A stretch of DNA of 64,000 nucleotides, taken from assembly GCA_001830045.1 (NCBI GenBank), contig MIDA01000008.1:6499-70498 (forward strand), given 5' to 3'. Position 1 is the stretch's first letter; each line of letters begins with the position of its first letter. The notes under the pieces are model-generated. The model did no database searches. It was not told the DNA's origin and saw only the letters and a list, made by a program, of their open reading frames with translations. Below, piece by piece: positions 1 through 64,000 of the stretch. The position numbers were made by a program, and so were the translations under genes. This stretch comes from Tenericutes bacterium RIFOXYA12_FULL_35_10 (GTDB taxonomy: Bacteria > Bacillota_I > Bacilli_A > Acholeplasmatales > Acholeplasmataceae).

Positions 1-813
1 ACCTGCAGATCCTGCTTCAGAACGGAATGCCGTTGTATATGAACAGTATTGAATTGGTAGTTGATCACCATCGAGGATTTCATCACGATGTAAATTAATC
101 GTAGGCACTTCAGCTGTTGGGTTTAAATACCATGAGTTATCACCGGCAACTACTTTAAACGCATCTTCTCTAAACTTAGGGAATTGCCCAGTAGCAAACA
201 TGCTTTTTTCGTTAACGATATATGGAGGTATAATTTCGGTATACCCATGTTCATGGGCGTGTAAATCCATCATAAACTGGATTAATGATCTTTCGAGACG
301 TGCACCAAGCCCTTTATCGACAACAAAGCGTGTACCCGTGATTTTGGCTGCTCTTTCAAAATCCAAGATATTTAATGATTCACCTAATGCAATATGATCT
401 TTGACTTCAAAGTCAAAAACACGTGGTGTCCCCACTTTTTTAATCTCAACATTCATGGAATCATCTTTACCTACAGGTACGCTTTGATGAGGAATGTTAG
501 GAGTGATCGCTAAAATCCAACTGATTTTATCTTCAACTGATTTGAGTTCATCGTCTAAAACTTTAATCTCATCACCTAAATGAGCAACTTCATTTAAAAT
601 AGAAGTCGCATCCATCTTTTGTCTTTTGAGTTCACCGATCTTTTTTGAAGCATCATTACGAAGTGCTTTTTTAGCTTCAACTGATAAAATGATATCTTTA
701 CGTTTATTGGATAATTCAACCACTTCATAAAGATAGGTAAAATCACCATTACGGTTTGATAATGTTTGAATCACTTCTTCAATGTGTTCAACAACATACT
801 TTAAATCTAACAT
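1..813 (-). CDS. serS: Seryl-tRNA synthetase, 5' part (runs off window start)
   Basis: Not in the ORF track. Manual translation from ATG at 813: MLDLKYVVEHIEEV...GTRFVVDKGLGARLERSLIQFMMD...YLNPTAEVPTINLHRDEIL...YTTAFRSEAGSAG, i.e. class II aaRS motifs 1/2. SD AAAGGAGG at 830-823. Upstream T-box has a Ser specifier. Confidence 0.97.
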   Translation of the reverse strand, partial: MLDLKYVVEHIEEVIQTLSNRNGDFTYLYEVVELSNKRKDIILSVEAKKALRNDASKKIGELKRQKMDATSILNEVAHLGDEIKVLDDELKSVEDKISWILAITPNIPHQSVPVGKDDSMNVEIKKVGTPRVFDFEVKDHIALGESLNILDFERAAKITGTRFVVDKGLGARLERSLIQFMMDLHAHEHGYTEIIPPYIVNEKSMFATGQFPKFREDAFKVVAGDNSWYLNPTAEVPTINLHRDEILDGDQLPIQYCSYTTAFRSEAGSAG

Positions 814-827
814 ACTCAACTTCCTCC

Positions 828-1040
828 TTTAAAATAAAAAACGCCCTTATGTTCTAAGGACGTATATACGCGGTGCCACCTTAGTTCTAGAACAATGTCT
901 AGCCCTCAATATCTTTAACGCAGACCTACGGACATGATTAGTGTCACTTAGAAGTGGATTTCATCATCAATGTGTCCATGCTTTCACCAACCGCATGTTC
1001 TCTAAACCACATCAATCATTACTTGTCTTCATCATTGTGT
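828..1040 (-). ncRNA. T-box riboswitch (Ser, specifier UCC)
   Basis: Minus strand: T-box AAGGTGGCACCGCG at 882-869; terminator ACGTCCTTAG-AACA-TAAGGGCGT plus U-tract at 863-828; specifier loop GATGAAA-TCC-ACT with TCC at 958-956; AGAGA and GGTG-AA stem I motifs. Confidence 0.93.
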
Positions 1041-1047
1041 TATCTTT

Positions 1048-1076
1048 ATTATAAATGACAACTGATATAAAGTAAA
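1048..1076 (-). promoter_or_regulatory. sigma-A promoter for the serS T-box leader
   Basis: TTTACT (1076-1071), 17 bp spacer, TATAAT (1053-1048). Confidence 0.65.
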
Positions 1077-1082
1077 TAGACT

Positions 1083-1949
1083 TTACTCAGCCTTTCGTTT
1101 AATTAACGCTTTTAAATCGTCTTTGATTTCCTCTTTTTGTAAACCAAAATCAAGAATAGCTTCGATGTAATCAACTTTGTTGCCGACGTCGTAACGTTTT
1201 CCTTGAATGTCGTAGGAATATACTTTCTCAGTTGCCATTAAACGAAGAATCGCATCCGTTAATTGAATTTCGTTACCTGCTCCACGTGTTTGACTTTTTA
1301 AATAATCAAAGATTGCCGGTGTTAAAATATATCTTCCCGCTATCGCTGAACGTGAAGGAGCTTCTTCAACTTTAGGTTTTTCAACAACGCCTTTTAACTC
1401 AACGATTGGTTTTTTGGAACCTTCTTTTGGAATGCATATCCCATATTTAGATGTATTTTTTAATTCAACTTCCATCGTACCTAGAACAGTCGATTTAACC
1501 TCTTCATACACATCTGCAAGCTGTTTAATGGCTGGTTTATCTTTTCCAACATACATATCATCGCCTAAAAGAACTGCAAAGGGTTCACCGCTGATAAACG
1601 CCTCAGCTTGTAAAACCGCGTGACCTAGGCCAAGTTGTTCTCTTTGACGAATGTAGTGAATGTTTGCTCCTACACCAATATTTCTAACAAGACCGTATTC
1701 GTAATGCTTATTTTTTTGAAGCAGAATGGTTTCTAATTCGATGTTATAGTCAAAATAATCAATAATCGCATTTTTATTCGAACTGACGATTAATAAAATA
1801 TCGGTCATACCCGCTTCAATCGCTTCATTGACGATATATTCGATTGTAGGACGATCAATAATGGGTAAAAGTTCTTTAGGTAATGCTTTTGTAATCGGTA
1901 AAAATCTGGTTCCATAGCCTGCTGCAGGAATGACTGCTTTTTTAATCAT
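1083..1949 (-). CDS. galU: UTP-glucose-1-phosphate uridylyltransferase
   Basis: KAVIPAAGYGTRFLPITKALPKELLPI, QLGLGHAVL, GEPFAVLLGDD, EIQLTDA. Start moved from 1955 to 1949 (SD AAAGGAG). Confidence 0.95.
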   Translation of the reverse strand: MIKKAVIPAAGYGTRFLPITKALPKELLPIIDRPTIEYIVNEAIEAGMTDILLIVSSNKNAIIDYFDYNIELETILLQKNKHYEYGLVRNIGVGANIHYIRQREQLGLGHAVLQAEAFISGEPFAVLLGDDMYVGKDKPAIKQLADVYEEVKSTVLGTMEVELKNTSKYGICIPKEGSKKPIVELKGVVEKPKVEEAPSRSAIAGRYILTPAIFDYLKSQTRGAGNEIQLTDAILRLMATEKVYSYDIQGKRYDVGNKVDYIEAILDFGLQKEEIKDDLKALIKRKAE

Positions 1950-2829
1950 GCTCATTCTCCTTTAATGATTTTTTAGTAGATAAATGGTAAGTTGTATAAA
2001 AACCTAAACCACATAAGATGATACCCGCAACCCAGGTGATCCAAGATGTATCAAAGACATTGGTTTCGGTAGAAGATTGTAATTCAAATAAGATATTAAA
2101 TGGTGAAATCAAGATAATCCCTAAAACTGCCATATAAAAATGAACTTTGTAATGTATGAGAACTTGGTACATCACTTTTCCGATGACTATCATACCAATT
2201 AAAACACCTAGGATTAGCATCAATAACATCGGCAAATAAGGCATAACTTCACTAAAATTAAAGGTAACTAACGCTCTAAAAACATCATCGACTAATGAGA
2301 TGAGTAAATTGAAATAACCTAACGCCATCAAAAGAGTTGCTGCTGAAAGACCAGGTGTGATCAGTGAAGCTGCTGTTATGAACCCAATCATAAATACAAC
2401 TAAATAATAAGTCCACCCTTGAGCTGCTGCATTTGTCTCTTGAACAAACAAGAATAAAACCATCATAACAATTGCTAATCCCATCACAAGAAAATGATGC
2501 CACGCTTTAGGTTTATTTTTTAATTCAGGTGTAACACTGGGGATAGACCCAATAATAAAACCGATAAAAAGTAGGGTAAAGGGAATCGGAAAGTTTTCTA
2601 AGAAGATTTTAATTAAGAAAAAGCCTATGAGATAACCGAGTAAAACACCTACAATGTATTGCCATACGGATAAAATAGCCTTAATCGGCTTTTGAGTGAA
2701 TTGGTTTAAAGCTGTAATTAACTCTGTATAAATCTTTAAAATAGTCGCAACCATCGAACCAGAAATCCCTGGTAAGATGCTTCCTAGCCCAACTAAAGAG
2801 CCTTTAAATACTTTAATGATGTGATTCAT
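1942..2829 (-). CDS. DUF368 family membrane protein (polyprenyl-phosphate transporter family)
   Basis: Paired family motifs LPGISGSMVA and TPGLSAATLLMALGYF; multiple TM helices; stop overlaps the galU start. Confidence 0.85.
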   Translation of the reverse strand: MNHIIKVFKGSLVGLGSILPGISGSMVATILKIYTELITALNQFTQKPIKAILSVWQYIVGVLLGYLIGFFLIKIFLENFPIPFTLLFIGFIIGSIPSVTPELKNKPKAWHHFLVMGLAIVMMVLFLFVQETNAAAQGWTYYLVVFMIGFITAASLITPGLSAATLLMALGYFNLLISLVDDVFRALVTFNFSEVMPYLPMLLMLILGVLIGMIVIGKVMYQVLIHYKVHFYMAVLGIILISPFNILFELQSSTETNVFDTSWITWVAGIILCGLGFYTTYHLSTKKSLKENEHD

Positions 2830-2968
2830 ATAATCTCCTCATGTCCACTTTTAGTATACCTTATTTTAAACTAAAAGTATTTCATGCCCATTTCTTATTT
2901 TGATGGATTGTTTCCATTGTAGCATATTTATTTAACTTTGATTATGCTATAATGATTACGGTGATAAC

Positions 2969-3778
2969 ATGGATCAATTCATAGAAATAATTAAATATAT
3001 CGTACTTGGAATCATTCAAGGTATTACAGAAATTTTTCCGATATCAAGCAGTGGACACTTAACGTTATTTAGTCATTTATTCCACATGGATATGACTGAA
3101 TTTCCTACATTTTTAATGATTACAAATACCGGATCGTTTCTTGCTTTACTTTTCTTTTTTAGAAAAGATGTCGGCCAACTCATTAAAGGAACAATGTGTT
3201 ATCTTGTTAAAAAAGATGAAACTGGAAAAGAAGATTTTGTTTATGTCTTAAAACTCCTTGTTGCGGTTATTCCCGTGGGAATCTTAGGTCTTCTTATTAA
3301 GGATTATCTTCCTAATGACTTACTTTCTGTTGGATTCGCTTTAATCATTACATCTGCACTTCTTTTTTATGTCTATAAACAAAGAGACATTCAATGGAAA
3401 AATGATGTGACTTGGCAAAATGCTTTGGTTATTGGTGCATTTCAGATGTTTGCTATTTTTCCGGGTATTTCACGTAGTGGGATTACAATCTCCGGCGGGT
3501 TAACTCAAAAAATTGAACTTAAAAAGGTACTTCGCTTTTCATTTTTAAGTTACTTAGTCATCTCAGTACCTGTATCGCTTCTAGGTATATACGAAGCGCT
3601 TCAAGCAAATGAATCCATTCATTATCTGGGGTATTCACTCGCATTTGTCATGAGTTTTATCTTCAGTTTAATTTCTGTTCGTTTCCTCTATAATTATGTG
3701 AAAGTTAAAAATTTGATTTACTTTTCAGTTTATTGTTTCTTCGTTGGTTTAGCCGCCATCATCTTATATATAATTTAA
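2969..3778 (+). CDS. uppP: Undecaprenyl-diphosphate phosphatase (BacA family)
   Basis: LGIIQGITEIFPISSSGHL and FPGISRSGITI signature motifs; polytopic. Confidence 0.95.
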   Translation: MDQFIEIIKYIVLGIIQGITEIFPISSSGHLTLFSHLFHMDMTEFPTFLMITNTGSFLALLFFFRKDVGQLIKGTMCYLVKKDETGKEDFVYVLKLLVAVIPVGILGLLIKDYLPNDLLSVGFALIITSALLFYVYKQRDIQWKNDVTWQNALVIGAFQMFAIFPGISRSGITISGGLTQKIELKKVLRFSFLSYLVISVPVSLLGIYEALQANESIHYLGYSLAFVMSFIFSLISVRFLYNYVKVKNLIYFSVYCFFVGLAAIILYII

Positions 3779-3780
3779 CA

Positions 3781-3805
3781 AAAAGCACGACAAGCGTCGT
3801 GCTTT
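3781..3805. terminator. Bidirectional intrinsic terminator
   Basis: AAAGCACGAC-AAGC-GTCGTGCTTT between convergent genes. Confidence 0.85.
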
Positions 3806-4001
3806 ATTTTTTTTGTTGTGCTAATGAAATATATCCTGAAATAAAGAGTGATGCACCCAAAATTGAAAGTGGGATTGCGGAAACTAAATCAGTTGCATGT
3901 GAATCAATGATGGATACAATCGCTAAGATAAGCATGATCATAAACCCTAAGATCATCACTGAACCATGAATATAAGGAATTAATTTATCTTTTGAGTTCA
4001 T
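3804..4001 (-). CDS. Small two-TM membrane protein, unknown function
   Basis: MNSKDKLIPYIHGSVMILGFMIMLILAIVSII...; starts 2 nt after the upstream stop; two hydrophobic segments. Confidence 0.65.
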   Translation of the reverse strand: MNSKDKLIPYIHGSVMILGFMIMLILAIVSIIDSHATDLVSAIPLSILGASLFISGYISLAQQKK

Positions 4002-4002
4002 C

Positions 4003-4473
4003 TTACACACCAATAAGCGTATTAAGTTCAACATGTTCGAAAGGTCTTATCGATGCGAGTGGGGCATCAAATCCTTTAACGTTACACATGATTTTCTTTA
4101 ATACGGATTCCTTTGTTGAAAAGACTTGGACAACACTGTGGTCAATCACTTTGAGTGCTATTTCATAATCACCATCAACTAAATCTTTAAATGTTTGAAT
4201 TTTTTTCTTTCTCGTTGTCTTATTTCGAACAAGAAGTGATAAGTTTTCAATCACTTCATAATCATTTTCGTTTTCTAATAATCTTTTCTTAGCTTCATCT
4301 GAAGTAATTAAAGCTTGTTCTTCTAAGTATTCCCAATCTGGATGAAGGAAAAATTCCTTACGTGCTTCAAAGTGACCTACATCAAACTGATAATCTGAAA
4401 AGTCGATACCACTAAGTAATGTTTTTAAAATGTTTTTTTCACAGCCTTGAAATGCTAAATAGATCCCTTGCAT
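4003..4473 (-). CDS. DUF2691-like hypothetical protein
   Basis: C-terminal IQTFKDLVDGDYEIALKVIDHSVVQVFS resembles the DUF2691 pattern as I recall it; SD AAAGGGTGG before ATG 4473. Confidence 0.6.
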   Translation of the reverse strand: MQGIYLAFQGCEKNILKTLLSGIDFSDYQFDVGHFEARKEFFLHPDWEYLEEQALITSDEAKKRLLENENDYEVIENLSLLVRNKTTRKKKIQTFKDLVDGDYEIALKVIDHSVVQVFSTKESVLKKIMCNVKGFDAPLASIRPFEHVELNTLIGV

Positions 4474-4557
4474 CAAAACCACCCTTTCTTTTGATTACAC
4501 TTCAATCTTAACATGCAATAGAAACGTTGAACAGGGCGTATACGCCTCAATCGACAT

Positions 4558-4587
4558 AAAAAAAGCCCTTTTTGAAAGGGCATTTTT
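4558..4587. terminator. Intrinsic terminator of the glycosidase operon
   Basis: AAAAAAA-GCCCTTT-TTG-AAAGGGC-ATTTTT immediately after the symporter stop. Confidence 0.8.
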
Positions 4588-4588
4588 A

Positions 4589-6052
4589 TTATGCAGCTTG
4601 TTGATCTTCAATTCTCTTTTCAAGATCTTTCGTGATTTTTTGATAAAAATCAGCATCGATCTTGTATTTGCTTCGATAAATGAAATAGGATAAGACAATT
4701 AAAACAAGTGGAATGATAATCATGGCTGAGCGTAGTTGTAGTAACATCTCTGGCGTTACATTAGAAGCAATCATCGCTCTTGCTTGTTCGGTTGTCATAT
4801 CAGGATTGAGTTGTCTTGCTTCTGTTAATGGATTGATGACATTCTCATTTAATCCAGATGCAGCAAGTGTGATGGAAACAACAAAGACTTGAACAGATGT
4901 CGCAAGTTTCGTTACAAAGGGATTAATCGCAAACACGATGGATTCATTACGTGTTCCAAGTTTCCACTGACCATATTCAATGGTATCGGCAAGCATAACT
5001 AAAACGAGTACTTGAATAAAACCTTGTCCGCTAAATAAGATTAAACCAGCAAGTCCGATAAACAACATGTTCTTTGGAATAAAGATATAGCCAACACTCA
5101 TAAATAGGAGATAACCAATAACAATCATGATGACCGATATCGTGAATAATTTTTTCCGACTCATGTGTTTCATGAGCGTAGGGAAAATAATGAGTGCTGT
5201 AAGCTGACTAACCGCTAAAATTGCAGAAAATAAGGTAAACTCAACTCCTCCATATTTATTAAAATCATAGTTGAAAAAGTAAATACCGAGTGAGGTTGTA
5301 ATAAAATAACCGCAGTTAAACAAGAAAATCGCGATAATAATAACAACCAACTGGTCATTTTTGACAATGACTTTAACCATATCTTTAAGTGTCGTTTTCT
5401 TTGTATCAGCTTCTGCAATCTTATTTTTAGGTTGTTTAACAAAAAAGAAGACGATGACTTGTGAAATAACAAAGATTGTTGCTATAACCCCTGCTAAAAT
5501 AGAGAACGCTTGAATCGGTCCGCCACTCCAATTTTGATAAATGATGGGGACTAATGCAATCGTAATGAACATACCAATACTTGCGAAAATACGCGCAAGT
5601 GAACCAATAGATTCTCTTTCTTTGGGATCAGTAGTAAAGCTTGGATACATGGACCAATAAGAGATATCATTCATGGTAAATGTCATACCTGATAAAACAT
5701 AAAGTATGCCAAAAACAACGACGAAACTCGTTCCTGAAAGCCCTAAATCTTGGAATAAAACAAAGAAGACAATTGCTGATGTAACCGCACCAATCAAAAT
5801 CCATGGTTTAAATTTACCGTGTTTTGATTTTGTATTATCAACAATAGTTCCCATCATAGGATCATTAATCGCATCCCAAATACGCGATACAGCAATAATT
5901 GTCCCAACAGCAATCAATTGCCAGTTAGGTAAGCCGAGTGCATCGGTTAAAAAGACAAGTAAGAAATTGGCATAAAGTGCATACATCATGTCTCTTCCCA
6001 TGCCACTCATTGCATAAACATATTTCGTCTGTTTAGATATACTTTGTGTCAT
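4589..6052 (-). CDS. Glycoside-pentoside-hexuronide (GPH, MelB/LacS-like) cation symporter
   Basis: GMGRDMMY, RIWDAINDPMMGTIVDNTKSKHGKFKPW, ADTIEYGQWKLG; about 12 TM helices. Confidence 0.92.
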   Translation of the reverse strand: MTQSISKQTKYVYAMSGMGRDMMYALYANFLLVFLTDALGLPNWQLIAVGTIIAVSRIWDAINDPMMGTIVDNTKSKHGKFKPWILIGAVTSAIVFFVLFQDLGLSGTSFVVVFGILYVLSGMTFTMNDISYWSMYPSFTTDPKERESIGSLARIFASIGMFITIALVPIIYQNWSGGPIQAFSILAGVIATIFVISQVIVFFFVKQPKNKIAEADTKKTTLKDMVKVIVKNDQLVVIIIAIFLFNCGYFITTSLGIYFFNYDFNKYGGVEFTLFSAILAVSQLTALIIFPTLMKHMSRKKLFTISVIMIVIGYLLFMSVGYIFIPKNMLFIGLAGLILFSGQGFIQVLVLVMLADTIEYGQWKLGTRNESIVFAINPFVTKLATSVQVFVVSITLAASGLNENVINPLTEARQLNPDMTTEQARAMIASNVTPEMLLQLRSAMIIIPLVLIVLSYFIYRSKYKIDADFYQKITKDLEKRIEDQQAA

Positions 6053-8379
6053 GATTTATTTTTCCCGTTTCTCTTTATTTTTTTAAAGCCCTTAAAGATA
6101 TGTCCATTCATTAAATCAACGAGACCATGTCCCATTTCAAAACTCACTTTACCTGCTGAAAATAAGACGAGCATATGTAGTGGTGTTTCCATTAAAGTCT
6201 TTTTTGCCATCTCAATAAGCTCAGGACTTATTTGTTTTGCTTCTTTCATCGCTTGTTTGATAATTATCTTCGAAACCCTTCGTCCCATCCACGTGTGGGA
6301 AGCATCCTCAAGTGTTGATGATAAACTATATGGACGCTTTCTCTTGGTAGATTCCTTAGGGAGTGGAAATGGAATGAGTTTTGCAAAATCAGATGTATCA
6401 TAGGTATATTTTAGGTAACTGATAGGCGAATGGTGTAATTCTTCTCCATCAACAAAAACATCAAATGAATCAATTTCTTGACATGCATTTTTTGCAATTA
6501 CGATTTCATAATCACCCTTTTCGATGATCCAGCGTTTCTTATAAATATCCCAATGCGCAAAAGCATTCTTCGAAAGATTAATCGTCATCTGCTTCATTTC
6601 CTGTGATTCAAGAGATACTTTTTCAAACGCTTTTAACTCATAGCGTGCTTTATACACCGATGATTCGTTATTTTGAATATAAATTTGAACCACTTCTTTA
6701 CCTTTGACAGATCCAATGTTATGTAAATCAAATGAAATCTGAAAGTGATCACCTTGATCTTCTACTTTAATATTTCGATAATCAAACTGCGTATAACTTA
6801 AACCATAACCAAATGGATAATGTGGTTTTTGATTGTATGATTGATAGTAACGGTAACCCACATAAATCGATTCATCATAATAAACTGCGTTATTATTGTG
6901 GTTGAGTTGAACATTACACGATGAGATATCATCAATCCATGTTTCAGCGAGTCTACCCGATGGATTTTCATTGCCATAAAGCAAATCAAACATAGCTCTT
7001 GCTGCCCCTTGACCACCTAAATAAGCAAGGAGTAAACCTTTCAAATAATCATGTTCAAACGATAGATTCATCACTGAACCACCGAGTGCAATACCAACGA
7101 TGTTGGGATTCACTTGGTGAATTTTTTCTAAGAGTTGAACCTGTTTTAATGGTATGTTTAAATGTTCTCTATCATAACCTTCCGCTTCTTCAGATTCGGG
7201 TAAACCAAATAAATAAATGACTTTATCTACATGTTTTGCTTGTTCTAAAACACGTAAGACTTCTTCTTCATCAAGTTTCTCGTGATCAAGTGTGTATCCT
7301 TTCATAGATGTTATTTGATCAGAATAAGATGCAATGACATCCTTGATTTGCTCTAAATGCGTAGGGTTGATGTGAGATGATCCAGCTCCTTGATATCTAA
7401 TGTGATCAACGAACCCACCAACAACCAAGATTTTCTCATCTTTATGTAGTGGAAGAATATCATAATTTTTAAGTAGGACCATCGATTCTCTTGCAATTCG
7501 TATGGCTTCCTTATGGTGGATTTCTGAATCAAAAGTAACATTATCATAAACCTTATATTTCTTGACCATATCAATGATACGATCTGATGATTTATTGATA
7601 GCCTGTCTTACGGTATCATCTGAGACTTCTTTTAAAATTTGATTACTACGATATCCAAAAGATGATGGCATTTCTAAATCTGTTGATGCTTTTAAACTAC
7701 TGATGCGATCATGAATCGCACCCCAGTCACTCACAACAACACCGTAATAATTCCACTCTTTACGTAAAACACGATTTAAATAAGGGTGTTCAGTTGCGTA
7801 AAATCCGTTGATTTTATTGTAGCTAGCCATCACAGTCGCTGGATTTTCTTTAACAACACGTTCAAAAGCGCGTAAATAGATTTCATGCAACGCTCTTTCA
7901 TCAACGATTGCATCAATGGTAAAGCGGTAGCGTTCTTGATTGTTAGCAAAAAAATGCTTAACCGATGTTCCAACACCTTCATCTTCGATTGAACGAACCA
8001 TTGCTGCACCTAATTCTCCTGCAAGATATGGATCTTCTGAAAAATACTCAAAATTTCTACCACAGAGTGGAGATCTTTTCATATTAATACCGGGACCTAA
8101 AATGATTTGGACTTGTTTTTCTTTAGCCTCAATGGCCATCAGTTTTCCCATACGCGCAAGAAGTTCTTTATCAAAACTACATGCCGTTAAACTTGCTGTT
8201 GGAAAACATGTCGATGGTATACTTCCCTTTGCACCCAAATTATCATCAGATGCATATTGCTTACGAAGTCCGTGTGGACCATCAGCCATCATGATTGATG
8301 GCAGTCCACCCAAAGGCTTCGTATGCCATACGTCTAAACCATCCAGTAATTGAACTTTTTCTTCAAGTGTTAGTTTCAT
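6049..8379 (-). CDS. GH3 beta-glucosidase
   Basis: MADGPHGLRK, GPGINMKRSPLCGRNFEYFSEDP, VKHF, VVSDWG nucleophile, C-terminal FnIII-like domain. Start 8379 fits SD GAGGTGA; no signal peptide. Confidence 0.93.
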   Translation of the reverse strand: MKLTLEEKVQLLDGLDVWHTKPLGGLPSIMMADGPHGLRKQYASDDNLGAKGSIPSTCFPTASLTACSFDKELLARMGKLMAIEAKEKQVQIILGPGINMKRSPLCGRNFEYFSEDPYLAGELGAAMVRSIEDEGVGTSVKHFFANNQERYRFTIDAIVDERALHEIYLRAFERVVKENPATVMASYNKINGFYATEHPYLNRVLRKEWNYYGVVVSDWGAIHDRISSLKASTDLEMPSSFGYRSNQILKEVSDDTVRQAINKSSDRIIDMVKKYKVYDNVTFDSEIHHKEAIRIARESMVLLKNYDILPLHKDEKILVVGGFVDHIRYQGAGSSHINPTHLEQIKDVIASYSDQITSMKGYTLDHEKLDEEEVLRVLEQAKHVDKVIYLFGLPESEEAEGYDREHLNIPLKQVQLLEKIHQVNPNIVGIALGGSVMNLSFEHDYLKGLLLAYLGGQGAARAMFDLLYGNENPSGRLAETWIDDISSCNVQLNHNNNAVYYDESIYVGYRYYQSYNQKPHYPFGYGLSYTQFDYRNIKVEDQGDHFQISFDLHNIGSVKGKEVVQIYIQNNESSVYKARYELKAFEKVSLESQEMKQMTINLSKNAFAHWDIYKKRWIIEKGDYEIVIAKNACQEIDSFDVFVDGEELHHSPISYLKYTYDTSDFAKLIPFPLPKESTKRKRPYSLSSTLEDASHTWMGRRVSKIIIKQAMKEAKQISPELIEMAKKTLMETPLHMLVLFSAGKVSFEMGHGLVDLMNGHIFKGFKKIKRNGKNKS

Positions 8380-10723
8380 CAACATTCACCTCTTCAATCA
8401 ATGTAAATTGTTCATGCTTAACTGTTATTTTTCCAATGCCTTTAGTTATTGATTTCACCCAAAATGCGATTGCTCCACCTAAAAGAGAGATTTGACTTGG
8501 TCCAATCAGTTCAATAGCGCCTTCGACTTCAATCGTTATAGGATCAAATGCATAAGGTAAAATTTCTTGATTTTGATCAACCATTTTTACGACATAACGC
8601 TTGGTATCATATGTTTCATCTATCATCAGATCACGGCCATTATGCTCAATCATTAAATCAGTTTTCATCACGGGTTCTTTAATGACTTCTTTGACTTTTA
8701 CTCCTTGTTTATATCCTTCAAACTTATACGTATTATGCTTTGTGCCCCAACCAGTCATGTATGTGTAAAACATTCTGACTGCATCATTATAATCACGTTT
8801 ATACTTTTTAAATATATAAAGCATTTTAAGTTTATAAGAAAGTGGTAAATGGTTACCATAAACAGTTACCGCTCTTAAGACACTCTTTGTCAGTTCAGCA
8901 TCTTTAAAACTCATTTTCTCATTTTTTTGTAAGGTTTCGCCGATGAGATCATCGACAATGATGGGTGGATGAGGTAAATGAGGATACATCTTTAAATCAG
9001 GCTGATACGTTTTGATATACACATCGTTTTTATAGACTTTCACTTCATCTAAATTGGTGATGACAATAATATCATCTAATCGACCTGCGGGATGGTCGCC
9101 TAAATTCATTGTCGAGGTGACTTCTAATACAGGTTCTTTTTCTTGTTGAGCGCGGTACGCGAGCGACGCGATTTTTGGAATACGATACATATCAAGTACA
9201 CCGTGATAACATATTTTATCCCCGCTACCAAATTCTTTATGTGTGTTGTAATCTGCAAACACCCAACCAATCGCTCCAGCAACACGGTTTTTCTTGTTAT
9301 ATGCATCATTTAAAACACGAAGATGTCTTTTTAAATGATTAACGCGATGAATTTCATCATCAAAACGTTTTGTGGGATACATGTGCCCATTAAACTCGGT
9401 CACTAAATAAGGGACATCACCTGCAATTTTTTCTTTTTTCTCTAAACCTTTATTTTGTCCTGTATGTGAGAAATCATTATACGTATACACATCTTCAAAG
9501 AAATGACTTTTCGCAAAATTTCTGACACCTCCACGTTGACGTGTCGGATCTAAAGCCATCGCATGTGCATTCATCTTTTGATAGAACGTATCATTATCTG
9601 GAGACTCATTAATTCTGACACCCCAAAGAATAATTGATGGATGATTACGATCTCTTTCAATCATGACATCCAGATTTTCTAAAGATGCTTTTTGCCACGC
9701 TTCATCACCGATATGTTGCCACCCAGGAATTTCTTCTAAGACTAAAAGACCAATCTCATCACAGCGATTAAGGAAATGAATAGACTGTGGATAATGTGAA
9801 GTTCTCACAATGTTACACCCTAAATCAAACTTAATTAAATCAGCATCTTCAATCTGTGCGTGTTTAGGCATCGCATATCCTACATAAGGATAACTTTGAT
9901 GATGATTTAATCCCTGAAGTGTGACTCTTTGTTGATTTAAATAAAAACCATCTCTTTTAAATATAGCCTCGCGAAGACCAAATCGATGTTCAACTTGATC
10001 AATCTCAGAACCATGAGTATACGTTAGTTTCGTCGTGTAAAGATATGGATGATCGATATCCCACAAATTGATCTCTTCAATCTGAACTGGGAAAATAGTA
10101 TGCTCCCCATGGACATCATTTTCTGCTGTAAAAACTAATTTTTGATCGCGATCAAAAATCTCAACTTTTAAATGTCCACCCTCAATGGATGTATTCGCAT
10201 GAACTTTAAATTGAGGTTTCCCGTATTGCTCGATAAACACATTTGTGATATAGGCAACATCTGTGCAAATTAAGTTTACTTCACGGTATATACCACCATA
10301 ACCTAGGTAGTCAACGACACCACCAAAGGGAGGTATATGCGATGCTTCATGTGTGTTTACAACAACCAAAACCTGAAGTGTTCGCACTTCAGATGCGTAG
10401 CTCGATAGATCCACTTCAAAAGGGATATAACCGCCTTCATGCGTCAACACATGATCTTGATTGACATAAACCTTCGCTTCATGTGCAACGCCTTCAAAAC
10501 GCAAAATAACATGCTTTGAAATCATGTCTTCTTTGATATCAAGTTCTTTAACATAGGTGAATTGCCCCCATAAATCAGCTTCATTAAAATTGTTATAGGG
10601 AATATCCACAGGATTGTGTGGAATCATCACTTTTTCAAATGTTTTTAAATCGAAATGACTCACATGTTCTTCTTCAAATGTTTTAAAATACCAATCATTA
10701 TTCATCGGATAACGTATTCTCAT
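8363..10723 (-). CDS. GH2 beta-galactosidase-like glycosidase
   Basis: LRFEGVAH, GGIYREV, NIVRTSHYPQ, DRNHPSIILWGVRINES (acid/base), YLVTEFNGH (nucleophile). Confidence 0.92.
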   Translation of the reverse strand: MRIRYPMNNDWYFKTFEEEHVSHFDLKTFEKVMIPHNPVDIPYNNFNEADLWGQFTYVKELDIKEDMISKHVILRFEGVAHEAKVYVNQDHVLTHEGGYIPFEVDLSSYASEVRTLQVLVVVNTHEASHIPPFGGVVDYLGYGGIYREVNLICTDVAYITNVFIEQYGKPQFKVHANTSIEGGHLKVEIFDRDQKLVFTAENDVHGEHTIFPVQIEEINLWDIDHPYLYTTKLTYTHGSEIDQVEHRFGLREAIFKRDGFYLNQQRVTLQGLNHHQSYPYVGYAMPKHAQIEDADLIKFDLGCNIVRTSHYPQSIHFLNRCDEIGLLVLEEIPGWQHIGDEAWQKASLENLDVMIERDRNHPSIILWGVRINESPDNDTFYQKMNAHAMALDPTRQRGGVRNFAKSHFFEDVYTYNDFSHTGQNKGLEKKEKIAGDVPYLVTEFNGHMYPTKRFDDEIHRVNHLKRHLRVLNDAYNKKNRVAGAIGWVFADYNTHKEFGSGDKICYHGVLDMYRIPKIASLAYRAQQEKEPVLEVTSTMNLGDHPAGRLDDIIVITNLDEVKVYKNDVYIKTYQPDLKMYPHLPHPPIIVDDLIGETLQKNEKMSFKDAELTKSVLRAVTVYGNHLPLSYKLKMLYIFKKYKRDYNDAVRMFYTYMTGWGTKHNTYKFEGYKQGVKVKEVIKEPVMKTDLMIEHNGRDLMIDETYDTKRYVVKMVDQNQEILPYAFDPITIEVEGAIELIGPSQISLLGGAIAFWVKSITKGIGKITVKHEQFTLIEEVNVDETNT

Positions 10724-13062
10724 GATGATTCACCAACTTTCACTTTTTTAATTTCATATAACATGGATCCATAATCGCCAAGAATGCGTGTTTGATCATT
10801 GTAATAGGTGCCCATAAATTGCTGTTTTAACTTCATACCTTGTTTTAATATCTCACCGCTCACATGTTGATCAATAGACGCATTATCAAGCATTTTGTAC
10901 TTTCCGATTGTTCTCATGACCCATCCATTGGTATTTAATTTAATGGGGAGTGCATGTGAAATGAGATGGCCAAAACGTTTAAGTGGAAGTCGCTGTTTAA
11001 AATTAGCCACATGATACATTGCATCTGCTTCAACATCAAGACATATAAGTTTGTCAAAACCCGGACTTGCTGATACCATTTTTTGAAACTGACCTAAAAT
11101 AATTGTTTCCTCGTTAGAGACTTGCCACGTCAAATGATCATGATCTTTTTTCTCATGACGTCTAAAAGTGCCATATTGAAATAGTTTTCGATGTTCTTTG
11201 TAGTACGCAATTTGTCTTTTCATTTCTTCTTTTTCAACAGGTGAAACATAATCAAAATTAAGTTCATAACCTAAAACACCAAAACTAGCAACATTAAATC
11301 TCGTTTCAAGCGGTGTATCTCTTAACGTTTGTGCGTGCGGTGCTAAAGAGACGTGTGCACTAATCGTCGATAAGGGATAAAAATAACTTAATCCTTCTTG
11401 AATGCTTAACCTTTCAATCGGGTCTGTGTCATCGGATGCCCAAACTTGAGCACTAAATGTCAGCATGCCTAAATCGAAACGATTTCCCCCAGATGAACAT
11501 GTTTCAATCAAAAGATTCGGATAACTTTTTTGAATATCTTTTAAAATGTCATAAAGTCCAAGGATGTAGGTATGGAAAAACATACCTTGATGCTCTAAAG
11601 ATTTTGAATACATGTCTGTGATGTGTCTATTCATATCCCATTTGATGTAATCAATGGAAACTTCATCTAAAATGTGGTTTAGCGATTGTTTGATGTAATC
11701 CCTAACTTCTTCTTGACACAGATCTAAAACAAGTTGATTTCTTCCAAGAGATGGTTTTCTTCCCGGAACCATCACTGCATATTCGGGATGTTTCGTAAAC
11801 AAATCGGACGTTGGACTTATCATTTCTGGTTCAAACCATAAACCAAATTTTAAACCTTGTTTCTTCATCCGGTTTGCAAGATATGATAGACCTTTAGGTA
11901 ACTTTTTATGATTTACGTTATAATCACCAAGAGATGTTGTATCATCATTTCTTTTTCCAAACCAACCATCATCTAAGACAAAGAGTTCAATCCCTAAAGA
12001 CTTAGCTTGTTTTGCAAGTTTAAGTAGTTTTCTCTGATTAAAATCAAAGTAAAAAGCTTCCCATGAATTTAAAACAACCGGTCTTTCTTGAAACTGAAAT
12101 TGTTTTGGAATAACATGCTGATTGACAAAATCATGGAAGTGTTTTGATAACTGATTAAATCCTTGATTGGTATAAGATAAAACAGCTTCTGGTGTTTCAA
12201 ATTGCTCACCTTGATTTAAAACCCATTCAAAACAATGTGGATTAATGCCTGTCATGATACGAAGCATATCATGATTTGACTTTTGAACGGCTTCATAGTG
12301 ATTTCCACTGTAAATTAAATTTACACCGATACACATTCCGTAATCTTCATTGGTTTCTTTTTTAGCAATGATGATGCCAGGGTTATGTCTATTGGATGAT
12401 GCACCTGTTGTAGAATCGACAACATAAGTACCATAACTGATATTTCGTTTATGTTTGTGAGCCTCTTTAATCCATCCACCATCAAAGGTGTATAAATCGT
12501 AATCTGAATCATCTAAATCTAACATTAAGCTCATTATTTTTCGAATAACAAGTGGTTGTTGATGCTTATTTTTTAAGATAGCTCTTCTTGAGATAATATT
12601 TGTTTCATAAAACACGGTATAAATCAAATCGAGTTCACACTCAGCGTGATGATCTACCATGGTTATGATTAAGGTTTCAACCTGATTCGTTTCAGCTTTA
12701 GCATAGGGAAGTGATTGACTTTCATAAACACCTTTAATAATCTTGTGGTGATCATAGATAAAATCAGTGACAAACGATTGATCTGGCATTTTAACTTCAA
12801 GTGGGGTGAGCCTAAAATCACCTTTACCAATGCCTGAGTATTCTAAAGGTATTAAGTCTAAAAAAGCTTGCGCGCCATCTTTCTCATAGATAATTTGAGA
12901 ACCCGCGCCAGCGGTGATTTTTTGTTCAAGAACAGACATATCTTGATCGATGAGTTTATGACCTAGATATAAATGTTCTAACTGCCCAGTAGGAAGAACT
13001 CTACATATGTAATGCAAATCCTTTGTCTCAAGTTTAAAGAGGTTCTTATCATTTAGAATCAT
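10720..13062 (-). CDS. GH36 alpha-galactosidase
   Basis: LNSWEA, LFVLDDGWFG, FGLWFEPEM, YIKWDMN (nucleophile), CSSGGNRFD, WASDDTD. Start 13062 fits SD AAAGGAG. Confidence 0.94.
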   Translation of the reverse strand: MILNDKNLFKLETKDLHYICRVLPTGQLEHLYLGHKLIDQDMSVLEQKITAGAGSQIIYEKDGAQAFLDLIPLEYSGIGKGDFRLTPLEVKMPDQSFVTDFIYDHHKIIKGVYESQSLPYAKAETNQVETLIITMVDHHAECELDLIYTVFYETNIISRRAILKNKHQQPLVIRKIMSLMLDLDDSDYDLYTFDGGWIKEAHKHKRNISYGTYVVDSTTGASSNRHNPGIIIAKKETNEDYGMCIGVNLIYSGNHYEAVQKSNHDMLRIMTGINPHCFEWVLNQGEQFETPEAVLSYTNQGFNQLSKHFHDFVNQHVIPKQFQFQERPVVLNSWEAFYFDFNQRKLLKLAKQAKSLGIELFVLDDGWFGKRNDDTTSLGDYNVNHKKLPKGLSYLANRMKKQGLKFGLWFEPEMISPTSDLFTKHPEYAVMVPGRKPSLGRNQLVLDLCQEEVRDYIKQSLNHILDEVSIDYIKWDMNRHITDMYSKSLEHQGMFFHTYILGLYDILKDIQKSYPNLLIETCSSGGNRFDLGMLTFSAQVWASDDTDPIERLSIQEGLSYFYPLSTISAHVSLAPHAQTLRDTPLETRFNVASFGVLGYELNFDYVSPVEKEEMKRQIAYYKEHRKLFQYGTFRRHEKKDHDHLTWQVSNEETIILGQFQKMVSASPGFDKLICLDVEADAMYHVANFKQRLPLKRFGHLISHALPIKLNTNGWVMRTIGKYKMLDNASIDQHVSGEILKQGMKLKQQFMGTYYNDQTRILGDYGSMLYEIKKVKVGESS

Positions 13063-14656
13063 GAGCATTCTCCTTTATTAGTCTGCATTCATAGGGCTTT
13101 AGATATGTGTTTAAATTGTCATAATTTTTCATCATGATGTGTCCATCAACATGAAGTGGAAGCTTCAGTGTTTTTTTAGTCATGTTAATCATAGTAACAA
13201 AAGTGTCTTCTTTATCTTTTCTTCTAAACATAAAAAGACCACGTTTGGCATACATCACTTCAAAATCACCATATCTCAAACTGGCATATGTTTTTCTAAG
13301 TGAAATAAGATCTTTGTAGAAATGTAAAATCGAACTTTGATCACTTAGGGCTTGATTTACGTTGATCGTTTTTGTGTTGCTATTGACTTTAATCCATGGC
13401 ATTCCTTCTGTAAAACCACCTTGATTCGTCCATTGCATGGGCGTTCTAGCGTGATCTCTTGAAGAAAGTTTAAGCATTCTTTGCTGAAACCAATTTGGAA
13501 AATGCAGTTTTTTAGCTAAATCAATGATGCGATGTGTTTCTACATCACGAAATTCTTCAAGTGATGTAAAATCGCCGTTTGTCATTCCAATTTCTTCACC
13601 CTGATAAATATAAGGTGTACCTTTTAGAGTTAGGTTTAATAAAGCTAGCATTTTTGCACTTTCTTTATGATACTTCTGATCATCACCAAAACGAGAAACA
13701 GAACGTTGTTGATCGTGATTTTCTAAGTAGTTTGCATTCCAGTAAACTTCTTTTTCCCACTTAACTAAGACCTTGATAAACTTCTTAGGTCTAAATTTGG
13801 TTCGAAACCATTTATTATTGATTTGATCTGTTTCCATGTGCTCAAACCCAAACACCATATCCAGTTCTTTATGTTCAGGTAAAATCAGATCGTTTGCTTG
13901 TTTGGTATTCACTAATACCGTTTCTCCAACTGTCATCGTATCATAGTGATCGAGCACAGTTTTTCTTAACGTTTTTAAGATATGATGCATTCCTTCTTGT
14001 GAGTGATAATGTTCTCTCCCCACTAAGATTAAACGTTTCTTTCCATCTTCTAATGAAGTTTTATAAATGATGTTAATCACATCACATCTGAAACCGTATA
14101 TGCCTTTATTAAGCCAAAAGCGTATAATATCTTGAATTTCTTCTAAAACCTTAGGGTTATTCCAGTTTAGGTCTGGTTGTTTTTTGCTAAACAGATGAAG
14201 GTAATAAGAATCACCTATCTTATCCCATGCTTTACCACCAAAAAAACTGGTCCAATTATTGGGTTTATCTTGCCAGATATAATAATCTCTATAGGGACTC
14301 GATTTATCTTTACTAGCGATAAACCATGGATGTTCATCCGATGTATGGTTAATGACGAGATCCATGATAATCTTAAGTCCTCTTTGATTAGCTTCTTTAA
14401 TTAACTGATCCATATCGTCCATCGTACCAAACTCTGGTTGGATTGCTTTATAATCGCTAATATCATATCCGTTATCGTCATTGGGAGATGCATAAACAGG
14501 TGATAGCCAGATGACATCAACACCCAAAGATTTCACATAATCCAATTTGGAAATGATACCTTTAAGATCACCTACACCATCCCCATTTGAATCCATAAAA
14601 CTTCTGGGATATATTTGATAGACTACCTTATCTTTCCATGAAGGTTTAAATTCCAT
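13049..14656 (-). CDS. GH13 alpha-glucosidase / oligo-1,6-glucosidase
   Basis: VYQIYPRSFMDSNGDGVGDL, DLVINHTSDEHPWF, GFRCDVIN, TVGE, YLENHDQ, RDHARTPMQW. Confidence 0.94.
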   Translation of the reverse strand: MEFKPSWKDKVVYQIYPRSFMDSNGDGVGDLKGIISKLDYVKSLGVDVIWLSPVYASPNDDNGYDISDYKAIQPEFGTMDDMDQLIKEANQRGLKIIMDLVINHTSDEHPWFIASKDKSSPYRDYYIWQDKPNNWTSFFGGKAWDKIGDSYYLHLFSKKQPDLNWNNPKVLEEIQDIIRFWLNKGIYGFRCDVINIIYKTSLEDGKKRLILVGREHYHSQEGMHHILKTLRKTVLDHYDTMTVGETVLVNTKQANDLILPEHKELDMVFGFEHMETDQINNKWFRTKFRPKKFIKVLVKWEKEVYWNANYLENHDQQRSVSRFGDDQKYHKESAKMLALLNLTLKGTPYIYQGEEIGMTNGDFTSLEEFRDVETHRIIDLAKKLHFPNWFQQRMLKLSSRDHARTPMQWTNQGGFTEGMPWIKVNSNTKTINVNQALSDQSSILHFYKDLISLRKTYASLRYGDFEVMYAKRGLFMFRRKDKEDTFVTMINMTKKTLKLPLHVDGHIMMKNYDNLNTYLKPYECRLIKENAHDSK

Positions 14657-14665
14657 AGTCCCTCC

Positions 14666-14695
14666 TGTAAACGCTTTACTTTATCTTTTATTATA
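14666..14695 (-). promoter_or_regulatory. -10 box plus cre/LacI-type operator of the glycosidase operon
   Basis: TATAAT at 14695-14690. TGTAAACGCTTTAC at 14666-14679 lies between the predicted start site and SD GGAGG. No good -35. Confidence 0.65.
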
Positions 14696-14729
14696 TAATA
14701 AAATCGCTTCATTGAGACTAAGAAGAAAA

Positions 14730-14757
14730 AAAGTTACTCACCAAATGAGCAACTCTT
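14730..14757 (-). terminator. Intrinsic terminator after maf
   Basis: Minus strand GAGTTGCTCA-TTTGG-TGAGTAACTT followed by a T-tract. Confidence 0.75.
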
Positions 14758-15304
14758 AAAAATTCTTTAATTGATCGAGCACTTCTTTTAAAGGTAGCCC
14801 CACAATGGTGAAGAAATCACCTTTATAATGATCCACAAGTGCACCACCTTGACCCTGAATACCATAAGCACCAGCTTTATCCATAGGTTCACCCGTTTTA
14901 ATATAGTTTAAAATCTCTAAATCGGATAGGTTTTTCATCCAAACTTCTGTTTCAGAAACAAACGTTTTTACCTTATCACCTTTAATAAGTGCGACAGCAG
15001 TATAGACGACATGGCGATCATCGGATAATAGTTTTAACATCCGGTAAGCATCATCCTCATCACGCGGTTTACCTAAGATTTGATTATCATAAACCACAAT
15101 GGTATCTGCACCAATAATGGTATCATTAGGATACTTCTCAGCAACACTCAATGCCTTAAGTCTAGCAAGCTCTACGACAAGTTCATTAGGTTTATATTTA
15201 TCATCGATAATTTCTTCAAGATGACTTGGAACGATAATAAAATCTAATCCTGCATCTTTTAATAGTTTGGCTCTTCTTGGGGAACTACTGGCTAAAATTA
15301 ACAT
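14756..15304 (-). CDS. maf: Maf family nucleotide pyrophosphatase
   Basis: LILASSSPRR, IIGADTIV, EPMDKAGAYGIQG, VGLP. Confidence 0.95.
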   Translation of the reverse strand: MLILASSSPRRAKLLKDAGLDFIIVPSHLEEIIDDKYKPNELVVELARLKALSVAEKYPNDTIIGADTIVVYDNQILGKPRDEDDAYRMLKLLSDDRHVVYTAVALIKGDKVKTFVSETEVWMKNLSDLEILNYIKTGEPMDKAGAYGIQGQGGALVDHYKGDFFTIVGLPLKEVLDQLKNF

Positions 15305-15410
15305 GTTCGCCCTCCTCTATTCTTAATGTATTATAGCATAGGATAAAGACATTTATTCAAAATTTTTACAATTTATAAGGTATAATAAACATATAGAAAG
15401 GGGCTATCTC

Positions 15411-16700
15411 ATGAAATCAATTCAGAGCTTACTTAAAAACGATCTTAAGATTCCACAATCATCTCGGCTTGTTGTTTCAGTTAGTGGTGGTGTTGATTCA
15501 ATGGTCTTGCTTCATATGCTCAAGCAAACATCCTATGAACTTGCAGTAGTCCATTTCAATCATTTAAAGCGAGATCAATCACTCATTGAAAAAGATTTAG
15601 TTGAAACTTACTGCAAGTCTTTTGATATACCATTTCATTATTATACGATTAAAGTCAAAAGCGGTAATTTTCATCATCAAGCTCATCTCTTAAGAGAACA
15701 TTATTTAAATGAGGTTGCAAAAGTTTATCAAACGCGATACATTTTAACTGCTCATCATGCAGATGATCTCTTTGAGAATGTTTTAATCAAACTGACAAGG
15801 GGTTCTAATTTATTAGGTTATGCGGGTATGCAACAAGTAAATGAAACCGATAGTTTTTCCTATATTAAACCTTTGCTCTACCATTCTAAAAGAGAGATTC
15901 TAAACTATGCACATGAACAAAAAGTGCCCTTTTTAGATGATGAATCTAACGAAGAAAACGCTTATCTTAGAAATAGATACCGTCACTCTGTTGTTCCCAT
16001 TATGAAACAAGAAAATGATCAACTACTTGAACAAATCAAACAATATCATCACCAAATATCTGATGCGTTTTTCTTTATGAGAGAGCAAACAAAACTCAAT
16101 GTTAAAAATCAACGTCTTAATTTAAATCTATTTAGAACGTGGCATCCTGCACTTCAAGATGATGCGATTGCCTTCTTAATTGAGTCCTATGAATTAAACA
16201 TTTCTTATGAGTTGATTCAAAAAATTAAGCGTATACTCCTTTCAAACAAACCGAATGTGATTTACCGTTTAAACAAAAATCATTGCTTTGTGAAGTCTTA
16301 TCAAGATGCTTTTATAAAGCCCTTAACCGATAAAGATACCACACAAATTTTGATTCATGAAGGTGAAACCCGTATTGGAAATATGGCTATTTTCACATTA
16401 TTAAGTAAAACAATTGCCAATACTGAAGAATTCACAAAATTGTGTTATAATAAACTAGCATTTCCATTGATCTTAAGACACCGCACCGAAGGTGATCAAC
16501 TGGCTTATTCATATGGACATAAGAAACTAAAAAAACTTCTTATTGATGAAAAAGTACCAATGGATATCAGAGATAAACTTTGGGTTTTAACAGATCACGA
16601 TGGGACTATTTTATGGGTTCAAAATCATTATTTGAACCAAACTTTAGGTCAGGAACTGACATTGTATTTTAAATTAAAAGAGGTAAGAAAACATGCATAA
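15411..16700 (+). CDS. tilS: tRNA(Ile)-lysidine synthetase
   Basis: SGGVDS PP-loop, TAHHADD, DESN...YLRNRYR; sits upstream of hpt-ftsH. Confidence 0.95.
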   Translation: MKSIQSLLKNDLKIPQSSRLVVSVSGGVDSMVLLHMLKQTSYELAVVHFNHLKRDQSLIEKDLVETYCKSFDIPFHYYTIKVKSGNFHHQAHLLREHYLNEVAKVYQTRYILTAHHADDLFENVLIKLTRGSNLLGYAGMQQVNETDSFSYIKPLLYHSKREILNYAHEQKVPFLDDESNEENAYLRNRYRHSVVPIMKQENDQLLEQIKQYHHQISDAFFFMREQTKLNVKNQRLNLNLFRTWHPALQDDAIAFLIESYELNISYELIQKIKRILLSNKPNVIYRLNKNHCFVKSYQDAFIKPLTDKDTTQILIHEGETRIGNMAIFTLLSKTIANTEEFTKLCYNKLAFPLILRHRTEGDQLAYSYGHKKLKKLLIDEKVPMDIRDKLWVLTDHDGTILWVQNHYLNQTLGQELTLYFKLKEVRKHA

Positions 16701-17235
16701 GGATATTGCAGAAATCTTAGTAACAGAACAAGAGATTCAAGACATTTGCACAAGCATGGGAAAAGAGATTGCAGCTGACTACAAGGATAAAAACTTAATC
16801 ATTGTGGGTTTACTCAAAGGCTGTGTCCCATTTCTAGCAGATTTAACGCGCAAAATTGATCTCAAATTTGATATTGCTTATATGTCAGTATCAAGTTACC
16901 ACGGAGGTATCGCTTCTTCGGGTGACGTAAAAATTAAAATGGATTTAGATATTTCAATTAAGGGACGTGATGTATTAATTGTAGAAGACATCGTCGATAC
17001 AGCAAATACCATCGTCACCATTATGGAATTATTTAAACATCGTGGTGCATCTTCTGTGAAGATTGCAACACTGCTTGATAAACCTGAAGGACGCATTAAA
17101 CCCTATGAACCTGAGTATGTAGGTCGTGTGATTCCTAAAGCGTTTGTTGTTGGTTATGGTCTTGACTACGATGAGATGTATCGCAATCTTCCGTATGTTG
17201 GCATCCTTAAACCTGAAGTATATAACACTAAATAA
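16693..17235 (+). CDS. hpt: Hypoxanthine phosphoribosyltransferase
   Basis: VLIVEDIVDT PRPP motif, FVVGYGLDY, YRNLPYVG. Confidence 0.96.
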   Translation: MHKDIAEILVTEQEIQDICTSMGKEIAADYKDKNLIIVGLLKGCVPFLADLTRKIDLKFDIAYMSVSSYHGGIASSGDVKIKMDLDISIKGRDVLIVEDIVDTANTIVTIMELFKHRGASSVKIATLLDKPEGRIKPYEPEYVGRVIPKAFVVGYGLDYDEMYRNLPYVGILKPEVYNTK

Positions 17236-17247
17236 AGGGGTGTATTT

Positions 17248-19161
17248 ATGAATCAAAGCCCAAATAACAAGAAAAAAGTAGATTACCGTAAAAAACCTGA
17301 TTATTTGATCATGCTGTTCACGCTGGTCATTGTCATTGGTGTTTTCCTATTCTTAAGAGATGCACTTCAAGGTGAAGTCGCAACACTTAACGTGACTGAA
17401 TTAACGCAAGCAGCAGATTTAGGTCACATTGAATCGCTTAAGTATACACCTGTTGGTGGCGATAACATTACCTTAGTTGAAATTCAAGGAACTTTCTATA
17501 AAGATAGTGCCTCTGCTTCCTTCTATGGAACCGTATCGTTTGAAGGAATCATGCCTTTAGAAAATGCACAGCAGATTATGCTCACCGTTGAATCTAAGGG
17601 TGGCGAAACCTTGATTGGCGTTCGCTCTGGTATCACCATTTGGACGGTTTTATTAAACCTTGTCCCTATGATTTTGGTTTTAGTCATTTTATTCATTATT
17701 TTTAGAAACGCGAATAGCCAAAATTCTAAAGCATTTGACTTTGCTAAAAACCGTGCACGTTTAAACCGTGAAAAATCAATCACATTTAAAGATGTGGCTG
17801 GTGTTGAAGAAGAAAAACAAGAACTTGAAGAACTCATCGATTTCTTGAAGAATCCCAAAAAATATGTTGATATGGGTGCGCGTATTCCTAAGGGTGTACT
17901 TTTAGTAGGTTCACCTGGTACAGGTAAAACGTTACTTGCAAGAGCTGTTGCAGGTGAAGCTAACGTTCCATTCTTTTCGATTTCAGGTTCTGACTTCGTT
18001 GAAATGTTTGTTGGTGTGGGTGCCTCACGCGTGCGTGATTTATTTAAGGTAGCCAAAGAAAACTCACCTTGTATTATCTTTATTGATGAAATCGATGCCG
18101 TTGGTCGTCAACGTGGTGCCGGTTTAGGTGGTGGACACGATGAACGTGAACAAACGTTAAACCAGCTCTTAGTTGAAATGGATGGTTTTACCACAAACAT
18201 GGGTATCATCATTATTGCTGCTACGAACCGCCCCGATGTCTTAGACCCTGCACTTCTTCGTCCAGGACGCTTTGACCGTCAAATAACTATTACCTTACCT
18301 GACATTAGAGGTAGAGAAGCTATTTTAAAAGTTCATGCAAGAAATAAAAAATTAGATCCAAAAGTTAAACTCAGTGAGTTTGCATCACGCATTCCAGGTT
18401 TCTCAGGTGCTGATATTGAAAACCTACTTAATGAAGCAGCTTTACTTGCAGCACGTGATAACCGCACACTGATCTCTCAAATCGATATGGATGAAGCCAT
18501 TGACCGCGTCATGATGGGACCCGCTAAAAAATCACGTAAATATTCACCTGAAGAAAAGAAAACAGTTGCATATCATGAAGCTGGACATGCTGTTATTGGA
18601 ATCAAACTTGAAGATGCGAACGTTGTTCAAAAAGTAACAATCATTCCACGTGGACGTACGGGTGGCTACAACTTAATGGTGCCACTTGAAGAAAAATTCT
18701 TATCCACAAAGAGTTCACTCATTGCTCAAATCACTTCTTTCCTTGGTGGTCGTGTCGCTGAAGAACTTGTCTTTGACACCGTTACAACGGGAGCATACAA
18801 TGACTTCCAAAACGCAACAGCCATTGCACGTGCGATGGTCACTGAATATGGTATGTCCGATTTAGGACCTGTCCAATATGAAAGTGCCGGTGGAAACGTG
18901 TTCCTAGGTAGAGATTACTTCAAAGAAAAGAACTTCTCTGACCAAGTCGCTCATGAAATCGATAAAGAAGTTAGACATATCATTACAACATGTTTCGAAA
19001 AAGCAAAAAAAATTATTACAGAAAACAGAGATTTACTTGACTTGATTGCACATTACCTCGTTGAAGTTGAAACATTAACGAAAGCTGATATTGATGAAAT
19101 CGTGACAACAGGAAAACTTTCTTGGTATCAAGAAAAACAAGAAAACGACAATGCGGCTTGA
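17248..19161 (+). CDS. ftsH: ATP-dependent zinc metalloprotease FtsH
   Basis: Two TM helices, [20 protein letters not shown] zinc motif. Confidence 0.98.
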
Positions 19162-19396
19162 TAAATACTTAAAAGTCGCACGCATCATTAAGCGTCGCAC
19201 GATTGCTAAAGAAGCTGCTGAAAAAGAAAAAGTTGAAATTAACGGTAAAACCGCAAAACCTTCAACTGCAGTTAAAGAAGGCGACTTACTCACCTTATAT
19301 TTAGGTCTTAACATCATTAAAGTGAAGGTGACATCGCTCACGCTTAAAAAAGATGAGTTGATGTATGAGCTTTTATCCGAAGAAAAACGGCCATAA
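19151..19396 (+). CDS. rqcP: S4-domain RNA-binding protein (YabO/RqcP-like)
   Basis: [21 protein letters not shown]...INGKTAKPS, the YabO/Hsp15 pattern. Confidence 0.85.
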   Translation: MRLDKYLKVARIIKRRTIAKEAAEKEKVEINGKTAKPSTAVKEGDLLTLYLGLNIIKVKVTSLTLKKDELMYELLSEEKRP

Positions 19397-19414
19397 CTTT
19401 TGTTTATGGCTTTT
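19390..19414 (+). terminator. Probable terminator overlapping the lysS promoter region
   Basis: GCCATAA-loop-TTATGGC-TTTT, followed by TG-N-TATAAT (19419-19427) upstream of lysS. Confidence 0.6.
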
Positions 19415-19439
19415 CTTATGATATAATATCTTGGATTAG

Positions 19440-20936
<1,497 letters not shown>

Positions 20937-20972
20937 TTTCTGTAATTTGAATTACTAAATTAAAATTATAAA

Positions 20973-21008
20973 GCTTAAATTCGAATGATTTCGAAATTAA
21001 GTTTTTTT
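20973..21008 (+). terminator. Intrinsic terminator after lysS
   Basis: GCTTAAATTCGAA-TGA-TTTCGAAATTAAGT followed by a T-tract. Confidence 0.7.
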
Positions 21009-21035
21009 TGTTCTACGTGATCATCATTTTTAAAA

Positions 21036-21087
21036 AGAAACCCCCGTATAAGATAAGCTCTCTACTTATCATCTACAGGGTGTCTCT
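21036..21087 (-). terminator. Long (about 22 bp, imperfect) hairpin after the GGDEF gene
   Basis: Minus strand AGAGACACCCTGTAGATGATAAG-TAGAGAG-CTTATCTTATACGGGGGTTTCT then TTTT. Confidence 0.55.
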
Positions 21088-21117
21088 TATTTATCTTAGC
21101 GTAAAACTTAAAAAATA

Positions 21118-22653
21118 TTATCTAATGACCTTATCTTTTAATTCAATAAATTCAATCAGCTTTTGTCTATATGCTTTAGATGCAGTTGATTTCATGTCAT
21201 ACATACGTGCATCAGCAGTTTGAATGAGATCGTAAATATTTTGATCTCCTTTTTCATCAAAAGCAAAGCCAATGGAGACACTAATTGTCTTTTCAATGTC
21301 TTCATTCTCACAAACCATTTGAAGATCACTTATTTTTTGATTGATTTGATCAGCCTGTATACCGTAAACAAGAATGATAAATTCATCGCCACCAATGCGT
21401 GCAATATCTTTTTTAGGTATATCACTAAAAACCTTCTTGATCTGATGAGAAAGCGACTTTAAAAGAAAATCTCCTCTTTCGTGACCAAGATAATCATTAT
21501 TTATTTTAAGTCCATTTAAATCAAGTGAAATGACACTTGTGAGTGATTTTGCTTGATAATGCTTAAGCTTATATTCGATATAGTTTCTGTTATTTAGACC
21601 TGTCATCATGTCGTAATTACTCAATTGGTTAAGTTCTCTTAATAAGCTATAGACTTGTGTTTCATCATAAAGCAAAATCATATGTCCTGAATCCTTCATT
21701 CCTTTAAGATAAAATTCTTTTTCTCTTAAATGATAATGATCTTTATCAGAATTCGAGTCCTCGAACGTTTTATAATCGCTATAAAGTACAACTTTATCGT
21801 CTAATCGAGAAACTATATCTTCAAAACGTTGACCAATAACTTCATCTAAAGATAATTGGTATTTCTCAATAATCAGTGGACTAATCTCAATAATTCTTTT
21901 TTCCGCATCCGTTAAAATATACATTTCCCTCATGTTTGAAAGTATTTCCCCACGTCCCGATGTACGAAGATTAAAGACCATATCTTTTCGATAGATCACA
22001 TCATATAAGATGTAGGCTACAAAAACGAGTGAAATATAGGTTAAATTAATATTTATATCAAATACAAGTAACTGAATAGCGTTAAATAATATGACTGCAC
22101 AAACACTGACTACCATCATTCTCGTCACTTCTTTATATTGTCTAATCCCTTTTCTTTTTGAAAGAAAAACAATGAGTAAGACAATTGCACACAAAGCAAC
22201 AAGATAACTTAAGGCGAGATGATAGATGAAAAGTGGTCCATGATTTGACGTATATAAGTCATTAAATGATGATAACTGATTGTGGTTAAGATCTAGAAAT
22301 AGTAATGTAGATGAATTGGATAAAGCAACGATTAAATCGAGAAGTACGAGTACGCCTAAGATCACTTTGAGTGGCTTTGGAAAAATCTTTTCAACGTATT
22401 CAAAGATCGTACAAAGCATGAGTGCAGCAAACAATAATTTCAGCGGATATCCCAACATACCTACATAATAGATTAAAACATGAGAACTCGCTACCCTTTC
22501 TAAAACAATGAGTATCGTCCAAAAAAAAGTTGCATATATCAAAATTTTTAGACATGCATACTTTTTATCATTCCGATTACGAAACATATTGATAACGGGG
22601 ATGATGGATAGGAAAATAGTAATGATTAATACGATTTCAAAAAATGTTTGCAT
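21118..22653 (-). CDS. Membrane diguanylate cyclase (HisKA_7TM-like sensor, PAS-like linker, GGDEF)
   Basis: About 7 N-terminal TM helices; YDMMTGLNNR, DLNGLKINNDYLGHERGD, ARIGGDEF. Start moved to 22653 (SD GAGGT). Confidence 0.9.
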   Translation of the reverse strand: MQTFFEIVLIITIFLSIIPVINMFRNRNDKKYACLKILIYATFFWTILIVLERVASSHVLIYYVGMLGYPLKLLFAALMLCTIFEYVEKIFPKPLKVILGVLVLLDLIVALSNSSTLLFLDLNHNQLSSFNDLYTSNHGPLFIYHLALSYLVALCAIVLLIVFLSKRKGIRQYKEVTRMMVVSVCAVILFNAIQLLVFDININLTYISLVFVAYILYDVIYRKDMVFNLRTSGRGEILSNMREMYILTDAEKRIIEISPLIIEKYQLSLDEVIGQRFEDIVSRLDDKVVLYSDYKTFEDSNSDKDHYHLREKEFYLKGMKDSGHMILLYDETQVYSLLRELNQLSNYDMMTGLNNRNYIEYKLKHYQAKSLTSVISLDLNGLKINNDYLGHERGDFLLKSLSHQIKKVFSDIPKKDIARIGGDEFIILVYGIQADQINQKISDLQMVCENEDIEKTISVSIGFAFDEKGDQNIYDLIQTADARMYDMKSTASKAYRQKLIEFIELKDKVIR

Positions 22654-23203
22654 ATTAGATACCTCGTGATTTCCTTTGTAGTGGATGCCATAAATAGATA
22701 AATATTGTTGTAAGTATGATTTGCTTAACTTTCTTGATGTGATTGAAACCAACATTTTAAGTAACATTGAGCAACATTATTTTTTACTTTTTTCAACGAA
22801 TCATTTAAAGCTTTATCAATGCTAGAAATGATCTTGTTTAAGCTTTTCAACCTCAAGAGTTAATCGTAATCATCAGCTTAATCATACTATAACATTTCCT
22901 CATACTCTTTAAGTGTTAAGATATAAAAGTGTAATAATTATTAAGATATTATTAAGGATTATAAATCAGAATCATCTTCGTTACTTCTTGTTTCTTGTTT
23001 CGGTAATCTATACACAATACTAAGAAGATTTCAAAATGGGTGATGAGTCCATTTTTTACCTCAATAGATATGTGTTCAAATGGTGAAAAATAAACCAATA
23101 TCCTCAATTATATCGTCACATTTAAACTTTTTTTATAATTTTTCCAATAAATCAACCCCTGAAAACAGTATGTTAAGTGAGGGGAGAGAAAGAGGTGTTA
23201 TAT

Positions 23204-25552
23204 ATGAGAAAGACGATTTTTATTCTGACATCATTGATTATGCTACTTTTAATCGTTGCATGTACAGATGCAAATACACCTGATACATCCACAGATGTGT
23301 TGTTATCGGTTGAGATTAATCCAGCATTCGAAATCTTGGTTGGTTCGGATGATAAAGTAAAATCCTATCAACTTAAAAATGAAGATGCTGAAATACTTGC
23401 TGCTGGATTAGACCTTGTTGGAATGAATTATGAAGATGCCCTTAAATTGATGTTAAATCAAGCCATTGATACTGGGTATATTGATGTTGAACGTAGTGAT
23501 CAAGCTGTTGCACTTATGGCAGCAAACGGTGATGCTGACAAAGAAAATCAGTTCAGAGAAACCGTCCAAACTAAATTGCAAACATTCTTCCAAGAAAATG
23601 CAATTGGTGCTGTTGTCCTAAATCACGGAGAACTTGATGAAGAAGTTATTTCATTTTCTGAAGAACATGAGATCAGTATTGGACTTGCTAAGTTAACCCT
23701 TGCTTACTTAGAAGCTAACCTTGATGTCACTTTAGAAGATGCACTTGCTTTATCACCTAATGATCTTGCTACAGCTATTAGAACCTACCATCAAGCTGAA
23801 GTGAGTGAGTTTAAAGCTCAAAGAGAACAAGAAGCCTTAGAGGTTAAAAATGAGCTCAAATCAATGGTTCAAGAACGTGTGCAAGCGCACAAAGATGCAG
23901 TTTTATCTGGAACAAAGACACAACCTGATTTAACTGGTGTCGCAGAAACCTATCAAAATCAATATCAAACAATGAAAGCAGCATATGAAGAAAGAAACTT
24001 GCAACGTAAAAATCAAGCAAAAGCTAAACTTTCTTTAAATGTTCCACGTATGGTATCACTTGATATTAATCCACAAGTTGACTTTGTTATTGATGCGAAC
24101 GGTTTAGTTTACAGCGTAATGTTCAAAAATGAAGATGCTGAAATCGTTGGTGCAGGATTAGATCTCGTTGGATTAACTTATCAACAAGCTTTCCAACACT
24201 ACGTAGATGCAGCCGTTGATACGGGTTATATTTCAGTAACACGCGCTGATAATGCAGTTGCATTAATGACTGGTTCACTTGATGCTGAACTTGATGAAAC
24301 ATTCCAAAACCAAATTAAAACGATGTTACAAACCTACTTCCAAGAAAATGCTTTAGGTGCTGTTGTCTTAAGTAAAGCAGATGTTGATGAAACCTTACAA
24401 AACGTGATGGATACGTATGATATTTCAGCGGGTTATGCGAAATTAGCACTTGCCTATCAAGAACTTTATCCTGAAATGGTACTTGATGATATTGTTTTAC
24501 TCGAACCAAGTGATCTCATTGATGATATTGCTGCTCTTCAAGTAAGTGCCTATGCACAGTATAAGTCAGAAAAAGAAGCCAATGCACTAATGATTAAAAA
24601 TGAAATGAAAATTGCTATGCAAGCAGAAGTTCAAGCACATAAAGATGCTGTTACCGCTGGAACAAAAACACAACCGGATTTAACAGGCGTTGAAGAAGCA
24701 TATCTTTTACAGTATCAAACAAAGATTCAAGAATTTACTGATGCAAACACAGCACGTAAAGATGCTGCAAAAGATAAAGTTCAACAAGGACAAGGCCAAG
24801 TCTTATTTGTTGACATCAACCCATCTGTTGAAATGGTTATCGATCCAAATGGTTTTGTTACAAGCGTGAAGTTCAAGAATGAAGATGCTGAAATCGTTGG
24901 TGCAGGTTTGATGCTTGTCGGTGCACATTATGAAGATGCCTTAAATCAATATTTACAAGCTGCTATTCAAACAGGTTATATCGATGTCGAACGTAACGAT
25001 AATGCAGTTTGTGTTCAAACAGCACATATGAATGAAGCTACTGAAACAGCTTTTCAAGCTCAAGTAGAAACGAAACTTCAGACTTTCTTCCAAGAAAACG
25101 CGATTGGTGCAGTAGTGCTCAAACATGGTGAAATTGATGAAGAAGTCATGAATCTTGTTGATACATACGATCTAAGTGTAGGACATGCTAAACTTATTTT
25201 GGGTTATTTAGAAGCTAATCCTGAAGTTACTTTAGAAGAAGCGCTACTTCTTCCCATCGAACAACTTGTATTAAATACGATTCATGCACATGAAGCTTAT
25301 ATGAATGCTTACAAAGGCGAAAAAGAAACTTCATCTCAAGCAATTAAAGATGAAATGACTCAAATGATGATGAGTAAAGTAAAAGCTCACGAACAAGCAG
25401 TTCAAAATGGCACAAAAGAAGCCCCAGATACAACGGGTGTAAGAGAAGCTTATTTAGCAAACTATGAACTTATGCATCAAGGTTATGTGACGCGTAATCA
25501 AGAAAGAAAGGAAACCGCTAAACAACAAGCAGGACAAAATCAACCTGCATAA
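23204..25552 (+). CDS. Lipoprotein with three tandem RsgI-type periplasmic (SEAL) domains
   Basis: Lipobox LIVA-C. Three copies of [E/D]INP...KNEDAEI...GYI...ENA[I/L]GAVVL...S.G.AKL, the RsgI extracellular core pattern. No TM helix or anti-sigma domain. Start 23204 (SD GAGGTG). Confidence 0.85.
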   Translation: MRKTIFILTSLIMLLLIVACTDANTPDTSTDVLLSVEINPAFEILVGSDDKVKSYQLKNEDAEILAAGLDLVGMNYEDALKLMLNQAIDTGYIDVERSDQAVALMAANGDADKENQFRETVQTKLQTFFQENAIGAVVLNHGELDEEVISFSEEHEISIGLAKLTLAYLEANLDVTLEDALALSPNDLATAIRTYHQAEVSEFKAQREQEALEVKNELKSMVQERVQAHKDAVLSGTKTQPDLTGVAETYQNQYQTMKAAYEERNLQRKNQAKAKLSLNVPRMVSLDINPQVDFVIDANGLVYSVMFKNEDAEIVGAGLDLVGLTYQQAFQHYVDAAVDTGYISVTRADNAVALMTGSLDAELDETFQNQIKTMLQTYFQENALGAVVLSKADVDETLQNVMDTYDISAGYAKLALAYQELYPEMVLDDIVLLEPSDLIDDIAALQVSAYAQYKSEKEANALMIKNEMKIAMQAEVQAHKDAVTAGTKTQPDLTGVEEAYLLQYQTKIQEFTDANTARKDAAKDKVQQGQGQVLFVDINPSVEMVIDPNGFVTSVKFKNEDAEIVGAGLMLVGAHYEDALNQYLQAAIQTGYIDVERNDNAVCVQTAHMNEATETAFQAQVETKLQTFFQENAIGAVVLKHGEIDEEVMNLVDTYDLSVGHAKLILGYLEANPEVTLEEALLLPIEQLVLNTIHAHEAYMNAYKGEKETSSQAIKDEMTQMMMSKVKAHEQAVQNGTKEAPDTTGVREAYLANYELMHQGYVTRNQERKETAKQQAGQNQPA
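23297..25546 (+). repeat. Three 750-bp (250-aa) tandem intragenic repeats
   Basis: Anchors recur at exactly 750 nt: Asn-Pro codons 23318/24068/24818; AATGAAGATGCTGAAAT 23378/24128/24878; TTCCAAGAAAA 23588/24338/25088; GT[K] 23909/24659/25409. Confidence 0.95.
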
Positions 25553-25565
25553 GGTATTTTAAAGT

Positions 25566-25595
25566 AAAAGGTCTAGTTCGCACTAGACCTTTTTT
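25566..25595. terminator. Bidirectional intrinsic terminator
   Basis: AAAAGGTCTAGT-TCGC-ACTAGACCTTTTTT between convergent lipoprotein genes. Confidence 0.9.
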
Positions 25596-25607
25596 GTATA
25601 CAATGAA

Positions 25608-26675
25608 TTAACTTTTTGCCATTTCTTCATCATCGAAATAACCTTCACCTGGTTGATCAACTGGATCATAGGTGTCTAAGTCATTTGGGAATGTGGGTAA
25701 GTCAACACCGAAATCAATGACAGTTGTCATATTGATATCGATATTACCATCTACTGATTTAAACACGAGTTTTTCTGCTACTTTGGTGATTCTATTTCCT
25801 GTAATAGAAATCACGTAAGTAAAACTGAGTTCGTCAACCATATTATTAATCTCAGTTTCAGCTTCTGTAATGATTTCATCGATTTGAGCTTGCGTCATCG
25901 TTTCGCCCATCGCTTCAGCATAGGCAACAATCATATCTTCCATAGAATCTAAAACAATTTGTTTAGTTACTGTGAATACGATAGAGTAAGTGGTACCATC
26001 TTGATACACCTTGAGTGATGGAATAGCTTCCATGAGTTCATCAAAATCACCTGCTTCAATCATATCGATGTATTCTTGAGGAGTGGTGGTATCGATTTGT
26101 GTTTCAGGATCGACTTCTGACATCGCTTCATCCCACATCGTTTGTGTAACTTCTGTGTTTAACTTTTGTTTGAAACTTACTTCTTCTAATGCGTCGCCAT
26201 TTTCAGCATATTCGCCATCGACCATCATATAAAGATAGCCCTCAACAAAGTAAATACCTGCGGAACCTTTCATCGCGTTAGCTGATGAATCTTCATACCA
26301 TTCAGAAGAATATTCACTCACTTGATTAAAATCAATTGTTCCTTCGCCATGCAGTCTAACATCGCCAATAACTTCACTCATAAGTGCATAAATAGATGCA
26401 TCAATCGTTAGCTTAAAATCGTCAAGTGAAGAATACGTTGTATCTTCAGGATCACTTTCTTCTTTTACAAAGATATGTCCTTTCGTTGTAATGCGAACCG
26501 ATTCTGAATCAACAGATGTGTAATCAATGCTTTCAAAAAGGGTTACCATTTCTTGAGCAGAAAGCTCAACTACGTTGTCTTCATCAAATTCAGGAAAACC
26601 AACTGCTTCATCCCCACATGCAGCAAGTCCAAAACCTAAAAGTAAAATCGTGAGAAGTAAAAATATCTTTCTCAT
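25608..26675 (-). CDS. Acidic lipoprotein, possible LolA/LppX-like beta-barrel fold
   Basis: Lipobox LAA-C; alternating beta-strand pattern; C-terminal IDFGVDLPTFPNDLDTY resembles DUF6612/LolA-like lipoproteins. The fold call is an inference. Confidence 0.7.
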   Translation of the reverse strand: MRKIFLLLTILLLGFGLAACGDEAVGFPEFDEDNVVELSAQEMVTLFESIDYTSVDSESVRITTKGHIFVKEESDPEDTTYSSLDDFKLTIDASIYALMSEVIGDVRLHGEGTIDFNQVSEYSSEWYEDSSANAMKGSAGIYFVEGYLYMMVDGEYAENGDALEEVSFKQKLNTEVTQTMWDEAMSEVDPETQIDTTTPQEYIDMIEAGDFDELMEAIPSLKVYQDGTTYSIVFTVTKQIVLDSMEDMIVAYAEAMGETMTQAQIDEIITEAETEINNMVDELSFTYVISITGNRITKVAEKLVFKSVDGNIDINMTTVIDFGVDLPTFPNDLDTYDPVDQPGEGYFDDEEMAKS

Positions 26676-26794
26676 ATAAAATCACCTCTTTCTTGAACTC
26701 ATTATAATGCTTGAACTAACAAAAGTAAACGATTTGGCTTTCGATGGACAAAATAAATGCTTTTCGCATATAATAAATGTATGGTGAAAAACTT

Positions 26795-29047
26795 ATGATC
26801 GTATTAAATCATCTCAAAAAAGAATATCCGATGGATGGTTATGTCGTCAGTGCATTAACTGACGTTTCTTTATCTTTACCCCAAAAAGGGTTTGTGGGTA
26901 TCGTCGGACCTTCCGGTTGTGGGAAAACAACACTCTTAAATATCTTGGGTGGATTAGATCATCAAACTGAGGGTTTGGTTATGATTGACGAAGTGAACAC
27001 ATCCGATTTTAATGATTCTATGTGGAATAGTTATCGAAATCAATCCGTCGGATTTGTGTTTCAAAGTTTCTATTTAATCCCTCATTTAACGCTTCTAGAA
27101 AATGTCATGTTGCCCATTAAATTTGCCGGAAAATCCTTTGATGAACAAGTTGAACGAGCAACGAAAGTATTAAACCGTGTTGGTTTGAGTGATAAATTAT
27201 TTGCTAAACCTAACCAGTGTTCTGGTGGACAACAGCAGCGTGCAGCGATCGCTAGAGCATTAGTTTTAGAACCTAAAATCATTTTGGCTGACGAACCCAC
27301 TGGTTCACTCGATCACGAGTCTTCAATAAGTATTATGGAGATCTTAAAAGAGGCTAGTCAAGAACGCCTTGTTTTAATGGTTACCCATAACGAAAAACTT
27401 GCAGAAAATTACTTCAATCGAATCATTAGAATGGATCAAGGAAAGATTGTTGATGATGTTAATAAATCTGGACATGATGATGAAATCGAATCCATAGCAA
27501 CGCCTATTTACGCATCAAAGATGTCATTTTTGACATCGTTTAAACTCTCATACTTAAATTTAAAAAAGCGATTTTATCGTACGCTTTTGATCATATTAGC
27601 TGCAAGTATCGGTATGATGGGTATCACTTTAGTACTTGCTGTAGCATCCGGTTTTGATCAATTTATCGAACTACGTAAAACCGAAACGCTGAATGCTTTT
27701 CCGATACGTGTTGAAAAAATCAGCGTTGTCATACCTTTCTTCGATGAAAAATATAAGCCATCATTACCCGCTTTTTCTGATGATGAGATTGTTTATCCGA
27801 GAAATATTCAATATGAGTTTCAAACAGTAAACACATTGACGCCTGCATACTTTGCTCATGTTCAAGGTCTTGATCAAAATCTATACACCCATATCCACTA
27901 TGATTATGGGATTAATTCATCTTTTGGCGTAAAAAATGGAAACAATTATGTTAACCCTGAAGATGCGATCAATGAGCTAGATATTAATAAAGCCTACTTA
28001 GCAGAAAATTTTGATCTTTTATATGGTGAACTTCCTGATGATCAACAAATGGAAGCTGTATTTATCGTTGACCGCTATAACCGATTATCTAAAGATATTG
28101 CTCAATATTTAGGTTTTTCTGGGAATGAGCCAATTACTTTTGACGATTTAACTTCAATCAACCTCAAATGGTTACCCAATAATCTGGTTTACACCCTCAG
28201 TGGTACCAACTATATTGAAAGACCACTTGAAAACATCTACGATAGCGAAGATGCCCATGAAATATCTATTGTTGGTGTTGTTCGCATCAAAGAGAAATTC
28301 AATCTTGATTATTTAAGATCTGGTTTATATTACACATCATTTGTCGGTGAAACCATGCGTAGTGATGCCGCACTCTCTGACATCGTTTTAGCTCAAAAGA
28401 ATTCAAACACATCTGTTTTAGATGGTTCTTCTCTCACACAAACACAAAAAGAATCTCTATTAAGAGACCTAGGTCATTCAACCTATCCGGTTGGATATAC
28501 GATTTACTCTTCAACATTTGATGATAAAGATGCGATTATGCGCTACTTAAGAAGTTACAATGATCAGGTATCCATCAATGATGCCATTGAACCCTTAGAT
28601 ATTGCAGGTATCGGTTTATCAACGATGAGGGTTGCCATCGACTCGACAACCACCGTTCTTCTTGTTTTTTCTGGAATATCCTTACTCATTTCAAACATTA
28701 TGATCTCCATCATGACTTATACATCCGTCATTGAAAGAACAAAAGAGATTGGGATATTACGAGCTATTGGTGCACGTAAACACGATGTGGGAAACATCTT
28801 CTATGCTGAGACCTTACTCATTGGACTCGCTTCTGGAATTGTGGGTGTGGTTTTAAGTTACTTACTGATGCCTTTATTTAATATCATTTTAAATGACATC
28901 ACTTCGATTCCATCACTTACACGACTTCACCCTCTCATTGGTCTAGGACTTATTTTGATGAGTATGATTTTAACAAGTCTTGCAGGTATCATACCTGCAA
29001 AAATCGCATCCAATAAAGATCCGATTTTATGCCTTAGAAATGAGTAG
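26795..29047 (+). CDS. MacB/FtsX-type ABC transporter, ATPase-permease fusion
   Basis: [24 protein letters not shown]; TM1, large extracellular domain, then [17 protein letters not shown] and 3 TM. Start moved to 26795 because TATAAT at 26769-26774 precedes the ORF-track ATG. Confidence 0.92.
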
Positions 29048-29051
29048 CCCC

Positions 29052-29987
29052 ATGTATATTGTTACAGGTGCAACCGGCCATATCGGTAATAATATTGTAA
29101 GATACCTACTTTCTAAGGGGTTAAAAGTTAAAGTGCTTATCAGAAAGATGGACGTATCTTTAGATGGACTTGATCTTGACATAGCGATCAGTCAAACCTT
29201 TGATCATGCTTTTTTGGATCGTGAAATCAAGGAATCAGATATGATTATCCACTGCGCAGCCTATATTGATTTAATGAATAAGTCTTTGGTCACATCCTAT
29301 CGAACCAACGTTCAGCTTACCAAAAGAATTGTAGATATCGCCATTGAGAAAAAGAATCGTTTTGTATATTTATCAAGTGTTGATGTGATTCCAAAAACCA
29401 AAAGAGGACTCATCAAAGAACCTTTATCTTTAGATATAAAGAAATCTAAGTCCTACTATAAAACGACAAAATCGATCGCAACCTCCTATGTTTATCAAGC
29501 ACTTCATCGCGGCTTAAATGGGATTATTTTATATCCGGCAGCTGTTGTAGGAATTCATGATTATAAGCCCAGCGCAGCTGGGCGTGAAATATTAAATGTT
29601 ATGCGTCATAAGATTGTTTTTTCAATTCATGGAGGCTATAATTTTATTGACGTCATGGATGTCGCAAAAGCATGTTATCAAGCAACACTTAAACCTATTA
29701 ACGATCACATCATCTTATCAGGCCATGAAATCACCATTAAAAAACTCTACACATCTATTGAAGAGATCACCCAAACAAAGAAAATCATTATTCCGTTGCC
29801 CCTTTTTATTGTTAGACTTGTAATTCTATTTTCAAGAACTTATTCTCAGATGATGATTTCAACCATACAGGAAAATTATCACTATGACAATCAAGAAATG
29901 AAAGATGTCTTAGGGATTACCCCAACACCTCTTAAACAAACATTAACAAACACGATCTCGTGGCTAGATATAAACTATAAAAGATAA
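29052..29987 (+). CDS. Extended SDR, NAD-dependent epimerase/dehydratase (DFR/HpnA-like)
   Basis: YIVTGATGHIG Rossmann motif, IHCAA, YKTTK (YxxxK), NFIDVMDVA. Start is 29052 or 29040. Confidence 0.88.
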   Translation: MYIVTGATGHIGNNIVRYLLSKGLKVKVLIRKMDVSLDGLDLDIAISQTFDHAFLDREIKESDMIIHCAAYIDLMNKSLVTSYRTNVQLTKRIVDIAIEKKNRFVYLSSVDVIPKTKRGLIKEPLSLDIKKSKSYYKTTKSIATSYVYQALHRGLNGIILYPAAVVGIHDYKPSAAGREILNVMRHKIVFSIHGGYNFIDVMDVAKACYQATLKPINDHIILSGHEITIKKLYTSIEEITQTKKIIIPLPLFIVRLVILFSRTYSQMMISTIQENYHYDNQEMKDVLGITPTPLKQTLTNTISWLDINYKR

Positions 29988-30012
29988 AAAAAGCATCCAG
30001 TTGGATGCTTTT
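29986..30012. terminator. Bidirectional intrinsic terminator
   Basis: AAAAAAGCATCC-AGTT-GGATGCTTTT between convergent genes. Confidence 0.9.
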
Positions 30013-30015
30013 CGT

Positions 30016-30567
30016 TTATAAAATGCCTAATTCATCTGCGATTTCTAGGAAGATATCATCAATCGGATAATATTCAACATTGAGTTTATTGAAAATCTCA
30101 TAACTCATGTTATCTAAATGATGAAACATCTCATGAGGAATCATTTCTTTCTTTTCAAGCTTTTCTAGAACCACTTTTTCAAACTCAACTAAACGGTCCA
30201 TATCTTTTTGTTCAAAATTTTCAACACCTAAAAGTTCATTTTGAAAATCGATTGCTGATAACAACAAATTGACATCTTTCGCACGTTTTTCTAAGTCTTG
30301 AACATTGTTTTGGTAGGCTTTTTTAAGTAACGAAACAATTTCTTCAATTTGATCAAACAGATAATAAAATCCAGTTTCAAAGATATGATCTTCGTCTTCC
30401 GTGTAGGAACTATCATCAATGAGTTTATCATAAAGATAATCTGTGACGTCAATGACATGTTTAAAACGAAGTATTAAATCGGAATTGGTTTCCACTAAAT
30501 ACTTGAGAAGTTCGTAATTCTCGATCTTCCAATTGGCATACTCGTGATAAACTTTTTCATCACGCAT
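30016..30567 (-). CDS. Acidic all-helical hypothetical protein
   Basis: Long ORF 14 nt downstream of the fba stop; SD AGGTGA before ATG 30567. Confidence 0.75.
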   Translation of the reverse strand: MRDEKVYHEYANWKIENYELLKYLVETNSDLILRFKHVIDVTDYLYDKLIDDSSYTEDEDHIFETGFYYLFDQIEEIVSLLKKAYQNNVQDLEKRAKDVNLLLSAIDFQNELLGVENFEQKDMDRLVEFEKVVLEKLEKKEMIPHEMFHHLDNMSYEIFNKLNVEYYPIDDIFLEIADELGIL

Positions 30568-30581
30568 TAAAATCACCTACT

Positions 30582-31448
30582 TTATGCTTTATTGACTGAA
30601 CCGAACATTTCTAATTTGTCTTTAATAACTTTCTTCATTGCTTCATAGCCTGGAGCTAAAAGCTTTCTTGGGTCAAAACCTTTACTTTCAAGGTCTTTTC
30701 CAGCTTCAATGTATTTACGTGTTGCATCTGCAAACGCTAATTGAAGTTCAGTGTTCACATTAATCTTAGAAACGCCCATAGAAATGGCTCTCTTCACTTG
30801 GTCAGCAGGAATACCTGTACCACCATGAAGAACTAGAGGAACACCTTTTGTTACTTTCGCAACGTTTTCTAATACGTCAAATCTTAAACCTGGCCAGTTT
30901 GCTGGGTATTTACCATGAATGTTACCAATACCTGCTGCAAACATGTCAACGCCTGTTGCTGCAATGATTTCGCATTCTTTTGGATCTGCGACTTCACCCA
31001 TACCAACAACACCGTCTTCTTCACCACCAATTGAACCTACTTCAGCTTCAACAGAAACACCTTTTGCATGACAAGCTGCAACGATTTCTTTTGTTTTAGC
31101 TAAGTTTTCTTCAAATGGATAATGAGATCCATCAAACATAATTGATGTGAAACCTGCTTCTAGTGCTTTATATGCACCTTCATAAGTACCATGATCTAGA
31201 TGTACTGCAACTGGAACTGATACATTATAGAACTTATCGAGTTCTCTAACGATTGCCATAACGGTTCTATAACCGCCCATGTATTTTGCTGCGCCTTCAG
31301 AAACACCTAAGATGACTGGAGACTTTAATTCTTCTACAGTTGTTAAAACTGCTTTTGTCCACTCTAAATTGTTGATGTTAATTTGAGCAACCCCGTAACC
31401 TTCTTTACGGGCTTTTAATAACATTTCTTTTGCTGATACGACTGCCAT
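30582..31448 (-). CDS. fba: Class II fructose-bisphosphate aldolase
   Basis: VHLDHG, VEAEVG, GNIHGKY, LVLHGGTG, KINVNTE. Confidence 0.96.
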   Translation of the reverse strand: MAVVSAKEMLLKARKEGYGVAQININNLEWTKAVLTTVEELKSPVILGVSEGAAKYMGGYRTVMAIVRELDKFYNVSVPVAVHLDHGTYEGAYKALEAGFTSIMFDGSHYPFEENLAKTKEIVAACHAKGVSVEAEVGSIGGEEDGVVGMGEVADPKECEIIAATGVDMFAAGIGNIHGKYPANWPGLRFDVLENVAKVTKGVPLVLHGGTGIPADQVKRAISMGVSKINVNTELQLAFADATRKYIEAGKDLESKGFDPRKLLAPGYEAMKKVIKDKLEMFGSVNKA

Positions 31449-31481
31449 ATTTTATTTCCTCCTTGGAATTTGTCACACTCT

Positions 31482-31537
31482 ATTATATTACAAAGCCTTC
31501 CATTTATCAATGAAATTGGGTATTGTAATCGCTCACA
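31482..31537 (-). promoter_or_regulatory. fba sigma-A promoter with upstream cre-like site
   Basis: TTGATA (31510-31505), 17 bp, TATAAT (31487-31482). TGTAATCGCTCACA at 31524-31537 fits TGWNANCGNTNWCA fully. Confidence 0.75.
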
Positions 31538-31541
31538 TGAC

Positions 31542-33245
<1,704 letters not shown>

Positions 33246-33275
33246 TCTTTATTTTTGTTAAATATAAGGAAAATG

Positions 33276-33887
33276 TCAGAGATTCTTCACAAATGAATGA
33301 TCTTGCTCTTGATTAAATCCCATACGCTTTAAATAGTCTTGATGTTTTTCGCTTCCTGGTTTAGAGGTAAGTTTTTTGATTCCTTGATCTTTAAAGTATG
33401 AGGTTTGTTCTTGATATAGAAATTGCCCCATTTTAAAATCGCGATACATCGGAGTCACATAATCAACTAATATATCTAATGTGTCTTCATGTCTTTTACC
33501 AACTAAAACACCTGCAGGCACTGTATTTCTAAGCATAAAAACTTTGATGAGTGAAGGGTTATCTAACTCTTCTTCAAATGCCATAAAAGCCTTCATGTCT
33601 TTTTCATAGTTTTCAACAAATAAATTAAAATAAGTTAAATCAGAAACTGCCATTAACTTAAAGTAATCTTTCTTTGTATACATTTGATACAAATAATACC
33701 CATTAATGATGACAATCCCTAAGTTCATGAGTGCGACAGGAAGTGCACTAATTAAAAAACCATAGACAGCAAAAACTAATGAACCAATCAAATTAATCCA
33801 TCTGAGTCTTTTCACTGAACTCATTAAAAGTGAAACTAAAACAATGAGTGATGCTACATAGCCTAGCCATTCTTGCCAACCTGGCAT
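33276..33887 (-). CDS. Membrane protein (3-4 TM, YgjV-like N-terminus) with soluble C-terminal domain
   Basis: WLGYVASLIVLVSLLMSSVKRLRWINLIGS...; start 33887 with SD AAGGA. Confidence 0.75.
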   Translation of the reverse strand: MPGWQEWLGYVASLIVLVSLLMSSVKRLRWINLIGSLVFAVYGFLISALPVALMNLGIVIINGYYLYQMYTKKDYFKLMAVSDLTYFNLFVENYEKDMKAFMAFEEELDNPSLIKVFMLRNTVPAGVLVGKRHEDTLDILVDYVTPMYRDFKMGQFLYQEQTSYFKDQGIKKLTSKPGSEKHQDYLKRMGFNQEQDHSFVKNL

Positions 33888-33909
33888 AAAATCATTCCTT
33901 TCTTGGGAG

Positions 33910-33936
33910 AAAAAAGGGTATACCTGGTGTATACCC
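33910..33936 (-). terminator. Intrinsic terminator after rpoE
   Basis: Minus strand GGGTATAC-ACCAG-GTATACCC-TTTTTT. Confidence 0.85.
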
Positions 33937-33947
33937 ATTCTCAAAAG

Positions 33948-34502
33948 TTACTCGTCGTACATATCTTCAAAATCGTCCATGATGTCGTTGTACTCATCTT
34001 CATCGTAGTCATCGTCATCAAATTCGATTTCGGGTTCATCAAGGTCTTCATCATCGGTTGACTTAACAGGTAATTCAACATCAATGTATGCTTTTTCTTC
34101 CTTGATTTCTTCGTCTAGATCTTCTGCAACTTCATCTTCATCTTCGTCTTCTTCAGCTTCAACTTCCGCTTCTTCCTCTTCAAGTACGAATTCAGTGAAA
34201 TCAAGATCTTCTTCGGTATCTTCTTCGATATCTTCTGCATGAACAAAGGCGTAGCCGTCTTTATCCCACAATTCTAGATTTCTTTCTTTCAAATCCCATT
34301 GATCATCACCACAATACACGAACTTAGCACTTTGTGTAATATCCATGTAAAGTTGTGTTAAGCGGTCAATGTCATCAAGTGGAATTTGTTTTGCTTCAGC
34401 AACGCTTCTCATGATGTCTTGAATGGGTAGTGGTTTTCCTGATTCCTTTAGTAAAACCTCTGCAACATCAAGCATTGCTAATGTTTTTAATTTATCGCTC
34501 AT
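33948..34502 (-). CDS. rpoE: DNA-directed RNA polymerase subunit delta
   Basis: HARE-HTH N-terminus (LYMDITQSAKFVYCGDDQWDLK) plus long D/E-rich tail; upstream of pyrG-fba as in Firmicutes. Confidence 0.9.
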   Translation of the reverse strand: MSDKLKTLAMLDVAEVLLKESGKPLPIQDIMRSVAEAKQIPLDDIDRLTQLYMDITQSAKFVYCGDDQWDLKERNLELWDKDGYAFVHAEDIEEDTEEDLDFTEFVLEEEEAEVEAEEDEDEDEVAEDLDEEIKEEKAYIDVELPVKSTDDEDLDEPEIEFDDDDYDEDEYNDIMDDFEDMYDE

Positions 34503-34557
34503 CTGTGCCTCCTAAAACCGTATCTATTGTATACTAATCGTTTTGTTTTTGCAAGCC

Positions 34558-34830
34558 TTACTGATTTAATCGTGTAATGAAGAAAACGATGGCCAAGATT
34601 ACGGCAAGAACAATGAACAATTTAAGCATTTTCTTCACGAAGCCAATCGTACCAAAAACGAGAATAAAACCAACAAAGACGATACCTACTAACTTAATGA
34701 GTTCAGGTAGTGGTGAAACAAATTCATTGTATAAACCAATGAGTCTGTTGTCAATATCAAGCAATCCCGATAGCCAATCATTAAAATTGCCATAAATCAG
34801 TTCAAAAAAGTTTTTAATGGTTTCAAACAT
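34558..34830 (-). CDS. Small two-TM hypothetical membrane protein
   Basis: SD AGGAGG; C-terminal hydrophobic helices; 11 nt downstream of recR. Confidence 0.75.
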   Translation of the reverse strand: MFETIKNFFELIYGNFNDWLSGLLDIDNRLIGLYNEFVSPLPELIKLVGIVFVGFILVFGTIGFVKKMLKLFIVLAVILAIVFFITRLNQ

Positions 34831-34841
34831 GTTTTTACCTC

Positions 34842-35432
34842 CTAATATTTCTGTCTATTTTCGACAGCCTTACTTAAGGTGAGCTCATCGGCATATTTTA
34901 GATCGGTACCGACAGGTAGACCATAAGCGAGTCTTGTAATCACACAATCTTCTTCCTGGAAAAGAGCTTTTAAATATTTTGCAGTCATTTCACCTTCAAC
35001 GGTTGAGTTGGTTGCAATAATCATTTCTTTGATTGAAGACATTCTTTTCGCGAGTGTATCTATATGTAGGTCTTTATCTGTGATACCTCTTGAAAAATCA
35101 ATTAAACCACCAAGTACATGATAAACCCCATGATAGGTTTTCATTTTTTCAATTTGAAAGACATCTTTTGCATCTGAGACCACCATCAACATCTCATGAT
35201 CTCTTGATTGATCTTGACAGATGTGACAGACTGGTTGATCAGTAATCATGTGGCATATGGGACAATATGAAATCTCTTGTTTCAAACGTTTTAAGTGATC
35301 TGAAAATTGGAGAAGATCATCATTTTCCCAGTGAGTAATCACATGAAGTGCTAACCTCTCAGCTGTTTTTTCGCCGATACCCGGAAGCTTTCGAAAATCT
35401 TCAATGATTTTCTGAATAATGGATGGATACAT
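34842..35432 (-). CDS. recR: Recombination mediator RecR
   Basis: LPGIGEKTAERLA, CPICHMITDQPVCHIC zinc finger, YHVLGG, GLPVG. Confidence 0.97.
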   Translation of the reverse strand: MYPSIIQKIIEDFRKLPGIGEKTAERLALHVITHWENDDLLQFSDHLKRLKQEISYCPICHMITDQPVCHICQDQSRDHEMLMVVSDAKDVFQIEKMKTYHGVYHVLGGLIDFSRGITDKDLHIDTLAKRMSSIKEMIIATNSTVEGEMTAKYLKALFQEEDCVITRLAYGLPVGTDLKYADELTLSKAVENRQKY

Positions 35433-35722
35433 TAAAATCCAAACCCACCCATGCCACCGGTAAATTGACCCATGGTTTCTTCTTGTTCTTTTTCAATTTG
35501 CTTTAATGCATCATTGGTTGCAAGTAAAATAGCATCTTGTAAAAGTTCGACTTCTTCAAGAAGTTCAGGATTAATTTGTACATCAATGACTTGACGTGTT
35601 CCTTGCATAATGACAACAACACCTGAAGCTTTACCGAAAAATTCTTTTCGTTCAAGTGCTTCTTGTGCTTCCATCATTTGTTTTTGCATTTTTTTAAGTT
35701 TATTTAACATATTTGGATTCAT
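35432..35722 (-). CDS. ybaB: YbaB/EbfC nucleoid-associated protein
   Basis: KKMQKQMMEAQ...LQDAILLATNDA; located between dnaX and recR. Confidence 0.92.
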   Translation of the reverse strand: MNPNMLNKLKKMQKQMMEAQEALERKEFFGKASGVVVIMQGTRQVIDVQINPELLEEVELLQDAILLATNDALKQIEKEQEETMGQFTGGMGGFGF

Positions 35723-35726
35723 AGTC

Positions 35727-37379
35727 TTACTCCTTTATGTGTGCTTTATCGCCAAAATATTCTTTGGCTAGACTAATGATTTCAGGTACTTTATTGTCTT
35801 CTGAAATCTCTTCAAGGTATAGTTTTAAATCATGTGGTGGTAATTTAGGTTTCTTCTGTCCTTTTTTCCAAAGATCCAGATAGACCTCTTTAATGACCAA
35901 CCAATCTGTTTTTAAAATGGCAATGATATCATCAACTAAATGGTTTTTATTATTAAAGATGTCTAATGCTAATTTTTTAGTCTCCGGATCTAAAATACGT
36001 TTGCATAGATTTAGATCATCATAGACTAAAAGCATCGTGTCTGATACGGCTTCTAAATCACCTTGAGATAAAAGATAGGCTACCATCTTTAAATGGGCTT
36101 TTGGATAATCTTTTAAATGGGACCATCCTGATTGTAATAACGTCTTTTTATCTTTATCCGCATTATTTAAAACATTTTCAACCTGTTTAATCGTAACAAG
36201 TGGTTTAAGCTGTTTAGGATTTGAAACAACTTGTTTAGGTTGCATTTTAATCTGTTCTTTAAGTTCTTGTACATCATTTTTTAAACCTTGGATCACACCA
36301 TCATAATCGATTGTCTTAAGTTGTTGATGCTCCATCATTTTGATGAGTGCGAGTTCAACATAAGCACGTTTTTGATGTGTGGTCTTCATGTCTTGTTGCA
36401 ATTGATTTAAAATCTCAAGATAGAAATAAACTTTGTCGGTTGAAAATACAGATAGAAGTTCGCTGTATTTCGCATGTTCGATTTTGGTCGTTTTTTCGAT
36501 TAAGATATCTCTTAACGCTAAGATTAAATCATTGACGATACGTGTAATTTCCTTACCTTCAGCAAGTAAATCTTTAAGTACGTTCATTGCTAAAGGAATT
36601 TCTTTATTTGATATTGCTAAAAGCATTTTAATTAATGATTTTTTAGCAACACTACCTGAGACTTGATGTACATCATCTTCAGTAATTGTTTCACCTGCAA
36701 ATGAAATCGCTTGGTCTAATAAAGAAATCGCATCTCTTAATCCACCTTCAGCATTTTCTGCAACTGCATAAATCGCATCAGGTGCGATATTGATTTTTTC
36801 AGCATCTGCAATCTGTTTTAATTTGATGACGATATCTGATGTTTCAATATTTTTAAAATCGAAACGTTGACAGCGTGATAAAATCGTTGCTGGTATTTTA
36901 TGTACTTCTGTGGTTGCTAAAATGAAGATGACATGTTTGGGTGGTTCTTCGAGTGTTTTTAGTAGTGCATTAAATGCCCCCGGTGTTAACATGTGGACTT
37001 CATCGATAATATAGACTTTATATCTACCAACAGAAGGCATGTATTTGACTTTATCTCTTAAATCTCTAATTTCATCAACACCATTGTTGGATGCAGCATC
37101 AATTTCAATGACATCTGGAATCGATCCTGAATCAATGCCTTTACAAATATCACATTCGTTACATGGATCATTGTTAGGTTGATGAGCACAGTTTACGGCT
37201 TTGGCAAAGATTTTAGCAATACTGGTTTTCCCAGTACCTCTTGGACCCGAAAAAAGATAGGCATGTGCAATCTTGTCGTGTAACAAAGCATTTTGAAGTG
37301 TTTTAATGATTACCTTTTGACCTGAAACTTCGCTAAAAGCTCTTGGACGATAGGCGCGATACAGTGCGACATAGGCCAT
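35727..37379 (-). CDS. dnaX: DNA polymerase III subunit gamma/tau
   Basis: ALYRAYRP, GPRGTGKTS, EIDAASNNGVDEIR, LEEPP, LSRCQRF. Confidence 0.97.
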   Translation of the reverse strand: MAYVALYRAYRPRAFSEVSGQKVIIKTLQNALLHDKIAHAYLFSGPRGTGKTSIAKIFAKAVNCAHQPNNDPCNECDICKGIDSGSIPDVIEIDAASNNGVDEIRDLRDKVKYMPSVGRYKVYIIDEVHMLTPGAFNALLKTLEEPPKHVIFILATTEVHKIPATILSRCQRFDFKNIETSDIVIKLKQIADAEKINIAPDAIYAVAENAEGGLRDAISLLDQAISFAGETITEDDVHQVSGSVAKKSLIKMLLAISNKEIPLAMNVLKDLLAEGKEITRIVNDLILALRDILIEKTTKIEHAKYSELLSVFSTDKVYFYLEILNQLQQDMKTTHQKRAYVELALIKMMEHQQLKTIDYDGVIQGLKNDVQELKEQIKMQPKQVVSNPKQLKPLVTIKQVENVLNNADKDKKTLLQSGWSHLKDYPKAHLKMVAYLLSQGDLEAVSDTMLLVYDDLNLCKRILDPETKKLALDIFNNKNHLVDDIIAILKTDWLVIKEVYLDLWKKGQKKPKLPPHDLKLYLEEISEDNKVPEIISLAKEYFGDKAHIKE

Positions 37380-37451
37380 AAAATACCCTCTCTTTCTTCT
37401 AGATTATTATAACATAATAAGAACTAGATGATTCATCACATTTTTTTGGTT

Positions 37452-38804
37452 TTATTTACCCAGGCAAAATTTTGAAAAAAGTTCATCAAGTAAACCTTCA
37501 GCATAATTTTCACCTAGAATTTCGCCTAGAGCTTGCCAGCTTTGTGTAAGGTCAATTGCATAAACATCAACAGGCATATCTAATGCGATGGATCGCATGA
37601 CATTTTGAAGTGATGCTCTCGCTTCTTTAACCTTCATGATATGTCTCATGTTGGATAAATAATTTAAATCTCTTGAATTTAAGTCTTCAAGTTCTAGTTT
37701 CTTTAAAATCGCTTTTTCTAAATCTTTTAATCCATATTTTGTGAGTGTCGAAATGGGAATAACTTCTTCCATCGATAAAGCTTTTGGAAGATCTGCTTTG
37801 TTAGCAATAATGATTCTTCGTTTATCTTTTGTCATCTCAAGCAATTCTTTATCTTCTTTAGTTAAAGCTTTACTTTGATCTAAGACAAGTAAGACAAGTT
37901 CAGCTTCATGAAGTGCCTTCTTTGAGCGATCAACGCCTATTCTTTCAACAATATCGATCGTCTCTCTAATCCCTGCGGTATCGATTAGTTTAAGCGTAAT
38001 TCCACCAATATTAATGTAGGCTTCAATGGTATCTCTGGTTGTTCCTTCGATGTCTGTAACAATCGCTTTTTCTTCATTTAAAAGCGCATTTAAAAGACTG
38101 GATTTACCGACGTTTGGTTTCCCAATAATTGCAGTTTTTACGCCATCTCTAATAAGTTGATTTTTATATGATTCATCAAGCACGTGATCAATTTCTTTAA
38201 TAAGTTCTTCGGTTTTTGGACCGATGATTTCTTTACTCATCACAATCGCATCATCATATTCCGGATAGTCAATATTGACTTCTATTTGAGCAATAATCGT
38301 TAATAGTTTAGAGCGAAGCGAACGAATTAAATTTGAGGTTTCTTTATTAACCCCAAGCGTTGCAAGTTTCATCGCTTGTTCACTTTTCGCATGAATTAAA
38401 TCCATGATGGATTCTGCTTGAACGAGGTCAATACGACCATTTAAATATGCACGTTCGCTGAATTCACCTGGTTCAGCTAGTCTTATATCTTGAGATAAAA
38501 TGCGTTCCAAAACTTTTTGCGTGATTAAAATACCACCATGTGTTGAAACTTCAACGACATCTTCAGCAGTAAATGTTTTTGGCTTTCGCATGACAGCAAC
38601 CATCACTTCATCTAGTAGTGATCCATCTTCATTCATGATGTGTCCATAATGAAGGGTATGTGATTTCACTTTGGTAAGATCACGTCCCTTAAAAATTTTA
38701 TTCACTTCTTGGATTGCTTTTTCACCACTTACGCGGATCACAGAAATTCCTGCAGTACCAAATGCTGTCGATATGGCAGCAATCGTTTCAAAATTCATAG
38801 TCAC
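37452..38804 (-). CDS. mnmE: tRNA modification GTPase MnmE
   Basis: GKPNVGKSSLLN, GTTRD, DTAGIR, NKAD, C-terminal FCLGK. Confidence 0.97.
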   Translation of the reverse strand: MTMNFETIAAISTAFGTAGISVIRVSGEKAIQEVNKIFKGRDLTKVKSHTLHYGHIMNEDGSLLDEVMVAVMRKPKTFTAEDVVEVSTHGGILITQKVLERILSQDIRLAEPGEFSERAYLNGRIDLVQAESIMDLIHAKSEQAMKLATLGVNKETSNLIRSLRSKLLTIIAQIEVNIDYPEYDDAIVMSKEIIGPKTEELIKEIDHVLDESYKNQLIRDGVKTAIIGKPNVGKSSLLNALLNEEKAIVTDIEGTTRDTIEAYINIGGITLKLIDTAGIRETIDIVERIGVDRSKKALHEAELVLLVLDQSKALTKEDKELLEMTKDKRRIIIANKADLPKALSMEEVIPISTLTKYGLKDLEKAILKKLELEDLNSRDLNYLSNMRHIMKVKEARASLQNVMRSIALDMPVDVYAIDLTQSWQALGEILGENYAEGLLDELFSKFCLGK

Positions 38805-39322
38805 TCCTCAACGGATTTAGATGGACTCCGTTTATCTCTGGGTACAAGAGGGTTAAATCCTCTTTTTAAATCTCTCATTAAAATGAAAATAATAATAAAT
38901 ACACCTAGGATTGAACCAATTAAGACATATCCACTACCTAAAATGAGCCCTGTCATTGCAGTAAACCAAATGGTTGCTGCTGTAGTAATTCCACGAATGA
39001 CTTGTTGCTGGTCTTTTAGAATGACTCCAGCCCCAATAAAACCTATCCCTGTGACAACCTGTGCAATCACACGCTGTCCTTCTGGATCAATAAGAACGCC
39101 TGTTGACTGTAAAAATATCTGATGTTCAAACATCAAGCGTTGCATAATCGCAATACCTGCACTTGCCATCGCAACCAAAATATGTGAGGAAAGTCCTGCC
39201 GCCTTTCCCACATTTTGTCTTTCAAGTCCCACAAATGCACCCACAGCAAACGCGATGACAAGTGGAACCACAATTTTAAATAAAATATCTAATAGTGATA
39301 AATCTAAATCATAAAAATACAT
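38801..39322 (-). CDS. MgtC/SapB family membrane protein
   Basis: VGLERQ...AAGLSSH, RVIAQVVTGIGFIGAGVI, GITTAATIW. Confidence 0.9.
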   Translation of the reverse strand: MYFYDLDLSLLDILFKIVVPLVIAFAVGAFVGLERQNVGKAAGLSSHILVAMASAGIAIMQRLMFEHQIFLQSTGVLIDPEGQRVIAQVVTGIGFIGAGVILKDQQQVIRGITTAATIWFTAMTGLILGSGYVLIGSILGVFIIIFILMRDLKRGFNPLVPRDKRSPSKSVEE

Positions 39323-39381
39323 ATATAATTCTCCCTCCTTCGTGTTGCCACGACTGACTACCTTATCTCATCATAAGGTCT

Positions 39382-40257
39382 TTATTCTTTTTTGGTTTTT
39401 GGATTTCGTTCTCTATAAAGTGTATTAAAGTGAACTTTATCCTCACCCTTTTGATAGCCTAAAATGGCTTCTAAATTGACATTTTGTCCTGCATTAAAAA
39501 TATGTGCATCGACATTGGGATTAATCTTTCTTAATCCAGCAATCATCTCTTTGATTTCTCTTCGTTTTGAAGATGTTTTTTCAGCAACCACGGTGCATCC
39601 ACAGTTCATCGCTTGTATACCTGATCTCACGGTCCATCTAATGATATCTTTTTCTTTAATAAACATCATCGGACGAATGAGTTCAATATCTTCAAAGTTT
39701 TCAGCTTTAATTTTAGGAACCATGGTTTTAAATGTTCCGTTATAGAAAACATTTAAAAGTGTGGTTTCAATGACATCATCAAAATGATGTCCTAAAGCTA
39801 ATTTATTACAACCTAATTCTTTAGCTGCATTATAGAGGAATCCTCTGCGCATGCGAGCACACATGTAACATGGGTTTTCGCTCGCTATTTTTTGAACAAC
39901 ACTGAAAACATCAGAGTTTCTTATCGTTAGAGGAATATTTAAATACTTACAATTGGTTTCAAGTAACTCTAAATTGACATCTCTAAAACCTGGATTCATC
40001 GACAAGAAGACAAGTTCAAACGGAATTTTATTATGTCTTTTAAGTTCTTGAAATAGTTTAGCCATGAGAAGACTATCTTTACCGCCAGATATACCAATCG
40101 CTATTTTATCACCTGGTTCAACCAGTTCATATTCGTTAATCGCTTGAACGAATGGTCTAAAAATATCTTTTCGATACGTTTTTGTTAGGCTTTTTTCAAT
40201 ATCATCGAGTGGTAACTTAGGTGTTTCAACCAAAATGGTTTGACATGAAGATGACAT
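39382..40257 (-). CDS. ttcA: TtcA-family tRNA thiolation protein (PP-loop)
   Basis: SGGKDS, CYMCARMRRG, LGHHFDD, IRP, CGC. Start moved to 40257. Confidence 0.85.
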   Translation of the reverse strand: MSSSCQTILVETPKLPLDDIEKSLTKTYRKDIFRPFVQAINEYELVEPGDKIAIGISGGKDSLLMAKLFQELKRHNKIPFELVFLSMNPGFRDVNLELLETNCKYLNIPLTIRNSDVFSVVQKIASENPCYMCARMRRGFLYNAAKELGCNKLALGHHFDDVIETTLLNVFYNGTFKTMVPKIKAENFEDIELIRPMMFIKEKDIIRWTVRSGIQAMNCGCTVVAEKTSSKRREIKEMIAGLRKINPNVDAHIFNAGQNVNLEAILGYQKGEDKVHFNTLYRERNPKTKKE

Positions 40258-40258
40258 A

Positions 40259-41200
40259 TTAAACTCCGTTCTTATAGGTTTGAACGAGATTTTCAGCATC
40301 TTTAACAAACTGATCGAGTTGTTCCCATGATTCTAATTTACAGCCTGCAGCTTTTGCGTGTCCGCCGCCCTGGTAATGGTTTGCAAGCTTGTCAATATTA
40401 GGGCCGGATGAGCGTAAGCGAATCCGAATTTCATTGGGGTATTCCATAAAGAGTGCCCAAACTGGATAACCTTCAATACCACCAATCAAGCCGACGTTAG
40501 ATGCTGCTTGTTCATCTGTGACATTATATTTTTCAATCACATCACGCGTCATCTTAATATAAACAAATCCCTTTGCAGTCACAAAATTTGAATATACATA
40601 TCCCTTTAAAGCAATCATTTCTAAAGATTCTTTAGAAAGCATTTGATCGATATATTCAACATCGACACCTTTTTCAATGAGTAGTCCTGCAAGTTGATGC
40701 GTTAACTGAGAAACTCCTCTAAACCGAAAACGTCCTGTATCTGTAACAATCCCTGTGTAAAGTGCGATCGCACCTTCTTGGGTGAGTTTAAGTTCTTTTT
40801 TAAACTTGTAATAAAAGTAAGTTATCATTTGTGCACAAGACGGAAACGTTGTGTCAACCCATCTTAAATCACCATAATTATCCACTGGAATGTGATGATC
40901 GATTTTAATGATTTCTTGTCCTAACGTGTAACGTGAATCTGAAATACGGTCTTTCACTGCTGTATCAACAACAATGGATAGCGCACCTTGGTATACATCA
41001 TCTGTGATTTGATCAACTTTACCAACAAAATCGACAAAATCACTTCTTTCTCCAACCACATAAACTTTTTTATCTGGAAATGAGGACGTGATGATATTTT
41101 TTAAGCCAAATTGTGCCCCATAACAGTCACCATCTGGTCTTTTATGACCATGGATAATAATGGTCTCATATTGTTTTATTTTATTTAATATTCTTTGCAT
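40259..41200 (-). CDS. DHH/DHHA1 phosphoesterase (NrnA-like), copy 2
   Basis: HKRPDGDCYG, VDTA, KIDHH, DTGRF, GGGHAKAAG. Start 41200. Confidence 0.93.
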   Translation of the reverse strand: MQRILNKIKQYETIIIHGHKRPDGDCYGAQFGLKNIITSSFPDKKVYVVGERSDFVDFVGKVDQITDDVYQGALSIVVDTAVKDRISDSRYTLGQEIIKIDHHIPVDNYGDLRWVDTTFPSCAQMITYFYYKFKKELKLTQEGAIALYTGIVTDTGRFRFRGVSQLTHQLAGLLIEKGVDVEYIDQMLSKESLEMIALKGYVYSNFVTAKGFVYIKMTRDVIEKYNVTDEQAASNVGLIGGIEGYPVWALFMEYPNEIRIRLRSSGPNIDKLANHYQGGGHAKAAGCKLESWEQLDQFVKDAENLVQTYKNGV

Positions 41201-42140
41201 TTTCTTTTGCCCTTTCATCTAAATCCTTTAGTACTAAATCTACTTCATTCCAATCTTTCAAGCTTGCTCCGCATGCTTGATTGTGACCACCGCCACCAAA
41301 TTTTTTTGCAATATCAACAATCGTAATCCCGCGAGCTCTAAATTCACCCACAATTAAATTGTTTTCAACATCTTCGGTAAAATTTGCCCAAATGGGTATT
41401 TCCTTTATACCTGCCATCTGATTAACCATACCTCTAGAGATGGCTTGAAATTCTAAACCACTCTTTTGAATGAGTTCAGCATCATTCTTGCGATATGCAA
41501 CACCATTTTCGGTGATTTCAAACGATGAGAATAGATTTTTTGTTAATCTTTTTTGAAGTGGTTCGGTGTAAATATAATCATAGAAATCTTGCACAGATGG
41601 TTCAAACTTCGTAATGTAAGATGCGAGTTCAAATGTCTTTGATGCGTTATTTAAATATAAGAAACGCCCCGTATCTGTAACCATACCTCCATAGAGGTAA
41701 GTTGCGGCTTCTGGTGTGACTTTTAAATTCATTTCCTTAATGATATCGACAATCATTTCAGAAGCAGATGCAAACGTTGGATCTTTATAGAAAAGTGTAA
41801 CGTTTTCGACATCGGTATCATTTTGATGGTGATCGATGATGATCACATCTGTTGCAAGTTTATAACGATCGTCACTGATTAATCGCGACACTGATACATC
41901 GGTAATAATCGCTAACGCATTGATGTAATAAGCATCAGGAATAACATCCATTTTCGCAAGATAAACCATATCATTGGAATCCCCAACGACATAAACCCTC
42001 TTATCGGGATAATTTTCTTTAATGGTCAAATATAAACCATACTGTGATCCAATCGCATCCATATCTGGTCTTAAATGACGATGGATAATGATTTGATCAT
42101 AAGATTCAATCAAATGGAGAATGTTACGTTTGATATTCAT
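41181..42140 (-). CDS. DHH/DHHA1 phosphoesterase (NrnA-like), copy 1
   Basis: HLRPDMDAIG, TDVS, IDHH, DTGRF, GGGGHNQACG. Start 42140. Confidence 0.93.
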   Translation of the reverse strand: MNIKRNILHLIESYDQIIIHRHLRPDMDAIGSQYGLYLTIKENYPDKRVYVVGDSNDMVYLAKMDVIPDAYYINALAIITDVSVSRLISDDRYKLATDVIIIDHHQNDTDVENVTLFYKDPTFASASEMIVDIIKEMNLKVTPEAATYLYGGMVTDTGRFLYLNNASKTFELASYITKFEPSVQDFYDYIYTEPLQKRLTKNLFSSFEITENGVAYRKNDAELIQKSGLEFQAISRGMVNQMAGIKEIPIWANFTEDVENNLIVGEFRARGITIVDIAKKFGGGGHNQACGASLKDWNEVDLVLKDLDERAKENAKNIK

Positions 42141-42231
42141 AGTGACCTTATACCTTTCTAATGTATTATGATAGTATATCATAGATTATGAAAAAAAACT
42201 ATGATATCTTATGTTGTCGTTCATTCGATAC

Positions 42232-42262
42232 AAAAAGCACCAGGATAGACCACGGTGCTTTT
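42232..42262. terminator. Intrinsic terminator after the nuclease gene
   Basis: AAAAAGCACC-loop-GGTGCTTTT. Confidence 0.8.
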
Positions 42263-42278
42263 CTGATCAACATTTAAC

Positions 42279-43484
42279 TTATGCCCAAGGAAGGTCTAAA
42301 TGAGGGCTCCAAACGGGTTTTTCTGTCGTTAATGTATTTGAATCATAGTTCCAATCCGGTGATTTTTCACCGCTTGGATTTGCTGGATAACCCTTTAATC
42401 CCCAACCATTTAGTCTTGCACGATATTCTGCAAATCTTAAGAATGTTAAGTAGGGAACATCTTTATAATTTAAAGCTAAATCATATGCATTGTAGGTTGA
42501 ACCAACATCTTCAGATAAACCTTCTGATACAATTAAAAATTGTGATAGATAACCATTGATCCATACTAAACCTAAGTAGCGACCATAACCTTCGTTTAGT
42601 GCATATCCAGGTATCGATTGAACATGAATCTCTTTTTGGTTAGCATCATTGAGTAAGAATTCTTTATTGTATTTACTTGCTACATAACCCCATGGTTCTG
42701 CAGAAACGTGAGATCCGTTTACTTCCGCTGTGTTTAAGTAGAAATAGCGAACTGATCCACCACCAAAACCATTGTTAGCATTAAAGTATGCTGTATCACC
42801 GTCTGCAATACCTGATACGGATGTCAATACTGCACCGCCACCACCAATATTTTCATTACTAGAATCTACGTAAGGCATATCTTTATAGCGTTGTTCTAAA
42901 CGAGGACCCGCATATAAATCATCTAGTGTTTTAATTTCATAATCATCATTTTTAATGTACTGAAAAACTTCAGGTAGATAGTAGATATAATCAAATGTGT
43001 TAAATGTTTTTGATGGTTTATAATCTTCGACAAGTCCTAGACGAATCATAGTTAAATCGTTATAGATATCAACATCAGATCCAACTTGTCCAATGTAATC
43101 AACAACTGCTTTTTTATACATCAGTTCAATGCCATCATTACCATTAAAAGGTAAAACTGCATCTGGGTTTGAAAAATCAAACTGTGATGTAATCGTTGTA
43201 TTGGTTGAATTACCACTACCAATTAAGAAATAATCATTTGCATTAATGGTTCCTTCAAGTTGAATTGTTTGAGATACTTCCAATGACCCATTAGTATAAA
43301 AATTAAAATGATAATCTTTTAGATCTATATCTTCATCTGAAGGATTATAGAGTTCAATCATGTTATCTGCTTGAACCGTTGTCTCAAAAATTTTGGAGAT
43401 GACGATAGGGGATTCTTTTTGTGTACACGCAGATACAAGAAGACCGATCATCAATAAAACAAAAATCATACTTATTTTTTTCAT
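42279..43484 (-). CDS. Lipoprotein: lamin-tail domain plus thermonuclease (SNase) domain
   Basis: Lipobox VSA-C. LTD (IELYNPSDEDIDLKDY...FNGNDGIEL). SNase motifs IADGDT, VRYFYLNTAE, EPWG, YGRYLGLVW. Confidence 0.85.
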   Translation of the reverse strand: MKKISMIFVLLMIGLLVSACTQKESPIVISKIFETTVQADNMIELYNPSDEDIDLKDYHFNFYTNGSLEVSQTIQLEGTINANDYFLIGSGNSTNTTITSQFDFSNPDAVLPFNGNDGIELMYKKAVVDYIGQVGSDVDIYNDLTMIRLGLVEDYKPSKTFNTFDYIYYLPEVFQYIKNDDYEIKTLDDLYAGPRLEQRYKDMPYVDSSNENIGGGGAVLTSVSGIADGDTAYFNANNGFGGGSVRYFYLNTAEVNGSHVSAEPWGYVASKYNKEFLLNDANQKEIHVQSIPGYALNEGYGRYLGLVWINGYLSQFLIVSEGLSEDVGSTYNAYDLALNYKDVPYLTFLRFAEYRARLNGWGLKGYPANPSGEKSPDWNYDSNTLTTEKPVWSPHLDLPWA

Positions 43485-43547
43485 TATTCTTCACCTCATA
43501 TTAAAGTAACATATGTCAATCATGTTTAAATTAAACACGTCTTATGT

Positions 43548-44444
43548 TCATGCTGAATGGTTTAATCTCTTTTGTCTTAGATGTCTTAAAACATGTTTGT
43601 GGAAAAAGAGAAAATACGTTAAGGGTAATACAATAGCAAGTTCGATTAAAATGTTTTTAACATAAATCGTATTGTAGCTATCAAGCTTTTCTAACCACAT
43701 TGAATCATAGTAGATCAATGGATTTTCGTTTAAGTTTGTTGTTCCAAACTGAGTAACTAAATCTAGGTTTTCATCCGTTAGCTGTGCGATATCACGTGAA
43801 TACGAAGCACTAAACATATCAGATGGCGTCGTTTCAATAAGTAAGCTATTTGCTAAAACGACAAGTGTTAATTTTTCACCCGATGTGATCTCATACAAAA
43901 TGGAAATTGTTTGAAGTTGAGCTTGTCCTGTCGGTGTATCAAGAAGTTCTTGGTTGATGATAATCATACGCCCTGTATCATCAAAGAGCGGTGTTGTGTA
44001 TTCCATAAATACACGTTTATTGTTATTTTCAACATCAAGATCTCTGTCAAATACAAACTCAATATACATCATATGATAATCATTGTCATCTTTTTTTGCT
44101 AAGTTATCTTCGATGTTTAAATCTGTGATTAAAAATGCAATTTGATTGATCGCTTGATTATCTTTAAAAGTAACAAATGGATAAATCGAAAAAGTTAATT
44201 TTAATTCATTATCTTCAAATGTTTGTTCATAGAGTGGTGTATTTAAAACGTAAGCATCAGACTTATCATGGAGGTTAGCGATTGAAGTTGCAGCAACCAA
44301 AGCTTGATTGTTTTCCACTAGTTCTACTTCATGATCTTCTAAAAAATTAACGACCTTCGAAGCTTCGCTAAAAGAGGCAACCACAAAGGTGAGTGCTCCA
44401 ACAAAAAAGATATAAGCAATTCTCCAAATCCATGCTGATGCCAT
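43548..44444 (-). CDS. Bitopic/2-TM membrane protein with acidic extracellular beta-rich domain, unknown function
   Basis: N-terminal and C-terminal hydrophobic helices with a basic cytoplasmic tail; no recognisable motif. Confidence 0.8.
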   Translation of the reverse strand: MASAWIWRIAYIFFVGALTFVVASFSEASKVVNFLEDHEVELVENNQALVAATSIANLHDKSDAYVLNTPLYEQTFEDNELKLTFSIYPFVTFKDNQAINQIAFLITDLNIEDNLAKKDDNDYHMMYIEFVFDRDLDVENNNKRVFMEYTTPLFDDTGRMIIINQELLDTPTGQAQLQTISILYEITSGEKLTLVVLANSLLIETTPSDMFSASYSRDIAQLTDENLDLVTQFGTTNLNENPLIYYDSMWLEKLDSYNTIYVKNILIELAIVLPLTYFLFFHKHVLRHLRQKRLNHSA

Positions 44445-44483
44445 AAATCTAACTTCCTTTAATTCAGATTTTTAAACATGAGT

Positions 44484-44513
44484 GAAAGAGCACGGCATCT
44501 GCCATGCTCTTTT
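44484..44513. terminator. Hairpin/terminator after the 921-aa lipoprotein gene
   Basis: GAAAGAGCA-CGGCATCTGCCA-TGCTCTTTTC. Confidence 0.7.
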
Positions 44514-44545
44514 CTTATACATGTTTGTTTTAAAACGATTGATAC

Positions 44546-47311
44546 TTATTCAGCTGCTGGAGTATGTGTGTGTGAACCTAAATAAGTAAATGTGTCTGCA
44601 TCATAAGCAGTCCATTGTGTTGGATCCCAAATGGTTGTACCATAAGCTACAGCTGCATTTCTAACAAGTGTATGTTCTGCTGTAGAATCTGTTCCAACTG
44701 CCCATGATGAACCTGGGTCAACACCAATGACACCAAATACATCAATGACTGTTTCTTCAGTACCATTTAACTTGATTAATGCAACTGCATCATCACCGTT
44801 AAAATATGTAATTGTAGAAGCAACGTCACCAACATTAATGATATCAGCTGCTGCTGAGCTATTGTAGATAACAAAGACTTCGCCTGGAGCTAATGTTCCA
44901 GATAAAACGATGTTATTACCATATGTTGTTGCACCATTTGAATAAAGTGCAACTTTGTAGTTTGCTAAGTCAACAGTTTGGTTTGTTGGGTTATAAATTT
45001 CAATGGCTTTATTATTGCTTGAACCTTCAATATATTCAGAAATGAATAATTCTGGATTTGGTTCAGCAAAAATAATTTCAACGACGAAAGTCTTTGTTAC
45101 AGTTTCAGTACCTTTAGTTAAAGTAGCTGTTAAACCAACTTCAACTGTACCATAAGTAGCAGGTAGTGTCACTGTGCCAGCAACTAAATCAATTAATGCA
45201 TTGTCAGCATCTTCTGAATCAGTAAATGTCCAAGCGATGGTAGAACCATTTGTACCAGCAACTGGTAAAGTGATTGTTCCATCTGCGTTGTATGATGTTA
45301 CGATTGTTAATGCTTTTGCATCTAAATTAACATAGTTTGCATCTGTTAATACAGGTGCAACGCCTGCAGCAATTTGATCACCATTGGTTAATGTTAATAA
45401 TGGGTTACCACTCGCCCAACCTAAGACTGCACCCGTAAAGTTGACATAGTCATCAACCTTAGTCGCTTGTAAGAAGGTTAAGTTAGCCAAAGTTACACGG
45501 CTATCCCACTTGAATTTAATGGTATTACCTGTTGTTTCATCAAGTAATGTCATTTCGATGTTACCATAGTTAGCATCTGTCCAAGCAGTAATCTTCATGT
45601 TTGTTAAGTTAACTCTTGTAGATTGATATGGAAGAAGTGTTGTTGCATTCCATTCAGTAACTGTTTGTAAATCAAACGCTACTGGTAATGTTGCTTCGCC
45701 TAAATCTTCAACGGTATAAGTTGTTAATTGCACGAGACCACCATATGCACCACGTGTACCAATTAAATCAACATTATGACCAATAAGTGCTTCTAAATCA
45801 GCAACTCCTGCATTATTAAATACAGAGATACCGCCTGTAGCGTCTTGAATAGCAATTGTCTTATTAGCGATGTAGCCAAGAACAACACCTTGAATTCTAA
45901 ATGTTCCTGATTCAGCTGCTCTAACGTTAGCGATTGTTGTTACTGGGTATTCACCTAATTTAACAACAAATTCTTTAACAACTGGAGCTAATGAACCATA
46001 AGAAATAGTTGCTGTTAAGCCAACATTAGCTTGTCTTCCAACTGGAACTGTAACTGCGCCCGTTGCTAAGTTAATTAAACTGTTGTCTGCATTTTCAGTA
46101 TTTGTAAATGTCCAAGCAATCGTTGTACCGTTTGCACCTGCAACTGGCAATTCTAATGTGCCATCTGCAAGCATAGCTTCTGGTAGGCTAACTGCATTTG
46201 AGTCAATATCTAATCTTTGTTGATCAGTTAAGACAGCTTCAATACCTTCTGGACCACCAACGTAGTAAATGGCAAATGCTTGGTTGTTAGAACGGTAAGT
46301 ATAAATGACAACATCGATTGTAACAGTAATGCCATCATATAAACGTAATGTTGCTAAGTCTTGTGTGTTATAGTAAACCATTAATCCACGAGCTGGAACG
46401 CCTGCTGAACCTGGAACCCATGCTTGTGTTGTGTCATAAGCAGTGTCTACGATATATGTGTTGTAGTTGCTTGTGTCACCTGGAATCATATAAACTTTAC
46501 CAGTAACGGTTGCATAAATTGATTCGAAGTTACCAGCTGATGCATCTGAACCTGCATATAAATGTTCTTCTGCAGTGACTAAAGCATCAATCTTTGTGTT
46601 AACACTTTCGATAACTTCTGCAGTTGGGTTAGCTGGAGTTGCAGTTGTTTGTTCAGTTGCAGTCCATTTTGTTAATTCCCAAATACCGAAATACCATTCA
46701 ATAGTTGCGTCGATTGTGTAAACTTTACCAATGACTAAGTTTTCTTGTGAACCACCATAAATTTGGATGATACCTGTACCATCGTAAGCGAATGATGCAT
46801 CTGAACCCTTAGCAAAAATCGTTAAGTTTTCTAAGCTAACTTGGTATGTGCCGTCATATTCTGGATCTGTTACTTCTAAAACGTCAGCAATTGTTTCAAT
46901 GACGATTTCTTCAACTTCATTTGCCTTAACTGTTAAGACAATTGACCAGTCCATGGTAAGATCTTTGGTTTCATCAAGTTCTGAAGCGATGGTTAATGTA
47001 ACGCTTAATGTAACATTGACGTTAGGTTCACCAAATGCTGGACGATTTACGGTAATAACTGCGAAACCATTATTTGCAGCACCTACTGTAACAACACCAG
47101 GATTGCTTGATTCCCAATCAGCTGTGACACCACCAACTAATGTTGTGGGCACTTCGAAACCACCGGTTATATTCGATGGGTCAGCGATAAGCGCATTAAG
47201 ACTGTCATAAGCAGTTTGTAGTTTTGCTTCAGCTGGATCTACTTTTTCTTTACAAGAAGCTAGTAAAAATCCAAATGCGACGACCGCGAGTAAAAGTAAT
47301 ACTTTTCTCAT
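44546..47311 (-). CDS. Large modular lipoprotein: (Ig-like, OB, OB) x2, Ig-like, C-terminal lamin-tail domain
   Basis: Lipobox LAS-C. Ig-like repeats LPVAG.NG.TIAWTF (two copies 882 nt apart plus a diverged N-terminal copy). OB-like segments (TIANVRAA...IQGVV...IQDATGGISVF). LTD LFISEYIEGSSNNKAIEIYNPT. No nuclease active site seen. Confidence 0.8.
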   Translation of the reverse strand: MRKVLLLLAVVAFGFLLASCKEKVDPAEAKLQTAYDSLNALIADPSNITGGFEVPTTLVGGVTADWESSNPGVVTVGAANNGFAVITVNRPAFGEPNVNVTLSVTLTIASELDETKDLTMDWSIVLTVKANEVEEIVIETIADVLEVTDPEYDGTYQVSLENLTIFAKGSDASFAYDGTGIIQIYGGSQENLVIGKVYTIDATIEWYFGIWELTKWTATEQTTATPANPTAEVIESVNTKIDALVTAEEHLYAGSDASAGNFESIYATVTGKVYMIPGDTSNYNTYIVDTAYDTTQAWVPGSAGVPARGLMVYYNTQDLATLRLYDGITVTIDVVIYTYRSNNQAFAIYYVGGPEGIEAVLTDQQRLDIDSNAVSLPEAMLADGTLELPVAGANGTTIAWTFTNTENADNSLINLATGAVTVPVGRQANVGLTATISYGSLAPVVKEFVVKLGEYPVTTIANVRAAESGTFRIQGVVLGYIANKTIAIQDATGGISVFNNAGVADLEALIGHNVDLIGTRGAYGGLVQLTTYTVEDLGEATLPVAFDLQTVTEWNATTLLPYQSTRVNLTNMKITAWTDANYGNIEMTLLDETTGNTIKFKWDSRVTLANLTFLQATKVDDYVNFTGAVLGWASGNPLLTLTNGDQIAAGVAPVLTDANYVNLDAKALTIVTSYNADGTITLPVAGTNGSTIAWTFTDSEDADNALIDLVAGTVTLPATYGTVEVGLTATLTKGTETVTKTFVVEIIFAEPNPELFISEYIEGSSNNKAIEIYNPTNQTVDLANYKVALYSNGATTYGNNIVLSGTLAPGEVFVIYNSSAAADIINVGDVASTITYFNGDDAVALIKLNGTEETVIDVFGVIGVDPGSSWAVGTDSTAEHTLVRNAAVAYGTTIWDPTQWTAYDADTFTYLGSHTHTPAAE

Positions 47312-47356
47312 TCCATTTCTCCTTTGTATTTTTTTATCTATATTATCATCACTATG

Positions 47357-48793
47357 TTAGTTGGTGATAAAGTCGAAACTCTTTTGATACTCTGAATCAA
47401 TGTAAGCTTGCAAAGCAGCATCATCTGCAGCATCAAACGCTAAAATCTTAACGAGTAATGCACCAACTTCTGTTCTTGTTTTAGAACTTAAGTTGAATAC
47501 AGAAGATGTAAAGAAGATGTCACCGTTATTTAAGAAGATTTCAATGGCTTCTTTAACGAGCTTATCTTGAGCTTGTTTCATGGTTGTAGGAACTGCAACC
47601 ACTGAATTCACATAATCAGTCCAAGCTTGTGTTTCATAAGCTGAATAACGGATTGGCGCATATCCTGAAGGAATACAGAATTGTGCTGATTTTTCTGGAG
47701 ATAACATGAATTTCGCGAATAACCAAGTTGCGATCATCTTTTGTTCATCACCTGAATTAAATAAATTGATGTTTGGTCCTTGTTGAATTTGATAACGATG
47801 CTCAGCATCATGTGCTGGAAGAGGTGCAACACCTGCACGGTATCCTGCATCAAAGACAGTTTGGCTCGCACCAATATATGCATAACGTGTACCACCTGTT
47901 GATCCGACATACATGTAGAGTTTTTCATTTGTCTTCATGATATCTGATGTATAAGCGTTACCGTTTAAGCTACGTGTTAACATTAAACCTCTATCAACCT
48001 TATCCTTGAAATAGGTTACCATTTCTTTAGATAGGTCATTGTTAAATTGAACTTCACCTTTACCGGTTGTTTCATTATAACCTGTATAAGGCGCATCCCA
48101 TTGTTTAGATGCTGTAATAAAGAGGTTATCTTCTGAATCGTAACCAAATGGAATCGCATTTGGTTCACGGAGTTTGATGTCTTCTGCAATCGCGAAAACT
48201 TCATCCCATGTGGTTGGTACATCGTAACCATGTTGTTCAAAATAAGTTGCATTGTAGAAGAATGCTTCACTTGATTTTGTAAATGGTAAAGATAAAATCG
48301 TACCAGCATTATCGTAACTTTGACCTTCTGCCCATAAACCTGGGAGGAAGTCTGCAACTTCTTCTTCAGTGTATCCAAGTGTTGGATGGCTGATGAAGTT
48401 GTTTAAAGCAAGTGGTGCTTTGGCTTGAGCATATCTAGCGATATGGTCAGGATAGCTTTCAGCGATGTCCGGTGCTGTACCCGCTGGAATTGCTAATGCA
48501 ATTTTATCTGCAAGTGCGCCGTAATCTGCCGCTGCTTTTTCTTCAATAACGGTAATATTAGGATAGATTGCCTCAAATTCTTCAATCCAATCTTGGACTA
48601 AACCTTGGCTATCTGCACCCATTCTATGCCAAAACTTGATCGTCACTTCTTTGGTGGTATCAAGTGTTGCTGTTTCTGGTAATTCATACCATTCAACGAG
48701 CTTTGCAGTTGCATCGCCACTGCGGTCACCACCACAGGAAGCTAGAAACAAGCCTGCAGTAAGTACTAATGCAATAAGTAAAATCTTTTTCAT
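47357..48793 (-). CDS. ABC transporter extracellular solute-binding lipoprotein (family 1)
   Basis: Lipobox LAS-C; IKFWH, PDIAESYPD, LSLPFTKSSEAFFYN, VPTTWDE, QGPNINLF, GYAP. Confidence 0.92.
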   Translation of the reverse strand: MKKILLIALVLTAGLFLASCGGDRSGDATAKLVEWYELPETATLDTTKEVTIKFWHRMGADSQGLVQDWIEEFEAIYPNITVIEEKAAADYGALADKIALAIPAGTAPDIAESYPDHIARYAQAKAPLALNNFISHPTLGYTEEEVADFLPGLWAEGQSYDNAGTILSLPFTKSSEAFFYNATYFEQHGYDVPTTWDEVFAIAEDIKLREPNAIPFGYDSEDNLFITASKQWDAPYTGYNETTGKGEVQFNNDLSKEMVTYFKDKVDRGLMLTRSLNGNAYTSDIMKTNEKLYMYVGSTGGTRYAYIGASQTVFDAGYRAGVAPLPAHDAEHRYQIQQGPNINLFNSGDEQKMIATWLFAKFMLSPEKSAQFCIPSGYAPIRYSAYETQAWTDYVNSVVAVPTTMKQAQDKLVKEAIEIFLNNGDIFFTSSVFNLSSKTRTEVGALLVKILAFDAADDAALQAYIDSEYQKSFDFITN

Positions 48794-48825
48794 ACGTTAC
48801 TCCTTCTTATCTAAATTTTTTAAAA

Positions 48826-49761
48826 TTATCCTTTAACGCCACTACGTGAGATACCGCTCATGATGTACTTTCTAAAGAAAACGAAGAGTAATAAGAGAGG
48901 AACCGTCACGATGACTGTTGCGGCCATCTGGTAGTTAATGAGTACGCGACCTGAACCGGTTGCAGCTTGATCTGTGAATGAACTTCTTAACCATGTTGTG
49001 ACTAACTTGAATTTCTCGTTAGCAACAATGTCTGGCCAAATGAAGGCATTCCATGCACCCATGAGTTTTAAAATCACGATGGTAACAATACTTGATTTAG
49101 CGATTGGAACCATCACTCTCCATAAATACTTATAGTCCGCACATCCATCCACTTTAGCTGCATAATACAGTTCATTTGGAATTTGTTTGAATGTTTGTCT
49201 GAGTAAGTAAATATGGAAGATCGAAACTAAGAACGGTATGATCATCGCTAAATATGAACCAGTACCTGGATCATTGACCCAACCTAAACGGGAAACTGTA
49301 ATATAGTTTGAGATGACCATCATTTCACCGGGAATCATCATGGTTGCAAGTAATATCGTGAAAATGAGTTCTTTTCCTTTAAAGTTAAGTCTTGCTAATG
49401 CGAAAGCAACTAAAATCGAGAAGAATGTTCCACCAATTGTTGAGAAGAACGCAACGATGCTTGTATTGAGTAGATATCTTGAGAAATTAATGCTTCCTTG
49501 TTGTGAAGATGAATACAAGAACACGTTCACATAGTTTTTTGGAGAAAAAACTTTGGGAAATAAACTTGTATTCAGCGAGTTTAAAACTTCATTACTACTT
49601 TGGAAAGAAACGTTTAACATCCAGTAGAATGGCACAATCACGATGAAGGCCATAAACATTAAGAATGCATATGTTCCAAATTTACCAAGGAATTGAGCTG
49701 TTCTTTGGGCTTTAAGTGTTTTATTTTCGCTGTAATCAGCATACTTTAACATTTTATCCAT
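48826..49761 (-). CDS. CUT1 ABC transporter permease (MalG-like)
   Basis: EAA loop IPNELYYAAKVDGC; start 49761 or 49767 (SD AAGGAGG). Confidence 0.93.
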   Translation of the reverse strand: MDKMLKYADYSENKTLKAQRTAQFLGKFGTYAFLMFMAFIVIVPFYWMLNVSFQSSNEVLNSLNTSLFPKVFSPKNYVNVFLYSSSQQGSINFSRYLLNTSIVAFFSTIGGTFFSILVAFALARLNFKGKELIFTILLATMMIPGEMMVISNYITVSRLGWVNDPGTGSYLAMIIPFLVSIFHIYLLRQTFKQIPNELYYAAKVDGCADYKYLWRVMVPIAKSSIVTIVILKLMGAWNAFIWPDIVANEKFKLVTTWLRSSFTDQAATGSGRVLINYQMAATVIVTVPLLLLFVFFRKYIMSGISRSGVKG

Positions 49762-49774
49762 TGTCATCTCCTCC

Positions 49775-50701
49775 TTAGTAGTGAACTTTCTTCTTGCTGA
49801 CATAGAGGTTTATGGCAGTAAAGATTAAGATAATAATAAATAACATCACGGCAGCAGCTGCACCTCTTGAATAATAAGAGACGTAGTTTGAATCAAGGCC
49901 AGCTAAACCAATTTTGTCATACACATAAGCAACTGCTGTCCATCTTTCACGGTCTAAAGTACGACCTGTTGTACCAGCAACAGCTAACACAGATTCATAG
50001 GCTTTAAATCCACCAATGAAGGATGTGATAATAATGTAACTAATAAGTGGTGATAGCAGAGGAATGGTAATACGCGTTAAGATACGTTTAGGCGGTGTTG
50101 CGTCAATCTTTGCAGCATCATAATATTGCTTAGAAATGTTTTGTAGACCGCCAATAAACACTAAAATCTTAAAGGGTAATGCACTCCATATAATATACAT
50201 AAGAACGACTAACATCCAGTGATCTCTCGTTGCAGTAACACCAACCCAGTCAATGGAGGTTTGGAATAAAGTGTTAATTAAACCTTCAGGCATAATACCT
50301 GATGTCAGTGGATGTGAGAACATAACACTGAAGACCATCCCAATCGCAAGCGTATTGGTCACATATGGCATAAAGAAGATGGTTTGGAAAATCTTTTGTA
50401 ACGGTTTAATGGAATTCAATCCAACTGCAATCAATAATGCAAGAACTGTTGAGATTGGAACCGAAATAAAGACCATTAATAATGTATTACCAATCGATTG
50501 AATAAAGATTGGATCTTTGAAGATTGCTTGGTAAGCCATGAAGTCAAAGAACATACCAAAGCTGTCATCAATCGCATTATATTGTGAGAATAATGAAATC
50601 AAAATCGTTTTAAAAAGTGGGTAAAATGTAAAAACAGTTAATAGAAATAGCGGAATCGCCATGTATAACCAGGCTTTATAATCTTTTTTATACTCAAGCA
50701 T
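49775..50701 (-). CDS. CUT1 ABC transporter permease (MalF-like)
   Basis: EAA loop ISKQYYDAAKIDA...ITIPLLSP; TAATG coupling to the ATPase. Confidence 0.93.
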   Translation of the reverse strand: MLEYKKDYKAWLYMAIPLFLLTVFTFYPLFKTILISLFSQYNAIDDSFGMFFDFMAYQAIFKDPIFIQSIGNTLLMVFISVPISTVLALLIAVGLNSIKPLQKIFQTIFFMPYVTNTLAIGMVFSVMFSHPLTSGIMPEGLINTLFQTSIDWVGVTATRDHWMLVVLMYIIWSALPFKILVFIGGLQNISKQYYDAAKIDATPPKRILTRITIPLLSPLISYIIITSFIGGFKAYESVLAVAGTTGRTLDRERWTAVAYVYDKIGLAGLDSNYVSYYSRGAAAAVMLFIIILIFTAINLYVSKKKVHY

Positions 50702-52335
50702 TAGGCAAGTCTCCGACCTGTTTCTTTATCGAAAACAAATGTTTTGTTTGCTTTTAAGTTGAAACGAACGGTTTTTTGATTTTGGAGTGCTGTTTCAACA
50801 TCATGAAGAATGATTCTAAATGAGGGTGTGATGGCACTATCGTGAGATGAAACTAACGATAAATCGCGTCCAATCGTTTCAATATACTGAGAAGTTATTT
50901 CAAGAGCTCCGCTTGCGCTCATTTCATAACCCTCAGGTCTTACACCAACAATAACGTCACAGTTTGCTTCTTTTTTAAGTTTATCTGATTTAAATACCAC
51001 TTGATTGTTAATCAATATTTGAGCATCTTTTAAAGTCGCATTATATAAACCAATGGGTGGTGTTCCTAAGAACTTAGCAACGAATAAGTTTTCTGGTTGA
51101 TCATAAACAGCTTGTGGTGCACCTTTTTGTTGTTCTTCACCAAAATTCATTAAGACGATTTCATCAGAAATAGACATCGCTTCTTCTTGGTCATGTGTAA
51201 CGAAAATCGTTGTAATACCTGTTTCACGTTGAATACGTTTGATTTCTTCTCTTGTTTGTAGGCGAAGACGTGCATCTAAGTTTGATAGTGGTTCGTCTAA
51301 GAGAAGTACTCTTGGTTTTTTAACAAGAGCGCGAGCGATCGCAACGCGTTGTTGTTGACCACCTGAAAGTTGTGCTGGCTTCTTTTCTAATTGGTCTTCG
51401 ATACCAACAAGTCTAGCCATTTCGACGACGCGTTCTTCCATGATTGCTTTATAATTAGCAGTTTTAGCTTCTATGACACCACGAACACTTGCAGGAATAG
51501 AAATTTCCATTTCTTTTGCTAAACGATCAGGTTGTGTGCCAAATTGTTTTTCGATTTCTTTTTTAACAATCATTGCTTTATCTTCGACAACTTGATAATT
51601 TTGCTTCATTTTAGGAAGTAGTTCGTTGATGTTTGCTGGAGTGATGGCTTGTTTTTCTTTGACATATTCTGCAGCAAATGATGCTAATTGGTTATTTAAA
51701 TCATTTTTTAAAGTTGAAAGATTTTGTTTGAATGCTTCTTTGATGGATTTAGCATCTTTTTGATCCTGTTTTGCAGCAATAAGATCTTGCTTATGCTGTG
51801 CTTTACGAACAAATACAGCATTATGATTTGTTGCTTTCGCATCATTTTCTAAACGACGATATTTATTTTTAAGTGCATCAAGTTTATCTGCAAATTCATA
51901 GTAAACTGCAGCTTCTTTTGGACTTTCCATGAAATAAGCTTTACGATAAGCTTCATCGATTGAACGTTTCTTTAAACCCATGTTTTCGAGTGGGAATAAA
52001 ATATTTTTTCTAACGGTCATGTGAGGATAGAGTGCGTAGTTTTGGAAAACTAAACCAATTCCTCTTTTTTCAGGTGATAATTCAGTGACATCTTCATCAC
52101 CAAAGAAAATTTTACCTGTGGTTGGTGCGAGTAAACCCGCAATCATATAAAGCGTTGTTGATTTACCACAACCAGATGGCCCAAGTAAACCGATCAACTT
52201 ACCTGATGGAATAACGACGTCAAAGTCATCGACAGCTTTTGCATCTTTTCCACCTTTTTTATCATAGAAAATCTTTGTCAAGTTTTCTAATCTAATTGAT
52301 AATCCCTTTTGTTGCACATTTTTGATATCTTCCAT
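50701..52335 (-). CDS. CUT1 ABC ATPase (MalK/UgpC-like) with a 174-aa helical insertion
   Basis: [19 protein letters not shown], insertion at 51963-51442, [27 protein letters not shown]. Start 52335 (SD AAGGAG). Confidence 0.93.
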
Positions 52336-52432
52336 TGTATACTCCTTTATTTCTATCAAAGCTATTGATTTTAGGGGTTATAGCTTTGCACATTTTTGTG
52401 TTTAAAAAACGAAAAAGACTCCTATGATTGAT

Positions 52433-52522
52433 TCATAAGAATTTCTTATTTTTAGATTCAAAAAAACGCTGATCATTCGTGCCACCTTTGGATATACTCA
52501 TATCAAAAAAAATGATCAACAT
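52433..52522 (-). CDS. Candidate 29-aa leader peptide / small protein MLIIFFDMSISKGGTNDQRFFESKNKKFL
   Basis: SD GAGGTGA 4 nt before the ATG; directly behind promoter P2; stop lies inside a terminator-like hairpin. Confidence 0.45.
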   Translation of the reverse strand: MLIIFFDMSISKGGTNDQRFFESKNKKFL

Positions 52523-52543
52523 TATCTCACCTCAACATAACCT

Positions 52544-52572
52544 ATTATATAATAATAACCTCGAAAAGACAA
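52544..52572 (-). promoter_or_regulatory. Promoter P2 of the ABC/nuclease locus
   Basis: TTGTCT (52572-52567), 17 bp, TATAAT (52549-52544). Confidence 0.6.
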
Positions 52573-52627
52573 CTTATAATTGCCTTACATCAACCTAAAT
52601 TTACTTTATTTTAGCAAAAGAAAATGA

Positions 52628-52681
52628 TGTAAGCGTTTTTAGAGGTAATTACATTATAGTATGACGTGTCACCTTTGTCAA
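52628..52681 (-). promoter_or_regulatory. Consensus promoter P1 with downstream cre-like operator
   Basis: TTGACA (52681-52676), 17 bp, TATAAT (52658-52653). TGTAAGCGTTTTTA at 52628-52641, about +5 to +18. Confidence 0.8.
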
Positions 52682-52724
52682 TGAAAGAATGCTATATTTT
52701 TTTCAAATCCCTTTCTTTATAAAG

Positions 52725-52746
52725 AAAGAGGCCCTGAGGACCTCTT
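52725..52746 (-). terminator. Intrinsic terminator after asnS
   Basis: Minus strand AAGAGGTCC-TCA-GGGCCTCTT then TCTTT. Confidence 0.7.
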
Positions 52747-54136
52747 AAAATTCACAATTTTTTGGTGTGCGTGGGAATGGAATGACATCTCTGATGTTTT
52801 CAACACCTGATAGATACATGATAAGTCTTTCAAAACCCATACCAAATCCTGCATGTACACAACCGCCATAACGACGTAGATCTAAATACCATTCAAGATC
52901 TTTTTGTGGTACATGAAGTTCTTCCATGCGCTTGATCAAATAGTCAAGTCTTTCTTCTCTTTGTGAACCGCCAACAAGTTCTCCTGAGCCTGGAACAAGT
53001 AGATCCATTGCTGCAACCGTCTTTCCATCATCATTTAAACGCATGTAGAACGCTTTGATATCTTTGGGCCAATCAATGACGAATACAGGTGACTTGAAGT
53101 GCTTTTCAGTTAAGTATTTCTCATGTTCGGTGTTAATATCTTGTCCGTGTTGTGGTTTATTTTCAAATTTCACACCACTCGAAAGAAGAATGTCGATCGC
53201 TTCCTTATGTGTGACTCTTGCAAAGGGTGAGTTTAAAACGTTTAACAAGCGATTTGTTAACCCTGGTTCAACGAACTTATCGAAGAATACCATTTCTTCT
53301 GGAAGTTTTTCAAATACGTATCGGATTAAGTATTTCACCATATCTTCAACAACTTCCATGTTTTTGGCTAAATCAGCAAATGCCATTTCGGGTTCAATCA
53401 TCCAGAACTCAGAAGCATGTCTTAATGTATTTGAGTTTTCTGCTCTAAATGTTGGTCCAAACGTATAGACGTTCTTAAATGCTAGTGCAAATGTTTCAGC
53501 TTCAAGTTGCCCGGTTACGGTTAAGTTTGTGGCTTTTCCAAAGAAATCCTTCTTAAAATCGATAGTTTTTTCTTCAGTGAGTGGCATTTTATCTAAAGGT
53601 AGCGTTGTAACACTAAACATTTGTCCAGCACCTTCACCATCGTTACCTGTAATGATGGGTGTATGTGTGTAGACGAAACCTCTTGATTGAAAAAACTCAT
53701 GAATGCCCATCGCAGCAACTGAACGCAATCTAAAAACAGCGTGAAAAAGATTGGTTCTAGCTCTTAAATGAGCTACCTCTCTTAAAAACTCACGTGTATG
53801 GCGTTTGGGTTGAATGGGATAATCTTCAGGTGAATCACCTAAAAGTTCAATATGAGAAGCTTTGACTTCAAAAGGTTGTTTTGCATCCGGTGTTAAAATG
53901 AGTTCTCCTTTGACTAAAATCGAACTTCCAACTCTCAGTTTTTGAACTTCTTTGAAGTTATCTATTTTTTGTTCTTCGTAAACTACTTGAAGTGTTTCAA
54001 AAAATGTACCATCGTGAAAGTTGATAAAACCGAACTCTTTTTGAGCACGATGATTTCTAACCCACCCATAAAGTTCGATCGTTTGTCCTAATTGTTTGTC
54101 TGTTTCTCTGTAAATCTGTTTGACTGTAGTTTCCAT
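52745..54136 (-). CDS. asnS: Asparaginyl-tRNA synthetase
   Basis: [56 protein letters not shown]. Confidence 0.97.
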
Positions 54137-54159
54137 GGATATACCTCCTGATTGTTAAA

Positions 54160-54398
54160 AAAATAAAACGCCCTCAGAATAAATCTAAGGACGTAAAATA
54201 TACGCGGTACCACCTTAGTTCTAGAATGAATTCTAGCCCTTTAAAACGTTTAACGCGGTTAGCGGATGGTTCTACTTTTTGACGAGCAAATTTCTTCCAT
54301 CTCTCCGAGTGTTCTTCACGTTTGACATAGCATCAGGCTTCCACCATCCCTGATTCGCTAACCTAGAGGTTAAACGTTACTCTCTCTTCATCGATTTC
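54160..54398 (-). ncRNA. T-box riboswitch (Asn, specifier AAC)
   Basis: T-box AAGGTGGTACCGCG at 54216-54203; specifier GTGAAG-AAC-ACT with AAC at 54313-54311; terminator ACGTCCTTAG...GAGGGCGT plus U-tract. Confidence 0.93.
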
Positions 54399-54404
54399 TT
54401 CATT

Positions 54405-54433
54405 ATTATACCTTTAATAAAGCGGATTGTCAA
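54405..54433 (-). promoter_or_regulatory. Consensus sigma-A promoter of the asnS leader
   Basis: TTGACA (54433-54428, overlapping the rmuC stop), 17 bp, TATAAT (54410-54405). Confidence 0.85.
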
Positions 54434-55590
54434 CTTTCTTCATCAGGTGAATCCATCTCAATTTCTTCAACATCCTCAGTATCAATTTCGCTAAATTTAG
54501 CTTCAGAAATATGTTGAAATTTTTTAGAAATTTTGGCGCTTGTTGTGTGCACATTATCTGCATTTTTAGCAACACTTTCAATGGAACGTTTAAGTTTATC
54601 CCAACGATCAACATAGCGTTTAAATTCTTCGCCAAGTTTTTTCAATTCTTCGACAATCACTTTAGCTTGTGCATCGCGTTCTAAGTTTCTAACGACCATT
54701 TGGATCATAGAAAGCGTTGAAATGAGTGTAGTTGGAGAGACGAGCCACACTTTATTTTTAGCTGCATACTCGATGAGTTCTTCATGGTATGCAGAAATTT
54801 CAGCAAAAATCGCTTCTGCTGGAACGAACATAAATGCTTGATCACCTGTTTCGTTAAAAATAATATATTTATTTTTAATATCATCGATATGCTTTTTAAC
54901 ATCTTTTTTAAAGTCTTTTGTTGCTTGAAGGCGGTCAGCATCTCCTAAATCACGATCAACCATCCGTCTATAGTTTTCAAGTGGAAATTTTGAGTCAATC
55001 GCAATCATTCCAATTGGATCTGGTGCATAGACGATCGCATCCGCTATTGAACCGTTAGATAAGGTCTTTTGTTTTTCATAAAGTTGTGTCGAATCACCTA
55101 AAACAGCGGAAAGAAGTTGATATAATTGAACTTCACCAAAAATACCTCTTGTTTTTTGCCCTTTAAGTAAATCATTTAATGAGATCACTTCGGTTGATAA
55201 GTTTTCAATCTTCTTTTGAGCTTCATCAATTTTGGTTAATCTTTCAACAACATCGGTAAACGTTTTGTTCGTTTTTTCGAAACCTTCACCAAGTCTTACA
55301 TCCACTTTTTCATTAATATCTTTAAATTTTGTCTCAATTTGTCGCAAGATTAAATCTTTAAACTCATTTAAATCTTTTTGGCTGGTTTTACCCGTATCAT
55401 TAATCATTTGCTGGAGCTGAAAACGAAATTCACTATACTCTTTTTGTAAGTAAACTTTTAAATCGCTTTGTGCATCTTTAAACTCGGTTAAATCAGGTGG
55501 CGTTGGTTCATTCTTTTTCATTAATACAATTAAATAAACCACCATCATGATTAAGACAATGATTAAACCACCAAGAATATACTCTATCAT
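54430..55590 (-). CDS. rmuC: DNA recombination protein RmuC family
   Basis: N-terminal TM, coiled coil, RGIFGEVQL, IDSKFP, AFMFVPAE, SPTT. Start moved to 55590. Confidence 0.9.
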   Translation of the reverse strand: MIEYILGGLIIVLIMMVVYLIVLMKKNEPTPPDLTEFKDAQSDLKVYLQKEYSEFRFQLQQMINDTGKTSQKDLNEFKDLILRQIETKFKDINEKVDVRLGEGFEKTNKTFTDVVERLTKIDEAQKKIENLSTEVISLNDLLKGQKTRGIFGEVQLYQLLSAVLGDSTQLYEKQKTLSNGSIADAIVYAPDPIGMIAIDSKFPLENYRRMVDRDLGDADRLQATKDFKKDVKKHIDDIKNKYIIFNETGDQAFMFVPAEAIFAEISAYHEELIEYAAKNKVWLVSPTTLISTLSMIQMVVRNLERDAQAKVIVEELKKLGEEFKRYVDRWDKLKRSIESVAKNADNVHTTSAKISKKFQHISEAKFSEIDTEDVEEIEMDSPDEES

Positions 55591-55592
55591 AC

Positions 55593-56552
55593 TTACCCCT
55601 CCAAATCTTCTAAATAATAAATATGCCAAATATCATCAATGACTTCAACATAAAACGTCATATATGTTTCATCCGATAAAATAAGATCGTTAACTGATGT
55701 GATAAAACGGTCATCATTTAATGCTCTTGAATAATTACGTTGATCTTGTTCATCGACCATCACACTTTGATAAGCTCTACTCACTAAATCAGTACAGTAA
55801 AACTTATACGACATATCAAGGAAAAACAGAAAATTATAAAGACTTTGATCGAGTTTATCTTCGCCATATGCGATCGCACCATCGATTTGATCTTCAGTTA
55901 TTCCTTTAACGCGGAGTCCAACAAAATCGTTTCTATATTTAGTTCCGTAATATGGATAACTTGAATCGCTTTCAGTTCGGTAATTCGGATTTAACCAATA
56001 ATTAGATGATGATTTGCTGACAGTTGCAGAAAAGTTGTGGGGCTCATTACCTGGCTGGAAAATAAAATCAAAAATGGTTTCATCATCTTGAGGGAATCCC
56101 ACAGCTTCAATAAAACGATTGTCATCCGTTTTTAATGCTGCGTGACCACCAAAGTAATAAGAGATAAAAAGATGCGCTAAAGGGCTATCGGGAAAAGGTG
56201 AATCTTGCGAAACGAAAATATCACCTGATTGACCGAGGAATTTTCTCGTTTCATCATAAAATACACTCCGTGTATCTGCTAATTCATATGATGTTTCACG
56301 TGAAACTTTATAGTATCTTCTGGTTTGAAAACGGTTAGTGCTATATTCGAAGATGACCTCTTCTTCAAAGGTCGATCTTTCCTTAAAATCAGCAATCATT
56401 TGATTGACTTGAATGTTTTCAGCAACCGCGATTCCAAGTGAATAAATCATCCCCATTAAAATGAGAATGAGCATTGTTTTAAGTATGCGAATCCATCTTT
56501 TTTTCTTTGATTTCTTATTTTTGGTTAGTTTTGCATGAAGTATCATCTGCAC
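55593..56552 (-). CDS. Membrane-anchored permuted papain-like (YiiX/YebB, NlpC/P60) protein
   Basis: N-terminal basic patch plus TM; His motif GGHAAL precedes Cys motif FYCTDLV (permuted order). Start is GTG 56552 or ATG 56546. Confidence 0.75.
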   Translation of the reverse strand: MQMILHAKLTKNKKSKKKRWIRILKTMLILILMGMIYSLGIAVAENIQVNQMIADFKERSTFEEEVIFEYSTNRFQTRRYYKVSRETSYELADTRSVFYDETRKFLGQSGDIFVSQDSPFPDSPLAHLFISYYFGGHAALKTDDNRFIEAVGFPQDDETIFDFIFQPGNEPHNFSATVSKSSSNYWLNPNYRTESDSSYPYYGTKYRNDFVGLRVKGITEDQIDGAIAYGEDKLDQSLYNFLFFLDMSYKFYCTDLVSRAYQSVMVDEQDQRNYSRALNDDRFITSVNDLILSDETYMTFYVEVIDDIWHIYYLEDLEG

Positions 56553-56640
56553 CATCATCACCTGCTCTTCCATATTATACCACGATGATTTAACGCGTAA
56601 ATAAAGATAAAGAAAAATGCCGGAAGCCGGCATCGTTCAT

Positions 56641-57264
56641 TTATCTTTTAGGTTTGATTACGAGTGCGCGTTGTTCGCCTTCACCCTCAGACTCAGTGAT
56701 GACATCACGCCATTCAGAAAGCTTTGTGTGGATAATACGACGATCAAATGCATTCATTGGATCAAGTTTCACTGCAATCTTGGTTTGTGCAACTTCTTTT
56801 GCAGTCTTTGTTGCAAGGATTTCTAGTTGTTTTTTACGATTTTCATGATAGTTACCGATGTCGAGTGACACGATTAAATGATCATCAACAAAGAGATTTA
56901 AATAGTTTCTTAACATGAATTGGAGCGCAAGTAATGATCTTCCTTCACGACCAATAAGGAGTGCATTTTCATCACTTTCAATGTGATAATAAAGTTCAGT
57001 TCCTTCATTCATCGTACGAACTTCCATACGTGTCTTAATATCCATGGTTTTAAGAATGTTTTCTAAGTAAACCTTACCTTCGGTTGCCAAATTGACATTT
57101 GGTGTCGCTTCATAGAAGGTAGATGTTCCAAATCCAAGCAAACCTTTCTTTTCTTTTAAGACGGTTAACTTGATTTTATCGATTTGCAACTTAAGTTGTT
57201 CAACAGCTAGCTTTTCAGCTTCTTGCAATGATTTTGCTTCAAATTCAACTCTCTTTAGATTCAT
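56641..57264 (-). CDS. jag: Jag/EloR (KhpB) RNA-binding protein
   Basis: Jag-N, KH (LLIGREG), R3H (RRIIH...TESEGEG). Confidence 0.93.
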   Translation of the reverse strand: MNLKRVEFEAKSLQEAEKLAVEQLKLQIDKIKLTVLKEKKGLLGFGTSTFYEATPNVNLATEGKVYLENILKTMDIKTRMEVRTMNEGTELYYHIESDENALLIGREGRSLLALQFMLRNYLNLFVDDHLIVSLDIGNYHENRKKQLEILATKTAKEVAQTKIAVKLDPMNAFDRRIIHTKLSEWRDVITESEGEGEQRALVIKPKR

Positions 57265-57269
57265 ATGAT

Positions 57270-58697
57270 TCACCCCAAAATCTGCTTTTGTTTTAATCTC
57301 TCGTGTTTCTTTTCATTCATCTTACGGTTGACTAAGGTTTGTCCTAATGAATAGATGTTACCAAAAATCCAATACAATGCGAGTGCACGTGATGAATAGG
57401 ATGCGAATGCCATCATGATAACCATCGCGTAACTAACATACTTCATGGTCTTTTCAGTTTGTTGTGCTTGTGGACTTAAGTTTTGACGACCAGTATTTTT
57501 CGCGTACGCAGGTTTCTTCATTGAAATCTGTTGGAGTAGGAACATTGTTCCACCAACGATTGCTGCTAAAATGAAACTGAAGATATCCAGTGTGCCCGTT
57601 GTTGCTGTAAATGCTAGGTCTAAACCTAAGAAGTTTGTGTTGCTTACACTTGTAGTGTACATACCACCTTCTAAAGTAATACGTCTAACAACACCATACA
57701 TTGCAATAAAGATTGGCATTTGTAGGAAAGGCATTAAACATCCAAACACGTTAATTCCGTGTTTTTTGTAAATTTGCATCATTTCCATCTGCATCATTTG
57801 TTGTGATTGTGGATCTTTTCTTGCTGCATATTTGCTTTGAACACGTTGCATATCAGGTTGTGCTAAATTCATCTTAATCGACATGTCATTGCTCTTCGCA
57901 TAAATTGGCCATGCTAATGTACGGACAACGATTGTTGTTAATAAAATCGCAAGTGCAAAGTTATTACCAAATAGACCACCAAATAAATTCATCACAAATG
58001 CAACTGGAATAACTAAGATCCAATCAAAAAACGTTGCATCCGCGTTTGTGATGGGGCGTTCGCCACCAGCAACATAGACATCAAAGTCTTGACTGAAGTT
58101 GTCATGTGTGAATGTCACTGTGAAACTTTGTTGATCTTTAAAACCATCTTCACCCATTGGGTCATATTCATGATCATCAAATTGTGTTAAAACATCTTCA
58201 CCCTTAAGTTCTGTTACATCACCGTCGCGTTCAACGACATAGATTAACATTCCTGTTGGATCAAAGGTTTCACCGATTTGAATAAGGACGTTGTCCTTAA
58301 CAAATCTGAAAGCGATCATGACAACATCATCAGCGTTACCTGTGATGGTTTCAGGTTTTACATATAATTGAAATGATGATTCGATATCTGAACTTGTGTA
58401 AGTGTAAGTTCTAACACCGTTTGCATCGGTTGTAACATTGGTTGGTAGTGCTCCGTCATAGTCGACAAGTGTTGCAATACCTTTTTCAGATAATGTCCAA
58501 TAAGATAGACCATTATCACCTTTGAAAACAATACTATTTGCTTCAGTGTGGTCAAACACGAGTTTTTCCCAAACATCTGTTTCACCAACAGGGTTGTTTG
58601 AAACAACCTTAACGATAGGGTCTGATCCACCACCGCAGGCTGCTAGACTGAAGACAAGAAGTACCATCATCACGATAAATATCATTCTTTTACTCAT
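57270..58697 (-). CDS. yidC: Membrane protein insertase YidC, lipoprotein type with long extracellular N-terminal region
   Basis: Lipobox LAA-C; TIVVRTL, GCLMPFLQMPIF, ALYWIFGN; gene order rnpA-yidC-jag. Confidence 0.93.
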   Translation of the reverse strand: MSKRMIFIVMMVLLVFSLAACGGGSDPIVKVVSNNPVGETDVWEKLVFDHTEANSIVFKGDNGLSYWTLSEKGIATLVDYDGALPTNVTTDANGVRTYTYTSSDIESSFQLYVKPETITGNADDVVMIAFRFVKDNVLIQIGETFDPTGMLIYVVERDGDVTELKGEDVLTQFDDHEYDPMGEDGFKDQQSFTVTFTHDNFSQDFDVYVAGGERPITNADATFFDWILVIPVAFVMNLFGGLFGNNFALAILLTTIVVRTLAWPIYAKSNDMSIKMNLAQPDMQRVQSKYAARKDPQSQQMMQMEMMQIYKKHGINVFGCLMPFLQMPIFIAMYGVVRRITLEGGMYTTSVSNTNFLGLDLAFTATTGTLDIFSFILAAIVGGTMFLLQQISMKKPAYAKNTGRQNLSPQAQQTEKTMKYVSYAMVIMMAFASYSSRALALYWIFGNIYSLGQTLVNRKMNEKKHERLKQKQILG

Positions 58698-59040
58698 TTA
58701 GGTTCTCCATTAGCTTAGATTTTTTCAATAGAACGTTTAATTTTGTTCTCATGTCCTGATAATCGAGTTGTGCAGCTGTTGGTTTAATAACAATCACAAA
58801 TTGTTTAGATTTAATGATCACATCTTTTAACTCAGCAACTATCATTCTAATTCTACGCTTTGCGAGGTTACGCGCTACAGCATTTCCGTAACGTTTTCCA
58901 ATCGAAAGCGCAAATCTAAAATGTTCACTTAACTGATCGTCAGCTTGATATATAGCAAAATAACTGTCACCTTTGACTACCTTTTGTTTGAAGATCGCAT
59001 CGATTTCGCTATTCTTCTTTATGCGATATCTTTTTTTCAT
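58690..59040 (-). CDS. rnpA: Ribonuclease P protein component
   Basis: RIKKNSEI, SIGKRYGNAVARNLAKRR (RNR motif). Confidence 0.95.
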   Translation of the reverse strand: MKKRYRIKKNSEIDAIFKQKVVKGDSYFAIYQADDQLSEHFRFALSIGKRYGNAVARNLAKRRIRMIVAELKDVIIKSKQFVIVIKPTAAQLDYQDMRTKLNVLLKKSKLMENLNE

Positions 59041-59067
59041 AGGTTTTCAATAATTTTAAAAAAAGAA

Positions 59068-59115
59068 GGACTACTCAAAAAATAACATGAAGTTATTATT
59101 TTAAACGAGTAATCC
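59068..59115 (-). terminator. Long hairpin plus U-tract between rpmH and rnpA
   Basis: Minus strand GGATTACTC...AATAAC-TTCAT-GTTATT...GAGTAGTCC then TTCTTTTTTT. Confidence 0.6.
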
Positions 59116-59141
59116 AAGTGTTTTTAAAATAACGATTAAGT

Positions 59142-59276
59142 TTATACAGTTAATGCTGCGCGGCCTTTCAATCTGCGACGAGCCAATACTTGTCGACCAT
59201 TTGCAGTAGCCATTCTCGCTCTAAAGCCATGGGTCTTAACGCGCTTTAGCTTACTTGGTTGATATGTTCTTTTCAC
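59142..59276 (-). CDS. rpmH: 50S ribosomal protein L34
   Basis: GTG start at 59276: [44 protein letters not shown]. Confidence 0.97.
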
Positions 59277-59456
59277 AAATAAAACCACCTTTCTTGCGAA
59301 ACCATGCTTTTTCATTATATAAAAAGACCCCACATTTGTCAACCATAAACTTCGCTTTTTTTAACGAATGAAAGAACCATTTTTTGAAACGTTGAAAGAG
59401 GTTAGAAATAATGATGGATTTACATATCATTTTCACAAAAACAAGCAAACCCTCAT

Positions 59457-59610
59457 TGTGGATAACTTAACCACTTTTTTGTGGATATGTGGAAAACTGG
59501 GTAAAAAGTAAGATTGGCTTAATAAAGGCGTAAGATATATCAGGTTTCCCACAATCTTTCCACTTATCAACACACACCACTTGTCTGTTTTCCACAAAAA
59601 CTGTGGATAT
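59457..59610. other. oriC: DnaA-box cluster upstream of dnaA
   Basis: TGTGGATAA 59457-65 (perfect). One-mismatch boxes at 59480-88, 59488-96, 59564-72, 59588-96, 59602-10. Weaker box at 59545-53. Gene strand bias flips here. Confidence 0.9.
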
Positions 59611-59674
59611 CTTTTTCGCGCATTTTAGAGTAAGTGTGTTATTCTATGAATACGATGAAATAAGGGGTTTTAAT

Positions 59675-61039
59675 ATGAACACATACGACGTGCTTTGGCA
59701 GCGCATTTTAGCAGAACTTGAGACAACATTTAGCGAAGACATTTTTCAAGAGGTTTTTGAACCCCTCAAGTCGACTCACAAATACGCAAATGATCATGTA
59801 TACGTGATTGTTCCAAGTGAATTTATTAAAAATCGAATCAATCGACTCTATTTGGGAAAAATTAACACTTTAGCTCAAAAGTTCAATCAAGCTCCGATTC
59901 GTTTTAAATTTGTAACTGCGTCTGAAATGATTCCTGAAGAGACGTTGATCAGTCCAGAGCGTAACTTAAGTTTAAAATATAGACCTGGTAACTTAAATGC
60001 CACCTATACATTCGATAATTTTGTTGTTGGTAAATCAAACATGTTCGCATTCCGTATGGCCATGAAGGTTGCAGACCAACCTGGTGCTGTTGCGAACCCA
60101 CTTTACATCTTTGGTGATGTAGGTTTAGGTAAAACCCACTTAATGCAAGCCATCGGTAACTACATTTTAGACCAAGATATTAATAAAAAAGTCCTCTATG
60201 TCAAAGCAGATGGTTTTATTGAAGATTTTGCTAACCTATTAAAGAAAGAACGCATGGAAGATTTTAATGCGAAATACCGTGAGATTGATGTTCTTCTAGT
60301 CGATGATATTCAAATCATGGGTGGCGCTACTAAAACACAAATGGAGTTCTTTAAACTCTTTGATTATCTTTATCAAGCAAATAAACAAATTGTGATTACA
60401 AGTGATAAACCAGCTTCTGAATTAAAGAACATAATGACCCGCTTAACATCACGTTTTGAAGTCGGTTTAACCGTTGATATTCAAGTTCCTGATCTCGAAC
60501 ACCGCATTGAAATCTTAAAGCGTAAGCTCGCATCAGAATCTAGTGATATTCATGACATTCCAAATAACGTTTTAGAGTTCATCGCATCTTCTTTCGTAAC
60601 AAACATTAGAGAACTCGAAGGTGCCTTAAAACGCGTACTATTCTACTGCTTAACGAATAACCTCGATATGACAGTTGAAACCGTTAATGAGGCCCTGGAA
60701 CCACTCTTAAAGACGAAGCGGAAGAGTGATTCTTTAAACGAAAATAACTATGATCGAATCCAATCTATTGTCAGCGATTTTTATGGAATTACATTAGATG
60801 ATCTCGTTGGAAAAAAGAGACATTCTAAATATATATTGCCAAGACATATCGCGATGTATATTATTAAATTAAGATATAACATTCCTTATAAAACCATCGG
60901 ATCTCTCTTCGGAGATCGTGACCATTCCACTGTTTTAGCTGCATGTGAAAAGATTGATAATGATTTGAAACAAGATGCCGCATTAAAGATTGCAGTGGAC
61001 ACCATCATTAAAAAAATTGATGCATTTAACCGCAAATAA
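59675..61039 (+). CDS. dnaA: Chromosomal replication initiator DnaA
   Basis: NPLYIFGDVGLGKTHL, LLVDDIQ, RELEGAL, RDHSTV. Start moved from 59603 to 59675 (SD AAGGGG). Confidence 0.98.
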   Translation: MNTYDVLWQRILAELETTFSEDIFQEVFEPLKSTHKYANDHVYVIVPSEFIKNRINRLYLGKINTLAQKFNQAPIRFKFVTASEMIPEETLISPERNLSLKYRPGNLNATYTFDNFVVGKSNMFAFRMAMKVADQPGAVANPLYIFGDVGLGKTHLMQAIGNYILDQDINKKVLYVKADGFIEDFANLLKKERMEDFNAKYREIDVLLVDDIQIMGGATKTQMEFFKLFDYLYQANKQIVITSDKPASELKNIMTRLTSRFEVGLTVDIQVPDLEHRIEILKRKLASESSDIHDIPNNVLEFIASSFVTNIRELEGALKRVLFYCLTNNLDMTVETVNEALEPLLKTKRKSDSLNENNYDRIQSIVSDFYGITLDDLVGKKRHSKYILPRHIAMYIIKLRYNIPYKTIGSLFGDRDHSTVLAACEKIDNDLKQDAALKIAVDTIIKKIDAFNRK

Positions 61040-61168
61040 ATGTTTATAAAATAAGGGAAATGTGGTATAATAATAGCAGTGTTAAGCCTTTATCGGATTT
61101 ACCCACAAACCCACATTTGTAACAACAATAATTAAAGATGAATATTAAAAAAATAAAGGAGCCCGCAT
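61040..61168. other. dnaA-dnaN intergenic region (possible second oriC half / unwinding region)
   Basis: AT-rich; TTACCCACA box at 61099-61107; TG-G-TATAAT at 61063-61071. Confidence 0.5.
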
Positions 61169-62299
61169 ATGATTTTCAGTATCGATCGTGATGTACTACT
61201 TAATCAACTTCTTATCGTTCAAAAAGGTCTTCCTTCAAAAACACCACTACCCATTCTTTACGCCGTTAAATTTGAAGTGAACGAAGATCATGTTTTACTA
61301 ACAACAAGCAATACTGACGTTGCTATTCAAGTTTTAATTGATGATCATTCATTATCAATCAAACAAGGTGGTAAAGTCGCTATACCAGGAAAATACTTAA
61401 TTGAGATTATGCGTAAGATCACATCTCAACGTGTTGAGTTTGCGTTAATTGAAGATAAGCTTATTGTTATTAAAGCGGACCGCTCTGAATTTAAATTAAG
61501 ATTAATGGACGTAGAAGATTATCCTGAAATTGACTTTTTAGATTTAGATGATCCGATTGTTTTAGATTCTCAACTCATTAAAACAATCATCAAAGAAACA
61601 AATTATGCAACAGCTAATTCAGAAAAACGTCCTATTTTAACAGGTGTTAACTTTAAATACTTAGATAACCACTTATATTGTGTTGCAACTGACTCTTATC
61701 GTTTATCACAAAAGAATGTTAAATTAAGAACACATAGTAAGCAATTTGATATCGTTGTTCCTAATAAGAGTTTAGATGAATTATCAAAGATTCTAGACAC
61801 CTATAATGAAGATGTTGAATTATTTATTAATCCCAATAAAGTTTTATTTAAAATGAATAAGATTTTATTCCAAACGCGTCTTTTAGAAGGTACATATCCT
61901 GATACAATGCGTATCATCCCTATTGAATTTCCAGTGATCATTCCATTCAACAAAGAAGAGTTACTTGCTGCAGTTGAACGTGTATCACTTCTTTCACCAA
62001 GAGATCGTGAAACCAATTATAACATCATCAAGATGAGTTTAAGACCAGACCGTGTTGTTGAAATCAGTTCAACCAATAACGAAGTCGGTGATGCTTTAGA
62101 AGAAATTATTCCATCTTCTGATGTGACAGGTCCTGTCATTAAAATTGCATTTTCTTCACGCTATTTAGTTGAAGCTTTAAAATCGTTTAGTTCATCTGAA
62201 ATTCAAATTCAATTTGCAGGCGAAGTTAAACCATTTGTGATTAAAGGTCAACTTGATGCTGATTTATTACACCTCATTTTACCGGTAAGAATTGACTAA
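61169..62299 (+). CDS. dnaN: DNA polymerase III beta clamp
   Basis: ATDSYRLS, RLLEGTYPD, LILPVR. Confidence 0.97.
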   Translation: MIFSIDRDVLLNQLLIVQKGLPSKTPLPILYAVKFEVNEDHVLLTTSNTDVAIQVLIDDHSLSIKQGGKVAIPGKYLIEIMRKITSQRVEFALIEDKLIVIKADRSEFKLRLMDVEDYPEIDFLDLDDPIVLDSQLIKTIIKETNYATANSEKRPILTGVNFKYLDNHLYCVATDSYRLSQKNVKLRTHSKQFDIVVPNKSLDELSKILDTYNEDVELFINPNKVLFKMNKILFQTRLLEGTYPDTMRIIPIEFPVIIPFNKEELLAAVERVSLLSPRDRETNYNIIKMSLRPDRVVEISSTNNEVGDALEEIIPSSDVTGPVIKIAFSSRYLVEALKSFSSSEIQIQFAGEVKPFVIKGQLDADLLHLILPVRID

Positions 62300-62316
62300 T
62301 TAAATTGAGTAATGAT

Positions 62317-62345
62317 GAAGAGCTACGAAAGTGGCTCTTTTTTTA
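62317..62345 (+). terminator. Intrinsic terminator after dnaN
   Basis: GAAGAGCTAC-GAAA-GTGGCTCTTT-TTTT. Confidence 0.85.
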
Positions 62346-62492
62346 TGCAATCACAAAACGTTAAAATTTCGTTTCTAACAACGTTTTATGAATTGATCTA
62401 AACAAGGGATTGATAACACAAAAAAAAGACGAAAAAAGGTGTATTTTTCCTTATATTATGATATAATATAAAAGGATAGCAGAGGTAAATCA

Positions 62493-62732
62493 ATGAGAAA
62501 ATTCAAAATTACAACCGAATACATCACTTTAGGACAGTTCATTAAAGCAACTGATCATATTGGTTCAGGGGGAGAAGCCAAGTTTTTTTTATTAAATAAC
62601 GACGTGTTTGTCAATGGTGAAAAACGAACTGAACGCGGAAAAAAACTTTACCCTGGTGACAAGGTATCAATCGGTAATGATGAGTATGTGATGACGGATG
62701 ATCAAAAAAATAAACCTAAAACAACTTCGTAA
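62493..62732 (+). CDS. yaaA: S4-domain protein YaaA
   Basis: YITLGQFIK...SGGEAK...VNGE...RGKKLYPGD; located between dnaN and recF. Confidence 0.92.
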   Translation: MRKFKITTEYITLGQFIKATDHIGSGGEAKFFLLNNDVFVNGEKRTERGKKLYPGDKVSIGNDEYVMTDDQKNKPKTTS

Positions 62733-63726
62733 TCATCAGGCCATTGAACTTAGTTTTGAAAAGCCTTTTGCATATATCCATGGTTTAAATGGTTCTGGCA
62801 AAACAAGTATTTTAGAAGCTATTTACTTTTGTGCAACAACGAAGTCTCACAGAACGAATGACGAAAAAGAAATGATTCAAACAGGCGAACCGTTTGCTTC
62901 TGTTAAATTATGGACAGATGAACATCGTTATGAAGTTGTCTTATCTAAAACTGGAAAGAGAGCTTCGATTGATGGTGTTGAAAAAAGAAAGATCAGTGAC
63001 TTTATAGGTCATTTAAGAATTGTGATGTTCGCTCCAGAAGATTTAGAACTCATTCAAGGATCTCCGCAAGATCGAAGACAATTTATCGATCTTGAATGGA
63101 TGCAACTTCATAAACCTTATTTGAAATATTTAAATACATATAAACAAGTTTTAAAACAAAGAAACAGCCTATTAAAGAAAATCACTTTAGATGATGATTT
63201 TACATTCTTGAATATCTTAGGTGAACAACTCTATGAAGTTGGCGTTAAGATCATTGAAGAAAGAAGACAATTCATCGAAGAGTTAAATCACTTATTTAAA
63301 GAAGCTTACCAACGTTTCTCATCACACAAGGTTGAATTAATCTATGCACCTGATGTCGATGAAAAAGCGTTCTTAAATGTATTAAAGAAAAACCAAAAAC
63401 AAGATATTTTGTATCAAACCACACAAAGTGGCCCTCACAGAGATGACTTTATTTTCCGTTTTAACGGATTTGATGCTAAAGGTTATGCATCTCAAGGGGA
63501 ACAACGTTTAATGGTTATTGCAGTGAAATTAGCGCTTCTGGCGCTCATTAAAAAGAAAACAAATCAACACGTGACGTTATTACTTGATGATGTTTTGAGT
63601 GAACTCGATGAAGAAAGACAAAAGTTGTTCTTAACAGAGTTACCAAAAGAACATCAAATTATCATGAATAGCACACATCCTATAGAGGGTGCACACATCC
63701 AGATGATTTATGTGAAAAAGGAGTAG
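62698..63726 (+). CDS. recF: DNA replication and repair protein RecF
   Basis: [46 protein letters not shown]. Confidence 0.95.
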
Positions 63727-63731
63727 AGACA

Positions 63732-64000
63732 ATGTCCAATTATGATGCATCGAATATTCAAATCTTAGAGGGTCTAGAGGCTGTTAGAAAACGCCCTGGT
63801 ATGTATATTGGTAGTACAGGTGCCCGCGGTTTACACCATCTTGTATGGGAAATCGTGGATAATTCCATTGATGAAGCTTTAGGTGGATATGCAACCAACG
63901 TTAAACTTGAACTCCTCAAAGGAGAAATTATTCGCGTTACCGATGATGGTCGCGGTATTCCAGTTGATCTACATCCTAAAACACATCGTCCAGCAGTTGA
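63732..64000 (+). CDS. gyrB: DNA gyrase subunit B, 5' part (runs off window end)
   Basis: Manual translation: [48 protein letters not shown]...DDGRGIP. Confidence 0.96.

Follow-up and report, generated by a model that had tools for sequence, protein, structure and literature searches.

Gene content and layout of the locus

The locus lies in a 64,000-nucleotide stretch of DNA (hereafter, the window) from a groundwater MAG of Acholeplasmataceae, a wall-less bacterium with a single membrane. It comprises nine genes, all on the minus strand (40259-52335) and downstream of a consensus promoter, which encode, in order, an ATPase, two permeases, a binding lipoprotein, a 921-aa lipoprotein, a 298-aa protein, a nuclease lipoprotein, and two DHH enzymes. 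Lipoboxes occur in three of the proteins; signal peptides are missing from the DHH proteins. Each of the minus-strand elements that an initial annotation had claimed was recovered. The genes, together with two hairpins, are as follows:

50701..52335, minus strand: ABC ATPase, 544 aa, UgpC/MalK-like (PF00005, ABC_tran, E 3e-35)
49775..50701, minus strand: ABC permease 1, UgpA/MalF-like (PF00528, BPD_transp_1)
48826..49803, minus strand: ABC permease 2, UgpE/MalG-like (PF00528, BPD_transp_1; likely start 49761)
47357..48793, minus strand: substrate-binding lipoprotein, lipobox LASC (PF13416, SBP_bac_8, E 6e-37)
44546..47311, minus strand: 921-aa surface lipoprotein (Pfam: three aBig_2 domains and a C-terminal LTD)
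44487..44510, minus strand: GC-rich hairpin AGAGCATGGC-agat-GCCGTGCTCT with a weak U-tail, 3' of the 921-aa gene (sequence)
43548..44444, minus strand: 298-aa membrane protein, transmembrane helix at the N- and C-terminus
42279..43484, minus strand: nuclease lipoprotein, lamin-tail domain (23-134) and staphylococcal-nuclease domain (~215-365) (Pfam)
42231..42262, minus strand: terminator-like hairpin AAAAGCACC...GGTGCTTTT with a U-run, 3' of the nuclease gene (sequence)
41181..42182, minus strand: DHH/DHHA1 enzyme a, NrnA-like (Pfam, NCBIfam; likely start 42140)
40259..41218, minus strand: DHH/DHHA1 enzyme b, NrnA-like (Pfam, NCBIfam)

Searches of the locus genes found no glycoside hydrolase and no UgpQ/GlpQ phosphodiesterase, nor, with Pfam and NCBIfam, a secreted nucleotidase or phosphatase. 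Sugar-degrading genes of the window are located elsewhere, adjoining an MFS transporter gene.

Surface proteins

The 921-aa protein consists of an aBig_2 domain (~45-130), an OB pair (~140-355), a second aBig_2 domain (~360-455), a second OB pair (~457-650), a third aBig_2 domain (~655-748), and a lamin-tail domain (751-905), and neither Pfam nor its structure model revealed a catalytic domain. Evidence for the OB folds comes solely from the structure model and from Pfam matches of homologues (PF01336/PF04076), the OB segments of the window protein having no Pfam match of their own. Its AlphaFold2 model (pLDDT 90.4) matched the DNA-binding tandem OB folds of HIN-200, Teb1, TEBP, and POT1 in Foldseek with a probability of 1.0, which, together with the Pfam domains, bears out the earlier description of a noncatalytic Ig/OB/LTD lipoprotein. 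The GC-rich hairpin 3' of its gene is possibly a partial terminator or an mRNA 3' end; a metatranscriptome contig stops at 44507.

The nuclease scored below the Pfam cut-off for SNase (17.8-19.3 versus 21 bits). This sub-threshold score notwithstanding, its catalytic residues are, by alignment, intact and conserved: the residues corresponding to SNase D21, R35, E43, and R87 do not vary in the family, and the Ca-ligand D40 is an Asn in the window protein, at a position where D and N alternate across the family. Nucleases of the staphylococcal class release 3'-phosphorylated mono-, di-, and short oligonucleotides, a product spectrum that we infer for the window enzyme as well.

Between these two genes, the 298-aa gene encodes a modeled beta-sandwich ectodomain of ~235 aa flanked by the transmembrane helices (pLDDT 82), which had no family match in Pfam or NCBIfam and no fold match in the PDB. 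Its homologues form about 100 clusters, every one of ~300 aa, and the A. laidlawii counterpart is 36% identical. The gene is lineage-specific, being missing in more distant Acholeplasmatales and in all Clostridia-type loci. Its occurrence follows that of the nuclease gene, not that of the importer, and it adjoins the nuclease gene even where the pair has been relocated.

Linkage of importer and nuclease across relatives

A. laidlawii and other Acholeplasmatales retain the complete cluster. The cluster is more than a chance arrangement: the nine-gene order repeats in A. laidlawii, and the core order is found in 80 of the 80 related loci examined. A binding-protein profile scan of species-representative genomes yielded at least 591 loci, from which 63 non-Acholeplasma loci were kept, with the order ATPase, permease, permease, binding protein, SNase. 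These distant loci span Clostridia, Bacilli, Erysipelotrichales, and Spirochaetes. The SNase gene lies directly downstream of the binding-protein gene in 61/61 of them, and an OB-type lipoprotein gene comes next after the nuclease in 52/55, where for some "OB scaffold" proteins of the Clostridia type homology to the 921-aa protein is not demonstrable. The ABC and nuclease genes are thus decisively linked in relatives rather than separate, and the "sugar-type" ABC is tied functionally to the nuclease, as had been proposed under nucleic-acid scavenging. The core of the window locus is also widespread in gut bacteria; for mycoplasmas and marine relatives, similar clusters had been described before.

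This gene context strongly supports a predicted role in nucleic-acid use. An alternative is that the surface proteins mainly attack structural extracellular DNA, as in a biofilm matrix or host traps, or act as a toxin, with the ABC being an unrelated, adjacent sugar importer. Mycoplasma nuclease homologues are indeed cytotoxic and degrade neutrophil traps (PMC9740415, PMC7954426), and the importer is publicly annotated as a sugar transporter. Against this, the source is a groundwater MAG, the adjacency persists across phyla and through rearrangements of gene order, and the locus is devoid of glycoside hydrolases, the sugar-degrading genes lying beside the MFS gene, so that we find such a role barely plausible.

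The importer and its binding protein

PF00005 matches the ATPase in two stretches (residues 22-142 and 304-551), and a helical insert of ~175 aa, found in Acholeplasma-type loci only, lies between its Q-loop and signature motif. Permease 2 is 311 aa long by gene calls. The NCBIfam best matches of all four ABC components are Ugp proteins (UgpA for permease 1), with every score far under the equivalog cut-off (46 versus 411 bits for the binding protein). As foreseen, automated annotation treats the system as a sugar transporter, since public records describe the binding protein as one for sugar or glycerol-3-phosphate; the A. hippikon homologue is called a glycerol-3-phosphate transporter in UniRef.

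By sequence and fold, the binding lipoprotein belongs to the UgpB/dinucleotide-binder branch of CUT1. Its closest PDB structures are the Thermus 7c0f/7c0x series, which we take to be a binder of uridylyl-3'-5'-phosphoguanosine, followed by UgpB. A binder of this dinucleotide, kin to UgpB, has been described, and four phosphate-contacting residues are common to UgpB, the glycerophosphocholine binder, and the dinucleotide binder (PMC12718374). In the window protein, Y91, S174, S298, and Y378 align with these four residues and are invariant or near-invariant across the family, which in addition has its own invariant motifs PFGYDS..N and QQGPN. Identity to the dinucleotide binder or UgpB is only 21-23%, and in a profile search the two scored nearly equally (1e-27 versus 3e-26 for E. 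coli UgpB), so that similarity cannot tell one from the other.

A true Ugp-type importer of glycerol-3-phosphate or glycerophosphodiesters, grouped with the nuclease through shared phosphate scavenging, would fit the NCBIfam best matches, the UniRef name, and the conserved phosphate-binding residues. We nevertheless consider it distinctly improbable: the scores fall far short of the equivalog cut-offs, the glycerol clamp of UgpB has not been retained (W169 is aligned to D222 and W172 to F225), a UgpQ/GlpQ phosphodiesterase is missing from the locus, the partner genes are those of a nuclease and an OB-fold protein in the proportions given above, and the operator (see below) is cre-like, not Pho-like.

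The DHH pair and the form of the imported products

Both DHH proteins had B. subtilis NrnA (5J21) as their best PDB match (E 1e-51 for enzyme a and 2.5e-71 for enzyme b) and fall under the NCBIfam NrnA equivalog cut-off (269 and 236 versus 350 bits). Together with the missing signal peptides, this agrees with their initial description as NrnA-like, cytoplasmic enzymes. The pair is probably a separate transcription unit, because a terminator-like hairpin stands before it. In distant loci, the two genes stay together; a pair of DHH genes within 10 kb and a SurE gene are each found in 17/29, with a 5'-nucleotidase, an NT5C-guanylate kinase fusion, and an HD phosphohydrolase as other recurrent neighbors.

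These data can be set against a reading in which the surface machinery is unchanged, but the ABC imports dephosphorylated products (nucleosides, nucleobases, or deoxyribose/ribose) and the DHH enzymes are housekeeping neighbors. NrnA-type enzymes do have housekeeping roles too, the terminator precedes the DHH pair, uncharged sugars are typical CUT1 cargo, and a 5'-nucleotidase is encoded in 7/63 distant loci. To our knowledge, however, in the nucleoside ABC importers characterized in bacteria, the binding protein is of the BmpA/PnrA type and not of the family found here. The window locus moreover has no secreted nucleotidase or phosphatase, the four UgpB-branch phosphate-contacting residues are kept across the binding-protein family, and the cytoplasmic SurE and two NrnA-like genes in 17/29 distant loci are difficult to reconcile with an entry of nucleosides alone. 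On neighborhood evidence of a like kind, Wasmund et al. interpreted the ABC systems of Izemoplasmatales as "probable nucleoside or nucleobase transporters," and they argued that phosphorylated nucleotides cannot cross membranes unaided (PMC8289736). On balance, we hold import of dephosphorylated products to be possible, if unlikely.

Promoters, leader, and expression

Upstream of the ATPase gene, the following features were found:

52653..52681, minus strand: promoter P1, TTGACA-17-TATAAT (12/12 consensus match)
52628..52641, no strand assigned: cre-like palindromic operator TGTAAGCGTTTTTA (13/14 of the cre consensus)
52544..52572, minus strand: promoter P2, TTGTCT-17-TATAAT, within the conserved block TATTATATAAT (sequence match, conservation)
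52433..52522, minus strand: leader small ORF, 29 codons, MLIIFFDMSISKGGTNDQRFFESKNKKFL, with a conserved GAGGTGA ribosome-binding site upstream
52404..52442, minus strand: leader terminator/attenuator hairpin ATTCTTATGA-atcaa-TCATAGGAGT with a U-run (RNAalifold)

P1 is one of only two perfect promoter matches within 16 kb, and the operator begins 11 nt past its -10 box; the two are kept together in six related loci. Cre-like matches in the window number 6 versus 7.3 expected, a count that is not significant alone; it is the offset between promoter and operator, constant at 39-41 nt in five to six diverged relatives (binding protein ~40-80% identical), that alone makes the site credible. A metatranscriptome contig begins at 52536, 8 nt past the -10 box of P2.

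The leader small ORF contains a U7 tract (52460-52466), and its stop codon sits within the 5' arm of the hairpin. It is called as a gene in one locus, and six relatives have ORFs of 25-32 codons at the same position, with poorly conserved peptide sequence. Across seven leaders, the hairpin has 9 pairs, 6 of them with compensatory changes (RNAalifold); the leader had no family match in Rfam. This conserved arrangement of small ORF, U-tract, and terminator suggests nucleotide-sensitive attenuation. Transcription would start from two promoters, one overlapping a LacI/CcpA-type operator, with the leader attenuator probably tuning expression further.

The locus is transcribed in situ: in groundwater metatranscriptomes, the genes for the ATPase, the binding protein, and the scaffold are covered by contigs, with the latter two linked on a single contig. 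In two metatranscriptomes, the 921-aa gene had the highest depth, and the nuclease and 298-aa genes had zero contig depth in both. A comparable nuclease/NrnA/ABC locus in Hujiaoplasma is induced by DNA plus RNA (PMC10470597), which may serve as an analogy.

Proposed function and comparison with known systems

Overall, we favor, with a probability of roughly 60%, a locus for nucleic-acid scavenging, with capture and cutting at the surface, ABC import of phosphorylated products, and digestion by DHH enzymes in the cytoplasm. The lipid-anchored 921-aa protein, with its Ig-like spacers, OB pairs, and lamin-tail domain, would hold extracellular DNA or RNA, which the lipid-anchored LTD-staphylococcal-type nuclease would cut. 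The binding lipoprotein would catch the phosphorylated nuclease products and hand them to the CUT1-type importer, after which the two NrnA-like DHH enzymes would turn short oligonucleotides and 3'-phosphates into mononucleotides for salvage, joined in the distant relatives' version by the SurE nucleotidase.

The concept itself is already published, both for Izemoplasmatales, including the analogy to polysaccharide utilization loci (PMC8289736), and for mycoplasma SNase-ABC operons (PMC3585158, PMC9740415). The latter (mhp379; MAG_5030-5070; MPN133-136; MG186-190) appear analogous in placing an SNase lipoprotein beside a UgpC/A/E-like ABC and a presumed binding lipoprotein. They differ in that the window nuclease carries a lamin-tail domain, separate 921-aa Ig/OB/LTD and 298-aa membrane proteins are interposed, there are two DHH paralogues, and the host is free-living or environmental. 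In M. genitalium and M. pneumoniae, a DHH (MgpA/NrnA) gene presumably follows the nuclease-ABC operon. The M. agalactiae nuclease-ABC genes are co-transcribed, and a supply of nucleic-acid precursors has long been proposed for the mycoplasma operons (PMC3585158, PMC9740415).

The "DNA-degradation loci" of Candidatus Izemoplasmatales (Wasmund et al. 2021; Zheng et al. 2021, 2023) seem to comprise similar gene types. In them, genes for extracellular nucleases are co-localized with those for ABC transporters, for 3'-5' nucleases or phosphohydrolases, and for a large secreted protein that combines nucleic-acid-binding and lamin-tail domains; in cultured strains, DNA/RNA induces these loci (PMC8289736, PMC8397711, PMC10470597). 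Those loci have several nucleases, a phosphate (Pst) transporter, and a nuclease domain in the large protein, whereas the window locus encodes a single nuclease, lacks Pst, and has a scaffold without a catalytic domain. The precedent of Izemoplasmatales as DNA degraders, cited in the initial annotation, thus applies to relatives, the source lineage itself being Acholeplasmataceae.

Among single proteins, E. coli UgpB, the M. tuberculosis glycerophosphocholine binder, and the Thermus thermophilus U3G binder share the fold family of the window binding protein, which keeps their phosphate-holding two Tyr and two Ser (PMC12718374) but has an Asp in place of the first glycerol-clamp Trp of UgpB. 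Both DHH proteins, whose DHH and GGGH motifs are intact, align along their entire length with structures of Bacillus subtilis NrnA (nanoRNase/pAp phosphatase); unlike NrnA, they are encoded as a conserved adjacent pair, often with SurE. We know of no description of such a pair as an NrnA feature. Finally, the polysaccharide utilization loci of Bacteroidota offer a purely functional analogy. The window locus has neither a SusC/SusD pair nor an outer membrane, its importer is an ABC system, and its polymer would be nucleic acid, yet the two would share the same logic, in which binder and depolymerase sit at the surface, import has its own transporter, and finishing enzymes work inside the cell, all from one regulated locus.

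Gene content and genomic setting of the locus

The promoter and the nine co-oriented minus-strand genes that the initial annotation had placed within 40259-52681 were all found as listed. Pfam and NCBIfam searches identified an ATPase of the UgpC/MalK type whose two matched stretches are split by an insert of ~175 residues, two MalF/G-type permeases, a binding protein of the SBP_bac_8 family, a 921-aa protein in which three aBig_2 domains are joined to a C-terminal lamin-tail domain (LTD), a 298-aa protein without a family, a 401-aa nuclease that combines an N-terminal LTD with a weak staphylococcal nuclease (SNase) match, and two DHH/DHHA1 proteins for which NrnA was the best model. Lipoprotein signal peptides are present in the binding protein (LASC), the 921-aa protein (LASC), and the nuclease (VSAC), and a signal peptide is absent from both DHH proteins. 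The insert in the ATPase (approximately residues 125-300) is a helical, K/E/Q-rich segment that separates the Q-loop from the signature motif; it occurs only in a subset of the Acholeplasma-type loci (ATPase of 488-597 aa) and is missing in other Acholeplasmatales and in all Clostridia-type loci (ATPase of ~367 aa).

The genomic surroundings contain the following features:

59603-62299, dnaA and dnaN, with the turn of the GC skew near 62 kb
54184-54400, minus strand, T-box leader preceding a class II aminoacyl-tRNA synthetase gene (52745-54136)
853-1044, minus strand, second T-box leader

Since dnaA and dnaN lie ~7 kb away, the locus is adjacent to the replication origin. The synthetase gene is located just upstream of the locus, with a strong terminator (52726-52746) between it and the locus promoter, and a TtcA-like tRNA-modification gene comes after the locus. 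This neighborhood, with rnpA, yidC, jag, rmuC, the synthetase gene, the locus, ttcA, mgtC, trmE, and dnaX, is kept across Acholeplasmataceae. Elsewhere in the window, a separate carbohydrate cluster on the minus strand (4589-14656) encodes an MFS_2 sugar transporter, GH3, GH2, a GH36 alpha-galactosidase, and a GH13 alpha-amylase, so that the recognizable sugar-degrading genes sit apart from the ABC system and beside an MFS transporter gene. The window also encodes two signaling proteins that are unrelated to the locus, a 7TM-GGDEF diguanylate cyclase (21118-22767) and a 791-aa protein in which three central domains are RsgI-like (23177-25552). Uptake of DNA of the competence type was considered and rejected, as the locus contains no ComEC- or ComEA-like genes.

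A nuclease and an OB-fold protein accompany the binding protein across distant lineages

Proteins identical to those of the window occur on Rifle groundwater metagenome contigs and in assembly GCA_001830945.1, and the binding protein shares 72% identity with its Acholeplasma hippikon counterpart and 66% with the A. laidlawii one. These exact matches and identities place the organism in Acholeplasmataceae and led us to reject an origin in Izemoplasmatales; the reports of DNA degradation by Izemoplasmatales that the initial annotation had invoked thus concern relatives of the source lineage. In A. laidlawii, all nine genes are present in unchanged order. More distant Acholeplasmatales, where the binding protein is 38-43% identical to that of the window, keep the ATPase, the permeases, the binding protein, an aBig_2 protein, the LTD-SNase, and both DHH genes, and the 298-aa gene is missing from them.

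A profile search with the binding protein in species-representative genomes yielded at least 591 loci, of which 80 were kept; their open reading frames were called and labeled by phmmer and locally built profiles, and representatives were checked against Pfam. The UgpC/A/E-like ATPase, two permeases, and binding lipoprotein adjoin the nuclease on the same strand in the window, an arrangement that is kept in the 80 related loci. Outside Acholeplasmatales, 63 of the kept loci were found in Oscillospiraceae, Lachnospiraceae, other Clostridia, Bacilli, Erysipelotrichales, and Spirochaetes, mostly in gut metagenome-assembled genomes, with binding proteins of 32-38% identity to that of the window. 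Here, a lipoprotein of ~450 aa with an SNase domain is encoded directly 3' of the binding-protein gene in every locus with enough flanking sequence (61/61). The linkage of transporter and nuclease genes that the initial annotation relied on clearly extends, therefore, to distant relatives. An OB-fold lipoprotein (PF01336, sometimes with aBig_2) comes next in 52 of 55 non-Acholeplasmatales loci, and, within 10 kb, a SurE nucleotidase and two adjacent DHH genes were each present in 17 of 29.

Several further genes accompany these distant loci. An RDD-family (PF06271) membrane protein of ~262 aa is encoded immediately before the ATPase in 47 of 63 non-Acholeplasma loci (e.g., L062:5172-5960, where L-numbers denote homologous loci in other genomes) and differs from the 298-aa protein of the window; both are uncharacterized membrane accessories. 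Some loci, five to eight per enzyme type, carry a fusion of an NT5C deoxynucleotidase to guanylate kinase (e.g., L069:5051-6163), a Metallophos/5'-nucleotidase (e.g., L036:2379-4832), or an HD dGTPase-like phosphohydrolase (e.g., L042:12397-13605). One Acholeplasma-type locus, with a 69% identical binding protein and an ATPase that contains the insert, was found under the label "MAG: Staphylococcus epidermidis" (L017, CAMBSI010000002.1), which is probably a mislabeled or contaminated bin.

The binding protein keeps a phosphate site and lacks the glycerol clamp

The closest solved relatives of the binding protein are the Thermus thermophilus structures 7c0f and 7c0x, followed by UgpB proteins. 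We take 7c0f/7c0x to be the binding protein for the dinucleotide uridylyl-3'-5'-phosphoguanosine (U3G) of Chandravanshi et al. 2021 (FEBS J). A dinucleotide-binding protein of Thermus that is closely related to UgpB has been described, and UgpB, the glycerophosphocholine binder, and the dinucleotide binder share a strictly conserved set of two tyrosines and two serines that hold the phosphate, whereas the two tryptophans that clamp the glycerol are specific to UgpB (PMC12718374). We aligned the binding-protein family to E. coli UgpB and the 7c0x sequence and took the residue roles from the same source. In this alignment, the four phosphate positions are occupied by Y91, S174, S298, and Y378 in the window protein, while the Trp-x-x-Trp glycerol clamp is not kept (GWQGW in E. 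coli versus EDNLF; W169 to D222 and W172 to F225). Because the phosphate residues are kept and the clamp is replaced, the family looks suited to a phosphate ester other than glycerol-3-phosphate.

Overall similarity does not separate the two candidate relatives, with profile E values of 1e-27 for the dinucleotide binder (23% identity over the whole protein) and 3e-26 for UgpB. The NCBIfam equivalog model for UgpB was not reached (46.4 bits versus a cutoff of 411). The ligand of the binding protein is a prediction.

The 921-aa protein is predicted to carry tandem OB folds

An AlphaFold2 model of the 921-aa protein, built from 48 homologs (pLDDT 90.4), displays three Ig-like aBig_2 domains that alternate with two pairs of beta-barrels, followed by the LTD. 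In a Foldseek search of the PDB, this model matched tandem OB-fold nucleic-acid binders with a probability of 1.0 and E values of 1e-5 to 1e-8, among them HIN-200 domains bound to dsDNA, Teb1, the Oxytricha telomere end-binding protein, and POT1. Pfam gave no match for the isolated OB segments, and the OB assignment thus rests on the model and on longer homologs, in which the Pfam OB domains PF01336 and PF04076 are present. No catalytic domain was detected by Pfam, NCBIfam, or the model. These structural matches suggest that the protein may bind DNA.

The distant counterparts of this scaffold form a heterogeneous class, partly homologous and partly only analogous, since a 1003-aa Clostridia-type protein aligns to it over an aBig-OB-OB-aBig unit (E = 2e-10) and a 616-aa Clostridia-type OB protein does not (pairwise E = 0.017, not significant). 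Among homologs of the scaffold (proteins P0143-P0196), those of ~1,190-1,216 aa have an extra BOF/YdeI-type OB domain (PF04076) and those of ~625 aa are without the LTD, as is the A. laidlawii ortholog. As judged from these domain compositions, the scaffold is modular and its LTD dispensable.

The nuclease, its membrane partner, and the DHH pair

We aligned the nuclease to staphylococcal nuclease, whose numbering is used here, and to its orthologs. Invariant in the family are R35, E43, R87, and the DGDT motif (D19-T22), which contains the Ca ligand D21; the second Ca ligand, D40, varies between Asp and Asn, the latter being found in the window protein as well as in several proteins of the Clostridia type. 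The window protein scores just below the Pfam cutoff for SNase, and its orthologs score above it. The nuclease is probably active.

The adjacent 298-aa protein has a transmembrane helix at either end, and a confident model (pLDDT 82) shows its ectodomain as a beta-sandwich. No PDB fold matched this model with E < 0.1, and the protein gave no family match even at E up to 5. Its family is small (~100 clusters among 1.8 billion representatives, all ~300 aa) and, on sequence comparison, evolves fast, with 36% identity to A. laidlawii versus 66% for the binding protein. The gene is present in 9 of 21 Acholeplasma-type loci, and it still adjoins the nuclease gene where the pair has moved upstream or is inverted (loci L014 and L021). 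The patchy occurrence and the constant adjacency argue that this protein is a lineage-specific partner of the nuclease rather than a general organizer of the system.

Both DHH proteins align end to end with structures of B. subtilis NrnA (E = 2.5e-71 and 1e-51) and keep the DHH and GGGH motifs in their DHH and DHHA1 domains, with scores of 268.6 and 236.0 bits that are both under the 350-bit cutoff of the NCBIfam NrnA equivalog. A terminator-like hairpin follows the nuclease gene, and the DHH pair is therefore probably a separate transcription unit, as in the Clostridia-type loci, where the pair usually lies on the opposite strand beside SurE.

Transcripts and a conserved leader with a candidate attenuator

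Contigs identical to the locus occur in two groundwater metatranscriptomes (X21 and X23). Contig depth, a crude measure in which DNA carry-over is possible, was 20.7 for the 921-aa gene, 7.5-11 for the binding protein, ~7 for the ATPase, 2-3 for the DHH genes, and nil for the 298-aa and nuclease genes. The 921-aa gene had the deepest contigs in the whole 19.5-kb stretch (20.7 versus 0-11 elsewhere). One contig runs from the 3' end of the binding-protein gene through the entire 921-aa gene and ends at 44507 inside a GC-rich hairpin, downstream of which the two zero-depth genes are located; another begins at 52536. Upstream of the ATPase gene, the following promoter is located:

52681-52653, minus strand, promoter P1, perfect consensus

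A cre-like palindrome that matches TGWAANCGNTNWCA at 13 of 14 positions starts 11 nt past the -10 box of P1. Its significance cannot be taken from the match count, as cre-like matches occur in the window at chance level (6 found versus 7.3 expected), and we discarded that measure in favor of positional conservation: The offset between P1 and the palindrome is kept at 39-41 nt in relatives down to 40% binding-protein identity. Because of this conserved offset, we accept the palindrome as a putative operator of the LacI/CcpA type despite the chance-level count. The sole perfect cre consensus in the window (TGTAATCGCTCACA) is located at 31524-31537, between the genes for CTP synthase and fructose-bisphosphate aldolase, which hints that CcpA-type control exists in the organism.

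The leader, ~300 nt that precede the ATPase gene, matched no Rfam family at gathering or permissive thresholds, and a riboswitch was rejected on that ground. Its architecture is conserved in relatives, with regulatory elements at 52404-52572 on the minus strand. A second promoter (P2) lies inside the invariant TATTATATAAT block, with a transcript contig starting 8 nt past its -10 box and an invariant GAGGTGA ribosome-binding site downstream. Next is a small open reading frame of 25-32 codons, whose peptide is variable and which in every case has a U6-7 tract inside it. A hairpin with a U-run, in which 6 of 9 pairs show compensatory changes, overlaps or closely follows its stop codon. In E. coli pyrBI, low UTP causes RNA polymerase to pause at a U-tract, which allows the ribosome to prevent formation of the terminator. 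By analogy, we hypothesize that the leader may act as a ribosome-coupled, UTP-sensitive attenuator of the pyrBI type.

A proposed nucleic-acid utilization locus

Overall, we consider it highly likely (a probability of about 0.85) that the locus serves to scavenge nucleic acids, with its ABC system importing some nuclease-derived product. That this cargo consists of phosphorylated mono-, di-, or oligonucleotides that are processed by the NrnA pair is a reading we lean toward with modest confidence. The most far-reaching proposal, which we put forward tentatively and at somewhat less than even odds, joins three elements: a first dedicated importer of phosphorylated nuclease products, a widespread nucleic-acid utilization locus, and a UTP-sensitive attenuator. 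The importer would take 3'-nucleotides, dinucleotides, or short oligonucleotides. The utilization locus would consist of a tandem-OB capture lipoprotein, an SNase lipoprotein, the ABC importer, and a cytoplasmic NrnA pair, with SurE in some lineages, and would be common to Acholeplasmatales, probably mycoplasmas, and many gut Clostridia, Bacilli, Erysipelotrichales, and Spirochaetes. In Acholeplasmataceae, a pyrBI-like leader-peptide attenuator would add a level of control that switches scavenging on when nucleotide supply is low.

The route by which the breakdown products of nucleic acids cross the membrane of wall-less bacteria and other nucleotide auxotrophs is an open question, and nuclease-linked ABC import in mycoplasmas has been "postulated" for nearly twenty years with no known ligand. 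The locus offers a tractable, conserved version of such a system, as all nine genes are also found in A. laidlawii, which can be cultured. Comparison with relatives makes the hypothesis more specific in three respects: The phosphate-binding site is kept in the binding protein, the nuclease and an OB-fold protein are its invariant partners, and the cytoplasmic partners have short oligonucleotides and 3'-phosphates as substrates. If the proposal holds, hundreds of entries from gut Clostridia and Spirochaetes that are annotated as "multiple sugar transport" would have to be corrected, and extracellular DNA and RNA would be a substrate with its own utilization locus in single-membrane bacteria.

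Comparison with known systems

In mycoplasmas, genes for SNase lipoproteins adjoin UgpC/A/E-like ABC operons with a putative binding lipoprotein, and a supply of nucleic-acid precursors from the nuclease to the transporter has been suggested for many years (PMC3585158, PMC9740415). As far as gene content and published description go, the window locus resembles these operons in its surface SNase lipoprotein with intact catalytic residues and in the UgpC/A/E-like ABC genes and binding-lipoprotein gene that adjoin it on the same strand. Wasmund et al. described "DNA-degradation loci" of Izemoplasmatales with nucleases, 3'-5' nucleases, phosphohydrolases, and ABC and Pst transporters, including a protein of 1,049 aa in which nucleic-acid-binding, nuclease, and LTD domains are combined; they reported that relatives of the binding subunit also neighbor nucleases, and they drew the analogy to polysaccharide utilization loci (PMC8289736). 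Zheng et al. found that DNA/RNA induces such loci in cultured strains (PMC8397711, PMC10470597). The reading of the initial annotation is partly supported: Its nucleic-acid theme is strong, the ligand, a complex of the surface proteins, and the role of the membrane protein are putative, and its novelty was overstated, since both nuclease-ABC operons and the utilization-locus analogy had been published. In the literature searched, we found no prior description of the wide occurrence of the six-gene core beyond Mollicutes, of the phosphate-site argument for a phosphorylated ligand, or of the leader attenuator, which is absence of evidence only.

The resemblance to Sus-like polysaccharide utilization loci is functional only, as the SusC/SusD pair is absent here, with neither a TonB-dependent transporter nor a SusD homolog. 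With the Izemoplasmatales loci, the window locus shares an extracellular nuclease that is co-localized with an ABC transporter and with 3'-5' nuclease or phosphohydrolase genes (PMC8289736). Where the large Izemoplasmatales protein has a nuclease domain, however, the 921-aa protein combines OB-like domains with an LTD but has no nuclease domain, and the nuclease is encoded separately, as an LTD protein of 401 aa. Compared with the published descriptions, the window locus further differs in its single nuclease, its separate noncatalytic scaffold, its lineage-specific membrane partner, its paired NrnA-like enzymes, the absence of a Pst transporter (none among the window genes between 35.7 and 58.7 kb), and its distinctive leader. 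It is, with these differences, a variant of an already described kind of locus.

Follow-up and report, generated by a model that had tools for sequence, protein, structure and literature searches.

Gene organization of the locus

The window analyzed, a stretch of 64,000 nt of MIDA01000008.1 from Tenericutes bacterium RIFOXYA12_FULL_35_10, carries on its minus strand an open reading frame encoding a protein of 921 aa with an ATG start (44546..47311). It lies between the genes of an ABC importer, located upstream, and those of a membrane protein, a nuclease-like lipoprotein and two phosphoesterases, located downstream. The features of the locus, in the direction of transcription, are as follows.

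52653..52681, minus strand: promoter-like site upstream of the ATPase gene, a candidate by consensus alone (TTGACA-17-TATAAT, 12/12 match)
50701..52359, minus strand: ABC ATPase carrying a ~165-aa insertion and, at its C-terminus, an OB of the MalK type (Pfam)
48826-49803 and 49775-50701, minus strand: two ABC permease genes (ORFs; BPD_transp_1 in the L001 orthologues)
47357..48793, minus strand: SBP_bac_8 lipoprotein (SBP), directly upstream of the 921-aa protein gene (Pfam, 5.6e-37)
44546..47311, minus strand: CDS of the 921-aa lipoprotein, stop codon included (ORF list)
44488..44509, minus strand: terminator-like hairpin right after the stop codon (9-bp G+C-rich stem)
43548..44444, minus strand: 298-aa membrane protein (mem298), directly downstream (ORF)
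42279..43484, minus strand: lipoprotein with a lamin-tail domain (LTD) and an SNase-like domain, a likely nuclease (LTD 3.3e-11; SNase weak)
40259..42182, minus strand: two tandem DHH/DHHA1 (NrnA-like) phosphoesterase genes (Pfam DHH and DHHA1 in both)

The importer is of the CUT1 carbohydrate type. In its ATPase, positions 2-136 of the ABC_tran profile are spread over residues 44-358, and the OB_MalK match at residues 432-476 is weak (E 0.0018; 19.5 bits, under the cut-off of 27). The SBP resembles UgpB and sugar binders; its best relatives in the PDB are the 7c16/7c0f series (2e-16), which we take to be the dinucleotide (U3G)-binding protein of T. thermophilus, followed by UgpB. The latter represents the phosphate-ligand branch of CUT1 (PMC12718374).

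Downstream, mem298 gave no matches in Pfam, NCBIfam or the PDB. The SNase-like lipoprotein reaches the SNase family with an E-value of 0.0048, under the cut-off, and NucI with 1.2e-4; when aligned to the S. aureus nuclease it retains D21, R35, T41, E43 and R87, while D40 is replaced by N. Both DHH/DHHA1 proteins lack a signal peptide, and no glycoside hydrolase genes were found in the cluster. The locus brings together an SNase-type lipoprotein (42279-43484), an SBP lipoprotein (47357-48793) and a CUT1-type ABC transporter (48826-52359).

Domain architecture of the 921-aa protein

Read by eye, the N-terminus of the 921-aa protein consists of MRK, a hydrophobic stretch and L-A-S-C20, in agreement with the lipobox pattern [LVI][ASTVI][GAS]C. 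C20 is conserved in at least 95% of 44 homologues, and the AlphaFold2 model, with a mean pLDDT of 90.5 overall, drops below 50 at residues 1-4 and 19-21. Based on this lipobox, already recognized in the original prediction, the protein is probably a bacterial lipoprotein, with a predicted lipid anchor. The model was parsed into eight domains in the order Ig1-OB1-OB2-Ig2-OB3-OB4-Ig3-LTD.

47252..47311, minus strand: signal peptide with lipobox L-A-S-C, residues 1-20 (read from sequence)
46916..47251, minus strand: helix and Ig1 (aBig_2-like), residues 21-132 (Pfam aBig_2; DSSP beta sandwich 52-128)
46634..46915, minus strand: OB1, residues 133-226 (five-strand barrel 157-220 in the model)
46238..46633, minus strand: OB2 with helical insert, residues 227-358 (model strands and helix)
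45947..46237, minus strand: Ig2 (aBig_2), residues 359-455 (Pfam; contains repeat copy 46044-46168)
45677..45946, minus strand: OB3, residues 456-545 (canonical OB strand order 470-539, helix 504-507)
45356..45676, minus strand: OB4, residues 546-652 (model strands and helix)
45065..45355, minus strand: Ig3 (aBig_2), residues 653-749 (Pfam; contains repeat copy 45162-45286)
44549..45064, minus strand: LTD and C-terminal extension, residues 750-921 (PF00932 at 751-860)

In line with this parse, Pfam identifies aBig_2 (PF20578) in three stretches (89.5 bits; cut-off 27), the best of which is Ig3 (residues 662-746), and an LTD (PF00932) at residues 751-860 (67.9 bits; cut-off 34.3). Ig3 additionally matches residues 548-641 of 5ho0, the Ig-like domain of the arabinanase AbnA, with an E-value of 3.4e-14.

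The Ig duplication is visible in the DNA itself. Segments 45162-45286 and 46044-46168, spaced 882 nt apart, are 73% identical and encode Ig3 residues 676-717 and Ig2 residues 382-423, respectively; 91 of the 125 positions match, compared with 62.9 ± 1.8 (maximum 69) in 30 codon shuffles. At the profile level (hhalign), Ig2 and Ig3 are related with 99.8% probability, Ig1 and Ig3 with 97%, OB1 and OB3 with 96.2% (E 2e-9), and the combined Ig1+OB1 and Ig2+OB3 units with 96.9%, while homology between OB2 and OB4 was not detectable in this comparison. These similarities support an old duplication of an Ig-OB unit. Both the order originally proposed, an Ig-OB-OB unit present twice and followed by a third Ig and a C-terminal LTD, and the repeat at a distance of 882 nt are hence borne out, the former by the AlphaFold model together with Pfam and the latter by the shuffles.

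The LTD region matches the ExeM family profile of NCBIfam (NF033680) at positions 23-175 of 884 (E 5.4e-30, 104 bits), and it shares 29% identity (E 2e-11) with the LTD of the SNase lipoprotein encoded nearby. The match to the full ExeM family (cut-off 1300 bits) is not reached, nor is there a match to PF03372 (EEP). Judging from these profile matches, the LTD is of the ExeM-nuclease type, consistent with the earlier proposal that this module is one carried by secreted nucleases. It is lacking in 60 of the 120 homologues listed and is thus not essential to the family.

No catalytic families were found in the 921-aa protein by Pfam or NCBIfam, in which aBig_2 and LTD were the only matches; SNase, HNH and 5'-nucleotidase catalytic domains were among those absent. 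All residues of the AlphaFold2 model fall in Ig, OB or LTD folds, leaving no unassigned globular region, and sequence and profile searches of the PDB returned no significant match to any solved enzyme. Likewise, none of the 120 homologues listed contains a nuclease domain, and none of eight scanned distant relatives a catalytic domain. The predicted absence of EEP, SNase, HNH and 5'-nucleotidase motifs held up in Pfam, NCBIfam and the model, and, as far as the modelled structure indicates, the 921-aa protein is without a catalytic domain.

OB folds recognized at the level of structure

Four barrels with the order beta1-2-3-helix-beta4-5 are found in the AlphaFold2 model, at residues ~157-220, 232-350, 470-539 and 566-640. 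In OB2 the strands run at 232-234, 265-275, 285-288, 310-312, 329-340 and 345-350, with a helix at 319-323; in OB4 they run at 566-579, 585-591, 596-602, 622-633 and 636-640, with a helix at 612-616. In the predicted structure, each of the four units has the closed barrel of five strands that defines the OB fold, in which a helix usually separates strand 3 from strand 4.

Searching the full model with Foldseek retrieved the HIN domains of p204 (HINab) in complex with dsDNA (5z7d; E 2.5e-8), Teb1 AB (3u58; E 2e-7, probability 1.00, 207 aligned columns) and 4l5q (E 9e-6, TM 0.38), along with CST, POT1, LEF-3, SSB, archaeal RPA and YgiW. The OB1-OB2 pair modelled alone (pLDDT 92, pTM 0.88) likewise retrieved OB proteins as nearly all of its best 50 matches, although these are weak (best E 1.4e-3); 3rn5 is among them with a TM of 0.44. 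Structural parsing of this kind, which the original prediction had suggested, accordingly yields four OB barrels between Ig sandwiches and tandem-OB matches. The modelled tandem arrangement is like that of RPA70 DBD-A/B, at the fold level only.

When the four OB segments and the whole protein were compared with PF01336 and PF04076, no Pfam match was obtained even at E-values up to 10, and profiles of the OB segments found nothing significant in the PDB. Some homologues do reach PF01336 or PF04076 (BOF), with 3 of 44 full-length relatives matching at E ≤0.01. Homologues P0070, P0104 and P0025 match PF01336 (tRNA_anti-codon) at 33-38 bits (cut-off 27), and in P0070 the match covers residues 451-518, the place of OB3 as assigned by position, without alignment. 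In the 921-aa protein itself, the modelled OB folds are recognizable at the fold level alone.

Family distribution, conservation and charge

More than 139 homologues were retrieved, every one from Acholeplasmataceae or related Bacilli metagenome-assembled genomes. The host is Acholeplasma-like, and the family occurs in Acholeplasmataceae and related wall-less Bacilli. Its members range from 625 to 1645 aa with a modularly varying number of domains, and distant relatives bear cohesin and dockerin modules. The family evolves fast compared with its neighbours, showing 33% identity where the DHH genes show 68-75%.

Conservation is unevenly distributed over the chain. Among 44 aligned members, Ig1-OB1-OB2-Ig2 contains 83 positions with a conservation of at least 95%, versus 4 in OB3-OB4, all of the latter in OB3 and none in OB4. 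OB1 is the most conserved domain, with 21 such positions including Y176-D-G-T-G180 and W206-Y-x-G-x-W-E212, while OB2 has 28, including Y313, Y314, T338, R340 and Y350. The conserved aromatic residues W206, Y207, W211, Y313, Y314 and Y350 belong to the OB beta4-beta5 hairpins.

The 921-aa protein is strongly acidic, with 37 K+R versus 106 D+E and a pI of 4.06. All domains are acidic in each of the 44 aligned members, the mean net charge being -11 for OB1 and -14 for the LTD, and only a single near-invariant basic residue, R340, occurs across the four OBs. The SBP, the nuclease and mem298 are acidic as well (pI 4.4-4.6). Classical ssDNA-binding OBs use basic and aromatic residues. The OB fold as such is no guide to the ligand, since OBs bind sugars and proteins too. 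The conserved OB residues of the family (Y, W, D, E, N and T) would suit a sugar or a protein interface as well.

Linkage to the importer

In all 36 related loci, the genes for the ATPase, the two permeases and the SBP lie directly upstream of the 921-aa homologue. Of the loci reaching far enough, the large majority have the mem298 and LTD-SNase genes within the flank that was fetched, usually directly downstream. Exceptions are L031 and L032, where mem298 is not detectable; in L031 the nuclease gene is on the other strand at a distance of ~7.6 kb. The mem298-nuclease pair moves as a unit, remaining near the importer in L019, L022 and L033 and staying paired even if inverted. In most loci the two DHH genes adjoin the cluster, and this extends to L038, one of the distant ones. 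Relatives at 28-33% identity (L038, L039/L040) have directly downstream an LTD-SNase gene and an unassigned gene of ~270 aa, and in L039/L040 the SBP is upstream of the distant relative as well. Part of this synteny may stem from shared ancestry within one family. In P0169, an SBP domain is fused to the OB1-OB2 module, its SBP part being 26% identical to the SBP of the locus (E 2e-42).

Transcript data point the same way. A groundwater metatranscriptome contig of 3077 nt spans 44507-47583, that is, the whole 921-aa gene and 226 nt of the 3' end of the SBP gene. Its end at 44507 falls at the hairpin following the stop codon (44488..44509), the stem of which is part of a fold of -24.6 kcal/mol (z -6.4), and thus before the mem298 and nuclease genes. 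In one groundwater sample the 921-aa gene had a depth of 20.7, the maximum of the cluster, with the SBP gene at 7.5, the ATPase gene at 7.1 and both mem298 and SNase at 0; a second sample contained the same genes at low depth. The nuclease gene, barely transcribed in samples rich in 921-aa gene transcript, appears to be a separate transcription unit. Taken together, the synteny in 36 of 36 loci, the SBP-OB fusion and the transcript contigs ending at the hairpin indicate that the ties of the 921-aa protein to the importer and the SBP are closer than those to the nuclease. The proposal that catalysis has been split off to the neighbouring gene therefore stands in part: a nuclease is indeed encoded in the same cluster, but the direct neighbour is mem298 and the LTD-SNase gene is two genes away.

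A possible accessory of nucleic-acid scavenging

We propose, with slightly less than even confidence, that the 921-aa protein serves as an accessory, anchored by lipid and without enzymatic activity, of a nucleic-acid-scavenging system in Acholeplasmataceae and related wall-less Bacilli. As suggested by its lipobox, it would be exported and anchored by an N-terminal lipid, and in the predicted structure the eight-domain chain Ig1-OB1-OB2-Ig2-OB3-OB4-Ig3-LTD would project from the membrane. The conserved membrane-proximal half, Ig1-OB1-OB2-Ig2, would work beside the SBP of the importer, in view of the invariant gene adjacency, the shared transcription and the natural fusion of an OB pair to an SBP. 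The variable distal half, OB3-OB4-Ig3-LTD, is composed of module types found on secreted nucleases and may capture extracellular DNA, RNA or fragments thereof; because the protein is acidic, binding would possibly proceed via divalent cations or base stacking. Cleavage of the polymer would then fall to the LTD-SNase lipoprotein, whose gene lies two genes downstream and whose catalytic residues are mostly conserved. Subsequently, the UgpB/dinucleotide-binder-like SBP and the ABC permeases would import short phosphodiester products, and the two cytoplasmic NrnA-like DHH/DHHA1 enzymes would complete their breakdown to mononucleotides.

Nucleic-acid binding by the 921-aa protein is a property that we infer. 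Against a scavenging role stand the uniform acidity, R340 as the sole near-invariant basic OB residue, the lack of nucleic-acid family matches for the OB segments, the carbohydrate CUT1 family of the importer, the absence of the LTD from 60 of the 120 homologues listed and the scant transcription of the nuclease gene. The finding that the LTD of ExeM is dispensable for DNA degradation (PMC6085458) counts in the same direction.

Alternatively, OB1-OB2 might dock the SBP, the permeases, mem298 or the nuclease, the protein holding surface components together or spacing them from the wall-less membrane without any nucleic-acid binding. OB folds are common protein-binding modules, and it is the membrane-proximal half that is conserved (83 versus 4 positions); the strong negative charge speaks against binding of a polyanion, and the SBP-OB fusion and the fixed SBP adjacency suit a protein-protein partnership. 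However, with the SBP, the nuclease and mem298 also acidic, charge favours none of these pairings, and such a scaffold leaves the nuclease-type distal modules unexplained. We consider it rather unlikely.

It is also conceivable, if improbable, that a sugar is what the cluster takes up, or else a different phosphodiester compound (glycerophosphodiesters or fragments of teichoic acid, for example), with the OB and aBig_2 domains binding the polymer like carbohydrate-binding modules. This would be in keeping with the carbohydrate-type importer and its SBP related to UgpB and sugar binders, with the occurrence of aBig_2 in a GH43 arabinanase, with conserved aromatic and acidic or polar residues on an acidic surface suited to sugar binding, and with the cohesin and dockerin modules of distant relatives. 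On the other hand, two NrnA-like genes and the gene for an SNase-type lipoprotein, most of whose catalytic residues are conserved, are kept across distant lineages, the cluster is without a glycoside hydrolase, and the LTD is of the ExeM-nuclease type.

The cluster's highest transcript depth in a groundwater metatranscriptome, the fast evolution (33% identity versus 68-75% for the DHH genes) and the modular number of domains (625 to 1645 aa) could all be those of an abundant surface coat or adhesin that serves attachment, for instance to eDNA-rich matrices or particles, or membrane shielding, with no direct role in import. Yet all 36 loci, and distant relatives too, have the gene in the same place right after the SBP gene, and an SBP fusion and a transcript contig shared with the SBP gene add to this linkage, which a free-standing adhesin would not be expected to retain; this possibility seems quite slim to us. 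Finally, it is highly improbable that one OB-like barrel is a degenerate or novel nuclease or phosphodiesterase with D177-G-T-G180, E212 and R340 as active site: SNase itself has an OB-like barrel, and the invariant residues of OB1-OB2 include numerous acidic and aromatic ones and a single Arg, but Pfam and NCBIfam gave no match to a catalytic family, neither SNase nor an enzyme active-site domain occurs among the best 50 Foldseek matches of OB1-OB2, and no solved enzyme was matched significantly by sequence.

Returning to the accessory role in nucleic-acid scavenging, we tentatively suggest, as a possibility held with clear reserve, that the protein is a dedicated receptor, itself non-catalytic, harvesting extracellular nucleic acid, an OB-fold counterpart of surface glycan-binding proteins coupled to a di-/oligonucleotide ABC importer. 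Its acidic OBs would bind via bridging divalent cations or stacking, and the proximal OB pair would hand fragments to the SBP.

Comparison with known systems

YhcR of Bacillus subtilis is a wall-anchored nuclease that acts on extracellular nucleic acid and has the architecture OB-OB-SNase-5'-nucleotidase. It shares with the family tandem OBs of the PF01336 type on a surface protein, homologues of the 921-aa protein reaching PF01336 at the OB3 position, whereas the 921-aa protein itself stays below PF01336 and has neither SNase nor 5'-nucleotidase in its chain, the SNase being a separate lipoprotein encoded two genes downstream. ExeM of Shewanella oneidensis and Xds of Vibrio cholerae are likewise envelope-associated and combine a lamin-tail domain with OB regions. 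In contrast to the 921-aa protein, they contain an EEP catalytic domain and their LTD is N-terminal rather than C-terminal and distal; four OBs, three aBig_2 spacers and a predicted lipid anchor further set the 921-aa protein apart. In ExeM, the OB region is essential for activity (PMC6085458).

In the sister wall-less lineage Ca. Izemoplasmatales, 'DNA-degradation loci' combine genes for ABC transporters, for nucleases acting outside the cell and for additional phosphoesterases (Wasmund et al. 2021, PMC8289736), and each locus contains one large protein with OB, nuclease and LTD (PMC8289736). Compared by description, these resemble the present locus in the combination of nuclease and ABC genes with a large protein bearing a lamin-tail domain and domains of putative nucleic-acid-binding type. 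The nuclease domain, however, is inside the Izemoplasmatales protein, while the 921-aa protein is non-catalytic and encoded directly after the SBP gene. For Mycoplasma operons with an SNase, a sugar-type ABC transporter and an SBP (MAG_5030-5070 of M. agalactiae, mhp379, MG_186), import of nucleotide precursors was proposed as a model (PMC3585158). In these operons, again compared by description only, a surface lipoprotein of the SNase type is likewise encoded together with the SBP lipoprotein and the sugar-type transporter, but counterparts of the 921-aa protein and mem298 are not described there and the gene order differs.

Eukaryotic tandem-OB binders (the HIN-200 proteins p204, p202, AIM2 and IFI16; Teb1/RPA70 DBD-A/B; CST; POT1) provide the best structural matches of the OB pairs. 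They are intracellular, with basic clefts and no detectable sequence similarity, in contrast to the predicted extracellular and uniformly acidic 921-aa protein. In polysaccharide-utilisation systems, non-catalytic, lipid-anchored, multi-domain surface glycan-binding lipoproteins capture polymer for import. As in the present locus, their genes lie beside those of a transporter and a surface hydrolase; the analogy is functional only, as folds, transporter types and presumed substrate differ.

Implications

Foreign nucleic acid is a necessity or a speciality for wall-less bacteria, mycoplasmas, acholeplasmas and Izemoplasma among them. What is known of the way from polymer outside the cell to nucleotide taken up amounts to a list of nucleases and presumed transporters. 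The 921-aa family would represent a conserved, enzyme-less component of this scavenging route, one without published function and the commonest in the sampled transcripts of the cluster. Should binding of nucleic acid prove to be its role, OB and LTD modules would be seen to serve as a stand-alone capture device, and the family would offer a handle on the substrate of the 'sugar-type' ABC importer encountered with surface nucleases throughout the Mollicutes. If its ligand is another, the family would call for caution in using OB and LTD modules as nucleic-acid markers in the environmental genomics of DNA degraders.

Gene organization of the locus

Between 52359 and 40259, every gene is encoded on the minus strand of the window, whose G+C content is about 35%.

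Genes and signals of the locus
52653-52681, minus strand: TTGACA-17-TATAAT, a perfect sigma-70-type consensus and putative promoter, upstream of the ATPase gene
50701-52359, minus strand: ABC ATPase of 552 aa, carrying an inserted segment of about 165 aa (ORF, Pfam)
Downstream of the ATPase gene, minus strand: two permeases (ORF and family searches)
47357-48793, minus strand: substrate-binding lipoprotein (SBP) of 478 aa and of the SBP_bac_8 type (family searches)
44546-47311, minus strand: ORF of 921 codons, directly after the SBP gene
44488-44509, minus strand: strong hairpin (-24.6 kcal/mol, z -6.4), immediately downstream of the 921-aa gene
43548-44444, minus strand: mem298, a protein of 298 aa that is hydrophobic at both ends
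42279-43484, minus strand: 401-aa lipoprotein with a lamin-tail domain (LTD) and a divergent SNase domain (LTD-SNase; family searches)
40259-42182, minus strand: two DHH/DHHA1 (NrnA-like) proteins without signal peptide (family searches)

In the ATPase, the ABC_tran profile (137 positions) is spread over residues 44-358, which means that a charged and helix-rich insertion of about 165 aa separates the Walker A/Q-loop region from the LSGGQ signature. The ATPase C-terminus gives a weak MalK-type OB match under the cut-off. For mem298, searches of Pfam, NCBIfam, PDB and the literature yielded no leads. The SNase match of the LTD-SNase lipoprotein falls under the Pfam cut-off; when aligned to S. 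aureus nuclease, it retains D21, R35, T41, E43 and R87, and carries Asn where the classical Ca2+ ligand is Asp40. This lipoprotein is acidic (pI 4.4), in contrast to the basic classical SNases. The DHH/DHHA1 paralogues are arranged in tandem and overlap by 38 nt. An adjacent ORF with a TTG start (39382-40308) overlaps the second DHH gene by 50 nt, and its start codon may therefore have been miscalled.

Domain structure of the 921-aa protein

The N-terminus of the 921-aa protein, MRKVLLLLAVVAFGFLLASC, consists of a short basic region followed by a hydrophobic stretch and the lipobox L-A-S-C, whose cysteine shows a conservation of 95% or more across 44 homologues. Pfam recognizes aBig_2 (PF20578) in three stretches (89.5 bits) and an LTD at residues 751-860 (67.9 bits), and no family beyond these two. 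The sole NCBIfam match covers positions 23-175 of the 884 of the ExeM nuclease profile (E 5.4e-30). An AlphaFold2 model, computed from an alignment of 44 full-length homologues, has a mean pLDDT of 90.5, and domain limits were taken from its secondary-structure string.

Domains of the 921-aa protein as parsed from the AlphaFold2 model
1-20: signal peptide
21-132: helix and Ig1
157-220: OB1 (strands)
232-350: OB2, with helical insert
359-455: Ig2
470-539: OB3
566-640: OB4
653-749: Ig3
756-903: LTD

Each modelled OB unit has the strand order beta1-2-3, short helix, beta4-5. Foldseek matches of the model in the PDB, leaving aside the Ig domain of AbnA, are tandem-OB nucleic-acid binders, namely p204 HINab with dsDNA (5z7d, 2.5e-8), Teb1 AB (3u58, 2e-7), p202 HIN1 (4l5q, 9e-6, target TM 0.38), CST (8d0b), POT1 and LEF-3. 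When OB1-OB2 was modelled alone (pLDDT 92.1, pTM 0.88), OB proteins made up nearly all of the top 50 matches, at weak scores (Cdc13, 1.4e-3; AIM2 HIN, TM 0.44; Sulfolobus SSB, TM 0.53); archaeal RPA and YgiW were also among the matches. The confident predicted structure and the Foldseek domain parsing thus bear out the layout Ig-OB-OB, Ig-OB-OB, Ig, LTD that had originally been predicted from the sequence alone. A reading of OB2 as a degenerate SNase was rejected, since SNase is absent among the top 50 Foldseek matches of OB1-OB2.

By sequence, the predicted OB domains of the window protein are orphans. Its four isolated OB segments match no OB family in Pfam at E values up to 10, and profiles of OB1-OB2 and OB3-OB4 find nothing significant among all PDB sequences; their best matches (E 0.2-0.9, not significant) include the anticodon domain of LysRS and the N-terminus of 9sf8, a protein with an EEP domain. 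A whole-protein profile matches the AbnA Ig domain only. Some homologues match PF01336 at 33-38 bits (cut-off 27), in the relative P0070 at the position of OB3, and homologues of about 1200 aa carry additional BOF-type OBs. By its domains the 921-aa protein belongs to aBig_2 and LTD, and by its structure to the OB folds.

The DNA repeat noticed in the original prediction is real: 45162-45286 and 46044-46168, 882 nt apart and falling within Ig-like domains 2 and 3, are 73% identical, with 91 matches in 125 positions against 62.9 ± 1.8 (maximum 69) in 30 codon shuffles. No internal matches appeared when the protein was compared with itself by BLASTP, and the duplication is detectable solely at the DNA level and by profile-profile comparison. 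The latter relates Ig2 to Ig3 (99.8% probability), Ig1 to Ig3 (97%) and OB1 to OB3 (96.2%, E 2e-9), from which an ancient duplication of the Ig-OB unit is apparent at the profile level; no relationship was detectable between OB2 and OB4.

The same prediction held the protein to be non-catalytic, and indeed the AlphaFold2 model leaves no region over for a hidden enzyme. A cryptic catalytic domain was considered and rejected on the basis of Pfam and NCBIfam, the model and the Foldseek searches. The protein shares LTD and OB decoration with the nucleases ExeM, Xds and YhcR, but it lies outside these families because their defining catalytic domains, which were tested for, are absent.

Family and conservation

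A word-indexed search returned at least 139 relatives. Every one belongs to Acholeplasmataceae or to an unclassified Bacilli/Bacillota MAG, and their annotation goes no further than 'immunoglobulin-like domain-containing'. The 120 relatives listed range from about 625 to about 1370 aa; none has a catalytic Pfam domain, and the LTD is present in 60 and absent in 60. A literature search for the protein found no publication, and one for aBig_2 or the protein in Acholeplasma found nothing relevant; matches to 'abiG2' concern an unrelated toxin-antitoxin gene. Pairing of the LTDs of the 921-aa protein and the nuclease was considered as a universal mechanism and rejected, because half of the listed homologues lack an LTD and, in A. 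hippikon, the sole LTD-less case examined, the adjacent nuclease retains its own.

Ig1-OB1-OB2-Ig2 contains 83 positions conserved at 95% or more, among them Y176-D-G-T-G180, W206-Y-x-G-x-W-E212, Y313, Y314, T338, R340 and Y350, against four in OB3-OB4. With the predicted lipid anchor at the N-terminus, the conserved half would sit close to the membrane and the variable half farther out.

When OB1-OB2 was searched by HMMER against the full set of 1.8 billion representatives, just 67 proteins were retrieved (E <= 0.001). Eight distant relatives that were scanned are enzyme-free, aBig_2-rich surface proteins. In P0155, an OB1-OB2-like module is fused to cohesin, dockerin and aBig_2 domains, and in P0169 (locus L037, 3162-6158) to dockerin, Flg_new and SBP_bac_8 domains. 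These fusions indicate that the module is used beyond wall-less bacteria, on surface structures assembled through cohesin and dockerin. P0169 is a natural fusion of an SBP domain, 26% identical to the window SBP over 393 residues (E 2e-42), with an OB1-OB2-like module; its gene context is uninformative, as the contig is short.

Synteny in related genomes

Using the window proteins, 36 loci were searched, 34 from species-representative genomes and two from an exact-protein look-up. In all 36, a homologue directly follows the ATPase-permease-permease-SBP genes. Acholeplasma laidlawii carries an orthologous cluster, L012. The mem298 and LTD-SNase genes lie downstream in the large majority of loci with sufficient downstream sequence, and the two are usually paired in related genomes, inverted pairs included. 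Two loci (L031, L032) have no detectable mem298 gene, and in L031 the nuclease gene is on the other strand, at a distance of about 7.6 kb. The pair is inverted and upstream of the ATPase gene in L019 and in L033 of Haploplasma modicum, and in L022 the nuclease gene is directly upstream of the ATPase gene; the nuclease pair therefore moves as a unit yet remains with the importer.

Because synteny within one family can be mere inheritance, distant carriers of OB1-OB2 were also examined. P0138 (1645 aa, 33% identity) is directly followed by LTD-SNase, an uncharacterized gene of about 270 aa and two DHH genes; P0142 (1516 aa, 31% identity) has an SBP upstream, and LTD-SNase and an uncharacterized gene of about 270 aa downstream. 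By tblastn, no connection was found between mem298 and the ~270-aa proteins at the equivalent place in these distant loci. In locus L038 (GCA_018400755.1, 1056-10539), identity to the window counterparts is 68-75% for the DHH genes and only about 33% for the big aBig_2/OB/LTD protein, which has lengthened to 1645 aa and contains five copies of aBig_2. The surface protein has thus undergone rapid and modular evolution, at a rate well above that of its partners.

Transcription in situ

The exact sequence of 38500-53500 occurs in groundwater metagenomes, and also in metatranscriptomes from those studies (runs X9, X14, X21 and X22). In one metatranscriptome, a single 3077-nt contig corresponds to 44507-47583, comprising the whole 921-aa gene and 226 nt of the SBP gene, and its end coincides with the hairpin after the 921-aa gene. 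Taking contig depth as a crude measure of expression, this contig is the cluster maximum at 20.7, about three times the SBP (7.5) and ATPase (7.1) genes, with the permeases at about 4, the DHH genes at 2-4 and the mem298 and SNase genes at 0. This uneven depth argues against DNA carry-over. Just 5-7% of the words of the nuclease region are present in any RNA run. A second sample yields fragments of the ATPase, SBP and 921-aa genes, with low depth.

In agreement with the synteny, the 921-aa gene appears to lie within the transcription unit of the importer, and the nuclease pair appears to form a separate, differently regulated unit. The putative promoter at 52653-52681 and the hairpin at 44488-44509 likely delimit an ATPase-to-921 unit that excludes the nuclease. 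Given its threefold contig depth over SBP and ATPase and the lack of nuclease signal, the 921-aa gene may give rise to one of the major surface transcripts in situ.

Function of the cluster and of the 921-aa protein

Among solved structures, the window SBP is closest to the 7c16/7c0f series (E 2e-16), with UgpB proteins next; its closest solved relatives are the 7c0f-7c1b series and UgpB, and not sugar binders. We take the PDB series 7c0f-7c1b, including 7c16, to be the dinucleotide U3G-binding protein of Thermus thermophilus, a T. thermophilus protein binding this dinucleotide having reportedly been described by Chandravanshi and colleagues in 2021. The classical products of SNase are 3'-mono- and dinucleotides, and characterized NrnA-like enzymes degrade very short oligonucleotides. 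Taken together, the SBP relatives, the surface SNase and the two NrnA-like enzymes point to a cluster that probably scavenges nucleic acid: the SNase-type lipoprotein would degrade it outside the cell, the importer would take up short phosphodiester products, and the two cytoplasmic NrnA-like enzymes would finish the breakdown.

The best-supported reading of the 921-aa protein is that it is probably a non-catalytic accessory of this scavenging system. The proximal half, which is conserved, would cooperate with the SBP and the importer. The variable distal half, bearing module types of secreted nucleases (OB3, PF01336-like in relatives; OB4; an optional LTD or additional BOF domains), would extend outwards to substrate. 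DNA degradation by ExeM requires its OB region and does not require its LTD (PMC6085458), which by analogy fits the optional LTD in the 921-aa family.

We infer that the protein would bind nucleic acid directly. The main argument against such binding is charge: the protein has 37 K+R against 106 D+E (pI 4.06), all domains are acidic in 44 of 44 family members, and a single basic residue is near-invariant across the four OBs. Acidity lowers confidence in binding, but it does not exclude it, since the nuclease, which must bind DNA if active, is acidic as well, as are the remaining surface proteins of the cluster (pI 4.4-4.6); bridging Ca2+/Mg2+ or base stacking could be used instead. Held as rivals to an accessory that binds nucleic acid are a protein-docking scaffold, a capture arm for a different polymer, a general coat or adhesin and, least likely, a cryptic enzyme.

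In mycoplasmas, a core of SNase lipoprotein, SBP lipoprotein and sugar-type ABC transporter is known and has been proposed to take up nucleotide precursors (PMC3585158), and the window has the same core. The 'DNA-degradation loci' of Izemoplasmatales combine nucleases, phosphoesterases and ABC transporters with a large protein containing OB, nuclease and LTD domains (PMC8289736). The phosphate-ligand branch of the CUT1 family is made up of UgpB and the binders of U3G and GPC (PMC12718374). The window locus belongs to a known type, the mollicute cluster of nuclease plus ABC importer; its novelty lies in the conserved, stand-alone and enzyme-less OB/Ig(/LTD) lipoprotein encoded between the SBP and nuclease genes, with its natural SBP fusion. 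If the 7c0f-7c1b series is the Thermus dinucleotide binder, the long-unassigned 'sugar' importer beside mollicute nucleases may carry dinucleotides.
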